From a virus (taxonomy: Duplodnaviria; Caudoviricetes), in IMG/VR virus record IMGVR_UViG_3300012953_000079, positions 1 through 37,751 of that record: 37,751 nt of DNA. One strand, 5' to 3'. The notes beneath the pieces are model-generated. The model was not told the origin of the DNA. It did not search any database and was given only the letters and a program-made list of their open reading frames with translations. Both the position numbers and the translations under genes were made by a program. This document shows positions 1 to 37,751 of the stretch, in pieces (within the stretch, counting starts at the first letter, position 1; each line of letters begins with the position of its first letter).

Positions 1-8
1 ACTCATAA

Positions 9-335
9 TTATTTACTACTTAAGTTAACTTCAGAATTTACTGCATATAATTCACAGAATTCTGTTGATGTATTTTTAAAAGTTGTTGTGGCATGATAGC
101 CAAGCACCCCATTACTATGTATTACATTATTTTTATTAAACATAAAGTATGCATTATCTTGAGGTGGTTTAGCTGTAGAAAGCACATTAACTACAAAAGA
201 TAATCTATCTTCTGCTACGCTTACACAGCTTCCAAGTTGTACCTTTTCATTATTCAAATCTAAATAATAAACTAAATCTGTTGGTTGTAAAGATACATTT
301 ATTTTTTTTGTAAAAGTAATAGTTTTATTAGCCAT
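9..335 (-). CDS. Conserved hypothetical tail-associated protein (108 aa)
   Basis: ATG ORF starting 2 nt after the stop of the 2480-aa tail gene; position in the tail module. Confidence 0.6.
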   Translation of the reverse strand: MANKTITFTKKINVSLQPTDLVYYLDLNNEKVQLGSCVSVAEDRLSFVVNVLSTAKPPQDNAYFMFNKNNVIHSNGVLGYHATTTFKNTSTEFCELYAVNSEVNLSSK

Positions 336-337
336 AA

Positions 338-3300
338 TTATAATATATAAGAATTTCTATTAGATGCAGGTGAAATAGTTTTATTTCTTTGTCCATATAG
401 CTGATAAGCTTTACTTTTAGATCGAGAACTAGACCAATTAGTAAATATTGTAGCAATACTTCCCCGTGTCATATCACGGTTCCAAGCACTACTAAACATA
501 TGGAACATAGATATATTAGCTGCCGAAATCAAATATCCTTGAGTTCCTAATGTATAATTTAAAGTTAATGTGCTTTTTAATTCAATGCTACTGTTATTTC
601 CATTATAATTTTTCTTACTTTCCATTTCTCCTCCTGTTAAGGTTCTTCCTTTTCTAATATGTCTAGTATGAAAACTTCCTTGGTATTTATTTAATGCCTC
701 CTCTGTTAAACCTTCTATGCGCATTTCAATACCAATATCTTTTAAATCTTGGCCACGTACAGTATTAGCATTTTCAAATAAACTTTTTGCATTAGCAACT
801 TGTGTAGGTGTTTGAAATACCCATTTTGCATCTAAAACATCTGTAGTTCTAAATGAATCACCAAAAGCAAAACTATTAATAAACCCTCTTGGACCTTCAA
901 AAAAGTTCATATTTGGAATTAAATTTGCAATATGCGTTGGAATATTTGCTTTTATATCTAAAATTTCTTGTATTCTTCCAGTACCTGTATTAATACGATA
1001 TATTTTATTTAATGCAGTATCTTTTATAAAAGGTCCTGATGGGCCCAAGGATATACTTCCACCAAATCCTGTTCCAGGGTCATAACCGGGTGCTACCCAT
1101 GCATTTACTTTAGGTTTTGAAGTTGAAAAATCTAAATTCCAATATCCATAGTCTAAGTTTTTTGTTAATGCTTCAGCAGCTTTTTGAGTTGCAGCCGGTA
1201 AAGTAGTTTTATTTTTAACATTTTCTTTAAAATCAATTCCTGCATTTACATCTATTAATCCAACTTTTTTACCTGCTGGTATATTTGCAGTATTTAATAA
1301 TATATTTACTGTTAAAATAGATTGATAAGTAGAAGAATTGTTAGTTACTTCAAACCCACCTGAAACTGAAATATTACTTCCACCTTGAATTGGCGCGTAT
1401 GAACCAGATGATGCTAAAGAAAGTTCAGTATTACTACCTCCTATAAATGTAATAGAGTTATTTGTATTAGACCATTTGCTAAATTTTTGTTGATCAGGCT
1501 GATTACTTCTTCTATCTATTGTATATGTAAATTGAATTAATTTTGTTCCTGATGCAGCTGTAGTTTTATTTGAAATTTTATTTTTAAATATAGGCCATGC
1601 TGCAGCAAAATTGCCACCCTGTGACATAAAATCATTTACACCTAAAACTCTTATTAAATTTTTAGCTTGTACTTGATAATCCACAGTTTGAACAAATGTT
1701 TGCACTATAGCTTTTGTAGGCCTAATAGTAAGAGCCGTATCAGCATCAGGCATATTAAATCTACCTGGTTTAAAATCAATAAATAAATTACTACCTCTTT
1801 GTCTTAGATCAAGTGTATCGTCATCATTATATGTTGAGGTAACATTGTTATTAGAAGAATCAAATATATCAAAATCATCAGCTGTAGTTCCTGGTATTAA
1901 CTCTTTTCCAGAAGCAATAGCAAGTTGATATGTATATACACTATTTGTACTTGCAGGTAAACCGGCACTTCCATTTATTGTATTTGGACTTGCTTGTGTT
2001 ATAGTATATAAACCACCTGATGAAGTATCAGTACCACCTGTAGTTGTTGCATTAAATGTTGTAGTTATTGTAACATTTTTGCCTACATAATCAGCTAAAT
2101 CTATAAAAACTTCATCATCATGGTCTACAGAAGCTATATCTATTGCGAATTGAAGTTTTAAAAGATTTGTATTTGACCCACCGCTGGGTGTTAAAGCTGA
2201 TAATAATATATTAGAAAAAACAATAGTATTAATACCTGTTGTATCTGGAACTATTTCAAAATCATCATCATTTGGAGATCGTAATACTTTATGATTAGCA
2301 GCTGTAACAGTTAACTCAATAAAACTAGCTGATGATAATCTAGTTCCTGAATTAACAATAAAATAAGTAAAATCTGAAAAAGAACCAAAGTTTGCTACAA
2401 CTTTAACTGTTCTTTTAACTTGTGCAACTCTATTTATAGTAATATTACCTTGCCAGCTATTTGTATCAAATTCTGTTAATGTGCCTTCTGTAAAAGCAAT
2501 TGTAAATGTATTACTTGCTGTGCCAGCAGGAAATAACAATTGAACATTAAGTTTACCACTATTATCTATTGTTAATGTTTCCTCTTGAAGTGTACTTGAT
2601 GAATCTGTAAATTTATATTTTATTATTGCTCCTTCTTCTCCGAAAATTTCTAATGTTCTTGTTTGCGTTGTAAATATTGCATTTGACGTATCTAATATTC
2701 TTGAAGATATTTTTTTATCTTGTGGTTTTACACTTGAAGCAACAGCAGTTATTTTATAATCTCTTCCTGTTTCTGTAGAGGATGGTAATACTGTTTTTTC
2801 TATAATTCTATATTCTACACCCTTTGCTATTTCTGTTATAATTAATCTAATTGCAGGATTATCACATATTATGTCTGATGGAAATATTTCAAAATCTGTA
2901 TCAGCTGTTATAGTTCTTTCTAATATTGTTTTTTCAGTGTTTGGTTTACCGGTTAAGGTATAAGTATCATCTGTGATATTAGAAGTTACGCCTTCTAATT
3001 TTTGAGTATGTGCTCCACTTAAAGAAACATTATTTTGCACCATTTTACCACTAAATAACAATTTAATAGTAGTGCTAGAATCAGGTTGTTTTATTATTCC
3101 ATGTGTATAATTAATTAATACACCTGTTCCATTTTGTGCAACTGTTGAATTAAGTTTATCTGTAAACCCTGTTTTTGTTATTTGTTTAAAATCTTTAGCA
3201 ACTAATGTAAACCCAACCGGTGGAGTTAATGCTATTACCGCAACTGTTTGACTAATTCTTTCATTTGGTAATTTTACTATATTAAATTCTGATGATGTTA

Positions 3301-6300
3301 CATTTAATAAATTATCTATTTCTGCTAAAAATTTTAAAGTAGTATTTGTTCTGTTATCTGATATTGTATCCATACTAGATGGTCTACCTATACCTTGAAA
3401 ATTAAACTTTTTTAAATCTAAATTAGATACTGTTTTATTTTCACCTGAAATATTTGCAAAATATTTATTTTCTTTACTTTTAAAAGATATGTCATTTGAT
3501 TTTTCTAAATCTGTTTTTATATCAGCAGTCCATCCTTTTGTGCCTTCGTAAACTAATGTTCTAAACTTTTTTACAGCAGAAGGATCATCATTTATTTCTA
3601 ATTGTACCTCTGAAAATCCTTGTACCCCATAAAAATTATTTCTAGGCACGCCAGAAGCCCCATGTGCCCACATATCTCCATTAGAAAAAGTATAATAAGT
3701 GCTATTTAATGAAATTGCGTATTGAGGTACGAATGATTTTCTTGTAGACCAACCATTTATTGCTTCAGAAAAACAAACAGTATCATTGTCAGTGTTAAAA
3801 GAAAGATTATATAAATTATTACCTTCATCATAAGAACCAAAAATAGTTTGAGTTGTTTCTAATCTATCACTAAAAAAGTCACTCATATTAACATCTGAAA
3901 TAGGCGTTAATCCATCTTTAGATAATCTAAATATTTTTCCGTTTTTACGATCTACAAAATAACATCTAAATCCAAAAGCAGAAAAAGATTGTGGATCATT
4001 AGATATACCAAAGTCTCCGTTGTATTCTATAGGATCTCCTATTACTCTGTTAGTAGAAATTAAATTTGTAGAGCCGTCTGCATTGAATAATGCTGATTTA
4101 TTGGCTGGAGTTCTTAATACTTTATTTTCTAAAAAAACAACTAAACTATCGTCCCAAGCATGCAATTTTTGTATTTTACCATATGAAGGTAAGAAGTTTT
4201 TAGTAATAGATTCAGCCTGAATAAATTGATTAGAATTATTTACAGAAGAATTTGGATTAATAATACCGCTCCAAATAAGACCATTATATACACGTTCTTC
4301 TTTATAACCCTCTTCTAATACTGTAGAAGCTTTTACTCCATTTTTAATAAAAGGCGCATTAAAATCATCTCTAATTCTATTAGATTCAACGCCATTACCA
4401 AAACTAAAACAATTAAAATATTTTAAAGTTTGTGTAGTGCCATGATCTATTATTGTATATGCTTTTTCAGTTTCAAAATAAATGTCTAAATCTGTTTTAC
4501 TTTCTAATGGTTCTGTTTCAAATATACCAGGATTAATTACGGTAGTTTTTTCATTATCTCTTTCCTCTAATATTTCCATTCTAGGTTCATTATCCCATGT
4601 ATCTTGACCCCTTACACATATATCATCTAATAAAGGTTGGAATTCACCGTCATCATTAACAAATCTAAAATTTATTCTTTTAAAATGCTTACGGCTTGCA
4701 CTTCCCATTTTTTCTTTAAATCTTTCAACATATACGCTACCTATTTCGTAAATTTGATTATCTCCAACAGGTGTACCGTCGTTATTTATAAATCTTACAA
4801 AATTTCCAACTTTTGCTCTTTTAGCTAGCTGTTCTACTACAGCTTCCATCTTATATGTAGCACATTCGAGAGAAATATTATATTCTAAACTTCCAACTTT
4901 TAATCTTTTGCCACTTTTTTCATCTGAGCCAGGAGTAGCATTACCACCATGACTTACAACAAAATCATTAGTAGGATCTTTACGAGCATTGTCTCTTCCC
5001 CTAGATGTATTATCATATTTATTGTTATTTCTTTTACCATCTTCATTTTTAGAATAAACTCCAATTAAAGGTATAGACTCTTTAGCAAAATATTCTTTAC
5101 CACCAAAAGTTTCTTTTATAATGCCATCTTGTAAAGTTGAATTAATTCTTATTTTAACAAAAAATCTACCGTCAAATTCTTTATCTCCAGCAGCAGAAAA
5201 TTCTTCACTAATATTTATATTAACTCCAAAATTAGTCGTAGTATCACCAATATTTTCACTAGCTTTTTGATATATTATTTCTACATCCTCATCAAATGGT
5301 TCTTCAAAATCTATTTTTATTTCAATGTCGCCTGATGGATGTTGAGACAATCTTTTAATTTTATAAGGTCTACTTTCTTTGCCTAAGTATTCAAAACTAG
5401 CAAATCTTCCAGGCCTAATTTCTTTAGTGTCAGCTAAAGGAACACCATCACTACCGTTTGCTTCTTTTATTTGTATAGACGCAAAGTCTTTTAAAGGTGC
5501 ATTGTTAGCAGCATTGGTTTTATTTGTAACTGTTGTTCCACCATTATTCCCTCCATAATCATCTGTAAAAACAATATCTCCTAATGATAAAATTACTCTT
5601 TTTCTTGCTGTAATAAACTCTGGAGGTTCGTTAGATATATCAATTATTTTATATCTATTGTCTTCTGCTATTACAGCTTTATTATTACCATGATTTTTCT
5701 TAAAAAGTAAATAGTTTTCTTCTGTTACTTTATTTCTATCTGCTGAAGGAAAACTTATATACATAAATCCGTTTTCTTCATCAGGATAAAATCGATCAGA
5801 TGCTAAATTATAATATTCATTAGAAGATTCTTTTATAAAATATTTAAAATATTTAGCCCAAGCAGGAGCAGTATTATTTAATTTTATTTTAAATTCATTT
5901 GTATCAATACTACTACTTTTAGGTATTGTAATAACACTGTTTTTTCCGGCTAAAACAGGAGTTTGTCTATTGTATTCATCAACATAAATAACTCCAAATT
6001 CATAAGTTCTGTCAGACTTTAAACTATTTTTGCTATCATCGGTTTTTTTATTTATAATAATAGTAAAATCAGGATCATTATATATATTATAATTTTGTAC
6101 ATAATTACCGTATATTATTCTATTAGAAACAACCTCTTGTGCTTTTGCTCTTTTTGGTATATTATCCCATTGTCTAAGTAATTGTTTATTATCAACAGTA
6201 GATTTAATTTGTTCTTTTGTAATCTCAAATGTTCCAAAAAAGTCTTTTCTTTTTTCATTTGAAATTATATAAACATTATTATCATTATCTTTTTTTAATA

Positions 6301-7780
6301 ATATATCAATCTCTTTTACATTTTCATCACCTAGCTCAATATCGTTTAATATTATTTTTCTAGCAATGTTTACAGCACCTTCATTATGTGCATTTTTACC
6401 ATCGTATTTAAAATCACCCGGCAAAAAAGCTACTTCAGAAAATGGAGAAAATGTAGAATATGTATTATCATTGTATTTCCATCTATAAGCAAATCTTGGA
6501 AATGTTAATTCATATATAGGGTTGTCCTGCATTAATTCTTGATTTAATACATATGTCTTATCATCAGGTGTTTCTGTATATGATAATATATTAAAAGTAA
6601 TTTGTTTAGAATTAACTAATATTTCTGTTATGATAGCTACAGCTTCCCACTCTTGTGGTTCATCATTACCACTTATATCTTTTTCATTGGGGGTACTAAG
6701 TATTTTATCTCCAACTTTCCAATCAGGTAATTGAGCATATGTTATAGTAAACGATGGATCTGAATTATCAGGTCTTACTAAAACATTACTAGTATAAAGA
6801 TTTTTTTGTACAGTAGCAGTTATTTCTCCATCTCTTACTGTATTTTTTAAAACTAAACTAGGCGCTGTTTGTGGAGCTTTTCTTGCTACAATTATATCTT
6901 TTTCTTCAAATTCTTTTTCAAATTTTTGTTTAATATTTTTACTAATGAATATTTCACCTTTTATTTTTGTTTGTTCAGTTTTTGAATAAGAACCATCATC
7001 TAATAATAATTCATCTGAATATCTTCTAAAATCATTTATATTTATAGCTCTTGGCTGATTTAAATTATCATTAAAATATAAAATATTATTTAATATATTA
7101 GCAGCTGTAATTAAATGGTTTTTACTAAAATCCAAAACACTACTATTTGAAAATTCAAATTTAACAGTTAAATCTCCTAAGTCTGTATTTGTATATTTTA
7201 CATTTTTAAATATATATCCACTTTCAGGATCTAAACATAAAATAGTATTTTTAGGTATAGTTAAAGATATTGAAGGATTATCAACAGTAAGTATAACATT
7301 ATTAGTAATTAACGCTTCTTGATTTGTTGTTGTAGGAAAACTTGCATCATCTATATTAAAAATTTCTTTAGCTTCGGGTATAGATAAATTATCAATAATT
7401 AAATCATTATTAATATTGCTTCTAAAAACTAAAGAATTTATTGTATTTGTTGAATTTGTTTTTGGGTCTATAACTATAGCACATATTTTTTTAGTTAAAG
7501 TATTATATTCATATATACCATCTAATTCATCTGAAGTTACAAACCAATATACAGTTTTATTAAGTTTATCAGATACAGCACCAATACATATACCATTAGT
7601 TAATTCTAATGAGGAAATAGCATCATTACCTAATACATTTTCAATAGCACCTACATCTGAGCCTTCAGAGGTAGACACTTGAATATTTAAAGCGTCTCTA
7701 TATTCACCATTAGGAATAAGTCTTTCGTCAAGGTCTTTATTCATTCGACCTGACGTGAACGTATGCTTTAATTCAGCCAT
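338..7780 (-). CDS. Large tail stabilisation/nozzle (muzzle-like) protein with a long beta-rich C-terminal extension (2480 aa)
   Basis: N-terminus MAELKHTFTSGRMNKDLDERLIPNGEYRDALN and later GNGVESNRIRDDFN / YNGDFGISNDPQSF segments resemble tail stabilisation proteins of crAss-like/Bacteroidetes podoviruses; follows two ring-protein genes. Confidence 0.7.
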   Translation of the reverse strand: MAELKHTFTSGRMNKDLDERLIPNGEYRDALNIQVSTSEGSDVGAIENVLGNDAISSLELTNGICIGAVSDKLNKTVYWFVTSDELDGIYEYNTLTKKICAIVIDPKTNSTNTINSLVFRSNINNDLIIDNLSIPEAKEIFNIDDASFPTTTNQEALITNNVILTVDNPSISLTIPKNTILCLDPESGYIFKNVKYTNTDLGDLTVKFEFSNSSVLDFSKNHLITAANILNNILYFNDNLNQPRAININDFRRYSDELLLDDGSYSKTEQTKIKGEIFISKNIKQKFEKEFEEKDIIVARKAPQTAPSLVLKNTVRDGEITATVQKNLYTSNVLVRPDNSDPSFTITYAQLPDWKVGDKILSTPNEKDISGNDEPQEWEAVAIITEILVNSKQITFNILSYTETPDDKTYVLNQELMQDNPIYELTFPRFAYRWKYNDNTYSTFSPFSEVAFLPGDFKYDGKNAHNEGAVNIARKIILNDIELGDENVKEIDILLKKDNDNNVYIISNEKRKDFFGTFEITKEQIKSTVDNKQLLRQWDNIPKRAKAQEVVSNRIIYGNYVQNYNIYNDPDFTIIINKKTDDSKNSLKSDRTYEFGVIYVDEYNRQTPVLAGKNSVITIPKSSSIDTNEFKIKLNNTAPAWAKYFKYFIKESSNEYYNLASDRFYPDEENGFMYISFPSADRNKVTEENYLLFKKNHGNNKAVIAEDNRYKIIDISNEPPEFITARKRVILSLGDIVFTDDYGGNNGGTTVTNKTNAANNAPLKDFASIQIKEANGSDGVPLADTKEIRPGRFASFEYLGKESRPYKIKRLSQHPSGDIEIKIDFEEPFDEDVEIIYQKASENIGDTTTNFGVNINISEEFSAAGDKEFDGRFFVKIRINSTLQDGIIKETFGGKEYFAKESIPLIGVYSKNEDGKRNNNKYDNTSRGRDNARKDPTNDFVVSHGGNATPGSDEKSGKRLKVGSLEYNISLECATYKMEAVVEQLAKRAKVGNFVRFINNDGTPVGDNQIYEIGSVYVERFKEKMGSASRKHFKRINFRFVNDDGEFQPLLDDICVRGQDTWDNEPRMEILEERDNEKTTVINPGIFETEPLESKTDLDIYFETEKAYTIIDHGTTQTLKYFNCFSFGNGVESNRIRDDFNAPFIKNGVKASTVLEEGYKEERVYNGLIWSGIINPNSSVNNSNQFIQAESITKNFLPSYGKIQKLHAWDDSLVVFLENKVLRTPANKSALFNADGSTNLISTNRVIGDPIEYNGDFGISNDPQSFSAFGFRCYFVDRKNGKIFRLSKDGLTPISDVNMSDFFSDRLETTQTIFGSYDEGNNLYNLSFNTDNDTVCFSEAINGWSTRKSFVPQYAISLNSTYYTFSNGDMWAHGASGVPRNNFYGVQGFSEVQLEINDDPSAVKKFRTLVYEGTKGWTADIKTDLEKSNDISFKSKENKYFANISGENKTVSNLDLKKFNFQGIGRPSSMDTISDNRTNTTLKFLAEIDNLLNVTSSEFNIVKLPNERISQTVAVIALTPPVGFTLVAKDFKQITKTGFTDKLNSTVAQNGTGVLINYTHGIIKQPDSSTTIKLLFSGKMVQNNVSLSGAHTQKLEGVTSNITDDTYTLTGKPNTEKTILERTITADTDFEIFPSDIICDNPAIRLIITEIAKGVEYRIIEKTVLPSSTETGRDYKITAVASSVKPQDKKISSRILDTSNAIFTTQTRTLEIFGEEGAIIKYKFTDSSSTLQEETLTIDNSGKLNVQLLFPAGTASNTFTIAFTEGTLTEFDTNSWQGNITINRVAQVKRTVKVVANFGSFSDFTYFIVNSGTRLSSASFIELTVTAANHKVLRSPNDDDFEIVPDTTGINTIVFSNILLSALTPSGGSNTNLLKLQFAIDIASVDHDDEVFIDLADYVGKNVTITTTFNATTTGGTDTSSGGLYTITQASPNTINGSAGLPASTNSVYTYQLAIASGKELIPGTTADDFDIFDSSNNNVTSTYNDDDTLDLRQRGSNLFIDFKPGRFNMPDADTALTIRPTKAIVQTFVQTVDYQVQAKNLIRVLGVNDFMSQGGNFAAAWPIFKNKISNKTTAASGTKLIQFTYTIDRRSNQPDQQKFSKWSNTNNSITFIGGSNTELSLASSGSYAPIQGGSNISVSGGFEVTNNSSTYQSILTVNILLNTANIPAGKKVGLIDVNAGIDFKENVKNKTTLPAATQKAAEALTKNLDYGYWNLDFSTSKPKVNAWVAPGYDPGTGFGGSISLGPSGPFIKDTALNKIYRINTGTGRIQEILDIKANIPTHIANLIPNMNFFEGPRGFINSFAFGDSFRTTDVLDAKWVFQTPTQVANAKSLFENANTVRGQDLKDIGIEMRIEGLTEEALNKYQGSFHTRHIRKGRTLTGGEMESKKNYNGNNSSIELKSTLTLNYTLGTQGYLISAANISMFHMFSSAWNRDMTRGSIATIFTNWSSSRSKSKAYQLYGQRNKTISPASNRNSYIL

Positions 7781-7783
7781 GTA

Positions 7784-8698
7784 TTAGTGTTTAATGTGTT
7801 TAGACTTACCTCTCATAGTTTGAGTCAAGTCTGTAATATTTATTTTAGCTAACCTAAGCTTAGCAGATCTTATAGATGCTCTTTTTTCTTTTTTTAATCT
7901 GTTTATTTGATATTCAGGAACATTTGATTTTGCAGTCATAATACCATGTGCTATACACTTATATAATGCTTCTTCTGCAAACTTATGAACTCTCATGTCC
8001 CCGTCTGAACTTAGCCCGTCAGAAATATATTTTATAGTAATTACTTTGTTTTTTAAATCACTTGAAAAAGATATAGTACCATTATTATCATCTATAATAA
8101 AAAAACCTGATCTTGTTGCTGTTGTAGGATCTAATCCATATCTTTTACCAAAATCAACGTTATACCCATAACCTTCTTCTAAAAAATTTATACTGCTGTC
8201 TGTTGTTGTAATAGACGTATCATTTGTAGATGTTTGAAATCTTTGTACAGTTAATGAAGAAGAACCAGTTAATAAATTTCCATTTGAATCAAATAAATAA
8301 TTATAATCTGAATCTTGAAGTACAGAAACAGGAGCACTTGATACTGGACTAGGTTTAATAGGTCTTTCAATACCGTTGTCATCTACCATAGATATTTGTG
8401 CATAACTTACAAAATCATGTGGTAAGTCTACACTAAGCGAGGGAGGTAATTCTATTTCCTGTGTTTTTAAATTATTTATAGTATCATAATTTAATTCTTG
8501 GATACCTCTTTGTGCATGAAAAGCAACTTCTGCTCTTTTTACACTTTTAATTATTTTATCATCTCCGACTTGTGATACTATAAAATTATTTATAATATCA
8601 GTAACTGAAATAAATTGATAATTACCTTTTTCGGTTCCAGCATAATATTCTTTGGGAGTTTGATTTGTTCCGTCTGTGTTGTAGGTTCCTAGTGCCAT
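7784..8698 (-). CDS. Tail tubular/ring (adaptor) protein (304 aa)
   Basis: LPHDFVSY and IKYISDG...VHKFAEEAL motifs typical of podovirus ring proteins; lies between capsid and nozzle genes. Confidence 0.6.
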   Translation of the reverse strand: MALGTYNTDGTNQTPKEYYAGTEKGNYQFISVTDIINNFIVSQVGDDKIIKSVKRAEVAFHAQRGIQELNYDTINNLKTQEIELPPSLSVDLPHDFVSYAQISMVDDNGIERPIKPSPVSSAPVSVLQDSDYNYLFDSNGNLLTGSSSLTVQRFQTSTNDTSITTTDSSINFLEEGYGYNVDFGKRYGLDPTTATRSGFFIIDDNNGTISFSSDLKNKVITIKYISDGLSSDGDMRVHKFAEEALYKCIAHGIMTAKSNVPEYQINRLKKEKRASIRSAKLRLAKINITDLTQTMRGKSKHIKH

Positions 8699-8701
8699 CT
8701 A

Positions 8702-9409
8702 TTATGATTTTTCTTTTTGTGTTTTTAAACTGTCTTTAGTTTCCGCTACCTGACTTATTTCAGGTTGTTTTATTACTAATCCAGCATAAGCTAATATTTT
8801 ATATACTAATACAGTTTCTTCTGATTCGTGTAATTCAAAATCAACAGCAGACGAAGAATCAAATAGCTTTACCATATCTGTTGAATTATCATCTGTAACC
8901 TCCACGTGAGCCCATTGAGCTGTAGCGGGTTTTTTAATATATGAAGCTGCTATTTCTGTATTGGAAGTAATTGTTGTAGGATATACTTTTATTAGTAATC
9001 CTGATCTAGTATATATAGGCCTTGTAGTATCAGGCTTAGTTAAGGGTGAAGTATTTATATATAAAAATTCTATTTGATCAATTGGTTCAACTTCAATTGA
9101 ATCATTATAATAAACTGTGCCTAACCTATATAGATCTGACGGCAATGCATATGTATCTGTTGAATAAGTTAATGCTGCTGTCTTTTTAAATAGACTTATT
9201 TTTTCTTTTATATTTTTTACAATATTTGCAAACTCATTATTGATTTGGCCACCTCTGTTAAATTGTGTTAAATCATAAAAGTATTGTTCAAATATTTCTA
9301 ATTGTGCTTGATTAGCTAAAAGATTAAATTCTTGTGGTGTCATATAACCACGATTTTCTTTATTCAAAATTGCTAATACTCTTTGATATACTGTATCTAC
9401 GCTAACCAT
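8702..9409 (-). CDS. Tail tubular/ring (head-tail adaptor) protein (235 aa)
   Basis: NKENRGYMTPQEFNLLANQAQ, LPSDLY and YIKKP..AQW motifs of ring-type proteins; synteny. Confidence 0.6.
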   Translation of the reverse strand: MVSVDTVYQRVLAILNKENRGYMTPQEFNLLANQAQLEIFEQYFYDLTQFNRGGQINNEFANIVKNIKEKISLFKKTAALTYSTDTYALPSDLYRLGTVYYNDSIEVEPIDQIEFLYINTSPLTKPDTTRPIYTRSGLLIKVYPTTITSNTEIAASYIKKPATAQWAHVEVTDDNSTDMVKLFDSSSAVDFELHESEETVLVYKILAYAGLVIKQPEISQVAETKDSLKTQKEKS

Positions 9410-9424
9410 ATTAATTATTATTTT

Positions 9425-9459
9425 AGTGTATAGGGCTACCTTATAGCAGCCCTACCACT
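9425..9459 (-). terminator. Intergenic stem-loop (terminator or mRNA-stabilising hairpin)
   Basis: Minus strand TAGGGCTGC-TATAAG-GTAGCCCTA with flanking AGTG/CACT pairing; no clear U-tract. Confidence 0.5.
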
Positions 9460-9469
9460 ATAAGATAAA

Positions 9470-10234
9470 TTATTTTAATTTTTTATCTATTGATTTGTAA
9501 ACCTGTGTACCTTCATCAGTTTTTAAATATGCAGCAAATGCTGAATATGGATTTTCTTCAAAAGGAACTGTCATCAATTTCTTTTTATTTTTTGCCCAAT
9601 AAAAATTTCTTTGATCACCATCTAAATCAATTATGCCAGCTTCAACTGCTTTAATAGCAAAGTTTCTTAACTGAACATTTTCATCTTTAACAAGATTTAT
9701 AAAAAGAGCTGCATTGTTTTTTGCAAATAATAGCAAATCTCTTTTTATTTCTTTACTAGTTAAACTAACAACTGAAGATCCTTGTTCAACTCTAAGTACT
9801 GCTTCAGCATGGTCTAAATCTAATTCTTTAGCTAAATTTAAAGCTTCTATTTCTAATTCTAAATCTACTAAGTCGTCTTTAGCTTCTTCTACACTATCAA
9901 CCTCTGTATAAAAATTGTTTTTACCAGGATGGTAAATTGAAAGTAATTTTTGCAAACATTGATTAGTCCTAGATACAAATAGTGCACCGTCTTTAAAAAC
10001 AATATGAGCTAAAGTAACATGCCCTTTTTGTTCATCTCTAAATGGACTTTGTTGATTAGTAGCATATCTTAATTCTCTAGCATATCCTTTTTCTTCGTCA
10101 AACCAAAGAAGAGGAGTTCTTGAGTGATGTTTAGATGCTAATGTAAATGTTATAGGTGTTTGTCCACCCGTTAATAGATAAGTTCTGTCTTTTATTTCCC
10201 AGTTTTTTTCAACAGGAATTGTTTTTGTTTTCAT
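9470..10234 (-). CDS. Conserved protein downstream of the major capsid gene (254 aa; start corrected to MKTKTIP)
   Basis: The longer 269-aa call starts inside the terminator hairpin; the ATG at 10234 has an A-rich leader. Confidence 0.65.
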   Translation of the reverse strand: MKTKTIPVEKNWEIKDRTYLLTGGQTPITFTLASKHHSRTPLLWFDEEKGYARELRYATNQQSPFRDEQKGHVTLAHIVFKDGALFVSRTNQCLQKLLSIYHPGKNNFYTEVDSVEEAKDDLVDLELEIEALNLAKELDLDHAEAVLRVEQGSSVVSLTSKEIKRDLLLFAKNNAALFINLVKDENVQLRNFAIKAVEAGIIDLDGDQRNFYWAKNKKKLMTVPFEENPYSAFAAYLKTDEGTQVYKSIDKKLK

Positions 10235-10256
10235 AATATGATATAATAAAATTGTT

Positions 10257-10300
10257 AAAAGTAAAGGCAAGGGCACCAATTAAGATGCCCTTAGCTTTAC
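10257..10300 (-). terminator. Intrinsic terminator after the major capsid gene
   Basis: Minus strand GTAAAGCTAAGGGCATC-TTAATT-GGTGCCCTTGCCTTTAC followed by TTTT, 8 nt after the capsid stop codon. Confidence 0.75.
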
Positions 10301-10308
10301 ATAAAATA

Positions 10309-11790
10309 TTAAGCTTGCTGAGTAGCAGTCTTAAATAATACGAAGTTATTAGCTCCTTGAACACACAAACATCTTTCTGATAAGAAGTGTACATTCATTT
10401 CATCAGTAGAATCAGTATAAACTCCACCTACAGATCCAGTGATCCAAGATTTCATTTTTCTATCATCAGCTTCTGAAGCTCTATATCTTACGTGCAAGAA
10501 TGGTCTTTTGATATTTTTACCAAGTTGTTGATCATATACAGTTGAAGTACCTGCAGGAACAAGTACACCATCTATATTACCACCAAGACCTCTTGTAGTA
10601 GCATCATTTAAGTATTTCCAGTCAGTCTTATAAAAATCATAAGAACCTCTTCTGAAACCATTAAATCCTAAATTAAGTGCCATATCCTCACTGTTGTTAA
10701 ATACGCCAAAGTTAACGCCACCTGTTGAGTGTGGATTTAACCCTGCAAGCATATCATCAAAAGAAAGTGCAGTAGCTCTATTTAAGAAAAGCATATTTTC
10801 TTCTATAGCACCTTGCTTGTCTAAGTTTTTAAGAATTTCATCAAAATCCCCTAGAGATGTTCTTGCAGCACCATCTGAATTATCTAATGCATTTTCTCCA
10901 GAGTTAAAGTTTTGATAAATATTACCTCTTGACTCTATAGCAGCAAAAAGACCTTCTGTACCAACAAAACCTTCGTTTGCAGCAGTACCTGAGCCAGTAA
11001 CAGAGGCTAATTCACCTTCTATCATTGACATTTCAAGATAATCTTCAAATCTAAGTCTTGTTTCATGTTCTGATTTTAAATACCATAAGTATCCAGACGC
11101 TCCATTTTCAGTTGTTACTTCAACCCAGCCAATTTGTGCAGTATCAGAACCAGAGATAGAATATTTATCTTTGATAATGATAGGGTTGTTACTAAACTTC
11201 TGAAAACCTGCATCTATAGATCCATCCATACCAGCAGTTCCTTTTTTGAATTCTGAACCATATACAAATACTGAACAACTAACAGAACCACCAGATGTTA
11301 ATCCAGCTGCTGTTAATGTAGCACCTTTATAAGGAGCAATATCAAAAGTATTTGTAGCTACAGCTTTAACAACTCCTTTTACTACTTTATCAGCAGTCCA
11401 AGTAACCCCATCATTAGGGTGAGTTCCAGACTCTATAACTACAACAGTTTGTCCAACTCTAACAGCATGGCCATTAGATGTAACTCTATTGTTTGTTGCA
11501 GTATCAACGTTTACACCGCTATATGCAATATGTAATCTTCCTTGTTCTGACCAAATTATTTGATCTGAAGCAGAAGGAATTTCAGCACCGACCATACGAA
11601 GGAAAGAAGAAACAGATCTGTTACCATATCTTTCTACTTCTTTTTCGTATACATCGGGTAAAAATTGTTGAGCGAACGTTCCTCCACCTGACCCAGAGTC
11701 AAATGTTAGATAGTTGCCCGAAAACAACGTTTTTGTTGGAGTAGGCGTAAGTCCCGCAGGAAACGACCCACTCGTACTAAATAATCCCAT
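10309..11790 (-). CDS. Major capsid protein (493 aa)
   Basis: QQFLPDVYEKEVERYGNR, WSEQGRLH and GFRRGSYDFYKTDWKYLND motifs typical of Bacteroidetes podovirus capsids; terL-portal-scaffold-capsid order; followed by a terminator. Confidence 0.85.
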   Translation of the reverse strand: MGLFSTSGSFPAGLTPTPTKTLFSGNYLTFDSGSGGGTFAQQFLPDVYEKEVERYGNRSVSSFLRMVGAEIPSASDQIIWSEQGRLHIAYSGVNVDTATNNRVTSNGHAVRVGQTVVVIESGTHPNDGVTWTADKVVKGVVKAVATNTFDIAPYKGATLTAAGLTSGGSVSCSVFVYGSEFKKGTAGMDGSIDAGFQKFSNNPIIIKDKYSISGSDTAQIGWVEVTTENGASGYLWYLKSEHETRLRFEDYLEMSMIEGELASVTGSGTAANEGFVGTEGLFAAIESRGNIYQNFNSGENALDNSDGAARTSLGDFDEILKNLDKQGAIEENMLFLNRATALSFDDMLAGLNPHSTGGVNFGVFNNSEDMALNLGFNGFRRGSYDFYKTDWKYLNDATTRGLGGNIDGVLVPAGTSTVYDQQLGKNIKRPFLHVRYRASEADDRKMKSWITGSVGGVYTDSTDEMNVHFLSERCLCVQGANNFVLFKTATQQA

Positions 11791-11807
11791 TTTTTTTAAA
11801 TTTTAAG

Positions 11808-13112
11808 TTATTGTTTAAATCTTACTCTTAGTCTGTCAGCATCATCTCCACTTACAGCTTTAACTTTAAATCCTGCATTCGTAGTAACATCTTGATGAGT
11901 AGCTCGAGGTTCCATATCTATATTTTTAGATTTGGCCATAGACTCTTTAATAGCGTCTGCCTTTCCTTGCTCATAAAAATGATTAGCTATTGAATCAGCA
12001 TTCATTGCTGTAAACAAAGCTTTATGATAACCAGCAGCATCATTCATTTCGTTTTCTTTATTTACATATTTACTAACTAATGAATTAATATCTGACTGTG
12101 TATCTTTAATTTTGTTTGTATCTCTAACATTAAATCTATATCTGTTTTCGCCTACCTTATATTCAAAACCTTTGAAATTTTGGGAAAATACTTCATTTGT
12201 TTTTTGTTCAAATATTGATCTATGTCTTTGAGCTGTTTCCGTTGAGACTTGCTGCTCTTGTTTATAATCATCGTAGAATTTAACCGCTTCTCTTTGTTCT
12301 GGGGTTAACTTTGAGCTTAACTTAAGGTCATTGTAATATTTTTGCTTCAGACCTGTGAGATTTGACTTTGCTTCCGCGATTGATTCTTTCAATCTAAGCT
12401 TTTTTCTTTTAACATCTCTTTCTTCATCTTCTTCTTCGTCATAAGAAAAAGTGTCTTCCATTAAAAAGCTTATTTCTTCTTCAGATAAATGTGGTTTTGT
12501 TTGTCTATAGTGTTCACGCAAGACATCCATATCCTCCATTTTACTGTAATCTTTGTTTAATTTTACATAATCTTCAAGACTACCTCCAGTTTCATTCATA
12601 AATTCAACTAGTTTATTAATATTTTCCGGTAATTCTTGTGTTTCTTCTTTATTATTTACGTTTTTTGGCTCTTCTTTAAGCTTATTTGGAATATCTTTTA
12701 TTTTTTCTTGTAAACTTTTTTCTTCTTCTTCATTTACAAGTTCTAATATAGGCTCTTCTTTATTAGCTTTTTCTTCTTCTTGCTTAATTTTGCTAACACT
12801 TTCTCCGGAAGATTTTTCATCTTCTGTTTGCTTGTTTTCTTCACGAACTTCTCCGCTAGTTTCGGATTCGTTGCGTACAGGTACCTCATCTGTGCTTTGC
12901 TTTCCAGTGGCATCTTCTTCTTTTTTAAAATTACGTAAATCTATTTTTATTGTACCATCATCAGCAACTTCAGTTACTGATTTTTTTGGTTCTTCTTTTT
13001 TTTCTTCAACCTTTTCTTCAGCTTTAACTTCTTCTTTAGGTTGTTCTGTTGTTTCTTCAACTTTTTCTATTGGTTCAACAACAACTTCTTCTTGTTCTTT
13101 TTTATTTGACAT
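11808..13112 (-). CDS. Acidic scaffolding-like protein (434 aa)
   Basis: Glu/Lys-rich low-complexity N-half, helical C-half ending HFYEQGKADA; between portal and capsid. Confidence 0.6.
   Translation of the reverse strand: MSNKKEQEEVVVEPIEKVEETTEQPKEEVKAEEKVEEKKEEPKKSVTEVADDGTIKIDLRNFKKEEDATGKQSTDEVPVRNESETSGEVREENKQTEDEKSSGESVSKIKQEEEKANKEEPILELVNEEEEKSLQEKIKDIPNKLKEEPKNVNNKEETQELPENINKLVEFMNETGGSLEDYVKLNKDYSKMEDMDVLREHYRQTKPHLSEEEISFLMEDTFSYDEEEDEERDVKRKKLRLKESIAEAKSNLTGLKQKYYNDLKLSSKLTPEQREAVKFYDDYKQEQQVSTETAQRHRSIFEQKTNEVFSQNFKGFEYKVGENRYRFNVRDTNKIKDTQSDINSLVSKYVNKENEMNDAAGYHKALFTAMNADSIANHFYEQGKADAIKESMAKSKNIDMEPRATHQDVTTNAGFKVKAVSGDDADRLRVRFKQ
12743..12913 (-). CDS. Small basic protein overprinted in the +1 frame of the scaffold gene (56 aa, MPLESKAQMRYLYATNPKLAEKF...)
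   Basis: Hand-translated ATG-to-TAG ORF with A-rich leader and local GC/codon anomaly; resembles MPFKSxxQRRY(L/M)YAxxP small phage proteins. Confidence 0.6.
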   Translation of the reverse strand: MPLESKAQMRYLYATNPKLAEKFVKKTSKQKMKNLPEKVLAKLSKKKKKLIKKSLY

Positions 13113-13141
13113 GATAAAATATTATATAATTAATAAAGTTT

Positions 13142-15565
13142 CTAGCGAGGTTCAAATGCCTCTAAATTAAATCCGCTTCCCATTGTATCATTACCAGCAG
13201 ATTCAAATTCTTGCTCTCCTTTTCTATCTTTTCTTTGTTCAATTAATTTAGATTGCTGAGTAGCTTGAATTCTAGTCCTTTCGTCTTTCCTATCTTCTTT
13301 AAATTTTTCTTTGCTAGTAAAGGCTTCGGACTCTTTTTCTTTTAATGACATATTTAATTGAAATTCATATGACATTAATTCTTTTTTCAATTCTTTTTCT
13401 TGTTGTAACTTTTGTATTTCAAGACTTGACTCAAGTTGAGCTAATTCTGCTTTTTGTTGAGTTAATGCTTGTTGCTTTTGTACATCAGCTTCGGCTGCAG
13501 CTTGTGCTGCTTGTGCATTTGATTGAGTTTGCATTTGTATATTTTGTTGTTGACGTTGCAAATCATCATTCATTTTCTTTTTTCTTCTTACTTTTAATAA
13601 CTGATTAGCTAATTTAATATTTTTAATTTCTCTAATATCAATTGCATCTTCAAGAAATATTTGATCTTTTGAAAGAGCTGCTTGTATATTATTTTCAAGT
13701 CTTGCTTTTTCTTCTTCGTCTGGAGCAAGCTCTATAAATATTCCAAAATCATGCAAATGCATGTTCTTAATATCATCTAGCGTTCCAACATTAAATCTTC
13801 CTATTGAAGATATAAATGCTTCTCTGGTTGGTGAATATTCTAATATATCTGATATTCTTAAACTAACTGCTTCAGCAACTCTTGCTGTTAAATATAAACT
13901 AGCTTGTAATATATGTCTTGTAGCTGTATTTGAATTAGCAGCGGCTAACTTCTGTACACCAACTAAAGCATATTGGTCTGGCTTACTGCCATCTCTTGCT
14001 TCATTTAATCCGGTTACATCTCTTATCATTTGAAGATAATAATTATATGTTTGAATTAAAGAAGCTATTTTATTATTACCTCCATTAGATGTAAGTTCTT
14101 GTATTGGAACTTTAGCTGGGTTCATATCACCGTCTTGTGTTAGAGATCTACCAATAACAGAACCTGTTTGAAAAAACATATTTAATGCTTCTTGTGGATT
14201 ATAATTTGTACCATTACCTAAATCTATTTCAGCTAATCCATCTGCATCAAGATAAACACCATCTGGTATCATTCTTGACATTACTTGTTGTAATTTTAAA
14301 TGCGTTAATTGAATCATATCAGCAAAACTTGTAATTCTGCTAACTAAAGATTCAATTCTTCCTTTATATATTCTAGGTGCTACAATATGGTAATTCATCA
14401 TTACTTTTGTTGTATCACTTTTAGGTCTAATCATATTTTTAGCAAGACCCCATTTAAGAAGCTTGTTAACTCCTAATACATAAGCCCCATCATATACTAC
14501 GTCTATTGATCTGCTTGCTTTTTCGAAAAGAGTTTCAGCATCTTCTGGCGGATTGAATTGATCATTTTTTTGAATTGCTTTAGAAGCTCCTGTAGCCGTT
14601 GTTTTAATTTTGTAAACTTCATTGTTGTATGTTTTATAATTAAAGTATAATACTTGTATACTATTTGAATCTAATACGCTGTCTTCATTAATGTATCTAT
14701 TATGTGAAGATGCACTTTGGTAACCTTGACTTGATATTTTTTTAAGATCATCATCTGTTAATTCAGGAAATTGTTTTGCTATTTCGTTTATTGTTACAGA
14801 TTTTACTTCACCTATATAATAAATATCATCAAAATAAGGAGAATATGTGTATGAATATACTAAATCAGCAGGATCAACACATCTAACTTTAATACCTTCT
14901 GCTTTATTAAACTCATGTTTTACAGCCGCAATACCTAATGTAACTAAATCATAATTTACTTTTCTTTGTGTTAAATCATAATTATTTTGATTTAATATGG
15001 TATTTATAGCTTGTTCTTCTGCAATTTCTATAGCTTGTTTATATTCTGTTTGCATATGCAAAGATAGCTCTTGATCATCAGAAGGTAATTTATTAGGATC
15101 AGTACTAAATATATTTATTCCTAATTTTTCTTGTACATTATCATTAAATTGTTTTGCTTGCATATCATCCATAATTTTTTGAACATAATCTGTTCTTTCT
15201 TTTACAGATGAAGGATCTTGAGAAAAAGCTTTAATATCAAATAATCTATCTGACATACCATTTACAACTATATCTACAAATTTTGGTATAATTGGTACAG
15301 GTTTCCAGTCTAAATTTAAATAAGACAAATCACCATTAATAGATAATTCATCTTTATATTTTTTTACTGATTGTTCTCCTCTTGCATACAAACGAAGTCT
15401 ATGATATTCATCCCTATTGGAATAAAATCTTGTAGCACCATTGTCTCTTTTAAACCACTCGTGTTCAATTGCTTTTGCTACTTTTTCTCCATATTCAAAA
15501 GACGCTTTTTCTTCATCAGAAGCTATTTGACTAGGAAATGAACTTTTTAAAATTGTTTCAGCCAT
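13142..15565 (-). CDS. Portal protein (807 aa)
   Basis: YLNLDWKPVPIIPKFVDIVVNG and IRDVTGLNEARDG motifs, Gln-rich C-terminal coiled coil; immediately follows terminase. Confidence 0.85.
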   Translation of the reverse strand: MAETILKSSFPSQIASDEEKASFEYGEKVAKAIEHEWFKRDNGATRFYSNRDEYHRLRLYARGEQSVKKYKDELSINGDLSYLNLDWKPVPIIPKFVDIVVNGMSDRLFDIKAFSQDPSSVKERTDYVQKIMDDMQAKQFNDNVQEKLGINIFSTDPNKLPSDDQELSLHMQTEYKQAIEIAEEQAINTILNQNNYDLTQRKVNYDLVTLGIAAVKHEFNKAEGIKVRCVDPADLVYSYTYSPYFDDIYYIGEVKSVTINEIAKQFPELTDDDLKKISSQGYQSASSHNRYINEDSVLDSNSIQVLYFNYKTYNNEVYKIKTTATGASKAIQKNDQFNPPEDAETLFEKASRSIDVVYDGAYVLGVNKLLKWGLAKNMIRPKSDTTKVMMNYHIVAPRIYKGRIESLVSRITSFADMIQLTHLKLQQVMSRMIPDGVYLDADGLAEIDLGNGTNYNPQEALNMFFQTGSVIGRSLTQDGDMNPAKVPIQELTSNGGNNKIASLIQTYNYYLQMIRDVTGLNEARDGSKPDQYALVGVQKLAAANSNTATRHILQASLYLTARVAEAVSLRISDILEYSPTREAFISSIGRFNVGTLDDIKNMHLHDFGIFIELAPDEEEKARLENNIQAALSKDQIFLEDAIDIREIKNIKLANQLLKVRRKKKMNDDLQRQQQNIQMQTQSNAQAAQAAAEADVQKQQALTQQKAELAQLESSLEIQKLQQEKELKKELMSYEFQLNMSLKEKESEAFTSKEKFKEDRKDERTRIQATQQSKLIEQRKDRKGEQEFESAGNDTMGSGFNLEAFEPR

Positions 15566-15566
15566 G

Positions 15567-17774
15567 CTATTTTATTATTGTTGAATGAGATCCTTTATTA
15601 TTATATCTCGATATTTTAATATCTAAACTAGGTTTTATATATTTAGGTTTTGGATGATATAAATGTCTATTACACGCCATAATTGCTAAACCTGAACTTA
15701 TTGTTGCATCAAATTTAGTTCTTTTATTTATATCAAACTTAGCCCAATCATTAAGCGTATTATTAAAATATATGTTTCCACCGCCATTTTGGTCAATGCC
15801 AACATAATTATTTATATACGTTTCAATTGCAGCCGCGTGTGCTTGCTTTATGTCTTCTGATGTATTTGGAATACCTCCTATTTCTTTTTCTGTTATAGAC
15901 AATTTATTCCAAACTTTATCAGGTCTATTCATTGAATAGCCTCTGTATCCTCTTCTTTTTAAATGATATAATAATCTAGGTTTATTATTTTCTGCAAGTA
16001 CAGGCATACCATAATAAACTAAAGCCATTAATACATCTTCAAAAAACATTTCAGCTGTTTGAGGTCTTGCTACATATTCTAAAAAGAATGAATTAGCAGG
16101 AGCATCTTCCATACTAAACTTTGTTAATCCGTGTAAGGCTCCTTTTGAACCTTTTCCGTCTGTTGTTCCAGATATATCATATGAATCACATCCAAATGCA
16201 CCCATATGTTCATTACCTGGTGTTTTTATACCATTTTTTAGTACAATATTGTTTTCTAAATTTTTAGATGGTGTCCACGAAATAAAAAACCTACCGTTTT
16301 TATTTGGAGTAAACATTACTTTAGAATCTTTTATTCCGTTTTCCCAAGAAAAAGAACCTTGCGTAATATATCCTTTACGCATTAAATCATCATTATAATC
16401 AATCTGCTCATAAATTTTACTTAAATTGAATATACTGTTTTTAGTTTCATCTCTAAAAGCATGCTCCTCTGTTCTTGGAAATTGTCTATAATATTCATTT
16501 AAAGCATCACCATCGTGCTTTAATCCTTCAACTTCATTATTCCAAAAATCAATTACGCCGGTGTCAATAAATTCGCTATCGTTTCCAAGGACTTCTTTTT
16601 CAGGTGTTCCGAATACAGGATGTCCATAAGAATCAATGAATCCTTCGTAGTTCCATTCCATAGGTATGAACAAACTATATAATCCCGAGCTAGTCTGGCC
16701 ATTACGATTTCGTTTTGTGACATCTGAATCATAATAAAGTTTTTTAAAATTATCGCCTCCTTTATCTAATGAGTTTGATGTTGAACCCATCAAACATTTT
16801 CCTATTACTTTACTTCCAAGTCTGAGTGTTGTTTTTGTAACTCTCCAGTTATTTAAAATATTATCAGGTCTTTCCCATTTGCCAGATTCATCGTGTACTA
16901 AAATACGAAGCTTTTCCCCATCATAAGAGTTGTCACCTGTGTTTTTCCAGTCGATAGTGGTATCCAATCCCTCTGGAATGTCATTGTCAAACCCAACGGA
17001 AGCTTTGAGGTTATTCTTTGTAAGCTTTGACGCTGGAACTCTGTAAGCAAGCTCTGTCTTAGGTCTGTCCATACCATCTTGAATGGGTCGGAAGAAGAAA
17101 GGATAATTGGTACTAATTGGAACAACCTTGTCTGTAAACATTTTTTTAGCGTCTGCTCCAGACTTTGAAAGTATCCCAAATCGTGCATCTTTTGTAATTG
17201 TAGCTTGATTGACGGTTTCGCAACTTGCCATAAAAGAGAATCCTGATCTTCTATTTTTAAGATAGCATAATCCATAACACCTTTGGTCGGCTTTACAAGC
17301 TTCCCAAAATATATAGAATACTCTATTTGCTTCGCGAAAATCTGGTTTTCCAACGTCAATTTTTGTCCATTGCAAATACATGTAGTGAGTACCAGTAATA
17401 TAAGTGGGAACATTGTTGTTAATAAACCAAAACCCGTTTTCTCTTTTGTTAAATTCTTCATCAATATAATTGTACCATTTATTTTTAAAAACAGTAGGAT
17501 AAGTATCCCATTGAAATCTTGTTTTTATTTGATCTAGTTCTTTAGGATACACATGTGCTTCCCATCTATTATTTGTATTAGTTATTTTTTTTGGAGATGG
17601 TGGTAAAGCTATTTTTAAACTTTGTATTTCAATTATATCACCTATAGCACCTGTTTTACTAATAACAATTATATCATGCTCTTTATTATATCCATAATCC
17701 CATTTTTTTGCTTTGTTATATCTTTTTATAACATTTATTTTAATAGGATTAATTAATTTAATTAAATCGTACAT
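15567..17774 (-). CDS. terL: Terminase large subunit (735 aa)
   Basis: Walker A-like LKNRRSGFS, Walker B ILVHDESGKW, coupling motif GSTS, RNase H-like nuclease motifs FGCDSYD and FDATISSG. Confidence 0.9.
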   Translation of the reverse strand: MYDLIKLINPIKINVIKRYNKAKKWDYGYNKEHDIIVISKTGAIGDIIEIQSLKIALPPSPKKITNTNNRWEAHVYPKELDQIKTRFQWDTYPTVFKNKWYNYIDEEFNKRENGFWFINNNVPTYITGTHYMYLQWTKIDVGKPDFREANRVFYIFWEACKADQRCYGLCYLKNRRSGFSFMASCETVNQATITKDARFGILSKSGADAKKMFTDKVVPISTNYPFFFRPIQDGMDRPKTELAYRVPASKLTKNNLKASVGFDNDIPEGLDTTIDWKNTGDNSYDGEKLRILVHDESGKWERPDNILNNWRVTKTTLRLGSKVIGKCLMGSTSNSLDKGGDNFKKLYYDSDVTKRNRNGQTSSGLYSLFIPMEWNYEGFIDSYGHPVFGTPEKEVLGNDSEFIDTGVIDFWNNEVEGLKHDGDALNEYYRQFPRTEEHAFRDETKNSIFNLSKIYEQIDYNDDLMRKGYITQGSFSWENGIKDSKVMFTPNKNGRFFISWTPSKNLENNIVLKNGIKTPGNEHMGAFGCDSYDISGTTDGKGSKGALHGLTKFSMEDAPANSFFLEYVARPQTAEMFFEDVLMALVYYGMPVLAENNKPRLLYHLKRRGYRGYSMNRPDKVWNKLSITEKEIGGIPNTSEDIKQAHAAAIETYINNYVGIDQNGGGNIYFNNTLNDWAKFDINKRTKFDATISSGLAIMACNRHLYHPKPKYIKPSLDIKISRYNNKGSHSTIIK
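16553..16732 (-). CDS. Putative overprinted ORF B in the +1 frame of terL (59 aa, MIQMSQNEIVMARLARDYIVCSYLWNG...)
   Basis: Hand-translated; A/T-rich leader AAAAAACTTTATT-ATG; terL uses many C-ending codons across this span. Confidence 0.35.
   Translation of the reverse strand: MIQMSQNEIVMARLARDYIVCSYLWNGTTKDSLILMDILYSEHLKKKSLETIANLLTPA
16898..17461 (-). CDS. Putative overprinted ORF A in the +1 frame of terL (187 aa from ATG) with an N-terminal hydrophobic/lipoprotein-like signal
   Basis: About 560 nt without a stop in an AT-rich gene; atypical terL codons; MKNLTKEK-hydrophobic stretch-LTTC N-terminus. Confidence 0.4.
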   Translation of the reverse strand: MKNLTKEKTGFGLLTTMFPLILLVLTTCICNGQKLTLENQIFAKQIEYSIYFGKLVKPTKGVMDYAILKIEDQDSLLWQVAKPSIKLQLQKMHDLGYFQSLEQTLKKCLQTRLFQLVPIILSSSDPFKMVWTDLRQSLLTEFQRQSLQRITSKLPLGLTMTFQRDWIPLSTGKTQVTTLMMGKSFVF

Positions 17775-17779
17775 TCTAT

Positions 17780-18052
17780 CTATTTAGATCTTCTTTCAGC
17801 AAACCCTTTAAACGGTTTTTTTACATTATCAGAAACATCTATAACATTTTTTTCACTTTCAAGTCTAGTTAATATTTCAAAAGCATCAAATATTGCTAAT
17901 TTTTTTGTAGCTGCTGCATTTTTTAATCTATCTGCAGCTAAATCCTCATTAGGATCGTTTAAAATAATTTTTTCTTCTGCTACTTTTATTAACTCATCTA
18001 CTGCTTTATAACCAGCTTGGATTATATTCAATTTCATTTTTTTGTGTTCCAT
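17780..18052 (-). CDS. Putative terminase small subunit (90 aa)
   Basis: Small helical protein immediately upstream of terL; assignment mostly positional. Confidence 0.5.
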   Translation of the reverse strand: MEHKKMKLNIIQAGYKAVDELIKVAEEKIILNDPNEDLAADRLKNAAATKKLAIFDAFEILTRLESEKNVIDVSDNVKKPFKGFAERRSK

Positions 18053-18599
18053 AGTTTATTGCTATTGAATTATCAGGAACTCTATATAGTCTTTCATTAT
18101 CAAAAACAAACTCATATTCGCTGTTTTGTGTAAAGCCTACTAAATCATCTTTTTTAAGATTTAAGCTTCTTAAAAGTGGCGAAACGTGCTTTAAAACGCC
18201 TACAAGAGGCTTTTCTTTACTTTCGTTAAATTTATCTTGATTAAAAACTGGTTTTACAAAACTATAACCATCTATTGTTTTCCATTCATTATTTCTTTTA
18301 TATAAAAATATTTGATCTATATAACAAAAATATTTATTTTCTTTAAAAAAACTTGAACCATGTTTATCTATACCGTTCATACCATAGAATCTTCTAAATA
18401 TATTATGATGAACAATTACTTCATCATTTATTTTTAAAACAGAATTATTAATTGGTGTTTCAATTATTTTGCCTATTCTATTTACAAATTTATGATCTTC
18501 TATTGAGGTATTTAAAATTAATTCCTTTTTATCAACTTGTTTTTTATTGTTATACACACCATTTACTGGAGATATAATATAACAATGAAGATGTTTCAT
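18006..18599 (-). CDS. Tandem GroES-like (co-chaperonin fold) protein (197 aa)
   Basis: Two GroES-like units: YIISP...ELILNT...GKIIETP...LKINDEVIVH and YSFVKP...VGVL...LKKDDLVGF...EYEFVFDNERLYRV...I. Confidence 0.55.
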   Translation of the reverse strand: MKHLHCYIISPVNGVYNNKKQVDKKELILNTSIEDHKFVNRIGKIIETPINNSVLKINDEVIVHHNIFRRFYGMNGIDKHGSSFFKENKYFCYIDQIFLYKRNNEWKTIDGYSFVKPVFNQDKFNESKEKPLVGVLKHVSPLLRSLNLKKDDLVGFTQNSEYEFVFDNERLYRVPDNSIAINYGTQKNEIEYNPSWL

Positions 18600-18817
18600 T
18601 AATATTCTAAATTATATTCAACTGCTATTGCCATATTTTTATTAAAGTTTTTCCAAGGTAACACCTCTTCTTCTTTTTCTATATAAATATTATAGCATTC
18701 ATCTTCTTCAATAATTTCAACTATTCTATGCCCTCCAAATACTTCTTGGCCAATAGAGTAATGCATTGCATCATTTTTATAATCTCTACCAATACTAATT
18801 TTTCTTATTAGATTCAT
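18599..18817 (-). CDS. Conserved hypothetical protein (72 aa)
   Basis: ATG ORF whose stop overlaps the next start (TAATG). Confidence 0.65.
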   Translation of the reverse strand: MNLIRKISIGRDYKNDAMHYSIGQEVFGGHRIVEIIEEDECYNIYIEKEEEVLPWKNFNKNMAIAVEYNLEY

Positions 18818-18953
18818 TTTTATTTTCCTTTAAATTTTCGCAATCGTTTAATATTTTAACTATTGCATTCACTCTATTTAATTCTCTTATAGGCATATCA
18901 TTTAAAATACCTACAACTTTATTTATATCTTCTTGTGTTAATTTTTTATCCAT
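18795..18953 (-). CDS. Hypothetical protein (52 aa, MDKKLTQEDINKVVGILNDMP...)
   Basis: Hand-translated ORF below the track threshold; fills the gap behind a promoter motif; A-rich leader. Confidence 0.6.
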   Translation of the reverse strand: MDKKLTQEDINKVVGILNDMPIRELNRVNAIVKILNDCENLKENKNESNKKN

Positions 18954-18974
18954 AGTATTAAATTTTATTATTAA

Positions 18975-18986
18975 TTACAAATATAA
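18975..18986 (-). promoter_or_regulatory. Bacteroidetes-type -7 promoter element (TTATATTTGTAA) ahead of the packaging/head genes
   Basis: Contains the TAnnTTTG consensus; identical 12-mer at 31868-31879; no clear -33 element seen. Confidence 0.5.
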
Positions 18987-18988
18987 TA

Positions 18989-19366
18989 TTATTCAGGTAA
19001 AGCAGGACCTATATAATCCCATTGTTGTGTTTCTTCATTCCAATTATATCTATTATTTACATTAGGAAATTCTACAGGAGGTTCCCACTGGCAGCTATCT
19101 TCATTTAAAACCCAAGAATTATAAGGTTTAGGTGGTATAAAAGCATCTCTCACACTATCGTATGTATAACCAATAGAAGCATAATTTTTTCTAAAGTTAT
19201 TATTATAAGAAGTTTGTACCCATGTAGCAGAACCAAATAATGAATTTAAAAACTCCTTACCTTTTGCTTCATCTTCTGTCCCGTCTTCTTTTTTAATAAC
19301 TTCATTGTTTACTACATGTACTATTTCAACAATATTATTTGAATCAATTTTTGCAAAATGTGCCAT
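18989..19366 (-). CDS. Adhesin-associated small protein, MAHFA type (125 aa)
   Basis: WVQTSYN..FRKNYA.IG..YD...DAFIPPKP..SW.LNE motif; paralogue of 31892-32296; follows a Gly-rich gene. Confidence 0.7.
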   Translation of the reverse strand: MAHFAKIDSNNIVEIVHVVNNEVIKKEDGTEDEAKGKEFLNSLFGSATWVQTSYNNNFRKNYASIGYTYDSVRDAFIPPKPYNSWVLNEDSCQWEPPVEFPNVNNRYNWNEETQQWDYIGPALPE

Positions 19367-19367
19367 A

Positions 19368-20258
19368 TTAAGCTGTATAACTACCGCTACCGGTATATTT
19401 TAAAATTGTAAATCCATTTACACTAGACGTATCTACATTAGGACTACCACTTGTTGTTCCCGAATAATTTGCATTTGGTATTTTTAAAAAAACAACACCT
19501 GATCCTCCTGCTGCTCCAACACCTGCATTATTCCAGCAGTTTCTACCACCACCACCTCCGCCGAGATTAGCAGTGCCAGCTGTAGGATTACCATATTGTC
19601 CGTTTGCGGCTCCTCCACCGCCATTACCTCCAGCTCCGCCTGCTGCTGTATAATAACCAGCACCACCTCCGCCACCAGCATAATATGTTGCTGTTCCTGT
19701 AATACTACTTTGGGTACCAACTCCTCCGCCACCACCGGCACTATATGTACTAGAACCACCGTTTCCGCCGTTTCCGCCGTCACCTCCACCACCACCGGCA
19801 TTAATAACACCTCCTCCGGTACCACCATTTCCTCCGGCAGATGTTCCAGTACCTGAACCACCTGAATTACCACTTTTTTGGCCGCCGCCACCACAGCCTC
19901 CATCAGCACCAGATGTTCCCGCGTCTCCAGTACCTGCACCACCACCGCCATTTACAGTATAAGTACCTCCACTTCCATCAATATTTGTAATTGAAGTATT
20001 TCCCCCATTAGATGTAGTTCCAGCTGTGTAACTATTAGGTCCCCCTGCACTACCTGCACCTATTGTTATTGCTAATACTGTACCAACAGCTGTTGTGCCA
20101 CTTGTTGCTTCATATGCAGCACCAGCACCACCACCTCCACCACCAGTGGAATTTATAGCACCGCCACCGCCACCGGCACCGGCTGCTACCATAAGAAAAT
20201 TAAAAGTGTATCCTGAAGGTGCGTAAGATCTAGGGGCTAAAAGTTTTCTTCTTAACAT
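19368..20258 (-). CDS. Glycine-rich adhesin-like protein (296 aa)
   Basis: Many GGGGG runs with variable loops, C-terminal GGSGVVFLKI; paralogue of 32300-33238; architecture reminiscent of T-even gp38 polyglycine adhesins. Confidence 0.7.
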   Translation of the reverse strand: MLRRKLLAPRSYAPSGYTFNFLMVAAGAGGGGGAINSTGGGGGGAGAAYEATSGTTAVGTVLAITIGAGSAGGPNSYTAGTTSNGGNTSITNIDGSGGTYTVNGGGGAGTGDAGTSGADGGCGGGGQKSGNSGGSGTGTSAGGNGGTGGGVINAGGGGGDGGNGGNGGSSTYSAGGGGGVGTQSSITGTATYYAGGGGGAGYYTAAGGAGGNGGGGAANGQYGNPTAGTANLGGGGGGRNCWNNAGVGAAGGSGVVFLKIPNANYSGTTSGSPNVDTSSVNGFTILKYTGSGSYTA

Positions 20259-20260
20259 AA

Positions 20261-20641
20261 TTATGGAGTATTATCACTTGTATAAGTAGCTATGCTATAC
20301 ATAAATATAGGATCTGTAGAAGAATCATCTGTACATTCTAATTGTAATATATTATGCTCAGAGTTATCATAATCTACACCACCTATTTTATTAAAAGTAT
20401 TTGAATTACTTCCTTGTGCTGCAAGTGTAATTGATTGTGCTTTTAAAGGATATATAGTTATTATTTGTCCTTTTTTATAACCAGTTAAGCTAATAGTATA
20501 TGCTCCGGTTAAATCACCACTTAATTTAAATACAGAACCATTAGCACAATTAAAAGATACCGTACCTGTTAATGTTGATATTGCAACACTTGCTGTATAT
20601 CTATTTTCTAAAACTCCGTGTGTTACTTTTGTTAAAGCCAT
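20261..20641 (-). CDS. Stand-alone fibre adaptor domain protein (126 aa)
   Basis: Closely similar to the C-terminal domain of 33241-35352 (VAISTLTGTVxFNCAxGSVFKLSGDLTGAYTI); N-terminal MALTKVT. Confidence 0.7.
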   Translation of the reverse strand: MALTKVTHGVLENRYTASVAISTLTGTVSFNCANGSVFKLSGDLTGAYTISLTGYKKGQIITIYPLKAQSITLAAQGSNSNTFNKIGGVDYDNSEHNILQLECTDDSSTDPIFMYSIATYTSDNTP

Positions 20642-20669
20642 TTATATTAATTTTTTATATTTTTTATAA

Positions 20670-23474
20670 TTATAATCCATAAGTTGTTTTGGTAGCATTA
20701 AATTCTGCTAGTGCTTCTGCATCAGAAAATGGCTTTTGCCATAGTTTAATTGCACCTGAATCAACATTATCAACTCTACTAGTGGTTATATTGTCTCCAA
20801 AACCGATTCTAGTTATATTTGTAGCTGCTGTTAAACTGTTATTGGTGGCGTGAGAAACTCCATTTATATATATTTCACCTCTGTTATTAGTTGTACCAGC
20901 CCCATTTGCTTCTCTAACATGTATTACATTAATCCAATCTGTTGTCCAATCTCCTGAACTTCCATATGTACTCCATTCAGTGCCTGTACCACTAGAATAA
21001 AAATATCTTACATCTCCATATCCTGCAATTAAAAACAAATAACTTGTAAAACCATCACCAGTCATTCTAAATTGTTGTTGATATGTGCCTGTTGTTGCAT
21101 GCCTTCTTAAGTATAAAGAAATAGTATACCCCATGGTTATATCAATATCTACACTTGAAAGTAAAAGTTTTTCAGCTGCAGCATCAGAACGAAAATAGTT
21201 GTACGCTGGACTTGAATTTGTTGAAAAAGTAGGGCCATCAACTGAAAAATTAAAACCATTAGGATAATTATTTTTTGTGGCTAAATAGTTTTGCGCTACT
21301 TGTGCTGAAGTTAATTGCGTACTATAAGCTTTAATTTGTCCAATTTTTCCATTAAACCAAACATTAGCTCCATAAGCTCCAATAATTATACCATTATGTG
21401 CAGCGGTAGTTGGAAATGTGCCTGATGTTGAACTTTCTGTTTCTGTTAAAACACCATCTAAAAACAACTTATTATCAGAAGCATTAGGCCCTATATTTAA
21501 TACAGCATAATGCCACTTGCCTGCCGTAATTGTTCCTCCACTTGCTAAATTTGCAAAATATGCATTTTGTGCTTGACTATATATCCACGCTTTTAATGTT
21601 CCACTATCTGCAATTAAATGGTAACCATAATTGTTTCCAGAACCACTCCAGTTAGATATTATATATTGTTCACTTGATGTACTATCTGTATTAAACCAAA
21701 CTCCAATAGATTTAGTATTAGCAGGATTTAAATCAGCTCCTGCAACAGTAATTTTATCATTACTACCATCTAAATCAAAGTAGTTACCTAATTCTTTATC
21801 AAAACTTGCACCACTAATGGTACCATCATTACTACCTACACTATCTCCCCATGCTCCACTTGTATAAGTAGCAGCATCTAAATTCATATTTAAATTAGGA
21901 TTCTGGTACAATGCTTTAGTAGCATTATAATTAGTAGTTACCTGTGCTGATGTTAAGGCTGCACTATATGTTCTAACTTGAGCTATTTTACCATCAAAAT
22001 ATTTTGTATTATTATATGGGTATCTACCTATATCTAGTCCATGATCCGCCCCTGTGTAGTTTGAATTTAAAGTATCACTGTCTTTTTCAATTCCATTAAC
22101 ATAAAGTTTTATAGCAGCGCCGTTTGAAGCAGATGCTACTGTAAATACGCAATGATTCCATGTACCTTGTGCTATAGCTGAAGTAGTAGTTAATTGTCTA
22201 TAGTTAGAACTATCTGAATATATATATAATTTAACTCCCGTGCCTGCATCTATATATAATTGATAACCTGTAGTATCACTAGGCCCAAGATTAGAAGCAA
22301 TAGTGTCTGCTCCAGAACTTGCCTCACATAAACACCAAGCCTCTAAAGTAAAACCTCCACTTCCTATATCTGCACCTGTGTATGCTCCAACTTCAGCATA
22401 ATCATTACTACCATCAAAATCAAAATAATCGGAATTACCATCGTTAGTATATGTAGCACCACTTACTGTTGCATTATAACTACTATTTGCAGTATTAGAC
22501 CAAGTTCCGCTGGTATATCCATTTGCGTCTAAACTAAGAGTTAAATTTGTAGAATATAAAGTTCCTTGAGTTGCTTCGTGTTTAGATGTAATTATAGATG
22601 AATAATTTATAAAATTACCTGCTCTAAAATTTTGTGCTATTTCAGAATTACTTAAAATTTCAGAATACATTCTGAAGCATCCTATTTTTCCAGCAAATTC
22701 ATATGAAGCGTTATTATAACCGCCAATACTAACAAAATTATAAGTATCGTGATTTGTACCATTTCCATTTAACGTAAGAGTACCTTGTTTTGTGCCATCT
22801 TTGTAAAAATTACATACATTTGCACTTGTTATTGTTATTACAAAATGTACCCATCCATCAGAGGCCATACCTGATAAACCTGTAGAACTACTTTGACCTG
22901 AATGTAATGTGCCACCTGTTGTTTTTCTATAAATTTCTATCGCACCAGCACCGCCTGCAGCATTACCAATAAAAATTCCATTAATACCAGAATCATTTGA
23001 CAATGGATTTGCGTGTAACAATGCAAAATTATTACTTTCTGAAGCATTAAACCACCATTCAAAAGTTACATCACCACTAAATCCTGTAACAGCATCAGTT
23101 GTTCGTAAACCATCATCTGATCCGTCTAATGTAAAATAGCCTCTTAGGTCTGAACCAAATGCTGCGTTTCCGTGTGTACTAAAACTATATCCATTTGTAG
23201 ATATATCAGTTATCGTTGAACCACTACCACCGTAAGAGTTAGTATTGCTTGCATCTATATGTATTTCTAAATTATCATTATTATCTGTTAATGGTACATT
23301 TAAATCGTGGTTAGCTATATCAAACCAAGTACCACTTCCTGCACCTGTATTAGCACCTCCACTTTCAATGCTATCCTCATCATTAGCATCGAGATATAAC
23401 ACTAAGCTTTGCTCTGAATCCGGATCACTTGTACTTACTGCATCTTGCGAAAGTATCTTTTTATTAGTCGGCAT
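20670..23474 (-). CDS. Multi-LamG (concanavalin A-like lectin) receptor-binding protein (934 aa)
   Basis: Repeated LDA..Y..G.W.D, FDFDGSNDY, WxHxxxT, LYVNG and FDGKIAQVRTYSAALT motifs. Confidence 0.8.
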   Translation of the reverse strand: MPTNKKILSQDAVSTSDPDSEQSLVLYLDANDEDSIESGGANTGAGSGTWFDIANHDLNVPLTDNNDNLEIHIDASNTNSYGGSGSTITDISTNGYSFSTHGNAAFGSDLRGYFTLDGSDDGLRTTDAVTGFSGDVTFEWWFNASESNNFALLHANPLSNDSGINGIFIGNAAGGAGAIEIYRKTTGGTLHSGQSSSTGLSGMASDGWVHFVITITSANVCNFYKDGTKQGTLTLNGNGTNHDTYNFVSIGGYNNASYEFAGKIGCFRMYSEILSNSEIAQNFRAGNFINYSSIITSKHEATQGTLYSTNLTLSLDANGYTSGTWSNTANSSYNATVSGATYTNDGNSDYFDFDGSNDYAEVGAYTGADIGSGGFTLEAWCLCEASSGADTIASNLGPSDTTGYQLYIDAGTGVKLYIYSDSSNYRQLTTTSAIAQGTWNHCVFTVASASNGAAIKLYVNGIEKDSDTLNSNYTGADHGLDIGRYPYNNTKYFDGKIAQVRTYSAALTSAQVTTNYNATKALYQNPNLNMNLDAATYTSGAWGDSVGSNDGTISGASFDKELGNYFDLDGSNDKITVAGADLNPANTKSIGVWFNTDSTSSEQYIISNWSGSGNNYGYHLIADSGTLKAWIYSQAQNAYFANLASGGTITAGKWHYAVLNIGPNASDNKLFLDGVLTETESSTSGTFPTTAAHNGIIIGAYGANVWFNGKIGQIKAYSTQLTSAQVAQNYLATKNNYPNGFNFSVDGPTFSTNSSPAYNYFRSDAAAEKLLLSSVDIDITMGYTISLYLRRHATTGTYQQQFRMTGDGFTSYLFLIAGYGDVRYFYSSGTGTEWSTYGSSGDWTTDWINVIHVREANGAGTTNNRGEIYINGVSHATNNSLTAATNITRIGFGDNITTSRVDNVDSGAIKLWQKPFSDAEALAEFNATKTTYGL

Positions 23475-23476
23475 AA

Positions 23477-23965
23477 TTATAAAATTATATCGTAGTTAAA
23501 TACATTTATTTTTTTTGTTAATGCATTTATTTCTGATTCTTTTGTATTTACACTAGATCTTATATCATTTCTTTCTTTTTCTATAGCATCAGGTATTGCA
23601 GTGCCTTTTTCTGCTTTTCTTGTTACATACCAATCTGTACTTTCTAATTTAGTATAAGCTGCACTTTTTAATTTTTTAATTTTTTTAGATTTAAGTTCTT
23701 CAAGTGTTTCACTAAATGTTTTAGTTTTTATATCATAAATAAATACAGTTCTTTTTTTACCATCAGAACATTCATGATTATCTTTACTATGTAAATTGTC
23801 TAAATATTCTGTTTTATTATTATAACTAGGTGTTATTATAGTGTAAAATCCATATTTTTCATGCTCACTCTCAGATAACTTATTAAACCCTACTAAAGTA
23901 TTACCAAAAGCACTTGGCAGTTTAGTGTACTTTATTATTTTTCCTTTTACTATTCTTGCGTGCAT
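23477..23965 (-). CDS. Tail fibre assembly/chaperone-like protein (162 aa)
   Basis: C-terminal LESTDWYVTRKAEKGTAIP..I..ER..IR resembles tail fibre assembly proteins; lies between fibre and lectin genes. Confidence 0.55.
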   Translation of the reverse strand: MHARIVKGKIIKYTKLPSAFGNTLVGFNKLSESEHEKYGFYTIITPSYNNKTEYLDNLHSKDNHECSDGKKRTVFIYDIKTKTFSETLEELKSKKIKKLKSAAYTKLESTDWYVTRKAEKGTAIPDAIEKERNDIRSSVNTKESEINALTKKINVFNYDIIL

Positions 23966-23967
23966 AA

Positions 23968-25626
23968 TTACGGTGTTGTATCTGATGTATATGTATTTAC
24001 TGTATAATTCACTATAGAACTACCATCTGACTCTTTTACACATATTAAAGAAATATGGTTTGTACCACTTGTGCTAAAATCTGTACTACCTATTTTATTA
24101 AAAGTTGTAGTTCCTAATCCTGTGCCACCTGCAAATGTAATAGCTGCACTTGATAATGTACCTGAAATAACTAAATCTACCACTTGATTTTGTTTCATAT
24201 CATTAAATGTATATGTAGCAGTTGCAACATTACCAGTCATTAAAAAAGTACTTGCATCATCGCATTCTATACTTAAATTTCCAGTGCCTGTATGTGTAAT
24301 TACATTTGCAAATCTATTTGCTAATTCATCATGATCTATAGCATTATCAGCTATTTTAGCATTTGTAACTGCATTGGTAGCTAATTTAGCAGTTACAATA
24401 GCACTATCTACTATTTCATTTGAATTAACAGTATCATTTGCTGCTAATAAATGTACAACTTCTATTTTTGCTCCATTTGCAGGTGCAGTACTAAATGTAA
24501 CTGTTGTTCCACTAGTTGAGTAGGTATCTTTACCTTGATATACCCCATCAATATATATTTGTGTTTTATTTTCAGTAGCAATTGTTGTTGCAATATCAAA
24601 AGTAGTATCTGAACCATCTCCTGTAAATAAATTAACTTCTACAACGCCACTTACAGCTACATAATGCATAAATTCTATACTAGCACCCGTAGCTGGTGCG
24701 GTTGAAAAAGTTACTGTTGCACCAGATGTAGAATATGTATCTTTACTTTGATAAACACCATCTATATATATTTGAATGTTATTTTCATTTACTATAGTAG
24801 AACTCGCATCAAAAGTTGTATCAGAACCGTCTCCTGCATGTATATTTTTTTCTACTGATATAGAATCAGAAGGATTTGCTAGCGCAGAAGAAATAGTTAT
24901 TTCGTTTGCACTGTTTCTTGCAAGAGTAACATTTGTTCCTGCAGTTAGTTGAACTACAGAAGTATCATTACCTGAAGTTGAAGTTAAATTTAAATCAACA
25001 TTACTACCGTCTGCAGTTGCATTTAAATCATAAGTTTCACCACCACCTGCAGCTATAGTAACTTGTTGTGCATCGTTTCTAGTAAGTGTTATATTTGAAC
25101 CTGCAGTAAATTGTACAGTAGAATCAGTACCACTTGAAGCATCTAATTTTACATCTACATTATTACCATCTTGTGTGGCATTTATAGAATATGTGTCACC
25201 TATTGTACCTGTACCAAATTTAACATAACTACCCATAAGAGAATGGGAGCTACATTGATAAAATAAAATAGGTAATGTTGATGTTGTTGGTATAATTTGT
25301 GTATATGCTCCAGAACTACCAGGTGTGCCACTTGTAGTTACACCTGTTGTATATGCAGTAGTTTTATCTGCTTCTTCATAAAATCTAAGAGGATGACTAG
25401 AATTTGAATTATCTGATTGATCAAATTTATATGTGTTACCTGGCGTAAATTCAAGATAAGCACCCTCAACACCATCTATAGTATAACCACTTGTACTTCC
25501 ATTACCATGTTCTGGATGTGCAGCTGTTTTAGTTATAACTTTTACTATAAGCGTCTTAGCGGTATCGCTATGTGCTATTGATCTATGCGCCGCTAGTTGT
25601 AACGGCGATTTAAACTTAATACCCAT
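23968..25626 (-). CDS. Tail fibre protein with cupredoxin-like domain, tandem repeats and C-terminal adaptor domain (552 aa)
   Basis: HPLRF...YQCSSHSLMG; two GDGSDTTF...IYIDGVYQ...TFSTAP repeats; C-terminal TFNKIG...YTSDTTP domain. Confidence 0.7.
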   Translation of the reverse strand: MGIKFKSPLQLAAHRSIAHSDTAKTLIVKVITKTAAHPEHGNGSTSGYTIDGVEGAYLEFTPGNTYKFDQSDNSNSSHPLRFYEEADKTTAYTTGVTTSGTPGSSGAYTQIIPTTSTLPILFYQCSSHSLMGSYVKFGTGTIGDTYSINATQDGNNVDVKLDASSGTDSTVQFTAGSNITLTRNDAQQVTIAAGGGETYDLNATADGSNVDLNLTSTSGNDTSVVQLTAGTNVTLARNSANEITISSALANPSDSISVEKNIHAGDGSDTTFDASSTIVNENNIQIYIDGVYQSKDTYSTSGATVTFSTAPATGASIEFMHYVAVSGVVEVNLFTGDGSDTTFDIATTIATENKTQIYIDGVYQGKDTYSTSGTTVTFSTAPANGAKIEVVHLLAANDTVNSNEIVDSAIVTAKLATNAVTNAKIADNAIDHDELANRFANVITHTGTGNLSIECDDASTFLMTGNVATATYTFNDMKQNQVVDLVISGTLSSAAITFAGGTGLGTTTFNKIGSTDFSTSGTNHISLICVKESDGSSIVNYTVNTYTSDTTP

Positions 25627-25629
25627 ATA

Positions 25630-26859
25630 TTAGTCTATTTTAGTAATAAGAATTTTATAATCCCCTGCTGAAACTGCTGACGCAAAAACAACTGTTACTG
25701 TTGAAGTTGATGCTCTTGCAATATCTACATTTATTGTTTCATACGGAGAACCAGTTTCAACCACTTGACACATTACATCTCTTGTGCCTAAACTATGTGT
25801 TACCGTATATGTTATATTATCTGATGATGCGACTGTTGATTCACTAGCATTTAAATTAACTGCAAAACTTCTTGCTGCTAATCCTTCTGGTGTTACAGCT
25901 TTTGTTGAATTTGTACCAGTTAAAGCCTCAGCTGTTGTTGCAAGCTGTACGCCTCCTATAGCACTTGCACTAGCTGCTGATGTTGCAATAGTAATTGAAC
26001 CCGCACCGTTTGTTACTGTTATACCGTCACCACCGGTTAATGTTCCTAATTGTAAATCACTATTAGATCCGTGTCCTATTAATAATTGGCCATCTGTTGG
26101 GTTAGCACCATCATATGTTGTAATTGAACCACCTAAATCTAAACTGCCAATATCAAGACTACCTTTTGTACCAGAAAAAACTTCTGATGAATTTGTTGCT
26201 TGTGTTAGCACTGTAAACTTTCCGGTTGAATCATCAAATCCAAAAAATCCAACCCTAGAACTTCCATCATTATATTTAAATTCAATACCTCTATCCTTAT
26301 TGTCATCAGAACCGTTACTTCCTAAAGTAAATATTGGATCAGCAACTGTTATAGTTGTAGAATTGACCGTTGTTGTAGTACCACTAACAATTAAATTTCC
26401 TGTTACAGTAACATTACCAGCAAAACTAATTGTATCTCCTGCATCCGTTCCTATAGTTATTGTTTCATCTGCAGCACCACTTGAAGATTCTAAACTAGAT
26501 AATAATGATAATAGTTTTGCATTATCTACAAAACCATTTACAAAATCATATATTTGATCTCCTGTAGCAAGTGCTGTACCCCCATTTGTAACTGAACCTG
26601 TAACAACATTTATTCCCGGGTTTGGACCTGTTGAATTTGTTACAGTTAATTGATTTGTATTATTTGATGTTACACTTTTTATATCACCAGATACATCTAT
26701 CCAAGTGCTGCCTGTATATAAATATAGTTTGTCATCACTAGAATTATAATATATTTGCCCTTCAGCTGGGGAACCGGGATCTGAAGTAGCAACATGTACT
26801 ACAATGTTTATAAGTTGATTTTTGCCAAAGTCAACATTAGATAAATATTTTATTGCCAT
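25630..26859 (-). CDS. Tail fibre protein (409 aa)
   Basis: EGQIYYNS, GNLIVSGTTTTVNS, GVQLATTAEALTGT..KAVTP fibre repeat; C-terminal VTHSLG domain. Confidence 0.7.
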   Translation of the reverse strand: MAIKYLSNVDFGKNQLINIVVHVATSDPGSPAEGQIYYNSSDDKLYLYTGSTWIDVSGDIKSVTSNNTNQLTVTNSTGPNPGINVVTGSVTNGGTALATGDQIYDFVNGFVDNAKLLSLLSSLESSSGAADETITIGTDAGDTISFAGNVTVTGNLIVSGTTTTVNSTTITVADPIFTLGSNGSDDNKDRGIEFKYNDGSSRVGFFGFDDSTGKFTVLTQATNSSEVFSGTKGSLDIGSLDLGGSITTYDGANPTDGQLLIGHGSNSDLQLGTLTGGDGITVTNGAGSITIATSAASASAIGGVQLATTAEALTGTNSTKAVTPEGLAARSFAVNLNASESTVASSDNITYTVTHSLGTRDVMCQVVETGSPYETINVDIARASTSTVTVVFASAVSAGDYKILITKID

Positions 26860-26864
26860 TTTTT

Positions 26865-27209
26865 TTAGTTTAGAAATGCTTTACCGCTAAAAGCAGCGGA
26901 AAAAGTTATTGTTAAGTTGTTACTGTCTGTATATGATATATCTCCAAAAACTACATCGTTGTCTGTATCTTCTACTATTGTTACAGCAGGAAATTTATCA
27001 AGATTATGTGTTATATTCCAAGTTGCAGAAGCAGATGATTGTACAAAAGTTGTGGTTTCACCATTTATATTAGCATTAGTTTCTATATATGTTTTTATAC
27101 CACTTAAAGGAAAATTAGAAGTAATGTTATTTTTATCTGCATCTGTTCCTATTAAAGAATCACTATCAGTTAAATTTGTATCTTTTACATATGTATTTAT
27201 TCTTGCCAT
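26865..27209 (-). CDS. Short fibre anchor/adaptor protein (114 aa)
   Basis: N-terminus similar to that of the 703-aa fibre; C-terminal WNITHNL..FP.V domain. Confidence 0.6.
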   Translation of the reverse strand: MARINTYVKDTNLTDSDSLIGTDADKNNITSNFPLSGIKTYIETNANINGETTTFVQSSASATWNITHNLDKFPAVTIVEDTDNDVVFGDISYTDSNNLTITFSAAFSGKAFLN

Positions 27210-27619
27210 TATTTATGCATTTTATTTCCAAAAACTTTTTCAACACCACGAGAACCGAAATATCCACCAATTACAATAGTTAATAAAGATGTAATTGAAT
27301 CAAGTGAGTATTCTAAAAACCAGCCCGTAACATAACTTATAACTAAAAAAATTAATGTTAATGGTCTTACATTAGCCGCAAGAAATGTTCCTGATCTTGC
27401 ATCAGCTACCCATCTTTTGGTTGTTCCGTCTATTTCAGCTCTTTCTAATTTTAATTTCTCTAAAGCAACTTCTTTGTCTGCTTCAGACATATCACTATTT
27501 CCTATTATAGCTTCTATGATACCACCTGCAGGAGTACCACTTGCTATTGAAGAAACAACACTTGGTATTTTACCTAATAAAAATTTTCCAACTGCTGTAT
27601 CTTTAAATTTTTTTTTCAT
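27209..27619 (-). CDS. Putative holin (similar to the 'holin of 3TMs for gene-transfer release' family; 136 aa)
   Basis: RWVAD...NVRPLTL, two hydrophobic helices, GYFGSRGVEK; near the endolysin gene. Confidence 0.7.
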   Translation of the reverse strand: MKKKFKDTAVGKFLLGKIPSVVSSIASGTPAGGIIEAIIGNSDMSEADKEVALEKLKLERAEIDGTTKRWVADARSGTFLAANVRPLTLIFLVISYVTGWFLEYSLDSITSLLTIVIGGYFGSRGVEKVFGNKMHK

Positions 27620-27627
27620 AATTTAAT

Positions 27628-27987
27628 TTAACAATTCCACCTTCTTCTAGCTGCTCTACCTCTTTCTGAAGTCCAGCTTTTAGAACGTGCGCAAAAAGAC
27701 TTTCTTCTTTTAGCTGCTTTACTTCCAGGTTTAAGTTTAGATGGAGGGGTGGTAACTGCAGTTTTTAATTTACTACCTGGATTATCTGCTTTATATTTAT
27801 TAACGCCCTTTTGACTCATACCGCCTCCGGCCGCAGCACCTGTGCCAGTTTTTTTAGCTTCATTATAATAACCTAATGATTTCTTTTTAGAAGGGGCAGG
27901 TGGTTTTTTCATTAAAGGTCTACCACAAGGTTGTCTTCCCATAGAATTCATTGTTGTTTTATTTACTCTGGCGGTTATTGGTCCCAT
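27628..27987 (-). CDS. Small basic protein, DUF6321-like (119 aa)
   Basis: GGMSQKGV..Y...NPGSKLK, RRKSFCAR and terminal RRWNC motifs. Confidence 0.6.
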   Translation of the reverse strand: MGPITARVNKTTMNSMGRQPCGRPLMKKPPAPSKKKSLGYYNEAKKTGTGAAAGGGMSQKGVNKYKADNPGSKLKTAVTTPPSKLKPGSKAAKRRKSFCARSKSWTSERGRAARRRWNC

Positions 27988-28442
27988 ATTATATATTTTG
28001 TTTTACCTTTTTCTTTTATAGCTCTTAATATTCTATTTCTATTTCCTATTTCTTTATAACTAACATGTACCCAAGCTGGATTATGCTCGTCTCCAAATTC
28101 CCATATAAGCTGATCGAAATCAAAAGTTTCTTTTATATGATCAAAAAAAACTTTATTATTTACTTTGCTATACACATCATCTAAATCAATTGCTTCTCCT
28201 TTGCAATGTTGCGAATTTTTTGATCCACCTATAGCTGTATTAAGTTCCGGACTTCTATAAAAACTTGAAATATAAATAGGACAATCTACATACTTTCTAA
28301 GTGGTTCAAAAATTTTATTTGCAGTTAATTGCATTTTTGAAATAATATAACTATTTGGAAAATTATCTATTCCAAGTCTTTGTGCTGTATTAGATCTAGT
28401 AGCTTCTTTTAAACTAATATGATCACTTATTTTTATTTGCAT
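27975..28442 (-). CDS. Peptidase M15 family endolysin (155 aa)
   Basis: SFYRSPELN.AIGG...SQH..GEAID and WVHVSY zinc-ligand motifs. Confidence 0.85.
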   Translation of the reverse strand: MQIKISDHISLKEATRSNTAQRLGIDNFPNSYIISKMQLTANKIFEPLRKYVDCPIYISSFYRSPELNTAIGGSKNSQHCKGEAIDLDDVYSKVNNKVFFDHIKETFDFDQLIWEFGDEHNPAWVHVSYKEIGNRNRILRAIKEKGKTKYIIWDQ

Positions 28443-28551
28443 TTGATTTTTGCATAGCTTTTATATGCTTCTCAATTTTTTTAGCTTGAGCAGCGTGCAT
28501 ACGTGATGCTTTTTTTAATTCAGCTACGACTGATTTTAAATTTTTATCCAT
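28423..28551 (-). CDS. Small basic hypothetical protein (42 aa, MDKNLKSVVAELKKASRMH...)
   Basis: Hand-translated; fills the gap between coupled genes. Confidence 0.6.
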   Translation of the reverse strand: MDKNLKSVVAELKKASRMHAAQAKKIEKHIKAMQKSNANKNK

Positions 28552-28553
28552 TA

Positions 28554-28790
28554 TTATTGTTTTTTTATTGCTTCAAGTAGCCCACGCTCATACTCTAATT
28601 GTTTCTCAATTTCAAGTATACGTGCTTCAAGTTTATCTATAATTATAATTTTTTCATCCAGTCTTTCATGCACAAGATGTATTTCGTCTTTAACCGATGT
28701 AAACTCAGAAAAGATACCCCCCGCTGTAAATACTGCAGTAATAAACATAATAACTATAGATAAGTTATTTTTTATAAATGTATCAGGCAT
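28554..28790 (-). CDS. Membrane-anchored coiled-coil protein (78 aa), possible lysis accessory
   Basis: N-terminal hydrophobic helix followed by heptad-like region; upstream of the endolysin. Confidence 0.55.
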   Translation of the reverse strand: MPDTFIKNNLSIVIMFITAVFTAGGIFSEFTSVKDEIHLVHERLDEKIIIIDKLEARILEIEKQLEYERGLLEAIKKQ

Positions 28791-28936
28791 TAATATTTTT
28801 CAGTTTTAGCCTGAACTTTTTTATCAGACGACCCCATTCCAATAGGTACATTTGTTCCTTCAATAGGAGCTGATGCTTTTTTATCCGGATGAACTTTTTG
28901 TGTAATAGGTATTGCTGTTGGTCCTGGTTTTCCCAT
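28790..28936 (-). CDS. Small hypothetical protein (48 aa, MGKPGPTAIPITQKV...)
   Basis: Hand-translated; stop overlaps the next ATG (TAATG). Confidence 0.6.
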   Translation of the reverse strand: MGKPGPTAIPITQKVHPDKKASAPIEGTNVPIGMGSSDKKVQAKTEKY

Positions 28937-28940
28937 AATA

Positions 28941-29264
28941 TTATTTTTTTATTTGTTTTTTATATGCTTCGGCTTCCCAATCTAATTTGGGATGACCTTC
29001 TTTCATTCTTTTTCTACTATATTTTTTTCCCTTCCAATATATATTTTCATCATCATAAGAAAGATCTTTTCTAAGTATTTGATCTCTATGAACTAGCTCA
29101 TGACTTTTAGCTATTTTTTGTTGAACTGGTGAAAGGTTTTTGTTTATAAGTATAGTGCCATCATTTAATGTAACACCTTCAACACCTTTACCGAGATTTT
29201 CTTTTTTAATAACACCATTCGTCATAATAATATTTTGAATAGTATTTTTCATTTTAAATCCCAT
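28941..29264 (-). CDS. Small zincin-type metallopeptidase (107 aa)
   Basis: HELVH (HExxH) preceded by GTILINKNL and followed by WEAEAY. Confidence 0.7.
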   Translation of the reverse strand: MGFKMKNTIQNIIMTNGVIKKENLGKGVEGVTLNDGTILINKNLSPVQQKIAKSHELVHRDQILRKDLSYDDENIYWKGKKYSRKRMKEGHPKLDWEAEAYKKQIKK

Positions 29265-29704
29265 TATCTATTGCTATCTTTAAACATATCATCTATAGCT
29301 TTATTATAAACTTTATCTGTATATGTTTTGTTTTTAAAAAAAATATTTCTTTCTGATAAAGGTAAATCTTCACTGCCAAGCATTATTCTATATATTCTGC
29401 TTATCAATTGTTTACCTTTAAAAGATACTTTAAAAGTATTATATTTTATTGTAGTTCTGTTTCTTATAGAATAAACATCTATCCAGTCTTCTTTTCTAAG
29501 TCTTTCCCATCTTTTTTTATCCCAAGAATATGTATAAGTACCCTTGATATAATCATTACGAGTAAATAGACCTATGCAATCAAAATAAATTAATAATTCT
29601 AAATCAGCATCTTTTAACTTATATGTTTTACATGCCCATCTTCTTATTAGCCTATAATATTTTAAAAGTTGTAATTCTTTTAAATCAGATGGTTCTAATC
29701 TCAT
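29264..29704 (-). CDS. Putative winged-helix DNA-binding protein (146 aa)
   Basis: DLELLIY...RLRKEDWI...FKVSFKGKQLI pattern resembles MarR-type winged helix; overlaps the groES stop. Confidence 0.45.
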   Translation of the reverse strand: MRLEPSDLKELQLLKYYRLIRRWACKTYKLKDADLELLIYFDCIGLFTRNDYIKGTYTYSWDKKRWERLRKEDWIDVYSIRNRTTIKYNTFKVSFKGKQLISRIYRIMLGSEDLPLSERNIFFKNKTYTDKVYNKAIDDMFKDSNR

Positions 29705-29958
29705 AATACTACAATAACATCCTGCTCTTTTATAACATAGTATAAATTTTCTTCAAAATCTATACCATACCCAGCATGCTTATCATAATAAATAATATCA
29801 TTCTTATTTAATCCTTTTACAGCATCACCTACATATATAACTTTTGCTTTTTTATATCTAATTTCATTTTGATGCTTATCAGCAATAATAAGACCATTTT
29901 GTTTTTTAGGTGACTCTTTTATTAAATCTATGATTATATAATTATTAATTGCTTTCAT
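29701..29958 (-). CDS. groES: Co-chaperonin GroES (85 aa from MKAINNY)
   Basis: Mobile-loop-like NGLII, AKVIYVGD.V, DIIYYDKHAG, VIKEQDVI; adjacent to groEL. Confidence 0.85.
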   Translation of the reverse strand: MKAINNYIIIDLIKESPKKQNGLIIADKHQNEIRYKKAKVIYVGDAVKGLNKNDIIYYDKHAGYGIDFEENLYYVIKEQDVIVVL

Positions 29959-31501
29959 CTCTAACATTTGAAATTATACAATCAGCTGATATAATTGTAG
30001 AAGCAACTGAAGCCGCATTTATTAAAGCTGTTTTAGTGACAAGAACAGGATCAATAATACCTGAATTAATCATATTTACTATTTTACCTGTAATAACATC
30101 AACACCTTCTTTTTTAGATTTTAATTGTTTTTTATCTAAACCAGCATTATCTAATATTGTTTTATATGGTGATTGAATAGCTGTTAATAATATTAGTTCA
30201 CCTTCATTATTTGCTTTAATATCTTTTGAAGCATTTAATAAGCATATGCCACCACCTGGAACTATGCCTTCTTTTATTGCTGCTTTTACTGCATAAATAG
30301 CATCTTCAACTCTATCCTTTTTTTCTTTTAATGCTACTTTACTATCTGCTCCAACTTTTATAACTCCAACAGATCCAGTTAACATAGCTTTTCTTTCTTC
30401 AAGCTTTTTGATAAAAAAATCATTAGTTTCTTCTTTTAGCTGATTATCTATAGCTTCAATTCTACCTTTTATTTTATCATTTATATTATCTATAGTTATT
30501 ACAGTATTTTTATCGTCAGTTACTGCTTTAACACATTCTCCTAAATGATTTACTTCGATTAAATCTAAATCATCACCTAAGTCTTCATTTATAATAGTAG
30601 CACCCGTAATAGATGCAAGATCTTCTAATAAACCTTTTTTAAGTATTGAAAATCCGGGAGAATCTATAATATTAACTTTTATATTACCTTTAGCTTTATT
30701 CATAATTAAAGCTGACATAGGTTGAGCTCCTAAATTTCCTATAATTAACATAGCTCTATTACTTTTAATAGCATATTCAAGTACAGATTGTATTTTTCTT
30801 ATACTATTTATTTCTGATTCAACTAATAATACTAAAGGATTTTCTAAAACTGCATTGCCTTTTTCTTTATTTGTTATAAGGTGAGGTGATTTTAAGCCTG
30901 AATCAAATTGCACTCCATCTATGATCTCAACGTGCGTTTCTGGCGTTTCAGACTCTTCCATCAATACCACACCATTTTTTCCAACTTTATTATATGCTTC
31001 TGCAATTAAACTACCAAGTTGTATGTCATTATTAGTTGAAATGTTAGCAACGTATTCTAGCATTTTATCTTTAACCGGTATTGATTCTTTGTTTAAGTAT
31101 TTAATTACTTTTTGACACGCTGAATTAATACCTTCTTTTACTAGTCTTACATCACTATTATTTCTTTTGTATGCTTCAGTTAAGATAGCCGAAGCCAGGA
31201 CGGTGGAGGTGGTGGTTCCGTCACCGGCTTCTTTTACTGTTTTTTGAGCTGCTTCTTTTATAAGAGTAGCACCTATATTTTCTACAGGGTCTCTTAATAT
31301 AACGCTATTCGCAACAGTTACGCCATCTTTGGTTACAACAGGTTTTCCTAATGCATCTTCATAAATAACACATTTTCCTGATGCTCCTAATGTTGATTTT
31401 ACCGCATTATTAAGTTTAATAACACCCTCCATTATTCTATTTCTAGCTTCATCGCTAAAGTTTAAATCTTTAACAATGTCACTTGCATGATTAAATTCCA
31501 T
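29945..31501 (-). CDS. groEL: Phage-encoded chaperonin GroEL (518 aa)
   Basis: VTKDGVTVA, AGDGTTT, KDRVEDA, GIVPGGG and GIIDP motifs. Confidence 0.95.
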   Translation of the reverse strand: MEFNHASDIVKDLNFSDEARNRIMEGVIKLNNAVKSTLGASGKCVIYEDALGKPVVTKDGVTVANSVILRDPVENIGATLIKEAAQKTVKEAGDGTTTSTVLASAILTEAYKRNNSDVRLVKEGINSACQKVIKYLNKESIPVKDKMLEYVANISTNNDIQLGSLIAEAYNKVGKNGVVLMEESETPETHVEIIDGVQFDSGLKSPHLITNKEKGNAVLENPLVLLVESEINSIRKIQSVLEYAIKSNRAMLIIGNLGAQPMSALIMNKAKGNIKVNIIDSPGFSILKKGLLEDLASITGATIINEDLGDDLDLIEVNHLGECVKAVTDDKNTVITIDNINDKIKGRIEAIDNQLKEETNDFFIKKLEERKAMLTGSVGVIKVGADSKVALKEKKDRVEDAIYAVKAAIKEGIVPGGGICLLNASKDIKANNEGELILLTAIQSPYKTILDNAGLDKKQLKSKKEGVDVITGKIVNMINSGIIDPVLVTKTALINAASVASTIISADCIISNVRDESN

Positions 31502-31519
31502 TAAATTAAATTTTAAATA

Positions 31520-31801
31520 TTAAAATGTTTTTACTACGATTGGGCCTTGTGTTAATTTAAGCTTTTTTTCATAGTGTTCTATAGAAGAGTCGATTGCTTT
31601 TTCAGCACCCTCTATTGTTTCTCTTCTAGTAATTCCACCCCATTCATCACCATTATTAAATTCAGTTTGGTAATATCCGTTAGGAAGTTGAGTTATTCTC
31701 CAATTGCTTTTTTTAGCATATTTTGTCCAAAGGTTTTTGGTTTCTTCATTAATCTTTGGTTCTGTAGCCCATGTATTGGACTTGTAATAAAAATAAGTCA
31801 T
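31520..31801 (-). CDS. Conserved hypothetical protein leading the groEL operon (93 aa)
   Basis: ATG ORF with A-rich leader downstream of a promoter motif. Confidence 0.7.
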   Translation of the reverse strand: MTYFYYKSNTWATEPKINEETKNLWTKYAKKSNWRITQLPNGYYQTEFNNGDEWGGITRRETIEGAEKAIDSSIEHYEKKLKLTQGPIVVKTF

Positions 31802-31867
31802 AATTATTAAGGTTTTAATTGGTTATTATTGGTAGATCCCTTTAATTACCCGGATCTTTATTGGTTT

Positions 31868-31879
31868 TTACAAATATAA
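31868..31879 (-). promoter_or_regulatory. Bacteroidetes-type -7 promoter element (TTATATTTGTAA) ahead of the chaperonin operon
   Basis: TAnnTTTG consensus in an intergenic region; identical to 18975-18986. Confidence 0.55.
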
Positions 31880-31891
31880 CATTTTTTATAA

Positions 31892-32296
31892 TCATTCTGT
31901 GGGTATGTCTTCACATTGTGACCATTCACCATTTTCTTCATCCCAAACACAATGTTTTCCCTCTGGCATAGATATTGGTGCTTCGTATATACCTTTATTT
32001 TCATTTAATACCCAGGAGTTGTGTAATTTTGGTGGTATAAATCCTTGTATGTCTTCATTCCAGTCATACCAGTATCCTGCATAATTTTTTCTAAATGGTG
32101 TGCCCCCTAATTTATGTTCACCCATCCAAGTGTTGATACTTGTTTGTTTCCAGTTATTATGACCATATATAGAGTTTAAAAATTCAATACCTTTAGATTC
32201 ATCCTCTGTATTATCTGCTTTTAATAATACACTATTATGTACTTTTATTACATTTATAACTTTTTTATTTTCATTTAATTCTGCAAAATGTGCCAT
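31892..32296 (-). CDS. Adhesin-associated small protein, MAHFA type (134 aa)
   Basis: Paralogue of 18989-19366 (WKQTS.N...FRKNYAG...FIPPK..SWVLNE). Confidence 0.7.
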   Translation of the reverse strand: MAHFAELNENKKVINVIKVHNSVLLKADNTEDESKGIEFLNSIYGHNNWKQTSINTWMGEHKLGGTPFRKNYAGYWYDWNEDIQGFIPPKLHNSWVLNENKGIYEAPISMPEGKHCVWDEENGEWSQCEDIPTE

Positions 32297-32299
32297 AAT

Positions 32300-33238
32300 T
32301 TAACCTGTATATGTTCCTGTACCTGTATATTTTAAAATAGTGAAACCACTTACACTTGAAGTGTCTACATTTGGACTGCCTGTAGTTGTACCTGAGTAAC
32401 TAGCATTAGGTATTCTTAAAACAATTACTCCACTTCCGCCACCTTCACCACCTGAATTTACACCTGCTGTTTCTGCATTACCTCTACCACCATTTCCTGT
32501 ATTTGCTGTTTGTGAACCACCACCATTTGAATTTCCACCAATGCCATTTGTAGCTGAACCACCTGCTCCATAAGTAACACCACTACCAGTTATTGAAATT
32601 GAAGTGCCATTACCACCTGCTTGTGAACTACCTCCATAGGAGTTATTTACACATCCTGAATTATCTGTACCTGCTGAAGCTGTACCTCCACCGCCACCGC
32701 CGCCGCCACCACCGCCGTCATGAGCTTTAATTCCTTCACCACCATCAAAACCTTGACCTGATGTTCCATTACCGTGGTTTTGTGTTGGTGATTCACCTAG
32801 ACTATTAGTACTACAAGTATGATTAGCACCACCACCAGCGCCACATCCTCCATTCCATAACCCGCCTGAAGCGGTTATAGTTGCAAATGAGGTAGAAATA
32901 GATGAGCCTGTCCCGCCACCGAGTGAGGTTATAGTAGTAATACCGGATCCACTTATAAAAGAATCTGAACCTTTAGCACCTATAGTATCACTACCTGCTG
33001 CCGCACCTGAACCACCGGCCCCTATATTTATAGTATATTGTGTGCCTGGAGTTAGTGCTAACTCAGAAAGAGCTGAAGCACCACCACCTGATGAACCAAA
33101 TGAACTTTTTAAACCTCCAGCACCACCGCCTGAACCTCTTCTAGCACCAGCCCCACCACCACCTGCAAGAACAAGATAATTTATGTTATATGGAGATGTG
33201 GCAGCTGATGATAATTGTAAAATTCTTTTTCTAAGCAT
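32300..33238 (-). CDS. Glycine-rich adhesin-like protein (312 aa)
   Basis: Poly-Gly runs; C-terminal about 43 aa nearly identical to that of 19368-20258. Confidence 0.7.
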   Translation of the reverse strand: MLRKRILQLSSAATSPYNINYLVLAGGGGAGARRGSGGGAGGLKSSFGSSGGGASALSELALTPGTQYTINIGAGGSGAAAGSDTIGAKGSDSFISGSGITTITSLGGGTGSSISTSFATITASGGLWNGGCGAGGGANHTCSTNSLGESPTQNHGNGTSGQGFDGGEGIKAHDGGGGGGGGGGGTASAGTDNSGCVNNSYGGSSQAGGNGTSISITGSGVTYGAGGSATNGIGGNSNGGGSQTANTGNGGRGNAETAGVNSGGEGGGSGVIVLRIPNASYSGTTTGSPNVDTSSVSGFTILKYTGTGTYTG

Positions 33239-33240
33239 AA

Positions 33241-35352
33241 TTATATATCTGATGCGTCAGAGGCAAAAGTAGCTAATGAATAAAAGAAAGTAGCATTTGA
33301 TGCATCGTCTACGCATTCTATTTGTAATATATTACTAGATGTACCGTTATCTTCATAATTAGTACCACCTAATTTATTAAATGTTGGTGAACCACTTGCT
33401 GTGGCTAAATTAACTGTTTGGTTTCCTTTTAAAGGGTATATCGTTATTACTTGTCCTTTTTTAAATCCTGCCAATTGTATTGTATAAGCACCTGTAAGAT
33501 CACCTGATAATTTAAATACGGATCCACTTGCACAGTTAAATGCTACAGTTCCAGTTAAAGTAGATATTGCAACTTCATCTGTAAACCTTGCTTCAAGCAT
33601 ATCGTTTTCAACTGAATCAGCTTGTATTGTTGTTGCTCCGTTTGCTGCAATTGTAACATCACCCGACAACGCAACATTACCAAAGTCTGTACCGTCACCT
33701 ATTAATATGTGTGCACTTGTTGCAGCTACTGAATCATCTATAATACTAATTTTTGCAGGTGTTACATTATCATCTACTATCATAGGTGTTTCAACAGCAT
33801 TTGCTTGAATAGTTGTAGCACCACTTGAAGCAATAGCAATATCACCAGACATTGCAACACTATCAAATTTTGTACCGCCAGAACTAGCAACTAATATTTT
33901 ACCTGCAGCTATATTGAGTGTATTTTCAAAAAAGTTTATTTTAGCCGATGTAAGTGTATCTGTGCCAATTGAAGCAGTTCCGGTGTCTATCCATTGTAAA
34001 TCATTGTTACTGTCAAGACCTAACACTTTACCAGCTGTAGGTGAATTACCAGTATCAAATTCATCTTTTTGAACTTCTAAATCAGTATATTCTACAGCAG
34101 TAGCTCCTGAATTTACTCTAACAATTTGACCCCCTTTTCCAGTAACTGAAGAATTATTACTTCCTACACTTGTTGGTAATAAACGTGCGGTTGCAACTGA
34201 TACTGCTGATGCGTTTATAAATTCTAAATTACCACTTGAATTAACAGATAATATTTGGCCATTAGTAGCACTGCTATCACTTAACTTAGCAAGTGTTATT
34301 GCATTGTTATCAATATCACCTGTTGCTGCTGTGTTTTTACCAGCCAATGCGCCTGAGTCTGTTATATCAGCAAGAACATGCTGATGATTACCTCTAGCTA
34401 CATCATTAGCACCCGCTCCAAAATCTGCAAATGCACCGGCTCCAAAAGTATAAGTTACATTTGTGCCACCATTAATACTAAAGGTTAAAGTTTCATTTGA
34501 TTTACTTATACCATCTAAAAAATAATTTGAAGCTGAGTTTTGAACCCAACTCATTGTACCAGCTGAAGAGCCTGCTGTAAGTACATATCCATTAACAGGT
34601 GAATTAGTTATATTTAACTTTTCTTCCCCAATAGTACCGTCTGCAATTTTTTCATTTATAATAGCTGCTGATTTTATTTCATTTGTATCAACCTGATCAA
34701 GTTTAGCTAAAGTTTTTAAATCAGTAAAAGAGGCAGTTGTAAATGTTACATTTTGTAAAACATCTGTTCTAATTTCTGCTTTAGTTAAAAAAGCTGCTTC
34801 TTTAAATAAAGTTGTTGTGATATTTGTTCCTCCGCTAACACTAAATGTTAAATCTGTACCTGATTTTGTAATGCCATTTAAGAAAAAATTATCATTATTA
34901 TCAGTATTGTTTATTAATACAAAATTTCCCGATCCATCAACGCTTACTAATTGTCCATTAGTACCATTACCTGTTATACCTTTTAATTTTGTAGGAAGTA
35001 AACTTTGAGCAGTTACAATTGAATCAAGAGTATGCGGTTGTGTTGAATCGTTTATATGTGTTGTAAGATCAGTAGCAAGTGCAAAATGTGTTGTTGCTTT
35101 AAATGCAGCTGTACCAAGTGTAAGTGTTTGATTTGATCCGCCTGTTACAGTAAAAGTAATAGCGCCTGTGCTGGAATTTGAAGAAATACCAGATAAATAA
35201 AAATTGTTATCTCCGAGTGAACCGGAGACTAAATTAATTATTGATTGTAATGTGAAGTTTTTTGTAGGCCCCTGCCCTCCTGGGTCATCCGTTCCTATTA
35301 AATAGTCATCTACGGTTGGGGTTCCTATGGTATACGAAGATATTATAGCCAT
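33241..35352 (-). CDS. Tail fibre protein with internal repeats and C-terminal adaptor domain (703 aa)
   Basis: Three N(F/Y)(Y/F)LxGI...TFxxxGGxN...AF repeats, NGQ(L/I) fibre motifs, two SGDxxIAxxGATTIQA repeats. Confidence 0.75.
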   Translation of the reverse strand: MAIISSYTIGTPTVDDYLIGTDDPGGQGPTKNFTLQSIINLVSGSLGDNNFYLSGISSNSSTGAITFTVTGGSNQTLTLGTAAFKATTHFALATDLTTHINDSTQPHTLDSIVTAQSLLPTKLKGITGNGTNGQLVSVDGSGNFVLINNTDNNDNFFLNGITKSGTDLTFSVSGGTNITTTLFKEAAFLTKAEIRTDVLQNVTFTTASFTDLKTLAKLDQVDTNEIKSAAIINEKIADGTIGEEKLNITNSPVNGYVLTAGSSAGTMSWVQNSASNYFLDGISKSNETLTFSINGGTNVTYTFGAGAFADFGAGANDVARGNHQHVLADITDSGALAGKNTAATGDIDNNAITLAKLSDSSATNGQILSVNSSGNLEFINASAVSVATARLLPTSVGSNNSSVTGKGGQIVRVNSGATAVEYTDLEVQKDEFDTGNSPTAGKVLGLDSNNDLQWIDTGTASIGTDTLTSAKINFFENTLNIAAGKILVASSGGTKFDSVAMSGDIAIASSGATTIQANAVETPMIVDDNVTPAKISIIDDSVAATSAHILIGDGTDFGNVALSGDVTIAANGATTIQADSVENDMLEARFTDEVAISTLTGTVAFNCASGSVFKLSGDLTGAYTIQLAGFKKGQVITIYPLKGNQTVNLATASGSPTFNKLGGTNYEDNGTSSNILQIECVDDASNATFFYSLATFASDASDI

Positions 35353-35353
35353 A

Positions 35354-35602
35354 TTATGTATTTCTTACTGTGTTATTTTTTTTAGTGCCTTTTCCAAAAC
35401 CAGAGCGATTGCGCCGCGCCGATACGAAACTCATAGTTGTGTGATCGTAATCCATTCCATTTAAATTTCTACCGTTTTTCTCTGCTGCACGACGCTTCCG
35501 TTGGTTCTCGGCTTTCATACGCGTTCGCCTGGGGGTTTTTGCGTATTCTAGGTCTCGCTGCCGTTTTCGGCGCTTCGCTGCTGGTGTTAAATGCTGAGGC
35601 AT
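35354..35602 (-). CDS. Small Arg-rich protein, possibly a degenerate HNH-type (82 aa)
   Basis: GMDYDH...S..RNR resembles the GxDxxH...NR core of small phage HNH proteins; coupled by TAATG. Confidence 0.5.
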   Translation of the reverse strand: MPQHLTPAAKRRKRQRDLEYAKTPRRTRMKAENQRKRRAAEKNGRNLNGMDYDHTTMSFVSARRNRSGFGKGTKKNNTVRNT

Positions 35603-36462
35603 TATTTATCTAATCTGTTAAGTGCTTTTACACCTAACTTATACATTGCAGGCATTTTTGATTTATATAAAGCTTTATTAGAACTACCATAAGTACCTTT
35701 TTTAACTGGAAAAGTTTTACCAGCATATTCAAAAGACTTTTTACCTGCTTTTTTAGCTTCCATAGCTGCATAGGTAAATTTAGGCATACCATCTACTTTA
35801 GGTTTCATTTGATAAAGAGCAGGTTTTACTTTTGAATGTTTAGGTAAAGCTCTTTTTTCTTTCATTTCTCTTTCTTTTTCTCTTCTTCTAACGTTAGGGT
35901 TTATTACTGCGTCAGTTTCTTTAAATACAAGTCCACCATCTTCAGTCATTCTTTCTTTTCTAATTTCTTTTGCCTTTCTTCTGTTTTCTGCAGCTTGTCT
36001 GGCTCTTTCTTCAGCCATTACTTTTTTAGATTGTTCTTTAGTTCTAAAATTTATTCTTCTAGCCTCCGCAATTGTCAATGTTCCACCCGCTTCTTTGTAT
36101 TTTTTGTATTTTTCTTTCATTTCGGGGGTTATTCCACCTGCTTCTCTTAGTCTTCTTTCTGATCCACTTTCTTTTTTCTTACCGTCCCCGTGTCCTTGCT
36201 TGTGTTTTTTAATAGGCATTTTCCCATATTTAGGCAATGCTTTCATTTTTCCAGGTATTTTCTTTTCTTTTTGATCTTTAGCTTTACCTTTTGATTCTTT
36301 TTTGCCTTTAGGCATTTTATTTTGAGCATTTGGATCAAGCGGGGTAATTTTTTTGGCTTTATCCATTATATCTTTCCCTGTTTTAAGCTTCCCTCCTTTT
36401 GGAGATTCTCCCCCGGGGCCTATTTTACCCGCTTCTTTCTTTTTTTTAGTATGTCCTGGCAT
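35602..36462 (-). CDS. Lys-rich low-complexity protein, possible internal virion/DNA-binding protein (286 aa)
   Basis: Very basic; recurring ALPK/ALY motifs; AKKAGKKSFEYAGKTF segment. Confidence 0.6.
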   Translation of the reverse strand: MPGHTKKKKEAGKIGPGGESPKGGKLKTGKDIMDKAKKITPLDPNAQNKMPKGKKESKGKAKDQKEKKIPGKMKALPKYGKMPIKKHKQGHGDGKKKESGSERRLREAGGITPEMKEKYKKYKEAGGTLTIAEARRINFRTKEQSKKVMAEERARQAAENRRKAKEIRKERMTEDGGLVFKETDAVINPNVRRREKEREMKEKRALPKHSKVKPALYQMKPKVDGMPKFTYAAMEAKKAGKKSFEYAGKTFPVKKGTYGSSNKALYKSKMPAMYKLGVKALNRLDK

Positions 36463-36483
36463 AATTTTTATTTTAACATGTTA

Positions 36484-36687
36484 TTATTCGTATATCAACT
36501 CTTTGTTTGCGCCCCTAAAAGGTAAAAACATTTCATTGTAGAGGTGTTGTGCTAGCGTTACCTCTTGAGAATTGTCTATACAGACGTCTTTTGTGATATT
36601 TTTAAAATTTTCGTACGTATTTTCGTAATGTTTTATAGCACTACAGCCGTTCAGGGCCACAAGTGCAGTTATGATCATCTTTTTCAT
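36484..36687 (-). CDS. Small putative lipoprotein (67 aa; start corrected to MKKMIITALVALNGC)
   Basis: Basic n-region, hydrophobic core and LNGC lipobox-like motif. Confidence 0.6.
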   Translation of the reverse strand: MKKMIITALVALNGCSAIKHYENTYENFKNITKDVCIDNSQEVTLAQHLYNEMFLPFRGANKELIYE

Positions 36688-36817
36688 TGTTGTTTGTTTG
36701 TGCCAGATGTATTTCAATCAAGGCGTTTGTTAGTTTGTCTAAAGCTTTATGGATTTTTTTCAGTTCATTCCTGATCCCATTGGCCTTTATGTGTATTTTG
36801 TCTTCATCTTTTTCCAT
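36641..36817 (-). CDS. Hypothetical protein (58 aa, MEKDEDKIHIKANGIRNEL...), first gene of the minus-strand block
   Basis: Hand-translated; amphipathic helix; overlaps the lipoprotein start by 47 nt. Confidence 0.55.
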   Translation of the reverse strand: MEKDEDKIHIKANGIRNELKKIHKALDKLTNALIEIHLAQTNNNEKDDHNCTCGPERL

Positions 36818-37129
36818 TGCAATAAATTAAAGTCTTTACATAGTCTTATTATTACACAGAATTAGGTAATATTTAAAAAAGTATGACGTTAGCCTGTTAT
36901 TATATTTATATATATACCTTATGTCACCTAAATTGGTATTTCACAATTAGAGATTTTGTATAATACATATGTATAGCATATAGCCCACCGATCCGTAAAT
37001 CGTTTTTTTAGCCCCACGGGGGCCGTTTTCCGGTCAACCCCATCATTTATTTTAGCTTTTTTAAGTTGCTAGCTTAACCCCTTAGTTACTACGACTAATT
37101 ATGGATAATATAATTAAATAATAAATACT
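36818..37129. other. Divergent intergenic region (strand switch) with hairpins
   Basis: Non-coding; GCCCC-ACG-GGGGC hairpin at 37011-37023; AT-rich tract near 36895-36917. Confidence 0.6.
37078..37113 (+). promoter_or_regulatory. Repeated promoter-like motif, copy 1
   Basis: CCCCTTAGTTACTACG-N8-TGGATAATATAA, 16 nt before the ATG at 37130. Confidence 0.7.
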
Positions 37130-37327
37130 ATGAAAAATAAATATATAAACAAATTCCATTGGAACGAAGACACTTTAGATCATTTTAAATTTAATTCAAA
37201 TTATCAAAATAGAGATGAAGTTCTAAAAGAAGTAACTGAATTTGTAGAAAATGAATGTGATTTAGAAGAAAATGAAACTGAAGAAATGTTAATAAAAGAT
37301 TTAATAAAACAAATATATAATAAATAA
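37130..37327 (+). CDS. Small acidic hypothetical protein, probably early (65 aa)
   Basis: ATG ORF with A-rich leader behind the repeated motif. Confidence 0.7.
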   Translation: MKNKYINKFHWNEDTLDHFKFNSNYQNRDEVLKEVTEFVENECDLEENETEEMLIKDLIKQIYNK

Positions 37328-37331
37328 AACT

Positions 37332-37508
37332 ATGACTACTGAAATAAACTATAATACACAAACTTTAAACACAGATGAATCATTGATACTGTTATATCAT
37401 ATGGAAAAATCACTGGGAACATTAACTGAAGATTATACAAAAAACATAAACACTTATAAAGAAGATATGAAATTAACACAATCACTTAGAAAGAAATTAC
37501 TGCAATAG
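37332..37508 (+). CDS. Small hypothetical protein, probably early (58 aa, MTTEINYNTQTLN...)
   Basis: Hand-translated; AAAACTATG start context shared with the ORF at 37683. Confidence 0.65.
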   Translation: MTTEINYNTQTLNTDESLILLYHMEKSLGTLTEDYTKNINTYKEDMKLTQSLRKKLLQ

Positions 37509-37608
37509 GTTTTTCATAGTTACCTAACCCCTGACCCTGGTCCAGTCCGTAGACGTGCGAACCGGGGTTACCAAGGGGGATACGGTACGTGTACAGCATT
37601 TATGGAAG

Positions 37609-37644
37609 CCCCTTAGTTGCTACGTTATAAATTGGATAATATAA
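37609..37644 (+). promoter_or_regulatory. Repeated promoter-like motif, copy 2
   Basis: CCCCTTAGTTGCTACG-N8-TGGATAATATAA; same spacing as copy 1. Confidence 0.7.
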
Positions 37645-37682
37645 GTATAAGATTAAAATTATAAACTATAATAAATAAAACT

Positions 37683-37751
37683 ATGAAAACTATAAAATTA
37701 AGTACAAAAGAAATAAAATTAATAAATGAAGCATGCGAGTTTTTAATGCAA
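37683..37751 (+). CDS. Hypothetical protein, truncated by the window end (MKTIKLSTKEIKLINEACEFLMQ...)
   Basis: ATG with A-rich leader behind motif copy 2; open to the window end. Confidence 0.55.
   Translation, partial: MKTIKLSTKEIKLINEACEFLMQ

What the first reader, a model, noticed from the sequence alone, without database searches (positions are those of the whole stretch)
12743..12913. Hidden basic microprotein overprinted inside the acidic scaffold gene
Seen: the scaffold stretch DATGKQSTDEVPVRNESETSGEVREE has unusual GC-rich codons. Its +1 frame reads MPLESKAQMRYLYATNPKLAEKFVKKTSKQKMKNLPEKVLAKLSKKKKKLIKKSLY (56 aa, ATG with A at -3, TAG stop). From memory, not a search, this resembles stand-alone small phage proteins of the MPFKSxxQRRY(L/M)YAxxPxxAxxF...LPEKV type. 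Inference: a strongly basic peptide co-encoded with a strongly acidic scaffold, possibly a capsid-internal DNA-binding or assembly factor that gene callers miss.
Basis: partly seen in the sequence, partly recalled or inferred. Interest (0 to 1): 0.8.

Follow-up and report, generated by a model that had tools for sequence, protein, structure and literature searches.

The report
Portable small gene inside head gene
A conserved 56-codon gene for a very basic protein lies out of frame inside a phage head gene; relatives occur as ordinary free genes in unrelated phages and hidden inside a second, giant gene, so it is likely an old gene that travels as a two-frame cassette and likely binds DNA during head assembly.

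Summary
Confirmed, on the minus strand (12913→12743), in the +1 frame of a 434-aa acidic gene between portal and capsid. ATG plus an open frame is ordinary here (35% of random recodings). The evidence is comparative: 117 of 117 non-redundant host genes carrying the peptide keep its ATG, variation follows the peptide's codons, and Flavobacterium-type upstream adenines are kept. It is not a de novo overprint. It belongs to a huge unstudied family (phrog_1375-like; 3,051 clusters) found as free genes in actino- and cyanophages, often in head modules, and as an N-terminal module of longer proteins. One subtype sits both in this host gene and in a giant structural gene, including the cultured Elemovirus (unannotated). 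Of 77 host-selected relatives, 34 carry it, 16 carry an unrelated basic peptide at the same site, and 27 carry neither, so it is a swappable accessory. Function is untested; a DNA-binding head accessory is my best guess (~0.4). The one homologue with proteomics (Patience gp10) is expressed but has only 1 virion spectrum. 'Scaffold' remains an inference. This scan noted the same arrangement earlier in other genomes; ten literature searches found no description.

The parts
12743..12913 (-). Nested gene, 56 aa, ATG to TAG, +1 frame of the host gene; family A (phrog_1375-like)
   Evidence: (phrog_1375 E 3.4e-4)
12800..12913 (-). Conserved core, residues 1-38; predicted short helices 6-15, 17-26, 29-33 (pLDDT 87-97 for residues 1-40); the Lys-rich tail beyond it is variable
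12914..12926 (-). A-rich upstream stretch (A at -3, -6, -11, -12, -13), likely translation-initiation region of the Bacteroidota type
   Evidence: PMC6847099 section 15
12834..12914 (-). GC-rich dual-coded stretch (host codons 67-93)
   Evidence: free copies never have this frame open
11808..13112 (-). Host gene, 434 aa, acidic, scaffold-like by inference; no Pfam, PHROG or PDB fold match; Elemovirus homologue annotated 'structural protein'
12630..13112 (-). Predicted disordered N-terminal linker of the host protein (residues 1-161, nearly all pLDDT < 50) that carries the nested gene
13142..15565 (-). Portal gene, upstream neighbour
   Evidence: phrog_6547 E 3.5e-159
10309..11790 (-). Virion structural gene, likely major capsid, downstream neighbour
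   Evidence: phrog_13704 E 1.1e-102; capsid identity inferred from position
15567..17774 (-). Terminase large subunit, same head module
   Evidence: phrog_6681

Best explanation
A conserved 56-codon reading frame lies in the +1 frame of the predicted-disordered acidic linker of a phage head gene; it is likely translated from its own A-rich start on the head-operon message and likely makes a small helical, lysine-rich accessory protein that would bind DNA during head filling or inside the head. Shown: the frame, its conservation under selection, family membership, free and nested relatives. Inferred history: an old free-standing small gene was recoded until its -1 frame was open and acidic, became part of a linker, and now moves by recombination as a dual-frame cassette between relatives and between two unrelated structural genes; a second, unrelated basic peptide can take the same slot. 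Odds: real expressed gene about 0.93; peptide older than the host-frame stretch about 0.75; DNA-binding head accessory about 0.4.
For: Selection: 117 of 117 non-redundant carriers start with ATG in +1; the host codon there is GAT (95) or AAT (22), never GAC/AAC (background 959 GAC to 2,339 GAT); the next codon is GCC in 116 of 117 (background 226 of 2,494 Ala codons). In the 27 host-selected carriers: 27 of 27 and 26 of 27. Entropy at host positions 1/2/3 is 0.85/0.63/0.59 in the overlap against 0.74/0.45/1.23 in the C-domain (106 of 117 rows). For a second subtype, outside the search pattern, peptide identity is 0.82 against 0.61 for the host frame (19 rows). No host-frame homologue with a lost peptide: 165 of 180 carriers hit, 0 of 46 non-carriers. 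Start signal: 4.29 of 5 key adenines against 2.38 at same-phase controls (PMC6847099). Family: 3,051 clusters; free genes in 023Pt_psg01, FlowerPower, Barnyard and Patience. A homologue is translated: Patience gp10, 7 stringent spectra. History: 0 of 37 free copies have the host-type frame open; one subtype in 62 scaffold-type and 15 giant genes; A, B and empty linkers interleave on the host tree. Function: 11 of 18 free loci have a head/packaging or connector gene among their nearest ORFs; 18 K+R in 56 residues; the unrelated capsids and hosts point to a universal partner (inference).
Against: No translation evidence for any nested copy. Patience gp10 is labelled 'virion protein' but has 1 particle spectrum against 4 at 30 min and 2 at 2.5 h, while neighbours gp111 and gp12 have 33 each in particles. 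The 201phi2-1 relative gp383 is not flagged as a virion protein although its neighbour gp382 is. Relatives in cluster B-type mycobacteriophages lie near the right genome end, genes 73-78, and one free copy lies by ribonucleotide reductase. The 11 of 18 count has no baseline, and viral contig sets favour structural genes. 27 of 77 relatives carry no known peptide in the linker, and 0 of 10 such contigs (20-79% complete) had one elsewhere. No nucleic-acid-binding fold was matched. Most carriers were found by peptide similarity, which inflates conservation. Basic charge partly follows from shifting a Glu-rich frame.
Confidence: 0.42

Rival explanations
1. Real gene, but the protein acts in the cytoplasm on RNA or ribosomes (translation control or rescue) and only rides on the strong late message.
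For: Patience gp10 spectra are mostly in infected cells. The alternative occupant, family B, scored 0.92 by language-model features to a cluster with ArfA on 23% of members (low recognition score). A and B exclude each other in 30 contigs, apart from one weak hit.
Against: A and B are unrelated (hhalign probability 0.1). The ArfA model matched 0 of 5 B contigs and B has no PDB match. Exclusion may only reflect one slot. Free A genes cluster in head modules.
Confidence: 0.2
2. Real gene; the N-terminal 40 residues are a docking or capsid-targeting module that binds capsid, portal or scaffold protein, and carry cargo when fused.
For: The module is at the extreme N-terminus of many 100-1,000 aa proteins with varied C-termini. 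Invariant M1, P2, S5, Q8, P17 and aromatic positions suggest a binding surface. Head-module context.
Against: It occurs with unrelated capsids and portals in actino-, cyano- and Bacteroidota phages, which a specific protein partner would not easily allow.
Confidence: 0.22
3. The +1 frame is reached by ribosomal frameshifting or slippage on the A-run and gives a scaffold-peptide fusion, not a separate protein.
For: A-rich run before the ATG. A few called proteins are host N-terminus plus peptide (P0004, P0007, P0009, P0024).
Against: Each such fusion comes from one contig, as an indel error would. The ATG is invariant, free genes begin at the same Met, and +1 stops lie only 1-10 codons upstream in the carriers printed.
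Confidence: 0.05
4. Classical de novo overprinting: the peptide arose in this host gene and the free genes were liberated from it later.
For: +1 internal overlaps are the commonest de novo type (PMC8227390 passages). Family A is spread over deep branches of the marine clade.
Against: Free copies span actinophages, cyanophages and others and keep no trace of an open host frame (0 of 37). The host-frame stretch was seen only in carriers among the 226 host genes tested. The overlap departs from genome codon use in both frames, so codon use does not settle it.
Confidence: 0.07
5. Not a gene: a by-product of a Glu/Lys-rich linker.
For: ATG plus 37 open codons arises in 35% of recodings. Long Lys-rich +1 frames also occur in empty linkers.
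Against: Profile score twice the null maximum, codon-position pattern, free homologues and a translated homologue.
Confidence: 0.04

Closest known systems
phrog_1375 / unnamed small basic phage proteins (Barnyard gp9, Patience gp10, FlowerPower gp48, 023Pt_psg01 URG13095.1)
   Same: Same N-terminal motif; phrog_1375 E 3.4e-4; family profile to Patience gp10 probability 91%, E 1.1e-6; predicted models of uncharacterised relatives superpose at 0.5-0.6 A (Foldseek E 0.02-0.05).
   Different: Those are free genes; here the gene is wholly nested out of frame. No function is known for any.
phiX174 gene E nested in gene D (PMC8227390, passages read)
   Same: Small gene wholly inside another phage gene on the same strand; that D is a scaffolding protein and E is in the +1 frame is recalled.
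   Different: E is the de novo frame and (recalled) a membrane lysis protein. Here the nested peptide is soluble-looking, has free homologues, is probably the older frame, and changes host gene.
Hepatitis B polymerase spacer, proposed to have arisen de novo over the older S gene (PMC8227390, passage read)
   Same: A linker of the long protein is the new frame laid over an older gene.
   Different: One fixed overlap in one virus family; no swappable cassette, no second host gene, no alternative passenger.
Lambda Rz1 in Rz, two-component spanins (recalled, not checked in a paper)
   Same: Embedded, out-of-frame gene whose family also occurs separated.
   Different: Rz/Rz1 are obligate partners. 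Here the host gene often lacks the peptide or holds an unrelated one, and the peptide moves to another host gene; no lipoprotein or membrane features.
Out-of-frame proteins found by mass spectrometry inside Patience genes 91 and 20 (PMC4324244 section 11)
   Same: Shows that tailed phages translate wholly embedded same-strand frames.
   Different: Those had no database relatives and weak conservation.
Small basic DNA-associated virion proteins such as phiX174 J and T4 internal proteins (recalled)
   Same: Proposed working model: small, basic, head-associated.
   Different: No sequence or fold match found; virion location not shown.

Membership tests
phrog_1375-like small phage proteins (family A) | Profile match over the N-terminal core | tested here: met
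   Window peptide E 3.4e-4; 5 of 8 other nested family A peptides E 5e-5 to 2e-3; family profile recovers Barnyard gp9, a strong phrog_1375 member, at 8.6e-9
Functional nested (internal-overlap) gene | Start codon and open frame conserved beyond host constraint | tested here: met
Functional nested (internal-overlap) gene | Suppressed synonymous variation in the host frame | tested here: met
   Host third-position entropy 0.59 against 1.23-1.27; peptide-based ascertainment applies
Functional nested (internal-overlap) gene | Protein shown to be translated from the nested copy | not testable with these tools
   Only a free homologue has spectra; RNA contigs give no strand or translation
De novo overprinted gene (Keese-Gibbs criterion) | Nested frame has the narrower phylogenetic range | tested here: not met
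   Peptide in 3,051 clusters and unrelated phages; host-frame stretch only in carriers among 226 host genes. The host-frame stretch was not searched in the large databases.
Virion-internal DNA-binding protein | Present in purified virions | tested here: inconclusive
   Patience gp10: 1 particle spectrum; 201phi2-1 gp383 not flagged
Virion-internal DNA-binding protein | Binds DNA | not testable with these tools
   Charge only; no fold match
DUF3008 (PF11450) | Pfam profile match | tested here: not met
   0 of 5 genomes at E <= 1; no Pfam hit; Atlas 0.84 is a lead only
Capsid scaffolding protein (host gene) | Between portal and capsid gene, acidic, helical with disorder | tested here: met
Capsid scaffolding protein (host gene) | Homology to a proven scaffold; absent from mature virions | tested here: inconclusive
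   No family or fold match; Elemovirus homologue annotated 'structural protein', basis of that label not seen
ArfA (PF03889), for family B only | Pfam profile or solved-structure match | tested here: not met
   0 of 5 contigs; no PDB hit; DUF7230 22 bits, below its cut-off of 27; Atlas lead

The most novel reading that the evidence does not exclude
Disordered acidic linkers of phage structural proteins act as gene slots: pre-existing small basic genes, once recoded to be readable in two frames, become portable dual-frame cassettes that are swapped between relatives and between unrelated host genes (scaffold-like gene, giant structural gene), with at least two unrelated passengers. The passenger here belongs to one of the largest unstudied phage microprotein families and is a general head or DNA-binding module, also used as an N-terminal tag.
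Probability: 0.55. Interest if true: 0.82.

Novelty: new variant of a known kind. Interest (0 to 1): 0.68.

Why it matters
Nested genes are usually taken to be new frames written over old genes. Here the comparative evidence points the other way: an old, widespread gene is captured inside a linker and then moves as a unit, which is a different route to gene overlap. It marks a class of genes that annotation drops in an abundant aquatic phage lineage (about 2,000 stored viral stretches match the family motif and about 1,700 the family B patterns, nested and free together), and a very large microprotein family with no function. A cultured carrier (Elemovirus, 68 records) and genetically tractable free homologues (Patience gp10, Barnyard gp9) make the question directly testable.

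Tried and rejected
PDB sequence searches gave only repeat-summed matches to designed beta-propellers, with no single stretch significant: rejected. Foldseek PDB and VIA-align (best Z 3.1, rmsd 5-6 A, HMG-box-like rows) gave nothing usable; this does not show a new fold. Homodimer prediction for residues 1-40 returned no verdict (0.01) and is not used. Host-protein fold search found nothing. tblastn of the window peptide against GenBank phages found nothing; free relatives were reached through other family members. Metatranscriptome contigs cover parts of the region, one 163-base piece over 12804-12966 with no differences at depth about 3, but cannot show strand, level or transcription. No family A match in crAss001, phi14:2, phi17:2, phi13:2 or Panino (0 of 5); a weak phrog_1375 hit in crAss001 (E 0.006) was set aside because the control rang in 5 of 14 genomes. 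phiKZ gp165.1 (E 0.028) is only a lead. DUF3008 and ArfA membership failed. The idea that the cassette simply adds length was rejected: median N-terminal lengths are 128 (A), 130 (B) and 132 (empty). The careful tree did not finish in three runs; only the quick tree is used. PMC7474061 and PMC11965321 passages gave nothing on this family. The Elemovirus paper could not be read.

Full report
Observation. The peptide is read from the minus strand, 12913 to 12743, ATG to TAG, in the +1 frame of a 434-aa ORF (13112-11808) from its codon 67. The host gene lies between a portal gene and a virion structural gene in a terminase-portal-host-capsid block. Its GenBank relatives (77 records) are Elemovirus, Cellulophaga and Maribacter phages at about 35% identity, so a Bacteroidota host is inferred. 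The window is the whole 37,751-base record, 63% complete, with one copy of the peptide family. The GC excess is real (0.48 against 0.30). The host protein has no Pfam, PHROG or fold match; its model is disordered over residues 1-161 and helical after. 'Scaffold' is therefore an inference.

Chance. A Glu/Lys-rich frame gives Lys-rich, often open +1 frames by itself: random synonymous recoding gave ATG plus 37 open codons in 35% of 20,000 draws. But the real peptide scored 63.7 bits against a profile of 79 called database proteins, against at most 31.7 for 2,865 scored draws of 3,000 (I did not check each of the 79 for being free-standing).

Conservation. From 78 loci picked by the host protein alone, 77 unique full-length genes split into 34 with this family (A), 16 with a second family (B) and 27 with neither. 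Adding peptide-picked loci gave 226 unique host genes and 155 representatives under 90% identity, 117 with A. All 117 are in +1 and start with ATG. The host residue there varies (Asp 95, Asn 22) but always uses the T-ending codon, and the next Ala uses GCC in 116 of 117 against 226 of 2,494 elsewhere. The 27 host-picked representatives give 27 of 27 and 26 of 27. Over 26 codons in 106 rows (11 with indels dropped) the most variable position is the peptide's third, and host third-position entropy falls from about 1.25 to 0.59; mean identity is 0.61 in the peptide frame and 0.53 in the host frame. A host-frame profile hit 165 of 180 carriers and 0 of 46 non-carriers, so no decayed copy was seen in this gene. 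Most carriers were found through the peptide, which favours these results. Adenines at -3, -6, -11, -12, -13 average 4.29 of 5 against 2.38 at same-phase control sites; A at -3, -6, -12 and -13 promotes initiation in Flavobacterium johnsoniae (PMC6847099, abstract and section 15 read).

The family. The peptide matches phrog_1375 weakly. A profile found 188 short called proteins and 3,051 clusters at 50% identity, many with the module at the extreme N-terminus of longer proteins; of 53 such proteins scanned, a few carry HD, ParB-like or minor-head-protein regions. A motif scan gave 67 nested and 37 free distinct copies after edge loci were dropped; 72 host frames matched the window's host protein. 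Free annotated genes occur in 023Pt_psg01, FlowerPower, Barnyard (gp9), Patience (gp10) and 201phi2-1 (gp383), unannotated ones in P-RSP2, C75C1 and S-CBS2, and 486 actinophage records hold a Barnyard gp9 relative. Five other Bacteroidota phages had none. The predicted core is two to three short helices at high confidence, matching only uncharacterised phage proteins.

A portable cassette. In Elemovirus MT497071.1 a 42-aa family A ORF sits in +1 at codon 1220 of the 3,694-aa 'structural protein', unannotated; 68 records carry it. MW202828.1 has one inside its giant gene. For this subtype, 77 of 80 loci are nested (the other 3 lie near contig ends): 62 in genes of the window's host type and 15 in frames of 1,481 aa or more; outside the search pattern the peptide frame is again better kept (0.82 against 0.61, 19 rows). 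None of 37 free copies has the host-type frame open (mean 4.8 stops in 35 codons), and AT-rich free copies use TTT for Phe3 in 24 of 26, which makes a host-frame stop before Lys. So nesting needed recoding, which explains the GC-rich codons. By the phylogenetic-range criterion (PMC8227390, passages read) the peptide is the older frame; this direction is inferred, not shown. Family B is unrelated to A, nested with an ATG in 90 host genes (74 of 80 peptide-picked, 16 host-picked), and under the same kind of selection (identity 0.89 against 0.66, 64 rows). It resembles DUF7230 below cut-off. On a quick tree of the host C-domain (92 rows, SH-aLRT only) A needs 13 changes, B 8 and empty 11, with 6, 3 and 6 forced by strong branches; sisters at 78-87% C-domain identity differ in occupant. 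Whole contigs: A in 11 of 11 A contigs, 0 of 19 B contigs (2 rated complete) and 0 of 10 empty ones; B in 19 of 19, with one weak partial hit in an A contig. Linker length is alike in all classes, which suggests replacement by recombination.

Function. Of 20 free loci I scanned the neighbours of 18 (89 of 101 ORFs; two look-alikes left out): 11 have a head/packaging or connector gene nearby, 3 more share the layout of the 023Pt_psg01 portal-to-head block, one is by an endolysin, one by ribonucleotide reductase, two unknown; there is no baseline and a known collection bias. Barnyard 9 lies in the left-arm block before the minor capsid gene and Patience 10 just after the portal. Pope et al. list Patience gp10 as a virion protein (PMC4324244; abstract, passages, section 11 and Table S1 read), but the table shows 1 particle spectrum, 4 at 30 min and 2 at 2.5 h. 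It proves translation of a family member, not virion location; Lys-rich small proteins give few tryptic peptides (own knowledge). Since the family accompanies unrelated capsids and hosts, a universal partner is likeliest, so I commit to a DNA-binding head accessory (about 0.4), ahead of a protein-docking tag (0.22) and an RNA or ribosome role (0.2).

Novelty. Nested phage genes are known (phiX174 E in D; embedded frames in Patience), and a new linker over an older gene has been proposed for hepatitis B. I found no paper on this family or arrangement in ten searches (seen as listings unless named above); the library lacks most subscription journals, the Elemovirus paper was not available, and small-gene catalogues or supplements that I did not see may list the family. 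A sequence look-up in this scan's notes found nothing, but a word look-up found eight earlier notes on other genomes with the same arrangement, including the giant-gene and family B forms; I had reached these results before reading them and do not count them as support. Verdict: a real nested gene, new variant of a known kind, interest 0.68.

Noticed in passing
L037, L040, L043, L048 (2283-2402) and L337-L416: Family B: an unrelated 40-47 aa basic peptide nested in +1 at the same linker site, under clear selection; DUF7230-like below cut-off, ArfA link only a language-model lead.
   Followed up: yes
L022, L034, L036 (host codons about 65-112): In three 'empty' host genes a 43-46 aa +1 ORF with ATG and a shared C-terminal end; possible third passenger family.
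   Followed up: no
L430, near codon 1086 of the Elemovirus giant gene: A second, truncated copy of the family A start (10 codons, then a stop) about 135 codons upstream of the intact one.
   Followed up: partly
P0004, P0007, P0009, P0024: Called proteins that join the host N-terminus to the peptide, each from one contig; likely indel errors, not tested.
   Followed up: partly
window 29945-31501, 29701-29967, 18006-18599 (-): Phage-encoded GroEL and two GroES-like genes; free family A genes in another phage group also lie just before a GroES gene.
   Followed up: no
window 18989-20258 and 31892-33238 (-): A two-gene block occurs twice: phrog_7759 followed by a glycine-rich phrog_2295 gene.
   Followed up: no
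window 35354-35602 and 27628-27987 (-): Their families (phrog_6437; DUF6321/phrog_10346-4689-727) appear elsewhere fused to or next to the family A module (P0139, L280, L214).
   Followed up: no
window 19484-19951 (-), 16898-17464 (-), 25784-26557 (+): Long alternative-frame ORFs (155, 188, 257 aa) inside other genes; the first has no Pfam or PHROG match.
   Followed up: partly
window, host gene codon 280 onward, +1 frame: A second 39-aa +1 ORF in the host gene; its start and length vary among relatives, probably a by-product.
   Followed up: partly
window 338-7780 (-): 2,480-aa structural gene with a crAssvirus muzzle C-terminal domain match.
   Followed up: no

Follow-up and report, generated by a model that had tools for sequence, protein, structure and literature searches.

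An Overprinted Reading Frame in the Terminase Gene of Marine Phages: A Probable Lipoprotein with a Possible Role at Lysis

The Window and Its Terminase Gene

The terminase large subunit gene (terL) of an uncultured marine phage contains a long second reading frame, which raises the question of whether the gene also encodes, in its +1 frame, a protein of its own (ORF1) and what this protein could do. The window, i.e., the whole stretch of DNA analyzed, is a 37.8-kb fragment of the phage genome with a completeness of 63%, and it contains terminase, portal, and structural genes, GroEL/GroES, a holin-like gene (27209..27619, minus strand; phrog_3427, E 2e-12), and an endolysin gene of the peptidase M15 type (27975..28442, minus strand; phrog_894 and PF08291). 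The terL gene (15567..17774, minus strand) encodes 735 aa and matched phrog_6681 with E 1.5e-165. Its nearest annotated relatives belong to a spring-water phage (64%), Flavobacterium elemo phages (45%), and Cellulophaga and Tenacibaculum phages (32-37%); because of these relatives, the window was assigned to a presumptive Bacteroidota host, and the phage lineage carrying ORF1 probably infects Bacteroidota. In eight public metagenome DNA runs of marine or aquatic origin, half or more of the window's words were present. Four runs were compared with the window across ORF1, and the contigs of one of them, possibly the window's own source, showed three differences, none of which was a stop. A sigma-70-type promoter scan of the window, based on a model that may not suit the host, returned 15 sites versus 18.4 expected.

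Length and Codon Usage of ORF1

ORF1 lies at 16898..17461 (minus strand) and encodes a predicted lipoprotein of 187 aa from ATG 17461; a TTG codon located one codon upstream (17464) is the other start option and extends the ORF to 16898..17464. An earlier note on this DNA had reported a long stop-free +1 ORF within the latter coordinates. The ORF is present, and the stop-free run is longer than claimed, comprising 208 codons (terL codons 84-291, from 17524); translation from TTG 17464 or ATG 17461 gave the product start described there. The run was compared with three null models (10,000 shuffles each), namely synonymous permutation, genome codon usage, and codon shuffle, for which the mean shuffled runs were 66, 57, and 60 codons, respectively. 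None of the 10,000 shuffles reached 208 codons under any model, so that the codon-shuffling check proposed in the note favored the frame. The second-longest +1 run among the 27 genes tested was 155 codons long (19484..19951, minus strand); it is located inside a Gly-repeat gene (19368..20258), had no PHROG match, and is likely a by-product of GGT/GGC repeats.

The codon usage of terL differed between the overlap and the rest of the gene. The codons noted earlier as atypical were all enriched inside the overlap: GGG (4/12 inside vs. 0/29 outside), CTT (5/9 vs. 2/25), GAC (9/15 vs. 3/24), AAG (6/16 vs. 4/40), and CGA (2/11 vs. 0/16). The reverse was observed for TTA (1/9 vs. 20/25) and ATA (2/11 vs. 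24/40). The overlap spans terL residues 171-180, which we take to be a Walker-A-like motif, and ends at residues 292-296, presumably a Walker-B-like motif. Given the shuffles and the conservation described below, ORF1 is almost certainly a real protein that has been missed by standard annotation.

Conservation of the Frame in Related Phages

A first set consisted of the window and 80 viral relatives with a terL identity of 70-83%. Over terL codons 105-263, 36 of these 81 genes had no +1 stop, with 7.4 stops expected on average. A larger set of 292 terL genes was reduced to 187 non-redundant ones, 119 of which were unrelated to the first set and served as the hold-out. The number of +1 stops in codons 108-220 was bimodal: none in 101 genomes (hereafter open), one in 3, and from two to nine in 83. 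The frame conservation asked for in the earlier note was thus found in 101/187 relatives, including 62/119 in the hold-out. A start codon was present at terL codons 99-109 in 98 of the 101 open genomes, and an ATG at these codons downstream of the last stop occurred in 90/101 open versus 25/86 closed genomes. The end of ORF1 varied among the relatives from codon 222 to codon 323.

A quick, midpoint-rooted tree was built from the terL part outside the overlap. The open genomes were found on many deep branches, and the closed ones formed one clade of 31 and several nested losses. This pattern would suggest a single origin of ORF1 followed by repeated loss, with recombination as the remaining alternative. 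In five of five distant terL genes, the +1 frame was closed by 10-15 stops each. A profile search with ORF1 returned 146 hits, which read as +1 frames of terL or frameshift chimeras. When the hits, available without genomic context, were reread in the terL frame, 137 of 151 scored stretches fitted it at ≥0.85, the lowest scores belonging to frameshift chimeras or to stretches read from more distant terL genes; no free-standing homologue of ORF1 was detected among them. ORF1 thus shows a frame that is open beyond chance and conserved, a product under selection, and a range narrower than that of terL, and a de novo origin in the +1 frame is likely. Literature searches, with subscription papers and supplements outside their scope, returned no description of ORF1. 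To our knowledge, few overprinted genes in dsDNA phages are well supported, and most of these are spanins inside spanins. The present set provides more than 100 natural variants of one gene within an essential motor gene, where it has been retained, extended, truncated, lost, and given a new signal.

Selection on the ORF1 Product

In the overlap of open genomes, xTA codons were absent before purines (0/374, by definition) and occurred at a normal level before pyrimidines (247/407). Together with a bias that ends at the ORF1 stop, this ruled out general TA avoidance or codon bias as the cause of the open frame. Synonymous sites were fixed in terL codons 123-153, where they specify Leu-rich h-region residues followed by Thr-Cys-Ser, Gly142, and Ser153 of the +1 product. 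By terL codon numbers, the leader residues were retained in open versus closed genomes as follows: L127 in 98/101 vs. 24/86, L129 in 98/101 vs. 30/86, T133 in 93/101 vs. 33/86, and C134 in 97/101 vs. 28/86. Downstream of codon 155, the synonymous diversity exceeded that of the rest of terL, and the +1 product was depleted in L/I/V/F/M (25% in open vs. 42% in closed genomes). This polar shift ended at each genome's own ORF1 stop in both the first set and the hold-out. The GC3 excess in the hold-out was +0.47 at codons 271-288 where ORF1 covers them (n = 40) versus +0.06 where it had ended (n = 21), and +0.48 (n = 27) versus +0.02 (n = 32) at codons 293-314; with genomes treated as independent, the p values of this stop tracking were 7e-10 and 5e-11. 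Since the bias ends at each genome's own stop, selection acts on the ORF1 product.

Not all features of the product can be ascribed to selection. The K+R content of the tail was 14.3%, versus 14.5% for the same frame in closed genomes, and its basic charge was therefore not counted as selected. The tail cysteines are largely forced by terL. In every genome, terL also imposes Cys28 of the leader, as it does the Cys at terL codon 212.

Other sources of an open frame were also considered. The remaining four reading frames were closed in 39/39 genomes. Consensus RNA folds were weak (-2.3 kcal/mol over the leader), without compensatory changes. A programmed frameshift from terL was rejected, as no conserved slippery site was seen by eye and the start codons are kept; the fused terL/+1 proteins found in databases are apparent sequencing frameshifts.

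Predicted Lipoprotein Features

The N-terminal part of ORF1 (17372..17461, minus strand) resembles a signal peptide, as reflected in the residue counts of open and closed genomes. It comprises a basic n-region, a Leu-rich hydrophobic h-region, and two cysteines, Cys28 (17380-17378) and Cys30 (17374-17372), both within about 35 residues. The former is forced by Met-Tyr of terL, and the latter is selected via a rare TTG Leu codon. The leader was net positive in 99/101 open genomes, with a mean best KD12 of 2.84 versus 1.47 in closed ones.

The lipobox consensus is given as [LVI][ASTVI][GAS]C (PMC6139136). In the main lineage, the residue before Cys30 was T in 93, I in 6, and S in 2 of 101 genomes, so that position -1 is generally off consensus; in the window, I precedes Cys30 and T precedes Cys28, and both are off consensus at -1. 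In a diverged sister lineage of six records (L588 / L598:15308-15979 (G113), G114, G118, G120, G122, and G123), the frame is open to codon 323 and encodes about 223-236 aa. Both cysteines are missing there, and a short signal ends in a relocated x-G-S-C lipobox, [TI]-G-S-C at codons 115-118, i.e., 16 codons upstream of the main-lineage site; Ser agrees with the consensus at -1, and the strict classes at -2 and (for Thr) at -3 are not matched. The [TI]-G-S-C motif was found in 16 of 150 stored search hits and in none of the 187 main-set genes. Mainly because the lipidation site moves while the tail stays, the ORF1 product is considered very probably a lipoprotein, a call made from the encoded residues. 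The embedded envelope protein proposed in the earlier note is accordingly well supported by the frame conservation, the selected signal-peptide codons, and the canonical lipobox of the sister lineage. The '+2 rule' reportedly fails in Bacteroidetes (PMC5837995), and for this reason the membrane to which ORF1 is sorted is not predictable from sequence.

The mature part (16901..17371, minus strand) comprises about 20 semi-conserved residues followed by a polar tail of variable length that is predicted to be disordered. After the Cys, it is 87-186 aa long in the relatives and, as deduced from the ORFs, about 205-220 aa in the sister lineage. The AlphaFold model was confident for the leader helix only (mean pLDDT 47.6) and too poor for a fold search. 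The enrichment of the tail in Pro, Ser, and Gly argues against a coiled coil, a feature of i-spanins. A C-terminal TM segment exceeded KD19 1.6 in 1/101 open genomes, and the best KD19 in the window was 0.99; a u-spanin of the T1 gp11 type was rejected for lack of this segment. ORF1 had no match in PHROGs and Pfam, including the exclusion lipoproteins Cor and Llp. The best score in the ESM Atlas, 0.86 to GLPGLI-family clusters, was below the recognition threshold and is taken as a lead only.

Lysis-Cassette Genes and the A4 Lipoprotein Family

The earlier note saw no obvious spanin pair in the lysis cassette, which is only partly right, as spanin-like candidates exist. Upstream of the endolysin, a gene at 28554..28790 (minus strand) encodes a 78-aa protein with an N-terminal TM segment and an acidic coiled coil, which is i-spanin-like or holin-like and a candidate partner of ORF1. 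A free-standing 67-aa lipoprotein (36484..36687, minus strand), which coexists with ORF1, is a rival o-spanin candidate. Its gene has an L-N-G-C lipobox, a form listed among deviant spanin lipoboxes in PMC6139136, and overlaps a gene for a 58-aa coiled-coil protein (36641..36817, minus strand). In three relatives (G115-G117), such a lipoprotein and coiled-coil gene pair directly follows the TM coiled-coil gene; the lipoprotein is 58-67 aa long in the window and these relatives. The pair could represent a spanin module, which in the window is split. Acidic residues prevail in the coiled coils of the candidate partners (13-18 D/E vs. 9-12 K/R), and basic ones in the ORF1 tail of the window (20 vs. 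12). A modelled complex of the mature part of ORF1 with the 78-aa coiled coil scored 0.00, which is evidence neither way.

Some relatives carry another lipoprotein family, designated A4, which has its own gene located directly after the endolysin or directly before the TM coiled-coil gene. Like ORF1, A4 proteins consist of a signal, a Cys, a short conserved stretch, and a long polar tail (S/T/N/Q/G/P content of 49% vs. 42% in ORF1); unlike main-lineage ORF1, they have a canonical lipobox. The family comprised 1023 database proteins and corresponded to unnamed Atlas clusters. No sequence homology between A4 and ORF1 was detected by hhalign (probability 2.9%).

Further cassette variants were observed. 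A cassette before the endolysin, encoding a 400-aa exported protein, a TM coiled-coil protein, and an exported thioredoxin-like protein (PF00085), was found at L093:11861-14142 (G003) and in many relatives; it is unusual for a phage and absent from the window fragment. Two distant relatives without ORF1 encode proteins of 207 and 181 aa near the endolysin (L081:15470-16093 and L082:13189-13734), with an N-terminal signal, a Cys, a beta-strand-like C-terminus, and no informative family match, which are possible unimolecular-spanin analogues. A 161-aa lipoprotein of record L246 was present in its own record only (1/11).

Distribution of ORF1 and A4

Because the cassette is located downstream in most relatives, association tests from upstream flanks and partial contigs gave no information. 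To avoid bias, records were chosen by the TM coiled-coil gene; 45 of 80, plus 11 shorter or very long ones, were searched for terL, and 21 had a close, classable terL. A4 was sought in the whole records and was found in 0/13 open versus 7/8 closed ones (Fisher 7e-5), with two near-redundant pairs among the 13 open records and four A4 positives that had contributed to the profile. After the addition of records picked by terL, A4 was present in 1/17 open versus 9/12 closed records. A free-standing canonical lipoprotein was not found in six near-complete open genomes. When the window's own TM coiled-coil gene was used to pick records, A4 occurred in none of the 15, and 11 of the 12 with terL were open.

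The open and closed states were scattered on the terL tree and alternated between sisters. Phylogenetically independent pairs (4.3 opposite, 0.1 same) gave a median p of 0.125, which is not significant; a p of 0.03 was obtained only under a post-hoc cut restricted to ORFs ending at codon 270 or later. Exceptions were also found. ORF1 was open in 8 of 14 classed records picked by A4, seven of which end at codon 256, with six forming one cluster. Two near-complete closed genomes (G067 and G119) had neither gene and no canonical lipoprotein by pattern, and no A4 gene was detected in the large closed clade (G006, G029). Taken together, the gene distributions suggest that ORF1 and the A4 lipoprotein are near mutually exclusive, ORF1 likely standing in for A4. 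This relationship points to a function that can be tested for a de novo gene.

Putative Function of ORF1

The preferred reading, to which we assign a probability of about 0.45, is that ORF1 is a late outer-membrane lipoprotein that acts at lysis in an o-spanin-like manner and does the job of A4. Late expression is suggested by its location in terL. Translation of ORF1 would begin at a separate start codon within the terL transcript and be followed by Sec export, acylation at Cys28 or Cys30, and sorting to the outer membrane. The unstructured tail, of at least about 87 residues and with a sequence that would matter little, may serve as a tether across the periplasm. After the endolysin removes the wall, the tether could bring the outer membrane into contact with the inner one or with the acidic coiled coil of the TM protein encoded in the lysis cassette.

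The earlier note had suggested a spanin or a lysis regulator. The near mutual exclusion with a lysis-cassette lipoprotein supports this only indirectly. ORF1 lacks the u-spanin architecture, and it sits within terL at a distance of 11 kb from the TM coiled-coil gene rather than inside or beside an i-spanin gene. The o-spanin-like reading is further opposed by the non-canonical lipobox of the main lineage, the absence of a conserved interface in the tail, and the 58-67-aa lipoprotein of the window and G115-G117, which could itself be the o-spanin.

Two other readings are both judged unlikely. According to the first, the same lipoprotein blocks the receptor used by the phage or covers the cell surface, as in superinfection exclusion or lytic conversion by T5 Llp or Cor, which would keep infected cells and debris from capturing the progeny. 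The repeated loss of ORF1 and the genomes with neither gene suit such an accessory role, and Llp, a small outer-membrane lipoprotein, is described as binding FhuA (10.64898/2026.03.26.714494). One of 12 A4 members matched phrog_1119 (Cor), but this match is weak (E 1.9e-4 to 5.7e-4), and another member matched an Rz-like spanin family (E 0.03). Moreover, receptor binding should need a conserved surface, whereas the ORF1 tail drifts, and the terL position would imply late expression. According to the second, ORF1 has another late role, such as lysis timing, an inner-membrane anchor with an uncleaved TM segment, or an aid to virion release, and its association with A4 is due in part to common ancestry or to linked exchange of cassettes. 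The off-consensus main-lineage lipobox, the non-significant pairs test, and the coexistence of ORF1 and A4 in some genomes would fit this role; the canonical lipobox of the diverged lineage, the selected Cys with a small residue preceding it, and the opposite states in several sister pairs speak against it. That no protein is made, and that local codon or GC bias, RNA structure, or constraint on terL leaves the frame open as a side effect, is very improbable: terL does force two of the cysteines everywhere and public RNA runs contained ≤0.07 of the window's words, but the bimodal stop counts, the bias ending at each stop, the retained start codons, the normal pyrimidine control, the closure of the other four frames, and the weak RNA folds all contradict it.

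Returning to the lysis reading, ORF1 and A4 are candidate factors by which these phages may get through the outer membrane; in Table 3 of Bartlau et al. (PMC8776804), an endolysin only is listed for the related phages Calle and Gundel. A wider proposal, which is possible though somewhat doubtful, is that a lipoprotein overprinted on the terminase ATPase domain repeatedly took over from an unrelated lysis-cassette lipoprotein and moved its lipobox. The two would together represent an outer-membrane lysis factor of Bacteroidota for which a lipid anchor and a long disordered tail suffice, with almost any polar sequence serving as the tail, and its mechanism would be unlike that of known spanins.

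Comparison with Known Systems

Lambda Rz1 in Rz and T7 18.7 in 18.5 are embedded o-spanins (Kongari et al. 2018, PMC6139136). As far as that source describes them, ORF1 resembles both in being a lipoprotein-type gene out of frame inside another phage gene and in having an unstructured periplasmic part rich in disorder-promoting residues. Unlike them, it sits in the terminase gene rather than in an i-spanin gene, has a non-canonical lipobox in the main lineage, and lacks a conserved C-terminus; its mature part is also much longer than the 40 aa of Rz1. T5 Llp and Cor share with ORF1 the predicted character of a phage-encoded outer-membrane lipoprotein, but are described as small free-standing genes with a defined receptor target.

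ORF2 and Other Overlapping Frames

A second, small +1 ORF (ORF2) was found in terL at 16553..16732 (minus strand), with Met at 16732, 16723, or 16702 and a conserved core at terL codons 353-388, where a second cluster of fixed synonymous codons occurs. The ORF2 motif score was bimodal, and the motif was present in 91/187 genomes (71/101 open and 20/86 closed); a Met at codons 347-358 was found in 35 of 36 motif-bearing genes, and changes in the core were conservative in the +1 frame. No signal peptide was detected in ORF2. Its conserved D-[ST]-L triplet resembles what we take to be the Bacteroidota O-glycosylation motif. An ORF1-ORF2 fusion was rejected, as an in-frame stop is present at terL codon 328 in 39/39 open genomes, and ORF2 has been gained or lost independently of ORF1. 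These features suggest that ORF2 is probably a separate small gene. Its support is weaker than that of ORF1 because stops are also rare in this region of motif-less genomes (no +1 stop in 31/38). Two ORFs, annotated as hypothetical, are also nested in gene 19 of T7, the terminase large subunit gene (19.2 and 19.3, 85 and 57 aa; NC_001604). Compared by annotation alone, ORF1 and ORF2 likewise form a longer and then a shorter out-of-frame ORF in terL, but in an unrelated phage group.

Two further observations concern the rest of the window. Phage-encoded GroEL and GroES and a second GroES-like gene adjoining the terminase genes are located at 29701..31501 and 18006..18599, respectively (both minus strand). 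An antisense ORF of 257 codons (25784..26557, plus strand) lies opposite a gene encoding a 409-aa structural protein.
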